DNA of 63,192 nt, the filler included, from Trichomonas gallinae (lineage: Eukaryota), in assembly GCA_008369845.1 (NCBI GenBank). It is 4 parts of 4 records of this genome, joined end to end, with 100 filler letters (N's around TTAATTAATTAA, not from the genome) between each part and the next. Parts side by side here need not be neighbours in the genome. Positions count along the whole stretch, not along the records: positions 36,121 to 55,923 come from MRSU01000077.1; 3 more parts are not named here. The stretch is one strand, 5' to 3'. The notes under the pieces were generated by a model. It ran no database searches. It saw nothing but the letters and a program-made list of their open reading frames with translations, and was not told the origin of the DNA. This document shows, piece after piece, positions 1-63,192 of the stretch (within the stretch, counting starts at the first letter, position 1; each line of letters starts with the position of its first letter). Both the position numbers and the translations under genes were made by a program.

Positions 1-9949: not shown

Positions 9950-10978
9950 TTAGTTGAAATAATACTGACTTGGAGGAAGAGTTGGCTCCATATGGGCTGT
10001 ATCGAGGATTGGGTGTTCCTCAAAGTATTTATCCCAGTTATCGTATCTTTTAGTTTCATCCGTGAGGTAACTACCTGTAGCCTCAATCAGCGGATGGTTC
10101 CAAACTCTTCTAGGGGTGCTTTCATATGGCACCTTAAGAACAAGGCAATTTGGCTCGTTCTTATCAAATGATCCAAATGTCTGTCCCTGATTATCCGAGG
10201 TGGGATCGAAGGATAGCCAGTTACCCTTATTATTCGAAATAAGAAGTAACGATGCAATTTTCAGCATAATAGTATTTTCTGGGCCAAACATTGCCAAGAA
10301 TTTGTAAAGATCCGCCTTAGTTTTTGTTGGCTCATCTGGGGCCATAATAGCTTTAATAACTTCTTTTGCATTATCCATGGGCTGTTCCTGCTGTTTGAAA
10401 TAAGCAGCAGCTTTCTCGACAAGGAAGTCTTTAGGTACAGCGCCGTCCTGCTGCTCTGTCAATTTATACCAAATCATATCAACTTTCTCTCGGAAGTTAT
10501 CTTGTTCTTGCTTCATAACATGACCAATTTCCATGAGTTTGCTGCTTCCACTCGGCTCTATTCTTGGTTTGCTAGGGTTCATTCTTGGCTTTGGAACAGG
10601 CATTGGCTGATCGGAATTTGCTGGATCTTCGAAAACACTAGATCTGGTGAATCCAGTACGCTTCCACTGTGTCCATCCACCTTTATCGTGTTGCAACTGT
10701 TCGAATCCGAGATCTCTAAGATTCACGTTTAAAGTATTTAGTTTGATTCCCATAACGAGAGCGACATTTTTCTTTTTCATCTTGAACTCCGTATCATTTA
10801 TCCATGATAAACCAATTTCTTCTTCGAGTGCTGGATTTGTTGCGAGATAGCTCAAAAGCATGTGAAGCTTCCTTGGGAATCGAGAATTAGGGTCGCGACT
10901 GGATTTTCTCTTTAGAGCCGCGACAATCTCCGGAGGGAGACGCTCATTAAATCTAGCTTCGGCGTCATTGAGCTCCAT
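9950..10978 (-). CDS. IBP39: Initiator-binding protein IBP39 (or very close paralog)
   Basis: RLPPEIVAALKRKSSRDPNSRFPRKLHMLL...GIKLNTLNVNLRDL.FEQLQHDKGGWTQWKR is essentially the IBP39 Inr-binding domain. A Pro-rich linker and C-domain follow; 342 aa. Confidence 0.92.
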   Translation of the reverse strand: MELNDAEARFNERLPPEIVAALKRKSSRDPNSRFPRKLHMLLSYLATNPALEEEIGLSWINDTEFKMKKKNVALVMGIKLNTLNVNLRDLGFEQLQHDKGGWTQWKRTGFTRSSVFEDPANSDQPMPVPKPRMNPSKPRIEPSGSSKLMEIGHVMKQEQDNFREKVDMIWYKLTEQQDGAVPKDFLVEKAAAYFKQQEQPMDNAKEVIKAIMAPDEPTKTKADLYKFLAMFGPENTIMLKIASLLLISNNKGNWLSFDPTSDNQGQTFGSFDKNEPNCLVLKVPYESTPRRVWNHPLIEATGSYLTDETKRYDNWDKYFEEHPILDTAHMEPTLPPSQYYFN

Positions 10979-11366
10979 TGTGATCTAACGATAAAAACCG
11001 GCGGCGCCACAATTTCAAATAAACTTCCAAAAAAATCAATTTGCAAAATGATTCGTGAAATAAACGAAGAATTTAACATAAAACACGAATATCAACTTAT
11101 TTCTCTGTTTTCCTTTTTATTGAGGAATTCGATGAGCCAATTTTAGTTTTAACATTTGTTTCCGCTATATAACTGTATAATATAGCTATTTATAGTAAAT
11201 TTATTCACTTTGACCTTTCCCCGCCAAAAAGTTAAAGTGACCTCACTTTCGGGTATCAGGAAGTGAGATAACAAATGATTATCAAATGCGGCAAACAACC
11301 CAAATATTTATGGATATTAAAAAAAGATAATTTTTTTATTTCAGATTTTCCGACAGTTGTGTCCTC

Positions 11367-12041
11367 TTACACATCAATTATACTGTACTTGCGGTCTTTG
11401 AACTCAAGTTTGACGTGAAATTGCTCATCCGTCTCAATTCCAATTTCTTCGATTAAATCTTTTGGCTTTTTATCCATGCCATCTTGATCACAAAGAGTGT
11501 TCAATATATCCATGCAAATATTTCTCCTCTTTTTCCATTGTTCACATCTCGTGAAGAAATCTTTATTAATTTGAGCAATATCATCAGGATTGATGCCTTG
11601 AGCTGCCGAAATTAGCTGATCTCTTAGAACTGCAGCATTTTGAACGTCAATTTCAATTTGTGTTCGATAATTTCTTAAATCATCTAAAACGCGAGTTGAA
11701 GCTAATTGATCCCTTCTAGCTCTTAATTCATCCCTTTTTGTTTTAAGAGCAATAATTCTCTCTTGTAATTCATCATTATGGCTGTCCATCTCAATTAGTT
11801 GTTCTTTAGAAGCAACTTCCTTTCCCTCTTGTTTGGCAAAGTATAGTTTTGTAGATTTACCGCATAATTTGCAAGTAATGAGACCATTTTCTGTTAATTG
11901 ATCAAGAGATTTTTGAATTACAGTTTTTGAAAATTCTCCGTGCAATTCATCAACAAGGTTAGTTGCACTATACGGCCTGTTCCTTTCAGTGAGGAATTGA
12001 AGTATCTGATTGGTTGGGTTTGCTTTAGATTTTGGAGGCAT
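11367..12041 (-). CDS. HOP2: Meiotic homologous-pairing protein Hop2 (TBPIP/PSMC3IP family)
   Basis: ILQFLTERNRPYSATNL...SKTVIQKSLDQL...GKSTKLYFAKQ winged helix, a coiled coil, WKKRRNICMDI and a GIETDE C-terminus. Confidence 0.9.
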   Translation of the reverse strand: MPPKSKANPTNQILQFLTERNRPYSATNLVDELHGEFSKTVIQKSLDQLTENGLITCKLCGKSTKLYFAKQEGKEVASKEQLIEMDSHNDELQERIIALKTKRDELRARRDQLASTRVLDDLRNYRTQIEIDVQNAAVLRDQLISAAQGINPDDIAQINKDFFTRCEQWKKRRNICMDILNTLCDQDGMDKKPKDLIEEIGIETDEQFHVKLEFKDRKYSIIDV

Positions 12042-12767
12042 TTTGATTTTTTTTGTAATACTTCACCAGTGAACTTCCTCGTTTCACTTTCTTTGTTTTT
12101 TGCATTTTTAGTTTGCTTATTTGATATTATTGTATTTTGGTTCGAAAATTTTCATCAATAATAACAATTTCAAGTTTTATTTTTTCAAGAAATCTAATTG
12201 CTTCTAAAATCAAAAAACCAATATCAAAATCAAAACTCTTTGACTTAGTTTGCTTTCAATTTGAAGTTATTCATGATTTAGCATATGTTTTGATATCAAA
12301 TATTTTACAGAAAAAAATATTACGCGATAATCATATATTTTTATCATTATTATAAAGTTTTTCATATGTGTATATGGATGTATTGGCATCTTAAATGCTA
12401 TTCCAAGCGTTTAAAATTTGATATTTCGAATCAAAAAATTTTTACGCTATAATTATATATTTTTATCGATATTATGGATTTATCTACACGAAATATAGAT
12501 AGTAAGAAGTTTTCATAGTAGTTAATTCTAGGGTTTTAAGTGCAAAAAAATATTTCATGATAATCTTATAATTTCCATTAACATTTCACATAAACTACAT
12601 ATAGATATGGATTCACTGCGATTGTTATAGTTATCACTCAACTATAATTTCAAAAATTAATATTATGATATTTCTCTTTGATAATCTAAACAGATTTGTT
12701 ATATTTGTCGAAAATTGTCCGAAAGTATTGAATTATTAATGCAAAACGAGAAACATATACAAACATT

Positions 12768-13247
12768 TTATTCTATCGCTTCATAACTTTCATCATCAGA
12801 GCCGTACTTGTCGGGTATAGCCAATACTTTACGAGATTTTCGCATTTTGGAGATTTCAACGAGTTGCTGTGGAGTGATTCTTGCCGATTTTGATATCATT
12901 ATAGCATTCGCCAATTCGTACTTTTGCGATTTGCCGGGCTGACCAATCTGGAAAAATGAAGGAATGATAGAATCCATTTGCATTTGCATTTCGAATCCTT
13001 TCGCGCTGAGAATGTGATTCTTAAAGATAATGAATTCAAGAGCCTTTTGTGCAAGTCTTGCATGAGCCTGATTCACGAAAACAGCAATGCAAGACTCCGA
13101 ATTATTAAATTTCACAGCTAGAAAAGCAGATCCGCAGAGGACTGTGAATAGTTGCCAAAGCTGATCCGCTGTACAACCTTCTGGCAAATTGGAAATAACA
13201 AGCATGTTTGTTTTGGTATATTCCTTGACAGGCCTATTCGACATCAT
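12768..13247 (-). CDS. RRM-containing protein
   Basis: LVISNLP (RNP2-like) and CIAVF...AHARLAQKALE fit an RRM fold. First ATG is at 13247. Confidence 0.65.
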   Translation of the reverse strand: MMSNRPVKEYTKTNMLVISNLPEGCTADQLWQLFTVLCGSAFLAVKFNNSESCIAVFVNQAHARLAQKALEFIIFKNHILSAKGFEMQMQMDSIIPSFFQIGQPGKSQKYELANAIMISKSARITPQQLVEISKMRKSRKVLAIPDKYGSDDESYEAIE

Positions 13248-13621
13248 CTTTTCGAAAGTCAATTTGACAATCATTATTTACAAAATTTTACATGACAAAT
13301 TATATGATTTACATGTCATATTTTCCCATATGATATATTGTATATCTTTGCTCATTATGTCGATTTTAAACACATTTGTTGAGTTTGCCTTTGAAATATC
13401 CAAGGTTTTCATCAATAAAAATCTTCATTCAAAGATTTCTCAAGTCAGTGTTAAATGTTTTTACATTTGATCTTTCAGGTTTTTACCATTATAGGCATTT
13501 TTAATTAATATTATGCGTTCAAAGTTTTAAATCCAAGATTATGATTTTAATTTATATAACAAATAGAATGATGCTGATAATATATATGACATTTATTATT
13601 ATAAATAACAAAACAAAAAAA

Positions 13622-15556
13622 TTATGGCTGAATGAAGTTATCCTGTTCATCATTGATTGGCTCTTTCTCTGTATCAGAAGTAGCTCCTCGAACTGCTGAC
13701 TTCTTATATCTAAATACAGCACTGACAGTATATACAATAATTGAAATAACTGGGAGCAAAAAGTAAGTGAAGGATCCAACCCAAACGCTGTGAGAAGCAA
13801 TTTCGGCGACATAAAGACTGCAGAAGTAGTAGCAGTAGCATGCTGTTCCAACGATGACAATGATATCAAAGATGTGCCAGAAGCTCCAGCCTTTCGTGAA
13901 GCAGCATGCATATATGAGTCCCCCGAGTACTATGTGAGAAATGAATCCGAACATTCCAATGAAACCGCAGATAAAACTGAAAACATCTAAAACGAATTTT
14001 CCTTCGGCGACATATCCCCACGAGAATAATGCAGCGACATCACCTTCGAAATTGTAAAGGAGAATTGGAAGAAGGAGCTGCCATTCAACAACAACAGTGA
14101 TGAGCATTTTCAGCCAGAACTCGATACAAGAAATAGCTCTTCCGACTGTTATAGGACCAAGTATAAGGCAAATATAGTTGAATTCCGAGTCCTTTCCGAG
14201 AATGAAATCGGCAGTCGAGTCGAAATAAGGGAATGGAACCCACATGAAAACAACGATGATGGTATAGAGGATGATCATCATCGGGAAACCGACTATACCA
14301 GTCTTCGGGTCAACGAGAGCTTTTTGAGATTCTTTGAACGGTCCGCTGACGCAATTCACAGCAAACGTGACGTCTTCGGTGAGATCGCCGCTGACGTGTA
14401 TAGTATGGATGCCGCTGTCCATTGTCACGTTCATCGAATAGAGGGCGACCATGTTTTTGTCGTCGATGTATCCTGAAAATTGAAGTTGGCCTTCAACGTC
14501 CCCTGATATATTGAAAACTTTTGTCTTCGACGGACTGAATGAGACGACATTTATTGGGAATATAGTGTCTTTGTAATTGTAAGCTTGCAAGTGCTGAGGG
14601 GCTGGGTGTGTGACCATTGCATTGAAGCTCTTTGTTGGCTTAATGATTTTGTAATTGATTCTGTTGTTATCTATTGATAAGAGCGTCAAATCATCATATA
14701 ATTTTGTCGCTCTCGCTGTGAGTTCCATCGTGTTGCCAAAATGGACTGTTTCAAGGCGCTTTGGATGCGTGTGACCATTTAGATATACAGAAACGTTATA
14801 ATATGGCAGCATTTCCTTGAGTGTTAATCCGGATTTCGATTTCGCATTTCTCGGATAAAGTAATTCGTGTGTGTAATGGCATGTAAAGACTGTGTATTTG
14901 CATGATGTTGGCTTTTTAAGTTCTGCTTCTAAAAGATCGAGATGTTTTGGTTTGATCGCGAGAATGAACGCAAATGGGCCATATCCTGTTGGGAATTCCT
15001 GTGGAGTGAAAGCAACAATGCGAACATCCCTGCGTTCATGTGAAAAAACTTGTAAAATAGGCATTTCTGTTCTAACGTAACGAGCGGGCATTGATGTCTT
15101 CGGATTCCACTCCTTGAGACCCCAAAGATCGTGATTTCCGTAAATTTCGAATATCATATCGTTTGGAATTTCTGATTCATTCACTGCTTTGTTGTAAAGA
15201 ATCCAGTGGCTTTCTGTTTGTACTGAAATTGTAGGAGACTTGTTTCCAACGTAGTTGTCGACTAAATCTCCGCTCAAAAGTACCCATGATGGGTTTATTT
15301 TTTCGTGTGCATAACGAAGTGATTTATTTAACCATTTTGTTGCGTTGGGGAAGTGCTCTGACGAGTGTACATCAGAAATCTGAGCGATAATTACCGGTTT
15401 ATTGTTGTAATCGTATAATGGCGCATTTTCATTTACATAAACATGTTTCACGGTGTAGTTAAACTTTGTTAGGTACAAGATTAGGAAAGGCAGGCACGCA
15501 ATTAAGTACCAGATATAATAAGAAACAATCCTAGCAATTTGATTTTTAGTGGCCAT
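13622..15556 (-). CDS. Membrane metallophosphoesterase (calcineurin-like, TMEM62-like)
   Basis: ISDVH, SGDLVD, GNHD, CHY and NGHTH metal-binding motifs; an N-terminal TM/signal anchor and several C-terminal TM segments. Confidence 0.85.
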   Translation of the reverse strand: MATKNQIARIVSYYIWYLIACLPFLILYLTKFNYTVKHVYVNENAPLYDYNNKPVIIAQISDVHSSEHFPNATKWLNKSLRYAHEKINPSWVLLSGDLVDNYVGNKSPTISVQTESHWILYNKAVNESEIPNDMIFEIYGNHDLWGLKEWNPKTSMPARYVRTEMPILQVFSHERRDVRIVAFTPQEFPTGYGPFAFILAIKPKHLDLLEAELKKPTSCKYTVFTCHYTHELLYPRNAKSKSGLTLKEMLPYYNVSVYLNGHTHPKRLETVHFGNTMELTARATKLYDDLTLLSIDNNRINYKIIKPTKSFNAMVTHPAPQHLQAYNYKDTIFPINVVSFSPSKTKVFNISGDVEGQLQFSGYIDDKNMVALYSMNVTMDSGIHTIHVSGDLTEDVTFAVNCVSGPFKESQKALVDPKTGIVGFPMMIILYTIIVVFMWVPFPYFDSTADFILGKDSEFNYICLILGPITVGRAISCIEFWLKMLITVVVEWQLLLPILLYNFEGDVAALFSWGYVAEGKFVLDVFSFICGFIGMFGFISHIVLGGLIYACCFTKGWSFWHIFDIIVIVGTACYCYYFCSLYVAEIASHSVWVGSFTYFLLPVISIIVYTVSAVFRYKKSAVRGATSDTEKEPINDEQDNFIQP

Positions 15557-16684
15557 GAAAAAAATATAAATAACCTTGGCAAAGTTTTATTATTCAACCT
15601 TAATTGCAATAAAAACACGTTACTCTATTTCAAAAGAAGCATTGTGCTTGAAAATTATGCGCTTAACTCAGTTTTATAAGAAAATTGTTAAAATTAAACG
15701 ACATGTTTTTGAGTAGGTCAATTTCAGATAATAATCTATGAAATATATCTGAATAGGATTATATTCTATGACAACAGCATCATTTAGCACTATGACAGTA
15801 AATATTTCAAAATCACAGCATTTGATCATAATCAAATGAAATCAAAGAGCAATTTGATGCAAAACTTTTCGAAATTATGGATGTTGACAAAGAAATTATA
15901 GCTAGAATCATTTTTATTTCAGTGATTTGAGTCAAAATAAAAATGTTTTTCAATACCGGTTAAAAACACATCCAAATCAAAGTATTACTGCGTAATTCTT
16001 TATTGTGAAGTTTGTATTCGAAGAAAATTAATATTTTTCATTCGCAATCAATTATTAGATATTTACGTGTGCAGACCCTGGGCTGAGTTTGGAAGCTTGA
16101 ATAAGCCATTAATACAGTGCTTGCACGTTTTTATCTCCGACTATACTACAGAATCTGAAATGAAATTTGCAAAATGTCAGATTATTTTGTTTACATGACA
16201 AAAATGATATTTTACACGACAAAATCTAAACCCCTAGATAATTTTTTTTATCCCCAATAATATCAGATTTTCCACAAAATTTTAAATGAATGACAAATGA
16301 AAATACCAGGAAATGGGCAAAATTATCACAATATATTTCCTTGAATCTCTTGTGTTGCGTGCACCTACTACACACTCTGTATCTGCACGTGGTAACCGAA
16401 ATTACAAAGAATAGCAAATTAAGAAAAATATGTCATGTAATATCTGACAACAAAAATGAAAACCATATTGCTTTGACTCGCTCTATTTGGCAATAATTTC
16501 CTTATCTGCAAAAAAATTCATTGCTTGATAACAAAACACCAGAACGCAAAATCGTTTAATAGAGCATAGCAGGTCAAAATAACATGACAAAAATTTTTAT
16601 AAATTAGGGGTTGGTATCGACAGACCCTCAATAAAATAAAGTTAAATATGTCATGTAAATTATACAATCTGACAAACAACAAAA

Positions 16685-18130
16685 ATGAATACAAAACTCA
16701 AATCTTTGACGAAGGAAGACGAAGAAGAAGAAAGGAAGAGGAGGTCAAAAGACTGCATCGTATTATGCATGAATCATATGATTAATAATGGCTTTGTTGA
16801 TTCTGCAGAAAGACTTGCACAAGAATCCGGAATTCCTTCAGATAAATTCGAGCTTTGCGATAATATATCACTTATGCAGACACTTATCGACTTCGAGGCA
16901 TTCCAAGAATTGAAATATGGACAAAAAGCAAAAATTTGCAAATTATCCAAGAAAGGTGATGTACCTAAAAAGGCACAAAATTTACCACCTCTATCGTCTG
17001 GAAGTGAGCAAAAATCATCTCGTGTTGTTAAAAAATTAAATCCAACAAAACCTCAAATTACAACTCCGCAAACTTCAAAGCGTACAGATCCTTTGGATAA
17101 TGAAAGCGGATTGGCACCAAGGCCTCCGCCAAATCCACCTAAAAAGAAGGAAGAAGAAGAAAGACTTCCAGCTGATGTTAGATTAATGAAGCCAATTCCT
17201 CCACAGTTGCGCGCTGATTTCGGCGATTTAACAAGTGTTATCGCGCGCGATATCTTTATAGACAATCCTGGAGTCAAATGGTCAGATATCGTCGGGTTAA
17301 GTGGAGCAAAGCGTGTTTTGCGTGAAGCTGTTGTCATGCCTTTAAGATATCCACAATTATTTGCAGGAAAGAAGTTGCTGACACCATGGAAGGGTGTTTT
17401 GCTTCACGGTCCTCCCGGAACAGGAAAAACTTTGCTTGCTAAAGCTGTCGCAGGCGAAGGCACAACTTTCTTCAATGTCTCAGCATCAACGCTTGTATCC
17501 AAGTGGCGTGGTGACTCAGAGAAACTCATAAGAGTTTTGTTCGAGCTTGCAAGGTATCATGCGCCTTCGACAATTTTCATCGACGAACTCGACTCTATTA
17601 TGTCGAAGCGATCAAGCGAAGACGAACACGAGGCATCCAGGAGAATGAAGACTGAGATGCTCACTCAGATGGACGGCTTGGTTCAGTCAGATGCTTTGGT
17701 CTTTGTCTTGGCAGCTTCAAACTTTCCGTTCGATTTGGATCCAGCACTTTTGAGACGTCTTGAAAAAAGAATTTTGGTTCCACTGCCAGATGTTGACGCG
17801 AGGGAAGACATGTTCAGAAAGTTCTTGACGCCTGACATAGCATCTCCTTCTATCAACTTCAGGGCTTTCGCAGAGAAAACGGAGAAATACTCAGGCAGCG
17901 ACATCCACTTGTTATGCAAAGAAGCAGCAATGGAGCCGTTGAGAAGACTGATGGCTGAGCTACAGGAGAAATACGGAGAGTCATATTTGGATGAACAGCT
18001 GCAGGAGGACCTGAAGCTTGACCCAATAGAAGAGGCCGATGTAGAGGCGGCTTTGAAGAGAACATCAGCGAGTGCAACATATGACTTAGATATGTACGAA
18101 AAGTGGCAGAACAAGTTTGGTGTCGTTTAA
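16685..18130 (+). CDS. KATNAL2: Katanin p60-like AAA ATPase with N-terminal LisH (KATNAL2 type)
   Basis: LisH-like N-terminus (IVLCMNHMINNGFVDSAERLAQE), PWKGVLLHGPPGTGKT (Walker A), SKWRGDSEKL, IFIDE (Walker B), EHEASRRMKTE and LLRRLEKRI. Confidence 0.9.
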   Translation: MNTKLKSLTKEDEEEERKRRSKDCIVLCMNHMINNGFVDSAERLAQESGIPSDKFELCDNISLMQTLIDFEAFQELKYGQKAKICKLSKKGDVPKKAQNLPPLSSGSEQKSSRVVKKLNPTKPQITTPQTSKRTDPLDNESGLAPRPPPNPPKKKEEEERLPADVRLMKPIPPQLRADFGDLTSVIARDIFIDNPGVKWSDIVGLSGAKRVLREAVVMPLRYPQLFAGKKLLTPWKGVLLHGPPGTGKTLLAKAVAGEGTTFFNVSASTLVSKWRGDSEKLIRVLFELARYHAPSTIFIDELDSIMSKRSSEDEHEASRRMKTEMLTQMDGLVQSDALVFVLAASNFPFDLDPALLRRLEKRILVPLPDVDAREDMFRKFLTPDIASPSINFRAFAEKTEKYSGSDIHLLCKEAAMEPLRRLMAELQEKYGESYLDEQLQEDLKLDPIEEADVEAALKRTSASATYDLDMYEKWQNKFGVV

Positions 18131-18536
18131 TCTTTTTTATTATTATTTCTTGTTTTTTTGTATATTAATAAATATAGATTTTCCTTCACTTTCTATCCCT
18201 ATTCTGAAATTCTGTAGAAATCATGATTTCATCATCTCATTATGATTCTAAATTAAAATGTATTTCCTTGCAGCTGATTATCATTTAATTAACCTATATT
18301 TTTATAGAATTTCAGAAACTTTGCAACAATAATTTTTGGATGCACAGTATTCATATTTATTCCCTATTATGGATATATTGATACACGATTGATTAGATTG
18401 AAATTCGTGCATCTCTCTTTGATTTTATAAAAAATCGTCTTTGTATAGTTAAAAAATTAGTGAAAAAATTATCAGGCTATAAACATACTATTTAAACATA
18501 ACATACAAAAAATATAAATAAATAAAATAATTGGTA

Positions 18537-21500
18537 TTATTTGAGTGTTCCATAAGACCTTTTCGTTATTGCCGTTGCTGGTCGAGTTCTCGTTGCTAAT
18601 GTTGGGGCAAGAATGGTTGTCCTTCTTGCAGATTTGATTCTGGTTGTTCCTGATGAAGCGAAAGACTGTCTGTGCTTGTTGTCTTTCACAAGTGTTTTGG
18701 CTTCTGCTTTTCTCTCGCAAAGTTTGCATTCTTCGACTGGTCTGACATATCTTGCCCTCATTGAAATTATCAGCGAATTCAACTCAGTGTCTTCAATTAT
18801 CATCTTGTGCTTGATGACAATCTCCATAAGTTTAATAGATTGATCAATCAATAGAACGTTGTCATCAATCTGCATCATCTTTCTCTCATTCTCAACAAAC
18901 TTGTCACCGAAATTGTTGAATGTGTCGCACAATCTCAAAAACTGTCTCTTGTACTTTTCGATATTCCTCACCAGATAATCAATCATTGCAAGAGCTTCAC
19001 TGCGGACAGGGAAGCGCATCAGATCTGTGTTTCTTTGCACTGTGTCAATCCTCATATTCAGTGGGTTAGTTATCATCTTTTCGACAATGAACTTGAATAT
19101 TTGCAGAAGATTTACTTCATTCGCGTGTTTAAGCGCTGCCTTGAATAATTCGAATCTAATCTTTCTCTGTCTGAAATATAACTCAGATAGTTGCGATTCC
19201 ACAGCATTCTTTTGCTCAGCTTCTTCATAGAAGGCGAAATAATGCGCGAAAATTTCTGTAATTCGGCCAATTCTTGAAACGAAATATTGGTAAACTTGTG
19301 AACTTTCTGACATCTGTGTAATTGAGAACAAAATCATTTCTGTGTAGTAAGAAATCATTCTTGAAGCTGGATGAGTTCTGACCCTTGATGTGCTGAAATG
19401 ATAAGTTGCTCGTGTGAAAATCATTTCCAAGAAATCTTCAGGGATATCAGAGATTTTGTTATTCCAGTAAACAACTAAATTCTTGTAGAGATCTAAAATT
19501 GTTGAAGAACATTCAAGGATCGAGTTTTGCGTTAAAGAAATGTTCATCTCTTTCGCTTTATTCTTTTCTTGCAAAAATGTTGTTTCTTTGATATCAAATC
19601 TTGTTTCTCTCAATGCCTGGGTGTCCAAATATTTAGCGATGGAGTCAGCTTCTCTTAAAATGATGTTGAATGACTTGTTGAAGAAAGAAATGATGATTTT
19701 GTCATTGACTTCGAAATCAGCATCTTTTTTGTGAGCTTGCAGATATAAAAGATTGACGACTTTCTTGGCTAGATGCAAAGCTTCGAATATATCTGTTGCC
19801 ATGTCAACACTGTGCTGATCTATGTTAAATGAATAAGTAATTTCGTTGTTTCTAAGTACTTTATCCAAGAATTTTGATTTGGCGATTACTTTTGTAATGT
19901 TTAGTGAAGGCTCTGAAACAAGTTTCTCGACGATGTTTCTGAATAATGGCTCTCTAATCGTCTCAAACATTGACCAGATTATGTCTGAATAAACAATCGT
20001 CGCGACGTTGCTAATTGTCGGATTTTTGATGAATTCTTTTGCAACAGAAATTGCTGATTCTCTCACTTTGTCATTCATTACGCTTATTCTCATCATATGA
20101 TTAATGTTCATTGTCAAAATCGGATTGACAGCAATTAAGCTTAATAGCCTGAAGCTGGAGTCATACATCTTTGTGTTCAAAGCACTGAGACAGTCCATCA
20201 TGAATGAAACAGCTTCGGCGCGAATGTTGTGGATGTGCAAACAAAGCAGAACTTTTTGAACTATCCTGAAATCTATGAAAATTCTTGCTATTGCTGTTGT
20301 CTGTCCATTGTTCCACATGCTCTGCAGCGTTCTAACAGCATTTCCTTTCTGTTTGTCAATAGAATAGCACAATGCATGCGAAAGATTATAATTTGCTTCT
20401 CCGAATGTCAAAAACTGGTTGTAATACCATTCGCTGTGTTCATCGTTGAATTTAATTGCGCCAGCAATAGACACAGAGCTTGATAGAATGTATTTCAACA
20501 AGCCATGGACTTTGGTGTAAGTGTACATGAAAGCCGGAGAATGATCATAGTTAACCAAGAAATTGACACTGACAGGATCTGACAGAATATTATTAGACGT
20601 GAACCTAATTGTGTAATTGCATGTAAACATCGACATAACGTGAAGAACAATTTCCATTGTATAAGGAACAAGAGGTCCTATTCCTTTTTCAACGCTAGAA
20701 ATCAGTCTCGTCAAGAACTCGAGCAATCTTTCGAAATAAGAATCAGAGAATGTCATAACTGGAACAACTTCTTGCAACTTGACTTTGTTGACGATTCTTC
20801 TTATTGCGTATTCAACTAAAATATCCATAAACTTCAGATTGAAAACAGCACGAAGGACTCTATCTGATGCGTGATTTTCTAGCGGAAAAGCAAATTGCGA
20901 ATCATCTTCTTCGTCTTCATCGTGGAACATCAAAGCTTGCAAAACTCCTAATGTGAAGAAGAAAGTGTTTTCTTTGAGCATGTGAGAAACAGGGAAGAAG
21001 AACTGCGAAGTGAAAACATCTTGATTTGGAACTTTGAGATAAACATCTAAAGCTTCTGATCCAGCTGATGGTTGACCCAATGAATATGTTCTCAAAATAT
21101 CTTCAACTTTTGGCCTTTTAGCCGGATCTGTTTGCAGACAAGAAGCAATAATCAAAAGATACAATTTTGATTCATCATAATTAATTTTTGAGTTCTTGTA
21201 TGGCAGCAAAGTGTAATGATCCAAATCCAAAATAGTTGGCATTTTGCCATCGCATTCATCTGTTCTGATAAAGCACTCTCCTCTTTCTCCTGTGCACCTT
21301 TCATTAGGTCCAACCATTTTAGCATCTCTAAGCCAATCATAGAAAAAGTGAGTCCTTGGATAAATCTTGTATTCATTTGTTTGCTCTTCGCCTAAATGTT
21401 CTAGTAATTCTGAGCCGTAACTTCTCGGCAAATAGCCAGTGATTGTATACAACAATAGCATTCCGAGCTGCCAGACATCGAAGGCTGTTGTCATTTTATC

Positions 21501-24500
21501 CAGTGGCTCGTGGAAAAACTCTGGAGGAAGAAATGGATTTTCAGGAGATGCGAATGGATAAGGAAGAGGAATAATTGGAGCATCTTTGAATTGAGCATCA
21601 AAAATTGAGCCTAGCATCGTTTGGCTTGTTTCTGCATTAAGATAAATGTTCTCTGGATAGAATGTTCTCACTATTATTCCCATTTTATGCATGGAATAAA
21701 GTATTTGTAGTGATTTGCAGAGAATTGTATTTGCGACTCCTAAACTTCTCGGATCGCTGCCCAAAAACGAGTGAACTTTGAGGAAATGAGATAAAGGAAG
21801 AGCACGCGGGTCTTCAGCAATTACAACTCTAACATTTCCATCAGCAACTTCTCCGAATGAGTGAACACATAAAGATATTTTTCTTGAAGCGAAAGAAACT
21901 TTTTGAACAATCGAAATATGTTCAAGGAAGTCTTTGAATTTCGTTGGTGGAATGTGTAAAGCATGTATTATCTGTCGTTGCTCTCTATCACGACCATATA
22001 ATATGTATTTCGAGTTGACATCGTAAATTGTTTTATGGAATGTTTCATCCAAGAGAACGTTTCGATTCGGCTTCACTGTCAAAGGAATTTGGTTAGGATC
22101 AGCATCTTTCTGTACGATTCTCATATCAATTGGAGGTACAGGAAGCATTTTATCAAGATAAGAAGCCGCTAACTGTTCATTAATTCCATCTTGAACGCGT
22201 TTCATTAACTCGTGTTTTACTAAATCTTCCAAATCTTCTAGTTTGTCTATTCGAGCTTGTAAATCGTCTTTTTCTGTCCTCGAGAGCCATTTTCTGCTGA
22301 TTGACGCACTGCTGAGACCTTCTGCTGCCTTTGATATTGTAAAGTTGTTGATTTTAGCTGCGAGATTTGATAAAGGATTAATTTCTGCAACCATTTCAGA
22401 TATTTTTTGGTGATTGAAGACAATATTCGAAATCGCTTTGTAGTATCCATCAGTCTTAACTGGAAGCAAATGGCTAGTGAGACCTATTGAATATTCTCCA
22501 CCATCAAGGATTTCACTTTCTGGCGCAAACTTTAATAAAAACTGCGGAAAAGTCATCAAATTTTCTGGCAAAATATCAGCACGTCTGAAGAAGTGGAATA
22601 TTTCATATATTGATGCTGATTTCTCATCTGAAGGCGGAACAAAAGGATACAGTGATCTGTGCTTTGTTTTTAATATCAATTCAGGCAGTGGAGTATATTT
22701 AGAATTGGGATAAAACATTCTCTTCATTTGATTTGTTATTGCGTGCGAATCAAAATGATTTAAATTACTCTTCAACTCCAAATATTTCGCTCTTGAGCTG
22801 AATAGTTTCTGTGTGGCTTGTAGATATTCATCGAATAAAACTTTTCTCGCGTTGGTTATCTCGGGAATTTTATATGAATCAAACTCCAATGCTGGAATAT
22901 TTTGAACATCATTGACAACGCTCAATGAACAAATGGTTCCTCCACTAACAATGCCGAAGACTATTACAAATTTCTGTGTAATAGGAATTGCGCAAATCTT
23001 GAAAGCAGGTGAAGTGAATTTCGATTGTTTAAATTCCGAGAAGATTTTTCTCGATTGTGTGTACTTCATTTTACCAATCAGTCTTTCAGCGTGTAATAAT
23101 TCCATAGGAGTAAGTTTGTTGTCGGGAATTCTCAGTGGATATTCGATTGATTCACCAAGAAAAACGTGGAAAGATGAATCCGCACATGAAACGTAAATTA
23201 AGTTCGGAGACTCAGTTACATATATATCTAGTGGCTCAGATTCAACAGTAAAGGAACCAATGAATGTTATAAACTCGAGTCTCTCCTTGAATTCATAGAC
23301 ATATATAGTTTTTTCGGCTGACCAAACAAAAATTCTTGAATCGAATCTCGCCATTTTAACTAAACCTTTGATATTCGGGTGTTTGAGGACCCTGTGATTC
23401 GAGAAATCATTAGAAAAGATGTAGATGTCTGCTGTGTTAGTGAAACTGCACGCGAAACCTGTTGCCATGTTATTGTGAGACAAAGGAATAATATTGAATA
23501 ACTTGACGAGCTGATATTCGACGTTATACAATGTTTCCCTTGTGAATTGTATTGTTGGCGTCAATGTTATTGGATCGCAGCAGATCAAATTTCCTCCTTG
23601 GCTAAGCAGGTTGATCCACAACATGCCTATTTTGTCGAAGAAAATGAATTTTGATGAATCAGGAATTTTTATTGGCACGTCAAGTTGTCTTTCGAATACT
23701 GAGATGCCTAGCTCAAAAATGTGGAGCTTCCAGCGACTGTCGACACCAAATATCTGTCCACTAAACGGCTGAATGGCAACATCGAGCAGAGGAGCGTTTA
23801 CTTGTATATCTGTTAGATGAACTAAATGATCATGCGTAACATTTTCGAGTTCTATGAGAGAAACTGATGTAAGAGATGCAACAAAGTATAAGCCACGCTC
23901 TGGGAACGGAACAATCTCGTTTGCGTTGCGCATAAATGTTGGTTTTGAACTTCGAGGAATTGTAATGATTTGTGGGTATTGGACGATTCTCTTGGAGTAT
24001 TTCTCATTCCTGGATATCAAATCATCGCACATATCCAAGTATTGATCGCAAATATAAATAAATCTTGGCAAAAGTTCGGATTTTGCCCATTGAAACGTAT
24101 TTTTCTGCTCGTAAAGCATTTCATCCTTCTGTGAAGAGGAGATTTTCGCTGGATTTTTGTCGTGCCAAGGCGGAGGAAGCTCGATTATTGTTTTCCTTTT
24201 CATTGATTTCGATTTATTTGCTTGTTTTCGCGCGTCACTGACTGCTGACTTGAGATCCACACCGACTCCTTTAGCTAAATATTCGCGTTTCTTTGAAGTT
24301 ACAGATGATTTGGGACGTGGAAATTCTGATGCTTTCAGCGCTTTTTTAGGCGTCATTTGTTCTTCTCTTGTGAGATCCCTTGATGCTGCTGGGTAGTAAA
24401 AGAGAACTTTATCAAAGGAAAGTAAATTTTGATATTGTTGATCAGATTTCTTGCGCGCTTTGTATTCATGTATGAATTTTGCAATTACTTTAAGTGCAAG

Positions 24501-24686
24501 TATCTCTCTACAATGTAGTAGTCTGGTTTTTGCTCTGTAATTACGGAAACATGTTTGAATTCTCAATGCACAAGCGTTTTTTCTATCCATCATAGCAATC
24601 TTTTCTCTGTATTGTTTGCCCCTGAAGATGGATTGAAGCCTAATTATGGATTTTATCGTCCGGGCTTCATAGACAATATCATCCAT
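18537..24686 (-). CDS. Large IQ-motif / beta-propeller-like / pseudokinase / helical-repeat protein
   Basis: IQ motifs (IRLQSIFRGKQYR, LRIQTCFRNYRAK) and a kinase C-lobe (FLPPEFF, FDVWQLGMLL, CLQTDPAKRP). Start is likely MDDIVYE at 24686; 24779 is an alternative. Confidence 0.8.
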   Translation of the reverse strand: MDDIVYEARTIKSIIRLQSIFRGKQYREKIAMMDRKNACALRIQTCFRNYRAKTRLLHCREILALKVIAKFIHEYKARKKSDQQYQNLLSFDKVLFYYPAASRDLTREEQMTPKKALKASEFPRPKSSVTSKKREYLAKGVGVDLKSAVSDARKQANKSKSMKRKTIIELPPPWHDKNPAKISSSQKDEMLYEQKNTFQWAKSELLPRFIYICDQYLDMCDDLISRNEKYSKRIVQYPQIITIPRSSKPTFMRNANEIVPFPERGLYFVASLTSVSLIELENVTHDHLVHLTDIQVNAPLLDVAIQPFSGQIFGVDSRWKLHIFELGISVFERQLDVPIKIPDSSKFIFFDKIGMLWINLLSQGGNLICCDPITLTPTIQFTRETLYNVEYQLVKLFNIIPLSHNNMATGFACSFTNTADIYIFSNDFSNHRVLKHPNIKGLVKMARFDSRIFVWSAEKTIYVYEFKERLEFITFIGSFTVESEPLDIYVTESPNLIYVSCADSSFHVFLGESIEYPLRIPDNKLTPMELLHAERLIGKMKYTQSRKIFSEFKQSKFTSPAFKICAIPITQKFVIVFGIVSGGTICSLSVVNDVQNIPALEFDSYKIPEITNARKVLFDEYLQATQKLFSSRAKYLELKSNLNHFDSHAITNQMKRMFYPNSKYTPLPELILKTKHRSLYPFVPPSDEKSASIYEIFHFFRRADILPENLMTFPQFLLKFAPESEILDGGEYSIGLTSHLLPVKTDGYYKAISNIVFNHQKISEMVAEINPLSNLAAKINNFTISKAAEGLSSASISRKWLSRTEKDDLQARIDKLEDLEDLVKHELMKRVQDGINEQLAASYLDKMLPVPPIDMRIVQKDADPNQIPLTVKPNRNVLLDETFHKTIYDVNSKYILYGRDREQRQIIHALHIPPTKFKDFLEHISIVQKVSFASRKISLCVHSFGEVADGNVRVVIAEDPRALPLSHFLKVHSFLGSDPRSLGVANTILCKSLQILYSMHKMGIIVRTFYPENIYLNAETSQTMLGSIFDAQFKDAPIIPLPYPFASPENPFLPPEFFHEPLDKMTTAFDVWQLGMLLLYTITGYLPRSYGSELLEHLGEEQTNEYKIYPRTHFFYDWLRDAKMVGPNERCTGERGECFIRTDECDGKMPTILDLDHYTLLPYKNSKINYDESKLYLLIIASCLQTDPAKRPKVEDILRTYSLGQPSAGSEALDVYLKVPNQDVFTSQFFFPVSHMLKENTFFFTLGVLQALMFHDEDEEDDSQFAFPLENHASDRVLRAVFNLKFMDILVEYAIRRIVNKVKLQEVVPVMTFSDSYFERLLEFLTRLISSVEKGIGPLVPYTMEIVLHVMSMFTCNYTIRFTSNNILSDPVSVNFLVNYDHSPAFMYTYTKVHGLLKYILSSSVSIAGAIKFNDEHSEWYYNQFLTFGEANYNLSHALCYSIDKQKGNAVRTLQSMWNNGQTTAIARIFIDFRIVQKVLLCLHIHNIRAEAVSFMMDCLSALNTKMYDSSFRLLSLIAVNPILTMNINHMMRISVMNDKVRESAISVAKEFIKNPTISNVATIVYSDIIWSMFETIREPLFRNIVEKLVSEPSLNITKVIAKSKFLDKVLRNNEITYSFNIDQHSVDMATDIFEALHLAKKVVNLLYLQAHKKDADFEVNDKIIISFFNKSFNIILREADSIAKYLDTQALRETRFDIKETTFLQEKNKAKEMNISLTQNSILECSSTILDLYKNLVVYWNNKISDIPEDFLEMIFTRATYHFSTSRVRTHPASRMISYYTEMILFSITQMSESSQVYQYFVSRIGRITEIFAHYFAFYEEAEQKNAVESQLSELYFRQRKIRFELFKAALKHANEVNLLQIFKFIVEKMITNPLNMRIDTVQRNTDLMRFPVRSEALAMIDYLVRNIEKYKRQFLRLCDTFNNFGDKFVENERKMMQIDDNVLLIDQSIKLMEIVIKHKMIIEDTELNSLIISMRARYVRPVEECKLCERKAEAKTLVKDNKHRQSFASSGTTRIKSARRTTILAPTLATRTRPATAITKRSYGTLK

Positions 24687-25371
24687 TTCTGAAAAACGGA
24701 CTTTATTAGAGAACAAAATATAATGATTAGACACATCTGCACTAGCGTATATATCAAAAATTATGGACAAAATCTTCATTTTTCGAAATTTGAAAAATAT
24801 ATTGTTCGAGTTTTCTTATATATCATCATAAATCAACATATATTTTGATATTTTCAAATCTAATCAATACATTGGGCTATTTGTGCACGTTTAGAAATTT
24901 TGAATCCAAAAGTGACATTTGCTTGAAAAATATTTCACTTTACATATCAAATATTTCGCTTTACACGGCAAATCCTGAGAATTTTTGACTGTTTACATGA
25001 CAAATTAAGTTATTAGATATTCAAAAAAAATTATGTACTCTAGCATTTGCTTTTCTATAATTTGTGCTAGTTAGTTATCATCTAAATTGATATAATCTCA
25101 AACAAATAAATTTCAATTATGCAATGAATATTTTATATTCTTTGTGTGAATTGACTATTATCTAAATTAACATTATTTTCAAATAGAACTTGTCTGCAGC
25201 TAAAATAATTTCTTATAAAACAAAATATATGTAACCAAATCAAGCACATGTAAGCCTGTGCTTCTGGGATAAATTTGAAAATAGCTTTGCATCTTGTGAA
25301 TCCTTCAAGAAAAGTAGTAAATTGAAGAATACCAAATAAAATTAAGAAAAACAATATAATATTGATTGAAA

Positions 25372-26028
25372 TCATTCTTTTTGATCTTCTTCTTCATATC
25401 CATACTCGTATTCATATGCGTATTCTTCTTCTGCTTCTATATTTTGTTGAAGATTTTCTAATTTCGTTTCATTTTGATTCTCTTGGTTGTCTGTCGTATT
25501 TTGTATGTCTCCATTTAGTATTTCAGTAGAATTTGGTGAAATATTTTCATTAATTTTTTCAATTTCTTCTGTATTATGCGCCTGATTTGTATTTTCATCT
25601 ATTTCGATTGATTTATCTTCCTTAAAAAGTGGTGGAACTGGAATTCCTTTAATATAAAAATCTTCCCATTGTTGAACTCTTCGTAAAACTTCTTCATCTG
25701 TAGTTGGCCTGACTTTTAATGACATACCAAGCTTAGCGTTGTGTTCAGGAGAGTTCAAATGCTTCATATATTTATTCGAATCTCTAAAATAAAGCTCGCA
25801 AACTGGACAAATCCAATGACCAATCTTATCATATGGAATATTATCACCGTATATACGACGTTTGTTAACATCTTGGCTTAATTTAATATTATCAAGATTT
25901 ACTTCAAGATAACCTAGTTTAGAGGTGTCGATCTTCTCCTTTTTGCCATCTTTTAACTTCAGCTTGTCGCCAGTCATTTTACTCATTTTTAGCGAAGCTG
26001 AATTTTGACTTTTTAAGAAATCTGTCAT
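25372..26028 (-). CDS. U1/matrin-type C2H2 zinc-finger spliceosomal protein, Snu23/ZMAT2-like
   Basis: WICPVCELYFRDSNKYMKHLNSPEHNAKLGMSLKVRPTTDEEVLRR matches the ZMAT2 pattern C..C....KDS....H.N...H...LGMSM.V...T...V..R. Confidence 0.75.
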   Translation of the reverse strand: MTDFLKSQNSASLKMSKMTGDKLKLKDGKKEKIDTSKLGYLEVNLDNIKLSQDVNKRRIYGDNIPYDKIGHWICPVCELYFRDSNKYMKHLNSPEHNAKLGMSLKVRPTTDEEVLRRVQQWEDFYIKGIPVPPLFKEDKSIEIDENTNQAHNTEEIEKINENISPNSTEILNGDIQNTTDNQENQNETKLENLQQNIEAEEEYAYEYEYGYEEEDQKE

Positions 26029-26634
26029 TGTAAAGTGTCGAATGTCAGATTGTCAGAAATGAAATCGAATTCAATAGACTATACTCATATGAACTAATTT
26101 ATTTAATTTTCTACCAAAACTCATTATTTACATCACTATATGTATACACTGCTTCATGTTATTCTATTTTCGGTGTATGAAAGTTCAAATAAAGGTGCGA
26201 ATATCTAAAGTCTGATATTTGTCGAAAATTTCACCACATTAATGTTCGACGTCTACTAGCGTAGATGATTAGAACTGAACTAACTTAGTCGGTAAACATG
26301 ATAGTATACTATACACCCTAATAGCATGAGAAGAACCAAATCTTATCTATTCGATTCTCGTATAGAATATTCGACATTAAAATCTACATCGTTGTTTCTC
26401 ACTCAAACTCAAGGATTGTGTCTTTTCACTCATACCAAAGCGTGATAATATCAAAACATGGTGTATAAATCACAAATCTTGATGCTCGAAATTGGCCCAG
26501 CCAAATCCTTCGATATTCAAATATATTTATGAATATTATATTCTTTAAATTCAAACAAGTATATTTACATAATATGAACTCTCTAAGGAGGTGTTATAAA
26601 AAATCATTTGCTTTGGAAGCTGTAAAAAAATCTA

Positions 26635-29160
26635 TCATAATGAATTTGAAGTGGCAATGATGAAGTTTTTGATGTGCTTCTTCTTTGTCTTCGCTGCTGT
26701 TGATCCTTGATATCTTGTTACGAGTGTGTTCAAGTCAGCATCATTGACACCATTCAAGCGACTCAAGTCTGCAAATGATATGACGCCGTTTTCGATATAA
26801 TCAAAAATCGCTGATGTGAGGGTGTCGAACTCTTTGTTTCCTTTCCTTGATATCATCACTGGCCAGAATTGGGCAAAGAATGGGAACCCACGCTGTTTAA
26901 CTTTGCCGACAACTTGCTCGTAAAGTCTTGAATTGTTGCTGTTGAACAAAGCCCCGTAAACACTTGTCGCACTTTCGTCGTCGACAACAAAACTCGTCAA
27001 AGAAGAAACAGACAGAGAAACCTGATTAACGGCACTTGCCATGTCTTCATCTGTTTGCTCCATCATCTTAAATAAATGCAAAATCAAGTCGCAGCAGAAT
27101 CTGCTCGTTTGCTCACTATCGACTTCACTTGCAATTTTCACAACTTTCAATACTGTTTCAGACATCCACATTTCAACCGCAGTTGTTATCAACTCAGGCG
27201 GTGTGAGCTTCAGAAGGCACTCAACTGATATAGCAGGAACAAACTCCAGTATGTGCAATAATGCTCTATTTACGTGATGAAAAGCGCGCGCGATGTTTGT
27301 TGAGTGTTCGTTTATCGAAATTACTCTGTTCAAAAGAATGAGAAGAAGTTCGACAATTTGATTGCATAATGATTCGGTGAGACATTCTCCAGGGACGAGG
27401 GAAAGGAACTCTAGGATCCTACCTATCTTATAGTTGATGCTGCCGCAGATGTTTTCGTCATTTAGTATTTGCCCGATCAGTTCTATCGCGAGTGGAATTG
27501 AGTCGCCCAGAAAATCGAAATTCGCAGCCACTGACAGCTTCGCAAGAATTATCTTGATAACCCACGAATACTGCTCCGTGTGCTGTATAGCTGCTAGCTG
27601 CTCAACAGGGAATTCTATCTCAGATATATACAGTGAAGTGAAATCAAGGAGAAAAACAGTTATAGGGTCATATGATCGCGCGTTTTGATGGCAAACGTTC
27701 TGCAATATCTGATTAAATATGAATGTCGCCTGCTGCCCGTCGAGTTCTAAATAAGGAGATATTTTCGTAAGCAATTTATAAGCATATTCCTGTATTTCTG
27801 TTTTAATTTGACCCATGTTAGTAAAAATGAAATCGAAAACAGCTGATAATGGACCTTTAACAATGTTTATGTTGTCTTCATTTGGTGGAACAATGACATT
27901 GTAAAGCAATCTGATGAGCCCATATATTTGCGTAGGATCTTTTGAGATAATTAGCTGACTGATTTCAACACATAGTATTGATGAGTCAAATATCTCTGAT
28001 ATCGCTTGAATCAGTTGATAAAATGATGTTTTGAGTGCGTTAGTATCAGATTCATAATCTAGATTAGCTAAATAAAGAGTTCTGAGGTCTATGCTTATTG
28101 CTATTGAGCAGATGTCTACAATTTTCATTCTTTCTTCAAGTAAAGCGTTTGCAAATTCCTCTGTTCGAAATTCTGGAGATCTTAGCGTTTTTGTGAGTTC
28201 TTTAACTATGTTGAGCATTGCTGTTGGTGATGATGTGTTAAATAACTTGGTAATGAAATCAAACATCACGTTTAATTTTGAATAATCAATTTTTGGAAGA
28301 CTCATGAAGAAAAGCTGAATTCTGTTGCAAAATGCACCTATATATTGGTCAACTATGCCGTACTCTATCTCTCCTTCAGTAATAAACAGTATTTCATAAA
28401 TTTTTGGAATGGCAATCAGTGCAGCGTCAGCAATTGCGTTTGCAGAATGTGAACATATTCCATGAGAAAGAATGGACATAAATATTGATATCAAGCCTGG
28501 TGGTGAGTCAGGAATCCAAACATATTCTGCAAATCTCGAATAAATTTCATCGACTCTAGGTAATGCTAGTATTTTAGTAATAAAATGCGTTTCTAAATCG
28601 TGTATTTTGCCTAATATTTCAAATATTTTTGGATCAATGTCTGTGCTTGCTGTTAATGGTAAAATGAACCTTTCAAAGATGACTTCGTGAGCATTATTGT
28701 AAAGATTTGTAAGGCCTTGTGTCCTCTGATATGCATTTTGATTTGTTCCAAGCTCAATAATGAGGTTTGAAATGACGTCATTTGCAAATAAGTCTGATAA
28801 TGAAAAATACTGAGTGAGAAGCTCATCATTAGAGCAATATAGTAAGAATAATGATGCAGAATCTATAACAATCGGTAAAATCGGATCATTTACATCAAAA
28901 TTTTGGTAAAAAGGAAAGATACTAGCTATTGATTGTTGAAGATCTGGATTCAACTGATTCCAGTATTGCATTATCATAATTTTTAATGAATTGAAACCAA
29001 AATATCGAAATTGATTTTCATTTTCGGGCAGAATCATTTGACAAAACAGTTGGAAATCGAATCCTTCTGGCGTCTGAAAATGTTTGCATACCTGAAAAGC
29101 CCGTTCATACAGAGCTGGATCTTGAATTGTGAGATTTAAAATTGCATCCTTCAAGTCCAT
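26635..29160 (-). CDS. HEAT/ARM-repeat karyopherin-beta family protein (exportin-like)
   Basis: Importin-beta-N-like start (RAFQVCKHF...QFRYFGFNSLKIMIMQYWNQL) and an all-helical body. ATG chosen at 29160 (MDLKDA); the upstream in-frame extension looks non-coding. Confidence 0.6.
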   Translation of the reverse strand: MDLKDAILNLTIQDPALYERAFQVCKHFQTPEGFDFQLFCQMILPENENQFRYFGFNSLKIMIMQYWNQLNPDLQQSIASIFPFYQNFDVNDPILPIVIDSASLFLLYCSNDELLTQYFSLSDLFANDVISNLIIELGTNQNAYQRTQGLTNLYNNAHEVIFERFILPLTASTDIDPKIFEILGKIHDLETHFITKILALPRVDEIYSRFAEYVWIPDSPPGLISIFMSILSHGICSHSANAIADAALIAIPKIYEILFITEGEIEYGIVDQYIGAFCNRIQLFFMSLPKIDYSKLNVMFDFITKLFNTSSPTAMLNIVKELTKTLRSPEFRTEEFANALLEERMKIVDICSIAISIDLRTLYLANLDYESDTNALKTSFYQLIQAISEIFDSSILCVEISQLIISKDPTQIYGLIRLLYNVIVPPNEDNINIVKGPLSAVFDFIFTNMGQIKTEIQEYAYKLLTKISPYLELDGQQATFIFNQILQNVCHQNARSYDPITVFLLDFTSLYISEIEFPVEQLAAIQHTEQYSWVIKIILAKLSVAANFDFLGDSIPLAIELIGQILNDENICGSINYKIGRILEFLSLVPGECLTESLCNQIVELLLILLNRVISINEHSTNIARAFHHVNRALLHILEFVPAISVECLLKLTPPELITTAVEMWMSETVLKVVKIASEVDSEQTSRFCCDLILHLFKMMEQTDEDMASAVNQVSLSVSSLTSFVVDDESATSVYGALFNSNNSRLYEQVVGKVKQRGFPFFAQFWPVMISRKGNKEFDTLTSAIFDYIENGVISFADLSRLNGVNDADLNTLVTRYQGSTAAKTKKKHIKNFIIATSNSL

Positions 29161-29658
29161 CTGAAAAGTGTCATAACACATGTCTATACGATATACATCA
29201 CGTATTATACTAAATTTCAGCCAAAAAAATTTTTGTAAAAAATTCAATATTTTCGACTCATGCATCACATTAATTATATTAATGCTTTATAATAAAAATG
29301 CTGAAGGAACCAGTGATTGCCGTAGTTGAGAGTCAAGATCAGATGTTAGAGGGAGATAAAGTGAAGTGAAAACTTAAGTTGCTTGCGGCATATGCGTAAG
29401 TATTTGATCTTTCTTACTATAGGATAATATCTTTATATATAAGTATACTATACCATAGAATGTAAGCTGTTCTTTTGCCACAGTCACACAATGAGATATA
29501 TTGACTTCAATGATCCCGTCCGCAAAGATGTAAAGCAACATAAAACTCCGCTTGTGTTCGTCTGCTTGACTTCTTATTTATAGTATGATAATATATTGAT
29601 CGAATAGTATTTATGAATATAACAAAAAAAAAAAAAAAAAAAAAGATGAAAGAAAAAA

Positions 29659-29686
29659 GGGTGATGGCTGGACTCGAACCAGCAAC
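29659..29686 (-). pseudogene. tRNA 3' fragment (T-arm/B-box plus 3' acceptor strand) followed by an oligo-T run
   Basis: The minus strand reads GTT-GCTGG-TTCGAGT-CCAGC-CATCACC-C-TTTTTT. No complementary 5' acceptor strand or D-arm is visible nearby. Confidence 0.6.
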
Positions 29687-29818
29687 TTCAAATATTTTTT
29701 GGATTAATTATCATGAAAAATGCTGCTTATGGCTAACCTTAAAAAAAAAATAATGAATTTGGTTGATATATAAAGCAACATTTTATTCAAACAAATTAAA
29801 CAATATAAGCAAACAAAA

Positions 29819-31189
29819 TTAGTCGTCCTCCCCGTAGAGAAGTTTTTCGACGCGTGCCTTTTCCATTTGTTGCAAAAGAATCATCTCGTCCGATTTCTTC
29901 TGCTGTCTGTTTGGCAGGCTCCTCTCCATTAGTTTCCTGCCGACTCTCCTCTTGACTGGCCTTGTCGCCCTCTCCAACGCGTGCATCTTCTTTTCAAGAA
30001 GCATGCGCTCGCGGTCGAGAATAATCTGCTTGCGAATTGCTTCTTTCCTCGCGTCATCAATGATATTCTGCTTCTCTCTGATGAACTCTGGTTTGACTCT
30101 TTCGCATTCCCTGTAGAACTCTTCCAGCTTGGCTTCTATCTTTTCTAGCGCTTCTACTGGCGTCAAAGCTGCTGTTTTCTTGAAGCAGTTGACAAATAAT
30201 TTCATGACTCTAGCTGAAAGGTATTCCAGCTCTGTTGGCTGGCGTGGAACCTCTTCTTCATCCTCATCTTGTTGCTGCTGCTGATTTTCTGGTGCTTCTT
30301 CGTAAGATTTTAGCGCAGGAACAACATCTTTATTAATTCTCTCTTCTAATAATGCAATATGGGATTTCAAGTCGTGTAATTGAGTTTCAGCGGTTGTATT
30401 GCCACGGCTCTCCATATCTTCAAGAATGTCGAGCTGTTGCTGAAGGAATAAATTATCTCGTTCCTCATTATCAATAATTTTAATGAGAATATCAGGATCT
30501 TTGAACATTTCTTCCATTGTCATGTTGTCTGGTTTAACTTGTAAAAGAAATTCTCGATATAATTGATAATTTTCTAAATTTTCTTCGTTTTTAGATATTT
30601 CTGATAGTAGTAAACCATTATTGTTATCACGTTTATGTAGAGCTTTCTCAATATCAACTCTGGCTTGTGTAGCGATCTCAGCTTGTTTTCTGCCTTTTTG
30701 AAGCTCCAATTCGACTCTATCCGACTCTCTTTGGCATTGGTGGGATTCCTCTATGATTCTATTTTCCATCACATCAACCATTTCTTTCTCATCTTCAATC
30801 TGTTGAAGAAGTTGATCGAGATTCTTTCCTTTTTTATTTAAAATCAGCTGTATAAGATAAATATCTCTCTTTTCAGCGATTTTCTCATCCAATCTCTGCC
30901 TCCTTTTGTATTGATCTTTGTTGAAAACCCTTGCTGATACTGGACTCGATTTAGCAATTCGAGGACTGTACTGTCTAAGGGGTACTTTCGGCTGTAGAAC
31001 CTTAGCTCTATCAACAATTGACTGTTTTAGATAATTTCTTCGTTCGGTTTTTGCTCTTTCTGATTCTAAAGCAGCTGCTTCGAATTCTAGCTCTTCTGGT
31101 CGAATTCTGAAAGGATTTGGCTGCCTTGCTGACCGAATGCTGAGCTTTGGAACAACTGGTTCAGTTATAGGAAGCTCAAAATCGGTCAT
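29819..31189 (-). CDS. Cilia/flagella-associated coiled-coil protein, CFAP100/CCDC37 (DUF4200) family
   Basis: IAEKRDIYLIQLIL, LENYQLYREFL, F.DP..L...I...E..NLFL.Q and a C-terminal ALERATRPVKRRVGRKLMERS. Confidence 0.8.
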   Translation of the reverse strand: MTDFELPITEPVVPKLSIRSARQPNPFRIRPEELEFEAAALESERAKTERRNYLKQSIVDRAKVLQPKVPLRQYSPRIAKSSPVSARVFNKDQYKRRQRLDEKIAEKRDIYLIQLILNKKGKNLDQLLQQIEDEKEMVDVMENRIIEESHQCQRESDRVELELQKGRKQAEIATQARVDIEKALHKRDNNNGLLLSEISKNEENLENYQLYREFLLQVKPDNMTMEEMFKDPDILIKIIDNEERDNLFLQQQLDILEDMESRGNTTAETQLHDLKSHIALLEERINKDVVPALKSYEEAPENQQQQQDEDEEEVPRQPTELEYLSARVMKLFVNCFKKTAALTPVEALEKIEAKLEEFYRECERVKPEFIREKQNIIDDARKEAIRKQIILDRERMLLEKKMHALERATRPVKRRVGRKLMERSLPNRQQKKSDEMILLQQMEKARVEKLLYGEDD

Positions 31190-31729
31190 TTTCTCTACCT
31201 TTGAGATTTATTAACGTAATTGTAAATTTTTAGCCTAAAAGTGACAAATTCAAAATTTTTGTCATTTACATAAAAATTTGTATCAGGAAATTTTACATGA
31301 CAATTTTTTGGCACAGACCCGTCAGTATCTGACATGTAAAAAAATTGAGACTCGTTTGTCAAAAAATATCTCAAGCTCAAATATTCATTCTCCAAAATAC
31401 ATGTGCTTTGAATAGAATGTTGGTATATTTGAATAATAATAAACTCTGTTTCAAAAGTCGGAGATTGTATTATGAGGAAAAAAAAATTGATAACTCTCAT
31501 AGAATAATTCTATGAGTAGTATTGAAAAATATCACTTTTCAAACCCGACTTTGTGAATGAATTTCATTCGGATAGTACCAATAATTATTGATCCATTGGT
31601 AACACTTTTTTATGGTACACTTATCTAACCTTTCGTTTTCGACTCGACTTTTGAAATTCAGTTTATATCGTGATTTCATTCCATAATGAGAAAATATAAA
31701 TTTTTGTGAAGAAGGAAAAATAAAATGAT

Positions 31730-34700
31730 TTAGAATTCGATTGGAACAGCACTTGAGAAATCTCTAAGTTGCTTGAGGAGATCTGAGTATGATTCGTATG
31801 TGTCAGCGAATTCTCCTTCAGCCTCGCTGTCTAGAGGAGTCTTGCAGATCGGGCATGCACCGTTTTCGAGGAATGTTCTTTCAAAGTCGACATCACTGAA
31901 CATCGAGTTGCAGCCTCTGCAGATGTGGATTGACTCAAGTGGTGGGTTGAGCATGAATGAGCATGGAACTTTAGAGTTCTCCTTCCACTCGCATGTAACG
32001 AAAGCGGAAGGATCGATGTTCTTCAACGCGTCTGTGTTGAGAACTGGCTTAGCATCACCGTCGACAGCCCTGCTTGGGTCGATGACTTCTGAGATGTCCA
32101 TGACGTTTCCATCGATCGGTGGATCCTGTGCTATCAACGTCTTCGCGTCTTTGACTTCGACGCCGCTGATTGTCACAGGGACAAGTGGAAGAACCTTGAA
32201 TGAGTGGCATGAGAAAACAATCGGACACTTGCACTCGCTGCACCAGAGAAGCGGGCCGTCGCCGCTTGAGAATAATCTTGATCCGCATCTCTCGCAGCAC
32301 TCTCCATCATCGTCGTCGTTCATTCCAGCGGTCCTCAAGATTGCTAAGTCAACGGCTTCTTGAACAGCAGGAGGAACAACGAACAAAGACAGCTGCTCAG
32401 CGCACCATCTCATCAAGCGATACTCGCCGACATTGTCTGACTCGTTCAACAGGGAGAAAAGTGCCTCTGGATATGAAATGCCTGTTAATAAATCGTCGGA
32501 TATTTTGTGCAAGTACTTGGCTTTGAACTCGCCTCTCCTGATCGAGTTCATGTACGCGACAACATACCTTGATAAATAGAACGATGAGCCTCTTTCTCTG
32601 ACTGTGAACGGAGATGTCGTGTCTTCTCTAAGCTTACCGAATGCAGAGTAGCACCTGGCGAGCTCAAGACCGCTCTCAACGATCGACTGAGCTTCAGCAG
32701 CGTCAGCAGCGATGGAAGCCATACCGAGCGAGCGTCCGTACAAAAAGAAGGCGACATCGTCGTACTTGTTCATCACGAGTGCGTTTTCTAGGAGCATGTT
32801 GAGAGACTTGAGGGCTTCGTCGACTCTGCCAGCAATGAAGAAAGACACCAAAGACTCAAAGTACTGGTCATCTTCGAACAAATATCTAGCGAACGGAAGG
32901 AAGACTTCTGGGAGAAGAGCTGGATGCATTTTTGCCAATGCCAAAGCTTCGTTCCAGTCTTTGAGGATGACTCTGACTTTTGCAAGGCTAGAAACATCAT
33001 CCAGCTGTGCGAGAATGTCTGTGGCTTGCGTCGGCATGTCGTGCTGGATGAGGGCTTCTGCTGCGTATTGAAGGGCGGCAGTTTCCGTGTGATCTATTGT
33101 CTTTGCGACTGCTGCAAGTTCGTTGATCATGTTTGCTTCGTTCAAAATCGTAACAGCTTTGAGAGCTTCACCGCCGACGATGTAGAGCTTGGCGGCGAGT
33201 TCGAGCTCGTTCATATCTTCGAACAACTTCGCTTGCTGCAGGGCGAACTTCTTCATTCGATCGCCGGATAAGAATTGCGGAAGTTTGTCGAATTGGCGGA
33301 GATCGAAGTACATCTGGACTGAGCGCTCGTTTTCGCCGAGATTTCTCCATGTTCTTGCAGCGGAGTCGAAATTATTTGTCCATGCATCGACTTCTGCGCT
33401 TAAGTGGTCCTGAGTGAACTTGGCGTCTTTCATTAGTGTTGCTATCATCTCTATGAAGTGCATAAGCTGGATATTCCATGCGTGTGCGGCTGCTTTGACT
33501 GCGACGCCGATTTCGCGCTGCCTGAGGGCGCTGTCTGCGAGCTCGTTCCACTGCTCCTCAGTAGAACCGAAAACAGCGACTTGGTAAGCGTTTTCGAAGT
33601 CATTATTTCTTGCGAGATTCTTAACTGCAGTTGAGAGTGGAATATCGAACTGGTAGAGCTGGTTGTTGTGAATTGTGAAGACAGTGAGGCCGGAGAAGCG
33701 AACCAATTCGCCTGTCATCGTGGATTTGATTCTTTGCATCTCGAAAGCCTTCACGTAAAGGTTTTCGCCATCGGACATGGCAAGAATGTCGTCAGAGAGC
33801 TCGTTCCAGCATGCTGTATCGACTCCTTCCTCGATGAACAATAATTTGCCTGTCATCAGCGAATAAACGCAGCAGCGGTGCTTGTCATCGACGACAGCGA
33901 CCTTCGTGTTCATCTGGGAGATGGAGATGTTGCGGATAGCGTTGTCGTGCTTAAAGGCTTGATGAGAGAATCTGTGATCAACGAAAATCTGGATTACCTG
34001 ACCGTCTTCAAGACCGATGAGGACACCTTCCATTGATGGGATCGTTGATGCGATGCAAGATGCAGAAATTGGAGCTGAGAAATTGAATTCGCGAATAAAT
34101 GAGCCATTCCCGTTTAGAATCTTGACTGTCTTCTCGAAAATGAACACAAATGTGTTTGTGAAGTCATAGAACTGCCTAGCGCCAGGAGCCATCTCGAATC
34201 TCGTCTTTTTCTCGAGATTGATTGATCCGTGGTCTTCATCGTATGTGTAAACAGAGACTTCATCGTGGAACAATATTGAGGCGTGAATATCAGTGATAGA
34301 AATCTTCTGGACTGGTTTAACAAATTCAACATCTTCGAAAAGATCTGTTCCGAGCATTTGGATGCGGATCTTCGTGAGTTCTGTGCGGAAAGCAAATGAA
34401 TTTCTGTAGATTGAGTAAATCGGGCGAAGGCCAAGCGACAAAACTGAAATTGTGCCATTATCAAGGCCGAGAGACATGTATCCTTCTGGAGATACGGAAA
34501 TTGACCAAATCCAGTCCTTAACTTCAGTAATAACTGACAATTGCTGGCCATCATCGTTGTACAAAATAACACCACCTGCGATATCAGCGACAATGATGTT
34601 GGATTGGAAGTTGATGATTGAAGATGGTTGCGCTGGAATGTCAACTGTTGCGTGAAGAACTGATTCTCTTGGTTTGTGGATTGTAAGCCTGTTGTTCCAG

Positions 34701-35287
34701 TCACCGACGATCAGACGCTCGCCAGAGTAGCATAGAGTGAAGACAGGGACTTGGAGGTGATGAGTGTAGAACTCCTGCGCGTTTTCAGAGTTGCGAACAG
34801 AAACTGTGCCATTGTGAAGACCAATGGCGAAAGATTTGCCATCAGGGGCCCAAGCACCGCACAAAATCTTCACCTGGACGTCAACTGGTGTAACTTGTTG
34901 AATATTTTCATGCCAAATCGAAAATTCTGTGCCTGCGCAAGCAAGTAAATGCGGCGAGACTGGGCTGAATGCGAGTGTTGATGCAGCGCCAGTGATAACG
35001 AATCTCACGCGGCCTTTATTTGTCTTTGAATCCCATACGATCGCTGTATCATCGCAACCGGCTGTTGCAAAGAGTGGATCGTGGTGAGAAACTGCGATTG
35101 CATAGATTGGTCGTTTGTGTTTCTTGACATCGCTGATTAATGTTCCATCTTTCAATGAATAAACGAGAAGATGTCCGCCATTCGCGACAAGGAGTTCCTT
35201 GCAGTCGGGCTTAATTGCGCAAGCGTACACAGGTGATGGATTTCCATGATAGGTTTCCTGGAGCTTCCATTTTTCAGTCACTTGCAT
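31730..35287 (-). CDS. IFT122: Intraflagellar transport protein IFT122 (WD40 + TPR-like + C-terminal zinc-binding)
   Basis: 1185 aa. N-terminal WD40 (KPDCKELLVA, HKRPIYAIA), GLEDGQVIQIFVDHRF, WNELADSALR, WNEALALAKMHP and C-terminal CxxC pairs (CRGC...CPIC). Confidence 0.88.
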   Translation of the reverse strand: MQVTEKWKLQETYHGNPSPVYACAIKPDCKELLVANGGHLLVYSLKDGTLISDVKKHKRPIYAIAVSHHDPLFATAGCDDTAIVWDSKTNKGRVRFVITGAASTLAFSPVSPHLLACAGTEFSIWHENIQQVTPVDVQVKILCGAWAPDGKSFAIGLHNGTVSVRNSENAQEFYTHHLQVPVFTLCYSGERLIVGDWNNRLTIHKPRESVLHATVDIPAQPSSIINFQSNIIVADIAGGVILYNDDGQQLSVITEVKDWIWSISVSPEGYMSLGLDNGTISVLSLGLRPIYSIYRNSFAFRTELTKIRIQMLGTDLFEDVEFVKPVQKISITDIHASILFHDEVSVYTYDEDHGSINLEKKTRFEMAPGARQFYDFTNTFVFIFEKTVKILNGNGSFIREFNFSAPISASCIASTIPSMEGVLIGLEDGQVIQIFVDHRFSHQAFKHDNAIRNISISQMNTKVAVVDDKHRCCVYSLMTGKLLFIEEGVDTACWNELSDDILAMSDGENLYVKAFEMQRIKSTMTGELVRFSGLTVFTIHNNQLYQFDIPLSTAVKNLARNNDFENAYQVAVFGSTEEQWNELADSALRQREIGVAVKAAAHAWNIQLMHFIEMIATLMKDAKFTQDHLSAEVDAWTNNFDSAARTWRNLGENERSVQMYFDLRQFDKLPQFLSGDRMKKFALQQAKLFEDMNELELAAKLYIVGGEALKAVTILNEANMINELAAVAKTIDHTETAALQYAAEALIQHDMPTQATDILAQLDDVSSLAKVRVILKDWNEALALAKMHPALLPEVFLPFARYLFEDDQYFESLVSFFIAGRVDEALKSLNMLLENALVMNKYDDVAFFLYGRSLGMASIAADAAEAQSIVESGLELARCYSAFGKLREDTTSPFTVRERGSSFYLSRYVVAYMNSIRRGEFKAKYLHKISDDLLTGISYPEALFSLLNESDNVGEYRLMRWCAEQLSLFVVPPAVQEAVDLAILRTAGMNDDDDGECCERCGSRLFSSGDGPLLWCSECKCPIVFSCHSFKVLPLVPVTISGVEVKDAKTLIAQDPPIDGNVMDISEVIDPSRAVDGDAKPVLNTDALKNIDPSAFVTCEWKENSKVPCSFMLNPPLESIHICRGCNSMFSDVDFERTFLENGACPICKTPLDSEAEGEFADTYESYSDLLKQLRDFSSAVPIEF

Positions 35288-35336
35288 ATTTTATAACGGA
35301 ACAAAGGATTCGATTATTTTCCCCTCAAAACATATG

Positions 35337-35423
35337 TTTACATGTCAGAAATATATGTAATCGTCAAAAAATATTTGTAAACGTCAAAAAATATTTACAT
35401 GTCAAAAACCTTTGTAATTGTCG
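35337..35423. promoter_or_regulatory. Phased TTTACATGTCA / TGTAAnnGTCA array upstream of IFT122
   Basis: Five units at about 18-20 bp spacing. Confidence 0.6.
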
Positions 35424-36020
35424 AAAATTTTATGATTCCATCAATTCTATTCTAGAGAAGCATCCATGCAGGCACTATCTCTGACGCCGGCACAGTCTCA
35501 GAGGCTCTCATAAGACTGTGTATGCACGTATAGTGGCAGAAAATTTAAAAAGCTGAGAATTAAAACCGTTACTTTTACATATTTACTCATTCAATGAGCA
35601 AATTAACAACTTAAACGCAGATTCTCATGGTTAGTTTCCATCATAAATGTAGAGATAGTATATAAATTTGTCATGTAAAATCTTCATTTCATGATAGTGT
35701 AGAGTGGAGCTCGCACTAAAGCAAGTTTACATACAAATATTATATATATTTTTCTTCGCTGGAAGATAAGCGAATAAATAGAGTATCGTTATAACTATGA
35801 TATGACATCTACTTATTTTTGATAAAATATTTGTCAACAAAAGATCAATTTTTATGCCATAGAATCTCCCATTCATATAAATTGTTGCTATATTTAAATT
35901 TGCCAAAGAATAAACCATGCTTTTCCTAGAACTAAAATTTCCTATTCAATTTCCTATGATAAATTCCCTCTATTAGCTAATTTTATTTAATTATATAAAA
36001 TTAGCATTAATATAAGCGCA

Positions 36021-36120
36021 NNNNNNNNNNNNNNNNNNNNNNNNNNNNNNNNNNNNNNNNNNNNTTAATTAATTAANNNNNNNNNNNNNNNNNNNNNNNN
36101 NNNNNNNNNNNNNNNNNNNN
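36021..36120. other. Assembly gap with artificial linker (truncates carbamate kinase)
   Basis: N run with TTAATTAATTAA. Confidence 0.97.
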
Positions 36121-36461
36121 GACTGTGTGACGATGGAAACAACCTGCTTGTTGATTCCCTCAGCGCGGAGAGCGCCATCGAGCTCCTGCTGGAGGAGTTC
36201 ACCAAGGAATCCCTGTGTCTCAGCACCGCAAACGTGGAGTGGCATAGCTGGAACCTTTTCCTGCTCGCCAGCGACGTTCTGGAGGAAGATAGCACCACAT
36301 TGTGGGCCGTTTCCGTGTGTCATAACGAGCTCGTTGCCGTCCTTAACGATCTTGACAATCTGTGACATAGCAAGGCGGCAAGCAGCCTGCTGGTCCTGGA
36401 ATGTTCCCTTCATGCCACGCTGGAGAAGGGCGTTACCACCGAGAGCGACGACAATCCTCAT
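36121..36461 (-). CDS. Carbamate kinase, 5' part (3' part lost in assembly gap); arginine dihydrolase pathway
   Basis: MRIVVALGGNALLQ...THGNGPQCG...MPLHVCGAETQGFLG...SIVTQ, with GC-rich codon usage typical of highly expressed genes; the ORF runs into the Ns. Confidence 0.93.
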
Positions 36462-36465
36462 CTAC

Positions 36466-36494
36466 TAAAAGTGTTTCGACCAAAATAACCGTTT
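36466..36494 (-). promoter_or_regulatory. Carbamate kinase core promoter: M3-like AACGGTTA and Inr-like ACACTTTT
   Basis: The minus strand reads GAAACGGTTATTTTGGTCGAAACACTTTTAGTAG-ATG. AACGGTTA fits the DRCSGTTD M3 consensus as I recall it. Confidence 0.5.
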
Positions 36495-37514
36495 CTTCGT
36501 TTTGAAAATGAAAACGATGAAAGCTCTCAATTTTTATTTCATTTCACCTTGTTAATTCTTTGTCATTTTGTATTATTTAACAAATCCAACATTTTTACAA
36601 AATCCAATCATCTGTTTACATGTCAAAATATCCATGTAAACAATTTAATGTCATTTTTCATTGTTTTAACTTCTTTGATATTTTCCATTATTATCAATTA
36701 ATCATTAATAAAACACAACAAATCTCAAAATCGATTTATATATTTACATGTCAAAATATGGATTTTTTTGTCATGTTTATTTGGTGATGTCAATTTCTCC
36801 GATCAATATCTATTCGTCTCGATTAATTGAAATTATGCTATATTCGGCATGTATAATCGGAGTTCAAACTGCGATCAAATGATTTCAAGATTTTTGTGAG
36901 TTAGTTGGATATTCGTTGTCTCTTTTAAAGAGAATTTCATTTTTTACTTCATAAGAACCTTTTCTATGATTTTCTTAAAACATTGGTACTACTGTTTCAT
37001 GAAATTAACGAGAAATACGGATAATTGATCCAGCCATGTTGGAAGGAATTCAGAATCCTATGATACTTATAACCATTGCATTAACAATCATATAAAACAG
37101 ATTCTTATACAACATATAATTCTTAAAAAGCTATTTTGAGAATTTCTTAATATTTCATCTATATTATCCTGCTGAATACATTCAAATTATAAACACCATA
37201 GAAGACTATGTTAAATATAACAATGATAATTGTTGATTTTGAAAATCATTTTTGGTGGAAAAATATCAAAAATTTTTCAACGTCAACTCATCTCATCTCA
37301 TCCAAAACTATCAGTATTTTCATTTAACAAAATGAAGCAATCATTTTTGGCAAACATGCGTTGTTTTTATAAAAAATTTGACAGAATCATGTGTTATAGC
37401 ATGAATATGATGCACACACGGATTTTCATTGATTTGAACAAATTTTTGACAAATTTTTCCATCAAAAATTTTCGACTCTAAATATTTTGAAAATTTTATT
37501 TGAGTTCACTTGTG

Positions 37515-37868
37515 ATGAAGGCTGGAAGACCAACCTACCGCGTGAAAGCTAAGTGGGTTAGCTTCCAAGGTTCCAACGAAGAGATGTTCTTCGAGTTGGA
37601 TCGTAAGGGGGAACTCATCAAAGTCAACAAATCGATCAAACCACATCACATGCAAAAATATATTTCTGCACAACAAGATGTGGGATCGATTCCTTTATCC
37701 ATCCCAGTGGTAAGCACTGAACCTCTGCCTGTTATACCACAGCAGATTCAGGCTCCACAGCCAAGCGTTGACCTCGCACAGGCATTTCATGAGATGGACG
37801 TATATTTTACACACCAGCAACCCCCAGAAGAAGATGCTTCCTATTTCTTAGAATTCGAAGTATTTTGA
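37515..37868 (+). CDS. Small hypothetical protein
   Basis: GC-richer ORF. The ATG at 37515 is preceded by the Inr TCACTT (37506-37511). Basic N-terminal half (FFELDRKGELIK...IKPH) and acidic/aromatic C-tail. Confidence 0.75.
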   Translation: MKAGRPTYRVKAKWVSFQGSNEEMFFELDRKGELIKVNKSIKPHHMQKYISAQQDVGSIPLSIPVVSTEPLPVIPQQIQAPQPSVDLAQAFHEMDVYFTHQQPPEEDASYFLEFEVF

Positions 37869-38361
37869 AATATTTTTAATAGATCTCTCTGTTAGTATAA
37901 TAAAATATTCTAAGTTTGAGCTTAGAGTTGCGATATTATCATAAAATAACAGTTTTTTTTTCATGGAATTTTTATTTCATTTTTTGCATCAATTGACAGT
38001 ATTTGAAAGTCATACACTATAATCTACAGAAAATATGCTATGAATTATGTGCTTTGAATTTTGATAATAACTCATAAAAAATTATTGGAATTCTTAGTTA
38101 TTGTAGATTTTAAATATATATATATATGGTTCATATTAATGCTTTTGCTAAAATATCAGCTCTTAGATTCTCAATTAGACTTTTGATGAATTTTATATTT
38201 TAATCATATCATTGATTGACAGTGCAAATCAACAATTTTTTTAGCGAATACTGCTCCTCTTTAACATTATTTTAGTCATTGATAATTTTGCCATGTATGA
38301 TTTTTTTGAGAAGTTTACACATCATATTTCATATTTACATGTCAAAAATACTACTAATTGA

Positions 38362-41300
38362 ATGAATGATTTTCTTCCGATTCCAAAACTATTTCAAGCA
38401 ATATTAGAACTCAATTGCAACATTGGGAATGATGTTAACCAACTTCCTCCTATGGTTAAAGATTCAAATCCACCATTGAGCTTCCCTTTACTAAGTCAAG
38501 ATAATATTTCAAAAATTGTACGGAAATTAGAAGAAAACATCAAAATAGTTAGTATATTTAAGGATATACCATGGAATTATCCATTTGATATATCTCTAGC
38601 TACAAAAATCATGGCAAGTTTTCCAATTATGTTAAATATTCCGAAATATACATCAACTCTTATATTAAATACATATATATCACTTATTATATCCGAAAAT
38701 AACTCAGAACATGTCTCTCTCATATTCGAATTATTAAAAAATATAATTTCTCAGCCAAATTCAACGATATCACTCGAAATAAGGCATATTGCTGCATCAG
38801 CTTTTGCTTCATTATACAATTTTTCAGGGATAATCATCAGATCTCCTGATATTTCACAATATATAACAAATTTAAGAACATTTATCGTAGATAATTCCGA
38901 TTTACCAAAGTCAGCGTTTTCTTTGCTAACTCCTATAGCGCAGGATGTTCTTGATAAGAAGCAAATGTTTGAAACTTTTATTAAAAATGCGGAAGTTATT
39001 TTTACTAAGTGCAAAAATCGATTTACTATAGAAGATATTGATGGATTCATCAGGCTTATCTGTGATCCACTAGTAAAACCAACTGTCCCTGCAATACATA
39101 TTTTAGCCATTATTGTTCAAATGACAGGAAGAGTTTCAATCCTCCCATTCGTCGTTTCTCTCCCTTATGCTATGAAAGACATGATTACTTCAAAGAAAAG
39201 AAAGTGCATTATCGATAATACAGAAAATTTAAAGTTATTCAAGTTAGAATTCAACAATAATACTCAACACAAGCACAAAGGTTCGCTATTAGAAGGAATC
39301 CCTGAATTTGGCAATTTACCAGATTTTTCATTAGATAAAATCGAAGAATTCATTGATCCAGACACAGCAGAGTTTTGCCAAGCTACTGCTGAGCTTTTAG
39401 CTACTGATTCACAATTTCCAGACACTTTCATTGAAACAGTCATAATGCAAATCAAAAATAATGCAGAAGCTCCATTTTTGCTTGATTTGATTGCAGCATA
39501 TGTATTCTCACTCAAACTAACACAAATGAAAAAGTATTTCGTTCCAATAGTTGACTGTTTCTTTACATCAGTTTTATTTGATCCAAAAATGACAATTTAC
39601 AGCCCACTTCCACATTTTAAAGCAGTAAATGCAATTAGACAGGAGGTTGCTATGCTCATGATCTCAAATGAATTCGAAAAAGTTAAATTAATTTTAGATT
39701 TTCTGTTCAGCTTTCCATTGGCGTTCAGCGAGTTAATTTTCCGCATTATTCAGCTTCCTGATTACATGTTTAACAACATTTTCATCACAGCTGATTATTA
39801 CTGCGAATTGTTTAAAAAATCAATGAATATCGAGTTAGATCAAGAGAACAAGTTCCCTGTTACTCAACTGAGGCTAGCATTGCTATATTTATATGACAAA
39901 TTCATTAATGTTACATATTATGCTGATTATTTATTTGAACAAATGCAATTCATTGAAACGATCTTTAAATACGCTGCAAATAGCAAATTGACAAAGTTTT
40001 TACTCACAAATATCGCAAAATACATCACCGGGCCAACGACACTGCAAAGCAGCGAATTAATTCACGAAATTAAAGCAAACATTCACAAAGTCCTTGAAAA
40101 ACCATTAACAACACCAAAATTGCAAGAATATTACTTAGAATTCCTTAAACTCCTGAATTCTATTATAATGGTCAAAAAATTCCACATTAAAAATTTCCTG
40201 AAGACAATCACAAGAATTGTAGAGAAAACAGCTGATTTACCGAATGCTGCTTTATCACAACAAATTATATCTGAAACTCTTTCGATTATGATAACAATCT
40301 CAGAAAATGCGGAATTTTCAAGAAGTGAGTTAACAAAACTGAAGCTTGGTATCAGAAGATTGTATGGAGATGAACCTCCATTTGCAATAATGCACAAAAT
40401 ATTAGAAATTGCAAAAGGAACAAAAATTAACGTAACTTCAGAGCCATTTATTGTCATACGTCCAAGTTCAATCAATCTTTTATTGGAAGTTTTCGAAAGA
40501 TCGAAACATATTTATATTATTCTTAAATACTTGAAAAATCTGGTTTTATCAACACCAGCGAATAAGAATATGTTCCACAAAGGAACAACAGATATAAAAT
40601 TAATCGATATGATCAAAGAAATGAAATCATTAAAATGTGTTGACCTTGCTTTTGAAATTCTCAAGTTAATTTCTAGTGAAATTTGCAGTGGAATAGTTGT
40701 TAATAGGTTTATCAGTCTTTTCTGGCCAATTGAAGAAAAGTATAGATTAAATTATCAACCGCAAGCGATAAACTTCATTACAATGATGATAGACGAGTTC
40801 CACAACGTACCTGAGATAGGATACACACTGTCAACAGAGCCAATGCAGGTGCAATGCCTGCAGAGCGAAATGCTGAGTAATTGCACACTTCTTGCTTGGT
40901 TCTTCGTCAACAACACAGATAATGACATCGTTTTATTCTCCATGGCCGATGAAATCGGTACAACAGTGAGCATCAACATCATCAACCAGTGCGTCGCAGG
41001 CTCAGTGACTTACAACGGCACAATGAGAGTTGGACCGAGCCAAATCGTCTGCCCAGTAGGTTATTGGTTCCCTATGCTTGTCAGTTTTATCGGGGACCCG
41101 AAAAACGACAAATACGAAATTTCTTTTTACCTTGATGAAAACAACAAGAAGGTTCAGACATTCAGTATGCCTCCTTTCAAGCAGGGCAGGGCACTCATTC
41201 AGTTTTCGTACGAAAAGAACCCACAAACGTTCAATGGAATGGTTGGACCTTTCGGGATTTTCAACGCGTTAGTAAATCCGACAGAACTGCTCGACTTGAA

Positions 41301-44300
41301 TGTCAAACAAGTTCCAGCGCGTGATGACTTAATCATCTGGCTCAACCCTGTCAAAGAAGGCGACAGAGTTGGAATCAAAGTTTACCCTGAATCGAAGCAA
41401 TACAGGATTTTCCATGACCCGCCTCTATGTCAGAGCACCGACAGTTTTCTCACGATTTTATCGACTCGTATTGGAATCTCTGTTTTACTCCCACTCTATG
41501 GAGAACTAGACATGCCTTTCTGTGATGGCTCTAAGTTCGAAAACGGCCCATGCATGATAACTTTCTTGCTAGGAAAAATTTTACCAACATGCAAAACTTC
41601 TCAGATCGATTACATGAAAAATGAAGGCTTTTCTATAATAGTTCACCTCCTTGAACAGGCATCGCCATCAAATAGAACATACGAACTCTACGCTGGCTTC
41701 TATAATATTCTCCATCTTCTTCCTGGCGATGTTATTGTCAGTTTTCTTTCAACACTTATCCTTAACTTTGAGTTATGGATGGATTCGCACGATTTTGCTA
41801 AGATTACTTATCACTGGGCGAATGTTGTTTTCACTGGATACCCAGTAATATGCAATGAGCTGTTCCCAATAAGGAGGATATTGAACTGGCTGAGATCGAA
41901 CATCTTCTATCAGCCAGTTGAAGGCGGAATTATTGCACCGAAACTACCGCCGCATTCACAAGAAGTAATTTCCGAAATAAGGAGAAATATTTTTGCAGCA
42001 GCAGAAGCTTTGAAGAATTACGTTACAACAGATGACATAAATTTAGTTATCAACCAAATAATAACAAATGGAGAAAAAATGCAAATCTTGGATCTTTTGG
42101 AATTTTTGACATGCATAATTTGCGACAACAATGAAATTGATTACTCGCATTTGCCGCTTTTAAGCACTTTAGTCGCTACACTTGACTACGACATAATCAT
42201 TGCACTGCTCAAAGCGATCAAGTCTATCAATACTGTCGTTAAGTCTTTCATTTTAGATGAGCAGCTGGGAGTAATTATTGCGAACTTCCCAACATGTTTG
42301 ATTACTGATGAATTCTTCAACAAACTTTACACTGTTTGTGTGAGTGAGCCTTCTTTCTTCCCACTACTCGCATTCTTCACCTGTGCTGATGTGAATTACT
42401 GCATGACTGTTTACTCCAAGTTTCCGCCTTCAAGAGATTTGCTTGCAAAGAAGTTTTCATCCGTTTACACTTGCTACGCTTATTGCATTTATTCGCAAGA
42501 AATTCGCGCTGACATTCTCGAGTTTATTATTAAATGCGGACCAAGTATTTGGCCAAATATCTACTACATGCTTGACTTCGTGTCGAGATCATTGGGTTTA
42601 AACACTATTACAATCAGCCGCGATTTCGTCAACAAGATCGCAAATCTTTTTGAACCATCTCCAGCACAAACATCTGTCTCTGAAGCAGACGCTTTCCTTG
42701 AAATAATTAGGTCCTTCCTATTCACTAAGCCATGCAATTACGTTGCCCCAACAATGAAGACACTCGGCAAGCTATGCCAGTCAACTTACGGTGACCAGAT
42801 AGAGATGATGCCTGATCAAATTGATTCGGCGACGCTTTCATCACTTCACCTTTCCAATGATGCTGACGAAGAAGAAGAAGAGAAATCTGAGTTAACGCCA
42901 AGTCCTAATGTTCCACCACCTCCACCCCCACCGCCTCAATCTTCTTCACCTCCGCCAGACGGGCTTCCTGAAGTTCCTCCTCCACCTCAAGCAACGATGA
43001 TGCTGAGCCAGATCATCAGGAAGCAGTTATTGGATTCTAGGATCATTTTGAAGAGGCCTCCTAGTAGAAAAGTTTCACTTTTATCTCCAAACATTTTGTT
43101 TGACGCTTGCAGGAATATCATGAGAATCAAATCATCTGTCGCAAACAGCAAAACGTTTGATTCACCTTACAAACTCTTGATAAGCAAATTCAAACAAGAA
43201 ATGGTTCAAGAAAACGTCTACAACAAGATACACACGAAGTTACTGGCGACAATAACTAAGAGAAGATTCGGATTAATGTGCGACAGCGTTGGCCACTGGA
43301 TGGAAGTCAAACTTGCCGAACTTGCCCTCGACGTTTTCTCCTACTTCATGCTCAGACATCACAGATCAACAGCAGCATTGATTTGCTCCTATTTGCTCAA
43401 GACATCATCAGAGAAACCGTACGAGATCATGAAACTCCCAGTAATGAACATCAAACTCCTCCCAGAGCATTGCATATTCAATAGTTTTGCGACTAAGTTC
43501 AACAGAGAGATTTTGCCAGCAGCTAAGATGCCGTACAGCGAACTAATGAAGAATGCTGATCTCGCTTTATCAATGATTGCACGTGGCGATGCTTGCTCGA
43601 ACTACGCAGCAAGTTATGTAGAATACATTGGAATTATGACGAGAAAAGCTCTGTTTGCCAAAGACATAACACATGATCCTATTTTGAACACCATGATAGA
43701 AGGATCCCAAGAGCTGCAAGTGAGAAACATATCAATGCAACACTACAACAGAAAGAAATGGCGCAAATTCTGGAGCAGGCAGACAATCAAAGGATATCCA
43801 TGGTACAACTCAGTTAAAATCGACACTGAGCAGATCCAGAAGAAGCGTTTGATGATCAACTGCGCATTCAACATTCCAATGAAAGTTAAAACTGTTTACG
43901 CGAGACCAGCGCAGCAGAAAAACAACGTGTTCTATGATAGAGGCGATGATACCGACGAAAACATTTCACAAGAGACTCAGATATCAGTGAAGAAGATGCC
44001 AACAGTACAAGAAGAGTTCACTTGCGAGATGGTGACAATCAACGCAACAATTAACATCACAGTTGAAGTTTGCTCTGATTGTCTGATGCTCAAGAGAAAG
44101 CTCGATCCAACTGTGAGAGTCATCAAATACAAGAATATTATTTATGTCATGCTGAAGCCAGCTGGAAAGAACTACAACTACATTGAGATATATCTTAATT
44201 CCGGCTCCAGCATTTTACTGAACATGAATGGAAAAAAGACGGCTTTGGATATGATTTATTTGTTCAATTCCAAGGATTTGCCGTCACTTAGAATGCCAGT

Positions 44301-45981
44301 TCAGTTGACGAGCACAATAGACTACTTTGTATCCACCGAATACACGAAGCTGTGGGTTACAGGCAGAGTTTCTAACTTCGAATATTTGATGGCGTTGAAC
44401 CAGTTTTCTGGCAGAACATTTCAATCTTTAAGTCAGTATCCAGTCATGCCTTGGCTACTGAACAACTACGACGACGCTGAGATCGAGTTCACACCAGATT
44501 TCAATCTAACGAAATCCAAGTATCTCAGGGATCTTTCGAAGCCAATCGGAACAATAAATCCAATGAGACTGAAGGTTTTGGCGAGACGCGCAAAAGATAC
44601 GAAATGGCTATACGAGAAATGGAACTCAACTCCACAAAGAGTTTGCCAATATCTTGCAAGAATACAACCATTTGGTTCTATGGCCAAGGTGAAGCCTTCA
44701 TCAATACAAGAAGAATACAAGACGTCAACAGAAACAATGAGCAACTACGAAGAATTAATTCCAGAATTCTTCTTCATGCCAGAAGCCTTCGAAGGCATGA
44801 AACTGCCAGTCTGGGCTAAGAATTCTCCATTCATGTTCGTTTACCTGCACAGGAAGATCTTGGAGAGTGATGCAGTGTCAAGTGAGCTCCACAGATGGAT
44901 TGATTTGATTTTCGGTAATTCAAGAAGTGACCTCAATAAATTCGAGCCTTCTGTCTATGATGGAACTAATCCATCTATAGGCATCGTCCCAACACAGCTT
45001 TTCAAGTCATACCATCCTCCGAGAAAGCTTGCACACAAGAAGCAATTGAAGTATGTTGTCATGAATCCAATATATCCGGATCCAAAATGCATGTGCGTTA
45101 TCAAGAAAGACGCAGAAGAAATCACTGCTCTGTATGTTGATGCTTTAGGCGTTGTCAGATCAGCGAGGCACAACGCAGAGAAGGAATCATCTACTTTGAT
45201 CAATGAGAAGCAGTTCGAGATGCAAGCTGCTGTCGAAAACATGTCAGATAGCATGAACACTATGATTCCGATTTCTCCGAAAAAGATTTTGATAATTGGA
45301 AAGAAGAAGGACAGAGTTTTCTTCATTTCTCTCGATAGCGAGAAATGCAAGGAAACAAAATTCCACTCAAACATCGCCGCTTATGACTTCTCGAACAGTC
45401 TCATGGCGTTCGCATTGACTGATTCCATGATTTCAATCTACAAGCACAGCGAGTCGATGATTTTCTCTGTGCAACTCAGTGCAGGTATCATAGAAACAAT
45501 GACAGTGTCTGCTATTTTCCACATCATCGCTGTAGGAACGCGCGAAGGCGAAATCTACATTGTTTCAATCATATCTAAGAATGTTACGCAAATATTGAGC
45601 CTAGGTTCATTTATCTGCACGAAGCTCGTAATCTCAAGGTGCTGGGGATTCATCGTCGCTTTTTGTGAAGGCGGCGACAACGCGAATCTGTCTGCAAAAG
45701 TCTGCGTTTACACATGCAATGGAGAACTTGTCACTGAGTATCCAATAGACAGAGTTCCAACATGTGTCTGCACTTATTATGACTTGAATGGCTTCGACTA
45801 TGTCGTTTGCTCGAATTCGAATCAGGAGATTTACATGTTTGAGGCTCCTTTCCCCAATAAAATGATAAAGTTATGTGATAAAGTCGGCGACTGTATCAAT
45901 CTTGAGCCATGGGGATCAAGATGCATCCTTGCTACAATAGCAGACGGTTCTATTCACGTAATTCCACTTCCTAATAGTTAA
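38362..45981 (+). CDS. Beige/BEACH domain protein (ConA-like, PH, BEACH, WD40)
   Basis: TKLWVTGRVSNFEYLMALNQFSGRTFQSLSQYPVMPW, RDLSKPIG, ELIPEFF, LPVWA, HRKILESDAVSSELHRWIDLIFG and C-terminal WD40. Confidence 0.93.
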   Translation: MNDFLPIPKLFQAILELNCNIGNDVNQLPPMVKDSNPPLSFPLLSQDNISKIVRKLEENIKIVSIFKDIPWNYPFDISLATKIMASFPIMLNIPKYTSTLILNTYISLIISENNSEHVSLIFELLKNIISQPNSTISLEIRHIAASAFASLYNFSGIIIRSPDISQYITNLRTFIVDNSDLPKSAFSLLTPIAQDVLDKKQMFETFIKNAEVIFTKCKNRFTIEDIDGFIRLICDPLVKPTVPAIHILAIIVQMTGRVSILPFVVSLPYAMKDMITSKKRKCIIDNTENLKLFKLEFNNNTQHKHKGSLLEGIPEFGNLPDFSLDKIEEFIDPDTAEFCQATAELLATDSQFPDTFIETVIMQIKNNAEAPFLLDLIAAYVFSLKLTQMKKYFVPIVDCFFTSVLFDPKMTIYSPLPHFKAVNAIRQEVAMLMISNEFEKVKLILDFLFSFPLAFSELIFRIIQLPDYMFNNIFITADYYCELFKKSMNIELDQENKFPVTQLRLALLYLYDKFINVTYYADYLFEQMQFIETIFKYAANSKLTKFLLTNIAKYITGPTTLQSSELIHEIKANIHKVLEKPLTTPKLQEYYLEFLKLLNSIIMVKKFHIKNFLKTITRIVEKTADLPNAALSQQIISETLSIMITISENAEFSRSELTKLKLGIRRLYGDEPPFAIMHKILEIAKGTKINVTSEPFIVIRPSSINLLLEVFERSKHIYIILKYLKNLVLSTPANKNMFHKGTTDIKLIDMIKEMKSLKCVDLAFEILKLISSEICSGIVVNRFISLFWPIEEKYRLNYQPQAINFITMMIDEFHNVPEIGYTLSTEPMQVQCLQSEMLSNCTLLAWFFVNNTDNDIVLFSMADEIGTTVSINIINQCVAGSVTYNGTMRVGPSQIVCPVGYWFPMLVSFIGDPKNDKYEISFYLDENNKKVQTFSMPPFKQGRALIQFSYEKNPQTFNGMVGPFGIFNALVNPTELLDLNVKQVPARDDLIIWLNPVKEGDRVGIKVYPESKQYRIFHDPPLCQSTDSFLTILSTRIGISVLLPLYGELDMPFCDGSKFENGPCMITFLLGKILPTCKTSQIDYMKNEGFSIIVHLLEQASPSNRTYELYAGFYNILHLLPGDVIVSFLSTLILNFELWMDSHDFAKITYHWANVVFTGYPVICNELFPIRRILNWLRSNIFYQPVEGGIIAPKLPPHSQEVISEIRRNIFAAAEALKNYVTTDDINLVINQIITNGEKMQILDLLEFLTCIICDNNEIDYSHLPLLSTLVATLDYDIIIALLKAIKSINTVVKSFILDEQLGVIIANFPTCLITDEFFNKLYTVCVSEPSFFPLLAFFTCADVNYCMTVYSKFPPSRDLLAKKFSSVYTCYAYCIYSQEIRADILEFIIKCGPSIWPNIYYMLDFVSRSLGLNTITISRDFVNKIANLFEPSPAQTSVSEADAFLEIIRSFLFTKPCNYVAPTMKTLGKLCQSTYGDQIEMMPDQIDSATLSSLHLSNDADEEEEEKSELTPSPNVPPPPPPPPQSSSPPPDGLPEVPPPPQATMMLSQIIRKQLLDSRIILKRPPSRKVSLLSPNILFDACRNIMRIKSSVANSKTFDSPYKLLISKFKQEMVQENVYNKIHTKLLATITKRRFGLMCDSVGHWMEVKLAELALDVFSYFMLRHHRSTAALICSYLLKTSSEKPYEIMKLPVMNIKLLPEHCIFNSFATKFNREILPAAKMPYSELMKNADLALSMIARGDACSNYAASYVEYIGIMTRKALFAKDITHDPILNTMIEGSQELQVRNISMQHYNRKKWRKFWSRQTIKGYPWYNSVKIDTEQIQKKRLMINCAFNIPMKVKTVYARPAQQKNNVFYDRGDDTDENISQETQISVKKMPTVQEEFTCEMVTINATINITVEVCSDCLMLKRKLDPTVRVIKYKNIIYVMLKPAGKNYNYIEIYLNSGSSILLNMNGKKTALDMIYLFNSKDLPSLRMPVQLTSTIDYFVSTEYTKLWVTGRVSNFEYLMALNQFSGRTFQSLSQYPVMPWLLNNYDDAEIEFTPDFNLTKSKYLRDLSKPIGTINPMRLKVLARRAKDTKWLYEKWNSTPQRVCQYLARIQPFGSMAKVKPSSIQEEYKTSTETMSNYEELIPEFFFMPEAFEGMKLPVWAKNSPFMFVYLHRKILESDAVSSELHRWIDLIFGNSRSDLNKFEPSVYDGTNPSIGIVPTQLFKSYHPPRKLAHKKQLKYVVMNPIYPDPKCMCVIKKDAEEITALYVDALGVVRSARHNAEKESSTLINEKQFEMQAAVENMSDSMNTMIPISPKKILIIGKKKDRVFFISLDSEKCKETKFHSNIAAYDFSNSLMAFALTDSMISIYKHSESMIFSVQLSAGIIETMTVSAIFHIIAVGTREGEIYIVSIISKNVTQILSLGSFICTKLVISRCWGFIVAFCEGGDNANLSAKVCVYTCNGELVTEYPIDRVPTCVCTYYDLNGFDYVVCSNSNQEIYMFEAPFPNKMIKLCDKVGDCINLEPWGSRCILATIADGSIHVIPLPNS

Positions 45982-46283
45982 TTTTGTTTTGTAAATATTT
46001 TGTATATATATTATTTTATTATTTCATTAATTTTTTGCTCAACATTCTTTTCATTTATTAGAAGGAATCCTCATATATATTCTTGCTCATTAAGTTTTGC
46101 ATTTAAACAAATCAAAGGAGTCAAGGATGATACTAAAAGAGCAAATTTTAAAAGATCTAACAAAGCCATATGTTTCTACACTAATTGGTTAAATATTGAT
46201 AGAACTGTAATATTGAGGATGATGATTTAGAAAAATAGTGAAGTTTAAAAAATTTGATTTATTATAAATTAATAACAAACAAA

Positions 46284-47936
46284 TTAGAAAGAGATTGTGT
46301 TGCTATAGAAATAAACAGATAAAGCTGCAAAAATCACAAGGATTATTAAGAACACAACAAGGAATGAAATAAAGTTGATGTTCTTTGATTTTTGAGCAAC
46401 TTTCTTATATGTATCAAAGCATTCTTTGTTGAAGAGAGTATCGAATTCATAATAATCTTTCTCATCCTTTGTGTGGTTGTTGTACCAGACTTGGGCGAAG
46501 AACTGATTCTTTTCAGCAATTCTTCCGTAGTCCCAAGCATTCGATGGAATGAAGCAATGTGGGCACCAGTGGCCTCCCCTCAAAATTATGTTTGGAGTTG
46601 CTTCGAATTCTCTGCCGCAGTGGCCGCATTTCCATGTAACTTTCTCATACAATGAGTCAACATGCTCGCTAACTAAGCATCCACCACGGAATGCTGCAGC
46701 AGCCTTGAGGTCATCAACAGTCAAAGAATTGAAAGGCTTAGATTCATCATATCCATGGGAAATGATGTATTTCTCTGCATTCTTTATTGATGTTTCGTAG
46801 TGTTTAATTGGGAATTGTGACCATGATGTTTCGAGCTTGTTGAACTCTTCGATTGAGCCGAAAGAAGACTTGATTCTCGCCATGTCATTATTCTTGATCC
46901 ATCCGAGTGTTCCGAAGTTTTTATCATTAGCAATCATCTTCATGAATGGCTTTGCCATGAATGAAACGTTCTTGATAAATCTCGATGCCTTGATCAACTT
47001 GAAAGATAAGTCTGCCTTTGATAACAACTGCTCGAAGTATTCTTCTGTTGGAATGTTCTCTCTGAACTTAAGGTAGTTCTCCAAAACGTCACTGTCTGCG
47101 TAATAATGACCGTGGAAATTCTTTGTCGCGAACCAGTTTGGCTGCGTGATGTCCTTGATTGAGCCAATTCCTGCTGTTCTAAGAATCAAGTCTTCGAACT
47201 CATAGTTTGTCAATCTATAGAACTCACCACTACCAATGTTATAGAACCTTCTCCAGAACTCATCAGGGAGCTCAAAGTCGACGAAGTTTTTCATCAAGCG
47301 TCCGCTGTCTTCAACAGTGCACCACTCTAAAACTCCGTTTAAAGGAACATGATACATGATTGGCTTCATATTGTTCAAGAGTCCAGAATGGAGGATTCCG
47401 CTCTGTCTAAAGACTGCCCAATGCTTGAGGCCGCTCTCAGCGAATACACGCTCAGCGAGAATTTTTGAGAGTCCGTAGTGATCATATAGTGAGACTTTTA
47501 TTGGATCTCCTGTTCTTCCCCAGTGTATTGGGTAATTTCTGTCACCTGTCTCTGCTACACTTCCAATGTATACAACTTTGATGTCGTCTTTGTTCTTTTG
47601 AGCTTTAATTGCATTAACAACATTTTCTGCGCCGTGAACGTTAACATCATATGTTTCTTGAGGCTTATCGTCTGCTATTGGGGAAACCATGCCTCCAATG
47701 TGTAAAACATAATCTGAACCGTTAATGAAATGTAAAACTTCGTCGTAATTGCGCAAATCACCATAAATTGCTTCGATATTATCGTTTTTGCCTATAAACT
47801 TTTGTGCTTTCTTCTTTTCCGATGGATATGGAAGAACTAACATTCTTATTTTGATATCTTTGAGATTGAGTAATTGCTTAATTGTCTCACTGCCCATGAC
47901 ACCTGTGGCACCTGTGACACATACTGTCTTTACCAT
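46284..47936 (-). CDS. Extended SDR / NAD-dependent epimerase-dehydratase (3-beta-hydroxysteroid dehydrogenase-like) with zinc-ribbon and C-terminal TM anchor
   Basis: VTGATGVMG (Rossmann), GSVAETG (Ser), YGLSK (YxxxK), WKCGHC...GHWCPHC and a hydrophobic tail FISFLVVFLIILVIFAALSVYFY. Confidence 0.85.
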   Translation of the reverse strand: MVKTVCVTGATGVMGSETIKQLLNLKDIKIRMLVLPYPSEKKKAQKFIGKNDNIEAIYGDLRNYDEVLHFINGSDYVLHIGGMVSPIADDKPQETYDVNVHGAENVVNAIKAQKNKDDIKVVYIGSVAETGDRNYPIHWGRTGDPIKVSLYDHYGLSKILAERVFAESGLKHWAVFRQSGILHSGLLNNMKPIMYHVPLNGVLEWCTVEDSGRLMKNFVDFELPDEFWRRFYNIGSGEFYRLTNYEFEDLILRTAGIGSIKDITQPNWFATKNFHGHYYADSDVLENYLKFRENIPTEEYFEQLLSKADLSFKLIKASRFIKNVSFMAKPFMKMIANDKNFGTLGWIKNNDMARIKSSFGSIEEFNKLETSWSQFPIKHYETSIKNAEKYIISHGYDESKPFNSLTVDDLKAAAAFRGGCLVSEHVDSLYEKVTWKCGHCGREFEATPNIILRGGHWCPHCFIPSNAWDYGRIAEKNQFFAQVWYNNHTKDEKDYYEFDTLFNKECFDTYKKVAQKSKNINFISFLVVFLIILVIFAALSVYFYSNTISF

Positions 47937-47948
47937 TTTACTTCTAGT

Positions 47949-47953
47949 AATGA
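47949..47953 (-). promoter_or_regulatory. Initiator (Inr, TCATT) of the SDR gene
   Basis: Minus strand TTTCATTACTAGAAGTAAA-ATG. Confidence 0.6.
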
Positions 47954-48402
47954 AATTGGATTTGATATGTCAAAAATTTTTCCTAAAAATTTTAATCCAA
48001 AATTTTATATAACTGATCCAAGTTTTTGTCATTGAAAACTGGTTTTTAGCATTATTATGTCATACATACACATATTTATTCATTTATCCGTAATTTTATC
48101 AAAATTCGAAAATTTTTTTTTCTCAAAAACCTCGTGAAATTTCTTAATTTCGGATCATATTGTGATAAAATGTAAAATTATGCATATTCGAATCATCAAA
48201 CACCAAATTAAATAATCATTTTCCTCTATTTTAATAAATCTTATTTTAAAGTTATCTAATAAGTTTCATAACTTGATCCAATAGACAACATTATGCTATA
48301 CTAGCTATACTATATATGACTCATATATACTTTTATCATATGTCGATTATTTTCTGAGATATAACTAAAATAATGATGTGGGAAATTATTAAACAAATAA
48401 TT

Positions 48403-49173
48403 TTAATAAACAAAAGGAATGATTCTCTTCTTCTTGAGGACAACGCTGCCGAATTCAGCTATGTATTTCTCGTAGATCTTGTGTGCGCGAGGAACGAGAT
48501 TCGCAATTGTCCACCAGACAAAAACAAGGCCTGATAATGACTGCGTCATAATTGAAAAACCAGTCCACTCGACAATTTCACCGAAGTAGTTTGCGGACGT
48601 CACGAATCTGTAGAAGCCCTTATTAGGAAGGTAATGCTTGGTGTCTCCTGGCTTTCTTAAGTTCCTGATGACATGGTCACTGTGGATGTTGATGGAGATG
48701 CCTGCAACGAACAAGGCTATGCCTAACAGGAAATGTGTCGAGAAAATTATATCGTTAGAATAGTCCTTCTCGAAAAAGATGCAGCATCCTTGCATGTAAC
48801 CATTGCAGGTATTGAAAACCATGCCCATTACCATCACTGAAAGGGGCATAACAGATCTGCCTTTAATGAGTAGTGGGAATATGAAGGATCTTTGGAAATA
48901 ATGCGTTTGGAAAGCTAAAAAGAAAATTGTTGTCATTAAGTTCTTCTTTTCTGAGAAATAGAACATGATACACATGATAATGAACACAGGGCATTCCATT
49001 AATATCCATGCAACTTTATTATTTATTGATGGTCCCCAAGTTTTGCTCGCGAATTTTCCGTATCCGGCTGTAATGAAGTAAAGAGCAATGAATATGGCGA
49101 GGGCAATGGCAGACATCACTGCCATGTACGCGTCAAGAGCATAGCCACTCAAGACAAGTCTGTCGAACTCCAT
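48403..49173 (-). CDS. 3-oxo-5-alpha-steroid 4-dehydrogenase (steroid 5-alpha-reductase, SRD5A family)
   Basis: AGYGKF, AWILMECP, HYFQRS, NGYMQ, INIHSDHVIRNLRKPGD, SANYFGEIVEW, ANLVPRA and KRIIPFVY; multi-pass hydrophobic, 256 aa. Confidence 0.93.
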   Translation of the reverse strand: MEFDRLVLSGYALDAYMAVMSAIALAIFIALYFITAGYGKFASKTWGPSINNKVAWILMECPVFIIMCIMFYFSEKKNLMTTIFFLAFQTHYFQRSFIFPLLIKGRSVMPLSVMVMGMVFNTCNGYMQGCCIFFEKDYSNDIIFSTHFLLGIALFVAGISINIHSDHVIRNLRKPGDTKHYLPNKGFYRFVTSANYFGEIVEWTGFSIMTQSLSGLVFVWWTIANLVPRAHKIYEKYIAEFGSVVLKKKRIIPFVY

Positions 49174-49181
49174 TCTATAAA

Positions 49182-49197
49182 AATGATGCTAAAATGA
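49182..49197 (-). promoter_or_regulatory. Tandem Inr elements (TCATT x2) of the 5-alpha-reductase gene
   Basis: Minus strand TACTCATTTTAGCATCATTTTTATAGA-ATG. Confidence 0.6.
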
Positions 49198-49326
49198 GTA
49201 ATTTTTCAATACATTAAAAGTTGAGGGGAAAACGATAATTTCTCTACCATACGATTATTGTCAATTCAAAATTTAATCCAAAAATTCTCATAATTTTTTA
49301 TATATCATATTATAAGCATTATTATC

Positions 49327-49455
49327 ATCGCTTTTACGCCCGTAAAATTTGTAAATTGTCTTAAATTTTTAATGTTTTTACAACATTTATATGAAATAAT
49401 ATTGAATTTTATTAAAATTTTAATATTACAAAGATTTTACGGGCGTGACAGCGAT
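49327..49455. repeat. ~130-bp imperfect inverted repeat (MITE-like hairpin)
   Basis: Left arm ATCGCTTTTACGCCCGTAAAATTTGTAA versus right arm TTACAAAGATTTTACGGGCGTGACAGCGAT; weaker symmetry continues inward. Confidence 0.8.
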
Positions 49456-50440
49456 CAATAAAATTTCATGAAATTACATTATTAGGCTTAGTATTAATTA
49501 TTTTATCCCTCTAAAATTTGACTTGAAAATAATCGTAGATCTGAATTTTTTTTTTTAAATTTAAAACTTATTATAATACCAGATTTGTCACACAGATCAA
49601 AATATTTATTTGTACGTTTAAAAGTTCACAAAAAATTGATTTGATCTAAAAAAAATTTGGATCCAAAAGTTATTGACTAATGAACGTTCAAAATCATGAT
49701 TATACAGCAGCTATTTGCGAAATATTAATACACACATTAATGTAGCTTATATTTCTGGACTAATATCTTGAAAACAAATTAAAAAATATGCAATTTCACG
49801 ATTGCATTCAATGAGCATTATTAACATACATCCTATATTACATATGATAGATCGTAAGATGCTCATTCATTCTCATTTCAAGATTTATTTATTAGATGCT
49901 TTTAATCAATATAATATTTCTCAATACTGATGAATTAGGATCTGTTATGAACATAGTTTATCATATTACAACCATTGAAGCAAATAAAAATCAATAAAAT
50001 TGGATTTCTTTTTAAGCCACTAATGTTATGAGATAATAAAGTCTAAAAATAATGAACCTTATCCCATTTATCTTTTTGAATCTCTTTCCATTTATTTTTT
50101 ATTTCAATAATTTTGTTGTTTTACCATCCAATGTTTATTATTGATAACCTATTGTATATATATCTAACGCTTTTGCGTTCTTTTTATGTTTCTGTTTAAT
50201 TTTGAAAGTTATTTACTTTCTCATTATAATATTGGGATGGATAATTAATAATTCATCAAGATACTTCAATCTTTCTGACTGGGTTAGCATAGTTAACAAA
50301 ATTCAAATGAATGATTTTTCCAATCTAAAATCTGATAGAATTTCCATTACATTCTGAGAATTTTCATAATTATATAATTATATCTTTGCTACAAAGATTT
50401 TTTTTAAATCTAATATATAGATCTATACAATTTGAAGTTG

Positions 50441-51904
50441 TTAAATCTCGAAATCACCAAACTTTGATCGAATGTTTTCATCTTCGACTGACACGAAGTT
50501 TGGATTGCTTAAAAACCATTGAAATAAGTCCGAATTATTCGTTGCGTTAGCAATATCAACAATATCTTGGCCATATCTATTGCGATGATTGAAATCATAC
50601 TTCATCATCGCAAATTTATCAACAAATTCATTTCTGTAATGAAGTGCAGCAACCATTATTGGAGTATTGCCATTCTGATCAACCACATCATAGTTAGCGC
50701 CTTTTTCTAATAGAATATCAACAAAGGAGACATCTAAAGCCTGATATATACAGGCGATCAAGAATGGCTCTTTCGTAGTGACATCTTTTGCATTTATATC
50801 AGCTCCATGTTCTATAAGAATATTAAGGGTGTCAGAATTACGATGACACAAGCACGAAAACAATACATCATTCGACATAGTATTAACACCGAATTTATCA
50901 AGTAGAATTTTTACGGACTTTGCTATATTATGGGCGACGCAATAACCAAAACAAGCATCAATTACTTTTTTCGAAATCTGATAATTATCATTATAAATAT
51001 ATTCCAAATGTTCGCTGAAATTACGCTTGCACGCAAAACGAAATGCTCCGTCAATGAATTTTTGATCATCAATTTTCTTAGCACTCTCCATATAAATAAT
51101 AAATATTTCTAGGGCTATATTGGGACGTATGTATTTTATCTTGACTGGCTTTTTATAATAGTCGATAAAAAACGAGGCTAAATGGTGCAAATGGAAAATT
51201 TGGCAACGATTTTGGATTTCCTCATATACATCATCACTAATATTTTCAGGCAAACTTTCAAAAAGAAAATCGAGGTTATAAAATCCTATAGTTGCAACAA
51301 AATCCATCTTTAAGCCGTATTTTTCAATCAAATAGCTTGCAATGTGGTTTCTATGTGAACAAATGGCTGCATTTAAATCGCCGTCTTCGATTTCGATTTT
51401 TTCTTCGAACGTGTGTATTAATTCATAGTTGTTGCTATATATTGCATATACAAGGAGTCTTTTGTAATCATCAGGATCAATGAGATTATTCAAATAAAAG
51501 TATTTGAAACAATTTATCGAACCTGCTATTATTGCATATTCAATATCCGAAGATGTAACATATTCGAAATGTGTTTGCACGTATTCAAGTCTATCAAAGA
51601 TAACTGCTTCGTTCATTTCAGATCTTTCATAAAAATCGAATTTGCCTTCAATTTTAAAAATTTCTCGAACTTCATCGTACAAAACAGACTTGCGTGGGAA
51701 GAAAATATCAAGTGAACACAACATATATTGAATTGCTTTAAGTAGAATAATCTTCTCTTTGACGTATTTTTTGATTTTATCAACGGATTCATTGAAATTT
51801 TCGCCAGAAAGGTTCCATAGGACATCAATAGCATCTTTAAGCATCGCTAATGGTTCAGGAACCTTAATTCCATTTATTTCAAAGACTTTTATGCAGTCTG
51901 ACAT
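50441..51904 (-). CDS. Ankyrin-repeat protein with DUF3447-like region
   Basis: YAIIAGSINCFKYFYLN, YAIYSNNYELIH and AAICSHRNHIASYL (DUF3447-type); LIEHGADINAKD and GANYDVVDQNGNTPIMVA (ankyrin). Confidence 0.88.
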   Translation of the reverse strand: MSDCIKVFEINGIKVPEPLAMLKDAIDVLWNLSGENFNESVDKIKKYVKEKIILLKAIQYMLCSLDIFFPRKSVLYDEVREIFKIEGKFDFYERSEMNEAVIFDRLEYVQTHFEYVTSSDIEYAIIAGSINCFKYFYLNNLIDPDDYKRLLVYAIYSNNYELIHTFEEKIEIEDGDLNAAICSHRNHIASYLIEKYGLKMDFVATIGFYNLDFLFESLPENISDDVYEEIQNRCQIFHLHHLASFFIDYYKKPVKIKYIRPNIALEIFIIYMESAKKIDDQKFIDGAFRFACKRNFSEHLEYIYNDNYQISKKVIDACFGYCVAHNIAKSVKILLDKFGVNTMSNDVLFSCLCHRNSDTLNILIEHGADINAKDVTTKEPFLIACIYQALDVSFVDILLEKGANYDVVDQNGNTPIMVAALHYRNEFVDKFAMMKYDFNHRNRYGQDIVDIANATNNSDLFQWFLSNPNFVSVEDENIRSKFGDFEI

Positions 51905-51919
51905 CTTGGAAAAAGTCTA

Positions 51920-52024
51920 TTTACATGTCAAAACGATATTATTTACATGACAAATATTACACAATTTTCATTTTTTACATGTCAAATGATAATTACATGC
52001 CAAAATTCCTATCTTTACATGTCA
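51920..52024. promoter_or_regulatory. Cluster of five TTTACATGNCA-type motifs upstream of the ankyrin gene / divergent promoter
   Basis: Copies at 51920, 51942, 51974, 51992 (ATTACATGCCA) and 52014, all in the same orientation. Confidence 0.7.
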
Positions 52025-52258
52025 AAAAACATATTATGTTTTTCATTCGAAAAATTTTATTGAATTACAATAATGGCATTGAATAATGCATAATTTTATT
52101 GTTTAATTTAAAAAATACTAATATTTTTTTTGATTGATCTGAAAAAATAAAGAATTTCATATTAGTTATATTACAAAAAGTGAAAATAACAACTAAAACA
52201 TAATGAATATTTAATTTTTTAGATTTAGCATAAATGACGTTTACAAACAAAAAAAAAT

Positions 52259-53374
52259 ATGGAACGGAAATCAGCAACCTTCAGTCCATCGAAATCAATA
52301 AATATCAACACTGCCATTTCTAGCGACCTCAAAACGAAACAGCAACTTCAGGAACTCAGACAATTACTTCAAGATAAAATGACCGAATTCGGTTTGCTTC
52401 AGACAGAATGGAGCAAAAAAGAAAACGAGTTGAGGGCAGAGTCAGAGAGCCTCGTTTCACAGCTCCACGAAATCCAGAATCAATACCAACAGGAAGAAGC
52501 AGCAGAAAAAGCGCAGCATCTTCAAGCACTCAATGAAAGAACAAAGATTCATCAGGAACAAATGGCCGAACTACAAGCAGAACTTGATGAATGCCTGATG
52601 AGTACTGATGCACCTAACGAATTCGAAGATATCGATAACGAAATTGAAGAACTCAAAGAACAGCTGAAAGAAGCCGAGAGTTTACAACCAATACACTCAG
52701 ATGATGACGATGAAAGTGGTAATGATGAATATGATGACTCAGAAGAAAGAATTGCTGAACTTGAAGCGCGTCTTGAAGAAATGCAGGCAATTTACGAACA
52801 AGCACTTACAGATAGTGACGAAGATTCAAAGAAAGCAACTCAAATGATTGAAGATATTATTACAAAATATGAAGCAATCGAAGAACAACATCAAACAGAC
52901 CTTGCACAGGTAATAAACGACTTAAATCAGCTAGAAAAACAACGCGCTGACCGTGTTGCTGAATTACAGAAAGAGGTTTCCGATAATAAGAAACAAATTG
53001 CTTCACAATTAAAAACAACAGTAAAAAGAATGGCGGAAATAGAATCACAGCTCGCTAAATCCCAGAAAGACCATAACCTTACAATGCAGCAGCTCCAAGA
53101 ACAAGCTGATTCTTTAAGAACTCAGCTTGAGGGCTTAACAGCACGTCAGAAGCAGCAGCTTAAAGAGTCAACAACAAGTGCTAAGCGCTATGCTGAAGAA
53201 AAGCGCGCATTTGTTGCAAAGCATAAAGAATTGCAGTTATTAAATTCAGAACTTGTTCGTGAAAGAGTTGAGCATCAAACTCTCATGAAAGATCTCAGCA
53301 AGATGGATGATACAGTCTTAGGACAACTTACTACTGGTTCATTCTCTTCAAGATCTCGAACTTCTTTATACTAA
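52259..53374 (+). CDS. Coiled-coil hypothetical protein
   Basis: 371 aa, E/Q/K/L-rich heptads throughout with a central acidic stretch. Confidence 0.8.
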   Translation: MERKSATFSPSKSININTAISSDLKTKQQLQELRQLLQDKMTEFGLLQTEWSKKENELRAESESLVSQLHEIQNQYQQEEAAEKAQHLQALNERTKIHQEQMAELQAELDECLMSTDAPNEFEDIDNEIEELKEQLKEAESLQPIHSDDDDESGNDEYDDSEERIAELEARLEEMQAIYEQALTDSDEDSKKATQMIEDIITKYEAIEEQHQTDLAQVINDLNQLEKQRADRVAELQKEVSDNKKQIASQLKTTVKRMAEIESQLAKSQKDHNLTMQQLQEQADSLRTQLEGLTARQKQQLKESTTSAKRYAEEKRAFVAKHKELQLLNSELVRERVEHQTLMKDLSKMDDTVLGQLTTGSFSSRSRTSLY

Positions 53375-53760
53375 ATTGTTTTGATTTGAATTTTGTTTTC
53401 TATTTTGTTTAAATATCAAATCCACACAAAGTGCTGAATATACTCCATATATAATTATTCATCTAAGCTTATATTTTTTGAAATTGAAAAAATTTTCATT
53501 TTAATGATCTAGGGGTTGTAGAATATGGATTTAAACATCATGTATGTTTTAACGATAAGTTTATTTTGTTTATAACTCATTTTCAAAAATATTGTTAATT
53601 TATTTTATGTCTTTCATCTTTTAATTGTCGATGGTTAGAGAATATTTCGGGAGATGTAAGGGATTTTATCGATGGGTTGACACATAAATTATAATGATTT
53701 GATGTTAAAAGAAAAACGAAATAGAGTCTTTTTAACTAAAAACAAAATACAAACAAAAAT

Positions 53761-54258
53761 TTATTTCTCAAGATCCGATGAGTTATTATTATCAGTAGAG
53801 GAAAATTCTCCAATTTTGCCAAAACGTCTCTCTAACAATTGCAGTCTGTTTCTAAGCGCATTATCAGATCTGTTATGGAAAAATAACGAAATTTTCCGCC
53901 ACTTCGTTCCTAATTCTTTATATTTCTGCATCAAGAGCATATCTTCTTCCGGTGACCATTGATCATGGCGAAGATTTGGATTTAAGTAATTATTCCATCT
54001 CTCTCTGCATTGGCGAGGATTACGAGTTACCATCATTGATGCAACCTGATTCCAATTTTTGCAGCCGTACATATGAACTAGATAATAGAGTCTATAATCT
54101 TCTTCTTGTGTGAATTTAATCTTCAAAGATGGTTGTTTTGTTTTAGATTCAATCTCGTTTGCTTCAATAAGGCCCTGCAATGGGAGTTTAATATTACTAA
54201 TCTGTTCCGGAACACCCGGGAGTTGGGTTATAGACGGAAGTAAGAATGTAGAAGTCAT
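53761..54258 (-). CDS. R2R3 Myb transcription factor (TvMyb1-like)
   Basis: KFTQEEDYRL...W..VAS.M.TRNPRQCRERWNNYLNP...WSPEEDMLL...GTKWRKIS.FF.NRSDNALRNR. Confidence 0.93.
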   Translation of the reverse strand: MTSTFLLPSITQLPGVPEQISNIKLPLQGLIEANEIESKTKQPSLKIKFTQEEDYRLYYLVHMYGCKNWNQVASMMVTRNPRQCRERWNNYLNPNLRHDQWSPEEDMLLMQKYKELGTKWRKISLFFHNRSDNALRNRLQLLERRFGKIGEFSSTDNNNSSDLEK

Positions 54259-55923
54259 GGAATCAAAAAAATGGCTAAATAAACGATGAACATATTCAAA
54301 TTAAATGTTTGAATTTTTTTCCCTGTTTTAAAATATGATATATTTTAGCATATAGAACACAAATATAAGGAAATTGTCTAAAGTGAGCCAAACCTGTATC
54401 GCAATTGAGAGAGCCACTGTTAAATCTCGCTCAGAAATTTGTAATTTGAATTAAAACCAAATTTTTATTATTTACCAATAATATATTTATTTTTCACAAA
54501 CATTTTTTTTATTAAAATTTATGGTTAATTTCATGTTTCTATAGAATATTTATACTAATCTATATATGGGTATGCGTATTGCATGAAGATCAAGTACTTT
54601 TAATTTTTGAACTTGACCGTATAATTTTTATTTGAGATATAGCATCTATAAACTATATTACTCTAAACTCTTCAGAACTTTTTGGATTTTTACTGCATTT
54701 TATTATAAAAACCGAATGACCAAGTTTTAAAATTTAGGGATTATACTGAGAATAATGCTCTTATAAATAGTAGGCCAAAATTTAAATTTCCAATTGAATC
54801 AGTTTTATTTTTTGAATTTCCGCTCCACTCTGAAAAAATTTTGTACTGACCCATCAATGATCAAATCATGAACCCCATCTGCTGCAAATAACAATAGCAT
54901 ATGTTATATGATATCATGCTTTCTCAATATTCAGATGTTTATTCTTGGTTGTCCAATCCTATAATATCGAGGGGTTGATTCCGACCAAATAAGGCTCTAT
55001 CGTTCCAAAAGTAAAACTTTCGAGTTAAATTATGTTGGAAAATATAATCCAGAATCTATAAAAAACACGAGGTTAATGATGAAACATTTCAGAACCGGTA
55101 AACTCGTTTTGGTATAGATTAATTCATAAGTAAATATGAAAATAGCCTAGTACTACGATAATAGATGCTATATGCAAAATATGGAAATGGATTTTTGCAT
55201 CAAATATATTCGGAAAAAATGAGGATAATATTGTGAAGAAAACGATGACGTTGATAAGACTCATAGAATAAATTGTGAAGGTTTTAGGGGTTAAATAAAA
55301 GCCTTAAATCATCATTCGCTCAATTTGTGTTTTATTCGAATTTAGAGCATTTGAATATTGATTTTGTTAAAATCATTTTGAAAGATTTAAGTGGCAAATT
55401 GTACGATGAATTTTTTCATCGTTCTTTTAATTGACCTAACATAACCAATCGCTTTATATTTAGAATCTATAACCATATGATGATTGTTATTGGTAAAAAT
55501 TTTGAAGTCACGAATCGATTCTCGAATTTCGGTTTGGTTACCTGTAACTTCAGTCAAAAACAATGCACATCCTATAATGCTCTTTTTCTCATAATATCAT
55601 TTCATGAAATATGGTTCGTTTTCCTCAACAATATCTCCAAAAAAATTTTTCATTACACTTTAGAATAAAATCGGCAATATTAATGCATCATCTATTATCA
55701 GAAAATGCAACCTTTTGAACTATTCTTTTCTTTTAATTTTCTATATTTTCGACCTTAGCGGATAGTTCAACTATTCAATTTTTATAAAAAAGGGGGTAAC
55801 ATAAAATTAATGGGGTACTGAACATGTTGGTTCTTCTCTGAGTAAAAATTTGGATGCTGATTGGTATTATCCGAATCAGCAGACACAATTTCAATGTTTT
55901 ATACGACTGGTGATCAAATCCAA

Positions 55924-56023
55924 NNNNNNNNNNNNNNNNNNNNNNNNNNNNNNNNNNNNNNNNNNNNTTAATTAATTAANNNNNNNNNNNNNNNNNNNNN
56001 NNNNNNNNNNNNNNNNNNNNNNN
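55924..56023. other. Assembly gap with artificial linker
   Basis: N run with TTAATTAATTAA. Confidence 0.97.
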
Positions 56024-56411
56024 TGGAAATTTCTTCATGATTTTGATAAATACTATATATTTTAATATTAAATTTATTGAAATTTCGATTTTTGAGAAAA
56101 AAAAGACAAAAGGTTGAAAAAACCTTATCTCGAACCTAGCCCCTGAAAAGGTATTTCATCCGATTGTACCAAATTCCACTCTCATTTGGCCATCTATTGT
56201 TGATATATTAAAACTAAATAAAAAATGTATCACCGCAAAAGCTAGAACATTTCACCTAATTGAAATAGGTTATAATTCCCAATGTTTATGTGTCGGATTT
56301 TTGGTTGATACGATCCTTAAATAGATGTTCACTAAAAATCGCTATATATGAAATATTCATACATATCAGAAATTTATAAATAACAAATAATAAACAAATA
56401 AAACATATAAA

Positions 56412-59400
56412 TCAGGCATCCATACCTATGTAATCGTTATTAATATAGAGCTTGAACTTGACATCTCTTTGCGGATGATAAACAACGAATGATTCGTTCC
56501 TATCAATAGCTTCATATTCTGTTTGTGTCATCAGTATTTTTCCGGGAGGAACAATGTCGATCATGTCGAATGCTTCCATCAAAGGCTCAGACCACATCTC
56601 AAAAACAGTCTTTGTGATTCCGGATAAATAAGCGAAGCAAGGTCCACCACTCTTGATTACACCACACAATACTTGATTGTACTCGAATGACCTATTGATT
56701 GCTTCAGCGCATTCTTTGATGAAATCAATTAAATCTTGAATAATTTCGCCTGTTGATCTTTCTACCTGGAAGCCAGCAACGAAAACAAAAACTCCATTTA
56801 ATGATCTTATCCTTATAATATCTTTGTATTTCTGAACAATTCTATCCATCAGGGACATAACTATTTCTGTAACATCGCTTTCATTCAGCTGACTTTCATT
56901 GTTCTTCGACTCAAAATGAAGTTTCGTTGTCGCGCATAAAACTGAGCAATTTGATGCCGACAAAACATTCTCCAGGGAGCCGTCAATGAACTTGCTCACA
57001 TATGGAGGAGGGAATAATCTTCTAACAAGCACATTCAAGTTATTCTTTAGCTGGTTCAGTTCATGGCGCATTTCAATGATTTCCGTCATGTTCCGCATCA
57101 ACAGAGCAAAATTAGACAAAATTCCTCGCGTCTTCAGCGGGATCAAAATTGCCGAATACTCGATGTTTGTGGAATCTCTTGTAGTTGCAATGATATTGAA
57201 CGTTCTCTTAGCGATTACACCCATAGGAGTGAACATTGCGCAAACAAAACTGAAGAACTCTTCGTTTGCATTTTCGTCGAAAATTTTTTCTATGACTAAG
57301 CCAACCATTTTTTCTTCAGTGTAGCCGAAATCTGCTGCTGCTTGCTGATTGCAGCCAGAAATGATCAAATCAGTGTTGAAGAATATGATAGGGTCATGCA
57401 TTTGAGAAACAATTGTCTGAGAAAGATCCTTGAAGCTTATGTCTTTCTTGAACTTGATCTGCGGAGTCAAAGCGTTGATCAATACAGACTCTGTTGAGCT
57501 ATACTTGCTGTGCAAGACTAGAACGATGTGTCTTGCGTTGAGGAAAATGTGCTTCGTGTTGTTGACGAATCTGAATGTTATCGCCGAAAAAGCACTGATC
57601 AAAAAACAGGTAAGGAGCCAATATACAAACTCAACAAACCTTGCACTCGACTCTTCTATTTTTATGTTGTTTTCTTTCTGCAAGCGAAGGAAATCTTTGA
57701 CTAATGTTTGTGAGATTGTCAATATCACGTACATTGCACTTTCCACTGTGATATTTTTCGTATCGATAAAAGTATTCCACTCATCTATTAATTGTACAAA
57801 ATCTTGTGAATATTTGTGATCGCTGTGAAGAATAACATGCTGAGGGTAGATACTCTTTCCGTCGTCTTCTCTTGTTAAATTCGCCATCAAAGCATCCATT
57901 TCGAGAAAAAGAGTGGCCATGTGCTCTGCTTTGTCTTGGATCATTACAGCGGTATCAATGAACCTGTCCCTGTAGCCACCAAGTATATAATAAGCCAAGA
58001 AAACAAGGAAATATCTGCAAACGAAAATTAGAAAAGTTGAAGTTAAATAAACAGTTAATCTTCCAGGATCAAACCTTTTCATCAAAATTGGTGCATTTAG
58101 CGCTTGATCGATTATTTCTGTATAATCGGATCTATTGTTTGTGTAGTGCCTATCATCAGCTTCTATTTCTTCCAGCTCTAAAACGCCTTCATTATCAATC
58201 TCGAACTCATTAAAACTCTCTGATCTTTTCGATTTGCTTATCTGCACGTAAAGATTTGATCTGAACTCTTCGATAGTCGTCAGTTCTATTCCTTCCAGTA
58301 CTGCAATGATCTTCTTCATATATCTGTAAACAAGAATAGGAGTAGCAATAATCAGTGCTAAAACAAGGAAAATGTCAATGCACAAAAATATCCACACGTC
58401 GGTCAAACTTGGATAATTTGGCATATTTTGCGCACAATTGTTGTATCTTTCTATAATTGGGAGTAAATGGTTGTGTATTTTTCCAATCTTTTCGTGCACC
58501 TGTCTGAGAATGAGCCAGCCATGTGGATCAGTAGTATATCTCAGGTACTTTATTGACACCATGTCGTAAAATTCATCAACTAATTCTGCAGAACCATTTA
58601 TAATGACTGGCTTGTTGTCTATTGGACATGTGAACTTCTCAATATATTGTTGCACAGTCGTATAAAAGATGTATGGTATTTCAAGTAAAGTTTCCGAACG
58701 ACCAAACAATGTATCATTGAACGAAACGAAAAACAAGTCAATGATGTCCAAACTCAATGAAAGCATGAAAAATGATGGGGAGTGTTCGTTAGCGAAATAT
58801 TTGTAAGGAACGAAAGAGCTCGATTCCACGAACTTCGTCGTCGTAAATATCGGAAATATCAAGCTAATTACCATAATTGCTCCAATGATTTTCACAAATT
58901 GTATTGGATAAACCGGAATAATGTCTAAAGCTTTTTGGCGAGATAGGCTCATTGATATATCAGCGTTGTTAGTTGGAGGCTTTTTGTCGAAATCAAGCGT
59001 GTCTGAAGGCTGTATCTGAATCAATTGATAATTGCTTTTCGATGACTGAGCGGAAATTTTTTCACTCATCAAAAAATTCCCTGAATATTTGGAAATAAAA
59101 TCTCTGTACATATTCAGGATTTCAGTTGACTGCGGGTTCCCTTCTATGGCGTAATTGGCTATCAAGTCAAATCTATGGGCTTGCATTGCGTAATTTATCA
59201 ACGTTGGCATCTTGGATTTCTTGAAATGCGAGTCGCAGATAGAATTCGTGAATGCGTATAATGCAATTTTTGTCATTTGATTTTCTTCATCTAGAAGATT
59301 GGTGACTGTCTCTATATCACCATGATTTATCATCAGTTTGTTCATCTCGAACTGCAATTCAAGCAAAAATGGCCTTGATAGAAATGACAGATTTCTTTTG

Positions 59401-60578
59401 TCTATTTGGAACAACTTTTCTCTGATTCTTCTGGGAATCGTTGAACTCATGTACAAAACTTTTGCGCATTCGAGTGTTAATTCGTCGCTGATGCCTGCAT
59501 CTATTATCGCTATAAGCAATGGAGTGAGCTCTGGGAACTTAATCAGCTTCAAATAATGAATAATTATCGTCAAAACTGTTGGTGAATGATTCGGAATTTG
59601 AACAATGTTGTCTAAATCGAATAAATTGTCTAAGTCATTTTTGAGTGCCCAGCTGTAGAATTTAACGACACCTGCGTAGACTAGCTTGCAGAATATAGTG
59701 CGCCATGCTATAAACAAAAAAATGCCAATGCAGACAAACATAAAATCAGGGAAATGAAAAATATGGTATAATATCGAAACAATAAGTGCTGAGCATATGT
59801 GTCCTACTATTCTGAATGCTCCTATGTTTGAAGAGATCGTAAAATAAGGAAAAGTAAAAAGCCAAATTAAAATTCCAAAATGAACAACAGTGTTGGTTAT
59901 TAGCACGTAAAACAGACCTTTTTTGAATAAAGGAATTACTATCCAACTCTGCTGCAATAAACAGTTGCTAAAATATAATCCAAAATAAAATATGTGATAC
60001 CAGAACGAATGGCAAATACTATCGCGTACTGTAGTAATTCTGTGAAAGATGGTGCCCCTGTATGTGAAATATGTGCACATAATAAATGAACTGATTGCTA
60101 AATATAGACTTACATATGTTACTTCGTGATTTACGCACTTAACTATAACTATTTGTAAGGCTGATGACGAAAAAAATCCTAATATTGGTGAAACTTCTTG
60201 AAGTATGAAACAAATAATCGATGCAGTATGGTGCATGAGCATCTTTTGGTAATGGCAATGATAATATACCAGGAATGCACTAAAAAATATGCCAAATGAA
60301 AATGTAATAAGGGCGATATATTTTGCTCCAATAAATTCCAGTGTAATGAACTGGTAAATAAAATAGCTCCAAAATCGCGAGAACATAGAATCATCGAAAT
60401 GTTTGAGAGTTTCGTGATAAAGGGTGGATTTAAAAAAATATAATATTGGAATAATAAATTCGACTATATTTCGCACTGTAGGATATTTATCTTGTCGCAC
60501 GAAAACCAATCTGTAGAAATTCTCCTTCCTATCCCAGGACTCTAGGTTCTGCCAGATTGGAAAATCGACATTTTTCAT
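56412..60578 (-). CDS. Multi-pass transmembrane adenylyl/guanylyl cyclase-family protein with PAS domain (catalytic residues degenerate)
   Basis: Many TM segments, a PAS domain (DPIIFFNTDLIISGCNQQAAADFGYTEEKMVG), LVRRLFPP and a cyclase-fold tail (GVIKSGGPCFAYLSGITKTVFEMWSE...VPPGKILMT). Confidence 0.8.
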   Translation of the reverse strand: MKNVDFPIWQNLESWDRKENFYRLVFVRQDKYPTVRNIVEFIIPILYFFKSTLYHETLKHFDDSMFSRFWSYFIYQFITLEFIGAKYIALITFSFGIFFSAFLVYYHCHYQKMLMHHTASIICFILQEVSPILGFFSSSALQIVIVKCVNHEVTYVSLYLAISSFIMCTYFTYRGTIFHRITTVRDSICHSFWYHIFYFGLYFSNCLLQQSWIVIPLFKKGLFYVLITNTVVHFGILIWLFTFPYFTISSNIGAFRIVGHICSALIVSILYHIFHFPDFMFVCIGIFLFIAWRTIFCKLVYAGVVKFYSWALKNDLDNLFDLDNIVQIPNHSPTVLTIIIHYLKLIKFPELTPLLIAIIDAGISDELTLECAKVLYMSSTIPRRIREKLFQIDKRNLSFLSRPFLLELQFEMNKLMINHGDIETVTNLLDEENQMTKIALYAFTNSICDSHFKKSKMPTLINYAMQAHRFDLIANYAIEGNPQSTEILNMYRDFISKYSGNFLMSEKISAQSSKSNYQLIQIQPSDTLDFDKKPPTNNADISMSLSRQKALDIIPVYPIQFVKIIGAIMVISLIFPIFTTTKFVESSSFVPYKYFANEHSPSFFMLSLSLDIIDLFFVSFNDTLFGRSETLLEIPYIFYTTVQQYIEKFTCPIDNKPVIINGSAELVDEFYDMVSIKYLRYTTDPHGWLILRQVHEKIGKIHNHLLPIIERYNNCAQNMPNYPSLTDVWIFLCIDIFLVLALIIATPILVYRYMKKIIAVLEGIELTTIEEFRSNLYVQISKSKRSESFNEFEIDNEGVLELEEIEADDRHYTNNRSDYTEIIDQALNAPILMKRFDPGRLTVYLTSTFLIFVCRYFLVFLAYYILGGYRDRFIDTAVMIQDKAEHMATLFLEMDALMANLTREDDGKSIYPQHVILHSDHKYSQDFVQLIDEWNTFIDTKNITVESAMYVILTISQTLVKDFLRLQKENNIKIEESSARFVEFVYWLLTCFLISAFSAITFRFVNNTKHIFLNARHIVLVLHSKYSSTESVLINALTPQIKFKKDISFKDLSQTIVSQMHDPIIFFNTDLIISGCNQQAAADFGYTEEKMVGLVIEKIFDENANEEFFSFVCAMFTPMGVIAKRTFNIIATTRDSTNIEYSAILIPLKTRGILSNFALLMRNMTEIIEMRHELNQLKNNLNVLVRRLFPPPYVSKFIDGSLENVLSASNCSVLCATTKLHFESKNNESQLNESDVTEIVMSLMDRIVQKYKDIIRIRSLNGVFVFVAGFQVERSTGEIIQDLIDFIKECAEAINRSFEYNQVLCGVIKSGGPCFAYLSGITKTVFEMWSEPLMEAFDMIDIVPPGKILMTQTEYEAIDRNESFVVYHPQRDVKFKLYINNDYIGMDA

Positions 60579-61620
60579 TTTTAAAAAACTTTTATCGGAA
60601 AAATTTTTCTAATGTAATTTACTCTCATTAAGCAAGTGTTTTTGATTATTAAATATTTTTTGAATAGCATTGAAAATATAATTTGCATTAATATGGCATG
60701 GATATGAAATATTTAACAATATTCAATTTACGAATAAAAAATAAAGCATTGAAAAATAATTGATTTTTCAAACACATTCAAAAATATTTATGCATAATAC
60801 TTTCTAATATTTATTTAAAGCCAAAATACAAAATTCAAAATTTAAACGGATGCTCACCCTGCATATTTTTTGAGGATATATCATATGGGTTTAGGATTTA
60901 AAACTATAATACCTGTCCTTAGTACTTAACTTTATGACATGTAAAGTTTGTATTTTTCGATTAAATAAAGAATCAAAATCAAATATCACAGCTCAATCCA
61001 TAGTATTTAGTTATAATCATTATAGAAGATTAATTAGCAATAATTTTTATTGTATATTATCTAGGTTCTACAAGGATTAGACCATGTTTTGATCTGATTT
61101 TTATTGAATTATAAGATTCAATTGGATTTTAACAATGGTGTCGTTTATCATTATAGAAGCATGGTTTTTGATTGGTGTTTAACTGTTCAAATGATAGGAC
61201 TAATCTTTGAAAAAACGCAGAAACATTTTTTGCAGAAACCTTATTTTAACGTACATTTTTCACTGAGATAATTAATTCTCAGAGAAATAAATTAGCATTT
61301 CATGCAATTTCCTAGTAATATCAGCTTCCACTTAATACGAATCCAAACAATGAATTTGGGCAAATTTCACTGTAATTTTAATTCTATCGACTGAACAAAA
61401 TCTTATTTAGCTGTTATATATTTAATGAGATAAAACAAAAATGATCCCCAGTTAAACATGTCCATATCAACTACCATGTAACTTGATAAATCGCTCATTT
61501 TCATTGATCAAATAAATATTCGAAGTTTGTAACTGATATTAGGTTTAGTGGATAGAAAATAGCTGTAAGTATTAAAATACATTTTATTAAGCTTCTAAAT
61601 CGCAATAAATAATAAATAAT

Positions 61621-62931
61621 TTATGGAATTTCAGGAAGTTCATCGTCATCATCGTCTTGTGACTTTGGAGATGAGTCTGGAACCATTGCATCTTCGAGAT
61701 TCTCGCCTGTTTTAATCGATAAATCTACTGGTAAATTATTGAATAAAAAGAACGCTGCGATCATATTTGCAACAAGGATATAAAATACGTCAGCTGCAAA
61801 TGAAAATCCAACATGAGACTTTGCACTGAAGAATCTTAGAAGAATTCTTATGGTATCAAGCAATTCTAATACAAAACTAACAATACCGATCAAAACTAAC
61901 GTGAAGTTACTTGTAATTTGGATGCATATCAATCCAAGCACGCATATTGCAACAATAATCAAATGCATCGCAATTGTAATAATATAGATTGGTATTTGTA
62001 ATAAGCTCGATGATAAATAGATCGATAATACGTTCAAAGGTGCATATGCTGCTGAAATTGCCTGTAAAACAATTGATGTTAATAATCCAACTGCAATTAT
62101 AATAGAAATCACCCAGCTTCCGAAGATTCTGTTGGCCCAACCATTCGTTAGTCCATTGTAGAAAGCCATTATGAACATTACGAACACGATATGGAATATT
62201 TCTGGTAAAACATCATATAAATGTGAGAACGCTGGCGTAGCAAACAATTTGAGAAGAAGCCAAGGACCGTCGATACAAACAGCGAAGATTGCTAGTATCA
62301 AAACCCCCCAATGATCAGGCCTTGTTGGATATAATCTTCTTGGGCCGACAATGAATAAAACAGCAGCCAAGCATGTAGTGATAATAGCAATAATAATGAT
62401 GAATGTGTATGAAATATTTGAATCAATTGATGTTACATAAATATCAAATTTTCTCAGAACTTCGTGTACGGAAGTAAGATCACCAGTCAAGGATACTGAT
62501 TCAAAATTGACAAAATTATATGTCAATACATCAATATCATCGCAAACTCCTTTCTTGCAGTTGATATTTTTTGTAATGTTGATGTCTTTGACTGATATTT
62601 GCTGTAAAGCTTTGTTGTATATTCTTGATGTTCCTGAAAACTTAATTGGCAAGCTCTTAACATCTTTAGAAAGATATGGTCGGATTGATAAAATTGCAAA
62701 TGAGTTCATCGGTGTGAAATTTCTGAAATGTGCACTATTTGATACTGTAAACTTAGGAATTGCTGATGAAACATCCGATTTACTTAAATATAATGTATTT
62801 TTCGGAATAAAAGAAGCCATAGCAGCAAAAATAATGAAAACTGATATGATTATTATCCAGATCAATGTCAAGCAGTTGTCCATCGACTCGAGTTTCGTTG
62901 TTAAAGTCTTCTCATCAGGCACTTTTTTCAT
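61621..62931 (-). CDS. Multi-pass membrane protein, TMEM181/Wntless-like
   Basis: One N-terminal TM, a luminal beta domain with CKKGVCDDIDVL, then about 7 TMs including IDGPW at the NDPF-equivalent position. Confidence 0.65.
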   Translation of the reverse strand: MKKVPDEKTLTTKLESMDNCLTLIWIIIISVFIIFAAMASFIPKNTLYLSKSDVSSAIPKFTVSNSAHFRNFTPMNSFAILSIRPYLSKDVKSLPIKFSGTSRIYNKALQQISVKDINITKNINCKKGVCDDIDVLTYNFVNFESVSLTGDLTSVHEVLRKFDIYVTSIDSNISYTFIIIIAIITTCLAAVLFIVGPRRLYPTRPDHWGVLILAIFAVCIDGPWLLLKLFATPAFSHLYDVLPEIFHIVFVMFIMAFYNGLTNGWANRIFGSWVISIIIAVGLLTSIVLQAISAAYAPLNVLSIYLSSSLLQIPIYIITIAMHLIIVAICVLGLICIQITSNFTLVLIGIVSFVLELLDTIRILLRFFSAKSHVGFSFAADVFYILVANMIAAFFLFNNLPVDLSIKTGENLEDAMVPDSSPKSQDDDDDELPEIP

Positions 62932-63192
62932 CTGATTTTTAAAAAATAAGTTCCAAAATTACTTTTTAATTATCGTCAGGAAAAAAAAATGGCAAACGCG
63001 GGAAAAATAGGCAAACGCTACCTTAGAAGCATAATCGAGCCCCCAAACTCAACATATTATTTGTACACATCATTCTCTAACTAAATAAAAGAAATAAAAG
63101 TAAAATATTAATATTTTAATTTTGATTTGCAAAGAATTTCAAAATTATTTGTCTAATTCATCAGCTATAAACCGCATATCGGCCTTTCTGGT

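Follow-up and report, generated by a model that had tools for sequence, protein, structure and literature searches.

The window analysed here is the whole stretch of 63,192 nucleotides (filler included) from Trichomonas gallinae, and on its minus strand lie two adjoining genes, one for a steroid 5α-reductase (5AR) and one for an extended SDR (Table 1). As the first-pass annotation had stated, the genes are co-oriented. Both reading frames are uninterrupted. They are real genes whose nearest relatives are gut-bacterial proteins. The earlier remark that each has its own Inr and looks domesticated also stands. A TCATT motif precedes both starts; motifs of the TCA type, however, occur within 40 bases of the start in 9 of the 22 genes of the window, so that the Inr of the pair is supportive rather than special. 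GC content and codon use of both genes fall inside the window's range, and the transfer therefore cannot be dated from them. Scanning the genome with the SDR as query gave one locus.

Table 1. Features of the 5AR/SDR locus (positions in the window)
Feature	Position	Strand	Remarks
Steroid 5α-reductase (5AR) ORF, SRD5A1/2-type, Bacteroidales-like subgroup	48403..49173	-	256 aa, uninterrupted
SpiR-family extended SDR ORF	46284..47936	-	550 aa, uninterrupted; predicted sterol 3β-dehydrogenase / Δ5-4 isomerase / 3-keto reductase
Spacer between SDR and 5AR, 466 bp, AT-rich	47937..48402	.	present too in related trichomonad X1
Cys4 metal site of SDR (C437, C440, C458, C461)	46554..46628	-	pairwise mapping; PF14311, E 2.9e-5
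Predicted C-terminal membrane anchor of SDR, residues 523-541	46314..46370	-	hydropathy; long model helix; alignment
Inr-like TCATT, -17 from SDR start	47949..47953	-	
Two Inr-like TCATT, -13 and -24 from 5AR start	49182..49197	-	

The 5AR belongs to PF02544 (E 8e-39, profile search). It scores 168.6 bits against PDB entry 7c83 and 140 bits against human SRD5A2 (7bw1), compared with 40 bits against the TECR-type ART-1, and is therefore closer to SRD5A1/2; the structure set gave no SRD5A3 match. Its score against a Coprobacter protein is 325 bits. The catalytic and NADPH motifs were said to be kept, and ten SRD5A2 residues are indeed matched: E60, Y92, R95, N162, D166, R173, N195, E199, R229 and Y237 correspond to human E57, Y91, R94, N160, D164, R171, N193, E197, R227 and Y235, whereas the places of G56 and H231 are taken by M59 and I233. 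The roles of the human residues are those given in PMC11301207, except for R94, whose role is the label of the first-pass annotation. On these grounds the enzyme is predicted to reduce 3-oxo-Δ4 steroids to 5α products; the 5AR of the B. dorei cluster converts 3-oxo-Δ4-LCA to its 5α product (bioRxiv 10.1101/2021.01.08.425963). A 5AR-SDR fusion was considered and discarded, the longer 5AR matches (P0463, P0593, P0517 and P0525) having no SDR domain over the near length range searched.

The glycine motif (G9/G12/G15) and the triad (S126, Y154, K158) of the SDR are intact, as had been described. Its proposed identity as the 3β-HSDH of the isoallo clusters is not upheld: the SDR of those clusters is a classical one (PF00106, 283 aa; Bacdor_03089 as inferred from gene order) with 23% identity over 176 aa (E 0.013). 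The trichomonad protein is instead a homolog of SpiR, the cholesterol 3β-dehydrogenase/isomerase of Eubacterium coprostanoligenes described in 2026 (PMC13079761). As a stand-in for SpiR we used the E. coprostanoligenes protein P0274; over the 400 N-terminal residues printed for the published enzyme, a comparison by eye gave 2 mismatches. The identity is 51.6% over 510 columns, and SDR residues 3-503 align with P0274 residues 4-509, so that a core of about 510 residues is common to both. The score of 542 bits was obtained with BLASTP against this near-identical stand-in, while the family cut-off of PMC13079761 is 500 bits with DIAMOND. A homolog with only 57% identity to SpiR supported coprostanol formation (10.64898/2026.10.06.757028). 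Residues S126/Y154/K158 correspond to SpiR T127/Y155/K159 (T127 being T126 in the paper's numbering), and a Ser at the place of the Thr is common among bacterial SpiR homologs. The four cysteines of the C-terminal domain match SpiR C443/446/464/467 (PMC13079761, section 11); the first-pass annotation mentions neither these cysteines nor the hydrophobic helix at the C-terminus. The trichomonad protein differs from SpiR in its eukaryotic host, in its multicopy state in T. vaginalis, in a hydrophobic C-terminal helix (mean hydropathy 3.18) absent from the bacterial homologs examined in the alignment, and in the loop after the second strand, which reads R37-K38-S39 instead of L35-P36-Y37; this change may have shifted the cofactor or the activity. 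Taken together, the SDR is likely a SpiR-family member, with predicted NAD(H)-dependent oxidation and isomerisation of cholesterol and reduction of 3-keto to 3β-hydroxy sterols. An AlphaFold model from a 16-row alignment had a mean pLDDT of 62, with a poor substrate-binding part and a long C-terminal helix; neither this model nor its Foldseek matches enter our substrate claims. More distant homologs, with no function assigned, come from Parabacteroides distasonis (47% identity), members of the Sphingomonadaceae (about 41%) and Mycobacterium (33%).

We then asked how the two genes came to parabasalids. The SDR trees comprised 88, 54 and 24 of about 170 rows and the 5AR trees 55, 74 and 38 rows, the subsets being thinned by identity or by hand. 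Rows lacking a name were called parabasalid-like according to their placement in the trees and their N-terminal features. The parabasalid-like SDRs formed one group (100/100) in a set with SpiR (95/96), and a quick mixture-model tree agreed; the parabasalid-like 5ARs likewise formed one group (100/97), in a set with named Bacteroidales (100/100). Each gene thus has a single origin in parabasalids, before the split of Trichomonas and Tritrichomonas. Both are common to Trichomonas and gut Tritrichomonas and are therefore older than the urogenital niche, which speaks against the urogenital-parasite setting first imagined for them. Nor is the source organism T. vaginalis, to whose IBP39 N-domain its own is about 87% identical; a bird metagenome contains a near relative. 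In AU tests, placing the SDR outside the set of SpiR and Oscillospirales was not rejected (p 0.16), and joining the parabasalid SDRs to the P. distasonis homolog, the sole Bacteroidales homolog at hand, was rejected (p 1.2e-5). As far as these tests reach, the two genes have different nearest donor lineages, an outcome named beforehand as speaking against a shared operon origin.

As originally proposed, both enzymes are closest to gut-bacterial proteins. For the 5AR, the transfer may have run either way. It could be an old eukaryotic gene passed from parabasalids to Bacteroidales, the SDR being the only bacterial gift; the chemistry would remain the same. Such a direction was read from tree EB002 in Alsmark 2013 (PMC4053834), and a 5AR sister to the bacteria-like rows, these forming one clade, was not rejected by the AU test (p 0.40). 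However, this clade appeared in 0% of 200 bootstrap trees, the parabasalid 5ARs lie inside a fully supported set in which every other named row is from Bacteroidales (the rows outside the parabasalids that force the nesting lack names), and in the bacterial loci examined the 5AR is part of a cluster of three genes. We regard this direction as unlikely. In the passages and rows of Alsmark 2013 covered, the same two families are flagged as bacterial exchange, and TN239 counts 6 SDR paralogues in T. vaginalis, as found here; unlike our reading, the SDR is labelled UDP-glucose 4-epimerase with 'Bacteria' as donor, the 5AR goes from eukaryote to Bacteroides, and these parts contain neither the SDR/5AR pairing nor a sterol pathway.

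The pair was first thought to be a retained operon fragment, and the gene-neighbourhood comparison argues against it. Among the best 80 of 563 bacterial 5AR loci (21 distinct sequences, 4 groups at 90%; 53 of the 80 with 2.1 kb on both sides), none has a SpiR-type SDR; a flavin reductase is present in 70 and a classical SDR in 61. Conversely, the trichomonad-type 5AR was found in none of 401 genomes of the family and none of 301 genomes of the order at E 1e-10, a query run with no positive control; the 5AR family search did match in B. thetaiotaomicron. Weak PF02544 matches (E 5e-10 to 1e-5) occur in 5 of 49 SDR-bearing genomes, none beside the SDR, and for the single one scanned DUF1295 is the better description. 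A SpiE-like gene, of the 5β route, is present in 49 of 50 genomes with an SDR homolog, and by coordinates it directly adjoins this homolog in 5 of them and is one gene away in a sixth. The SpiE-like query has the SpiE residues D77/R79/S118/Y138. The bacterial SDR family is therefore paired with a Δ4-ene reductase. Neither a SpiE-like gene nor a flavin 5β reductase was matched within the window. A single transfer from a bacterium in which both genes were neighbours, the model of the first-pass annotation, would agree with one entry of each gene into parabasalids, with two trees of overlapping lineages and with a probable old linkage; moreover, a Bacteroidales species with an SDR homolog exists, and P0012 (a 5AR of the Bacteroidales type) and P0186 (a SpiR of the Eubacterium type) are both on contigs of 2507 bases, an unexplained match in a size that just fits both. 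Against it stand the different nearest lineages with the AU rejection of the P. distasonis grouping, the P. distasonis SDR gene, which has no 5AR within 10 kb, and the empty counts among the loci and genomes searched, and we consider it very improbable.

In other trichomonads, synteny gives a divided answer. In the related trichomonad X1, the SDR contig covers most of the spacer, to position 48430, and meets the 5AR contig with a 28-base overlap (48403-48430), under the 31-base bridging bar; these data support a conserved SDR/5AR order, with no single bridging contig seen. The copies found in T. vaginalis (3 5AR and 6 SDR, judged from accession number and contig size) and in T. musculus are not neighbours, and P0004, a 5AR of 87% identity on a 14-kb contig, has no matching SDR among the 120 matches listed. 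Two 5AR/SDR pairs, which neither tree places in the Trichomonas branch, are on contigs of identical size (P0006/P0142, 3820 bases; P0017/P0625, 3883 bases), against 0.08 expected among the 14 x 27 contigs that fit both genes (P about 0.003). With the full set of 33 x 45 parabasalid-like pairs, P becomes 0.03. The 122 x 120 listed pairs contain 3 exact matches where 0.87 would be expected, and one of the three is on contigs too short for both genes, so that chance matches do occur. This is a hint that two distant relatives keep the genes together. If the adjacency were instead an accident of rearrangement, the genes would work separately and the SDR might have drifted to another substrate. The scattered copies of both families in T. 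vaginalis and T. musculus fit such a scenario, as do the fold search with the SDR model, which returned only generic extended SDRs (sugar-nucleotide and plant enzymes, 13-21% identity), and the 2013 label of UDP-glucose 4-epimerase, EC 5.1.3.2 (PMC4053834). However, the SDR is 52% identical to SpiR over its full length versus about 20% to epimerases, chance adjacency has a probability of roughly 1 in 1000 (a post hoc hand estimate from 18 copy pairs and about 30,000 genes), and there are the two further probable pairs in distant lineages. An accident thus appears quite improbable.

We favour, with a probability of about 55%, the reading that the pair is a two-enzyme sterol-reduction unit assembled in parabasalids from a clostridial SpiR-type SDR and a Bacteroidales-type 5AR and converting cholesterol to cholestanol. 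It rests on family membership, kept catalytic residues, one parabasalid origin for each gene and different bacterial partners; the activities, the substrate and the action in sequence are what we infer from these. The SDR would oxidise cholesterol to cholestenone, the 5AR would reduce the latter to 5α-cholestanone, and the SDR, acting again, would yield cholestanol, the net reaction being cholesterol plus NADPH to cholestanol with NAD cycling. The added C-terminal helix may anchor the SDR in the same membrane as the reductase and the sterol. Judging from general sterol chemistry, an anaerobe that scavenges sterols would probably gain a flat, membrane-usable 3β-stanol, which could also be made from 3-oxo-Δ4 sterols released by gut bacteria. 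By analogy, the pathway is likely the 5α twin of the bacterial SpiR+SpiE coprostanol route (10.64898/2026.10.06.757028), the gene beside the trichomonad SDR encoding a Δ4-ene reductase of opposite predicted stereochemistry. Both would use two enzymes, with SpiR first and last and a Δ4-ene reductase between, and the bacterial genes, too, are sometimes adjoining and co-oriented; unlike the soluble 5β SDR SpiE, the trichomonad partner is a membrane SRD5A-type 5AR, and the predicted product is cholestanol instead of coprostanol.

Further reactions may be expected of the same unit, namely pregnenolone or progesterone to isopregnanolone and 3-oxo-Δ4 bile acids to isoallo acids. The 3β,5α-reduced steroids predicted from the outset remain a plausible output, since SpiR oxidises pregnenolone as well as cholesterol and turns 5α-dihydroprogesterone into isopregnanolone (PMC13079761). 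With chemistry and origin unchanged, the true substrates could thus be host hormones or bile acids, and isopregnanolone, 3β-androstanediol or isoalloLCA would alter host signalling or bacterial competitors. The Bacteroidales 5AR acts on a bile acid, isoalloLCA induces Tregs (bioRxiv 10.1101/2021.01.08.425963), and the trichomonad 5AR is of the same subgroup as that of the isoalloLCA cluster 5AR-5BR-3βHSDH (56-59% identity to cluster loci), with 3β,5α products predicted here too. In addition, many Tritrichomonas and deep-branch SDRs have hydrophobic, signal-peptide-like N-terminal extensions and may act outside the cytosol. On the other hand, cholesterol is reported as the preferred SpiR substrate (PMC13079761), the genes predate any urogenital niche, and the flavin 5β reductase that feeds the Bacteroidales isoallo route, present in 70 of the 80 bacterial loci, has no counterpart in the window. 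A primary role in hormone or bile-acid conversion is, in our judgement, unlikely.

Among the papers listed by the literature search, none deals with SpiR, the function of 5AR or the formation of cholestanol in trichomonads; biochemistry from before 1995 may already bear on these. The survey of PMC13079761 covers GTDB only and places SpiR in Acutalibacteraceae, and Trichomonas is absent from its text and 7 supplements. Our results extend SpiR, known from bacteria only, to eukaryotes, and propose a specific function for a T. vaginalis family of six copies that is annotated as 'hypothetical' or as a sugar epimerase. More broadly and only tentatively, we propose that a SpiR from clostridia and a 5AR from Bacteroidales were combined early in parabasalid history into a linked pathway unlike that of any sampled bacterium, with 5α in place of 5β, and that trichomonads of the gut and mucosae (mouse Tritrichomonas musculus, T. 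foetus, T. vaginalis and bird Trichomonas) may be overlooked sources of cholestanol, isopregnanolone and those isoallo bile acids that induce Tregs. If so, trichomonads would remodel cholesterol beyond scavenging it, and gut protists common in laboratory mice would contribute to faecal stanols, to neurosteroid isomers and perhaps to isoallo bile acids, all now credited to bacteria. A protist pathway linked from two bacterial lineages would be an unusual example of how a gene cluster is put together. Human SRD5A1/2 with HSD3B carry out the same types of reaction as those predicted for the trichomonad pair; the 5AR, however, scores far lower against SRD5A2 than against the Coprobacter protein (140 versus 325 bits), and the SDR belongs to the bacterial SpiR family.

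The pair of adjacent, co-oriented genes described in the first-pass annotation is present as two uninterrupted reading frames 466 bp apart, flanked by an ankyrin gene on one side and a BEACH gene on the other, and a TCATT Inr-like motif was seen at each, as had been claimed. Their GC content and codon use agree with those of the other 20 window genes examined. The 5-alpha-reductase (5AR) matches PF02544 (E 8e-39), and the claim that its catalytic and NADPH-binding motifs are intact holds for the SRD5A2 residues of this kind except at the places of G56 and H231. Its neighbour is an extended short-chain dehydrogenase (SDR) that has S126/Y154/K158; four cysteines lie in its C-terminal part, and residues 523-541 form a hydrophobic tail.

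Selected genes of the window, in window positions
Feature	Position	Strand	Remark
IBP39 (trichomonad initiator-binding protein)	9950-10978	-	encoded in the window
Hop2-like	11367-12041		ordinary eukaryotic gene
IFT122	31730-35287		ordinary eukaryotic gene
BEACH	38362-45981		ordinary eukaryotic gene
SDR	46284-47936	-	550 aa, uninterrupted
5AR	48403-49173	-	256 aa, uninterrupted
Two-repeat Myb	53761-54258		ordinary eukaryotic gene
PAS-domain protein	56412-60578		ordinary eukaryotic gene

Beyond trichomonads, the best SDR matches are Clostridia proteins of 509-521 aa, which correspond to SpiR, the cholesterol 3b-dehydrogenase/isomerase of Eubacterium coprostanoligenes. The SpiR paper describes 520 aa, Y155/K159 and C443/446/464/467, oxidation plus isomerisation of cholesterol and pregnenolone, and reduction of 5a- and 5b-dihydroprogesterone to 3b-alcohols (PMC13079761). 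P0274, our stand-in for SpiR, agrees by eye with the published sequence at all but 2 of the first 400 residues. The SDR is 51.6% identical to P0274 over 510 columns (542 bits), and its triad and cysteines align in register with SpiR. According to a second report, SpiR together with the 5-beta reductase SpiE yields coprostanol, as does a SpiR homolog of 57% identity (10.64898/2026.10.06.757028). In the family of genome G001, an SDR homolog occurs in 50 of 251 genomes, against 4/301 in the phylum sample. A SpiE-like gene is found in 49 of these 50 family genomes; by listed coordinates it adjoins the SDR homolog in five genomes and lies one gene off in another. At the clostridial locus L098, the SpiE-like gene (479-1498, minus strand; D77/R79/S118/Y138) overlaps the end of the spiR-like gene (1495-3027, minus strand). 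The SpiR family reaches beyond the 500-bit set, with homologs outside Acutalibacteraceae in P. distasonis (L120, 9989-11482, 47%), in Novosphingobium ES2-1 amid oxidoreductase and TonB genes (L122, 5983-7413, 42%) and in M. riyadhense alongside a P450 and a ferredoxin (L123, 4986-6554, 33%).

The named matches of the 5AR beyond trichomonads are Bacteroidales (Coprobacter, Paludibacteraceae, Caccoplasma). Among the best 80 of 563 metagenome 5AR loci, a redundant set of 21 distinct proteins, the 5AR is followed by a flavin reductase in 70 and by a 283-aa classical SDR in 61, the order given for the isoalloLCA cluster in 10.1101/2021.01.08.425963. Homologs of the window SDR are absent from all 80 loci, so the proposed operon-like bacterial neighbourhood is not borne out there. 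The classical SDR of the isoalloLCA cluster is a different protein from the window SDR (identity only 23%, E 0.013). A search with the window 5AR, run without a positive control, gave no match in 401 genomes of the family and 301 of the order around G001. The Bacteroides 5AR cluster (loci L002-L081) usually lies downstream of three large co-oriented genes, which we take to resemble aconitase, isocitrate dehydrogenase and citrate synthase. One ENA contig encodes P0463, a 573-aa protein joining a 5AR to a PCMD carbohydrate-metabolism domain; this could be a genuine fusion, or read-through could have produced it.

Phylogeny also speaks against a single operon as the source, since two different bacterial lineages took part in the exchange of the two genes. 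In the SDR tree, Trichomonas, T. foetus, T. musculus and further sequences form one group (100/100), inside a 95/96 set with SpiR and Oscillospirales proteins. Placement just outside that set was not rejected (p 0.16); grouping with P. distasonis was (p 1.2e-5). The 5ARs of Trichomonas, T. musculus and further sequences likewise form a single group (100/97) inside a 100/100 Bacteroidales-type set, where bootstrap favours nesting among the bacterial rows but the AU test does not (p 0.40). Lateral exchange is already known for both genes: Alsmark et al. 2013 (PMC4053834) counted the SDR of T. vaginalis, under the label UDP-glucose 4-epimerase, among transfers from bacteria to eukaryotes, and judged that the 5AR had likely passed into Bacteroides. 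The earlier claim of lateral acquisition therefore stands as exchange with bacteria for both genes; its direction can be told with reasonable confidence for the SDR, and the 5AR may have passed either way.

By analogy with SpiR and SpiE, the SDR would convert cholesterol to cholestenone, the 5AR would reduce this to 5a-cholestanone, and the SDR would then form cholestanol, the route costing a net one NADPH; homologs are the basis for predicting each of these three steps. Unlike coprostanol, a 5-alpha stanol has a flat shape and is compatible with membranes. Such a product would therefore fit a eukaryote that uses host sterol and possibly meets bacterial cholestenone. Most Trichomonas SDRs have gained a predicted C-terminal anchor, and those of Tritrichomonas and deep branches a hydrophobic N-terminal extension, suggesting that the eukaryote re-targeted the enzyme to membranes or into the secretory pathway. 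3-oxo-D4 bile acids and hormones are plausible additional substrates, so the hormone-remodelling idea partly survives. Against the mechanism we count the changed cofactor loop of the SDR, the scattered copies in two named species, and the distant SDR homologs without assigned role in sphingomonads, Parabacteroides and Mycobacterium. No T. vaginalis copies found are adjacent (a gap of >5,000 accession numbers separates the sole SDR whose contig equals those of the 5ARs in length from the closest of them), and those found in T. musculus sit on separate contigs. An old or repeated linkage in parabasalids is nevertheless probable. Two 5AR/SDR pairs, P0006/P0142 (3820) and P0017/P0625 (3883), lie on contigs of identical size; each member comes from a single Logan contig, both trees place the pairs apart from the Trichomonas branch, and between-pair likeness is only 61% and 68%. 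Coincidental size matches do arise in the hit tables, the number expected being 0.08 among contigs able to hold both genes (P ~0.003) and 0.29 when all 1,485 pairs of parabasalid-like sequences are counted (P ~0.03). The longest contigs of P0012 (Bacteroidales-type 5AR) and P0186 (Eubacterium-type SpiR) are also both 2507, with barely room for both genes; this match may be a coincidence or a true bacterial pair.

Literature searches, made at the level of listings and not covering older subscription work on trichomonad steroid conversion, returned no paper linking trichomonads with SpiR or cholestanol formation. The word "Trichomonas" is absent from the available text and 7 readable supplements of the SpiR paper (PMC13079761), and "steroid" from the accessible main text of a comparative trichomonad genome preprint (10.1101/2024.12.22.629724).

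Three 5AR copies of T. vaginalis G3 share 61-65% identity with the window protein; for the SDR there are six such copies, at 61-71%. In X1, a bird metagenome and the one listed run covering the region, contigs are ~94% alike with the same gene order, two of them meeting in a 28-base overlap within the end of the 5AR gene. Taken with the IBP39 comparison below, this marks the source as a relative within Trichomonas that is likely associated with birds and is distinct from T. vaginalis. Additional diverged X1 contigs cover 46780-47620 and 48640-49142, on both genes, so this sample has further copies or a second trichomonad. At 51918-52012, X1 shows numerous loose ends and a high summed depth over an AT-rich segment, for which a dispersed repeat or a low-complexity element is the likely explanation. 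The N-domain of the window IBP39 is identical to the solved IBP39, presumably the T. vaginalis protein, at 109/126 positions (hand count of the alignment), and its C-domain is visibly more diverged.
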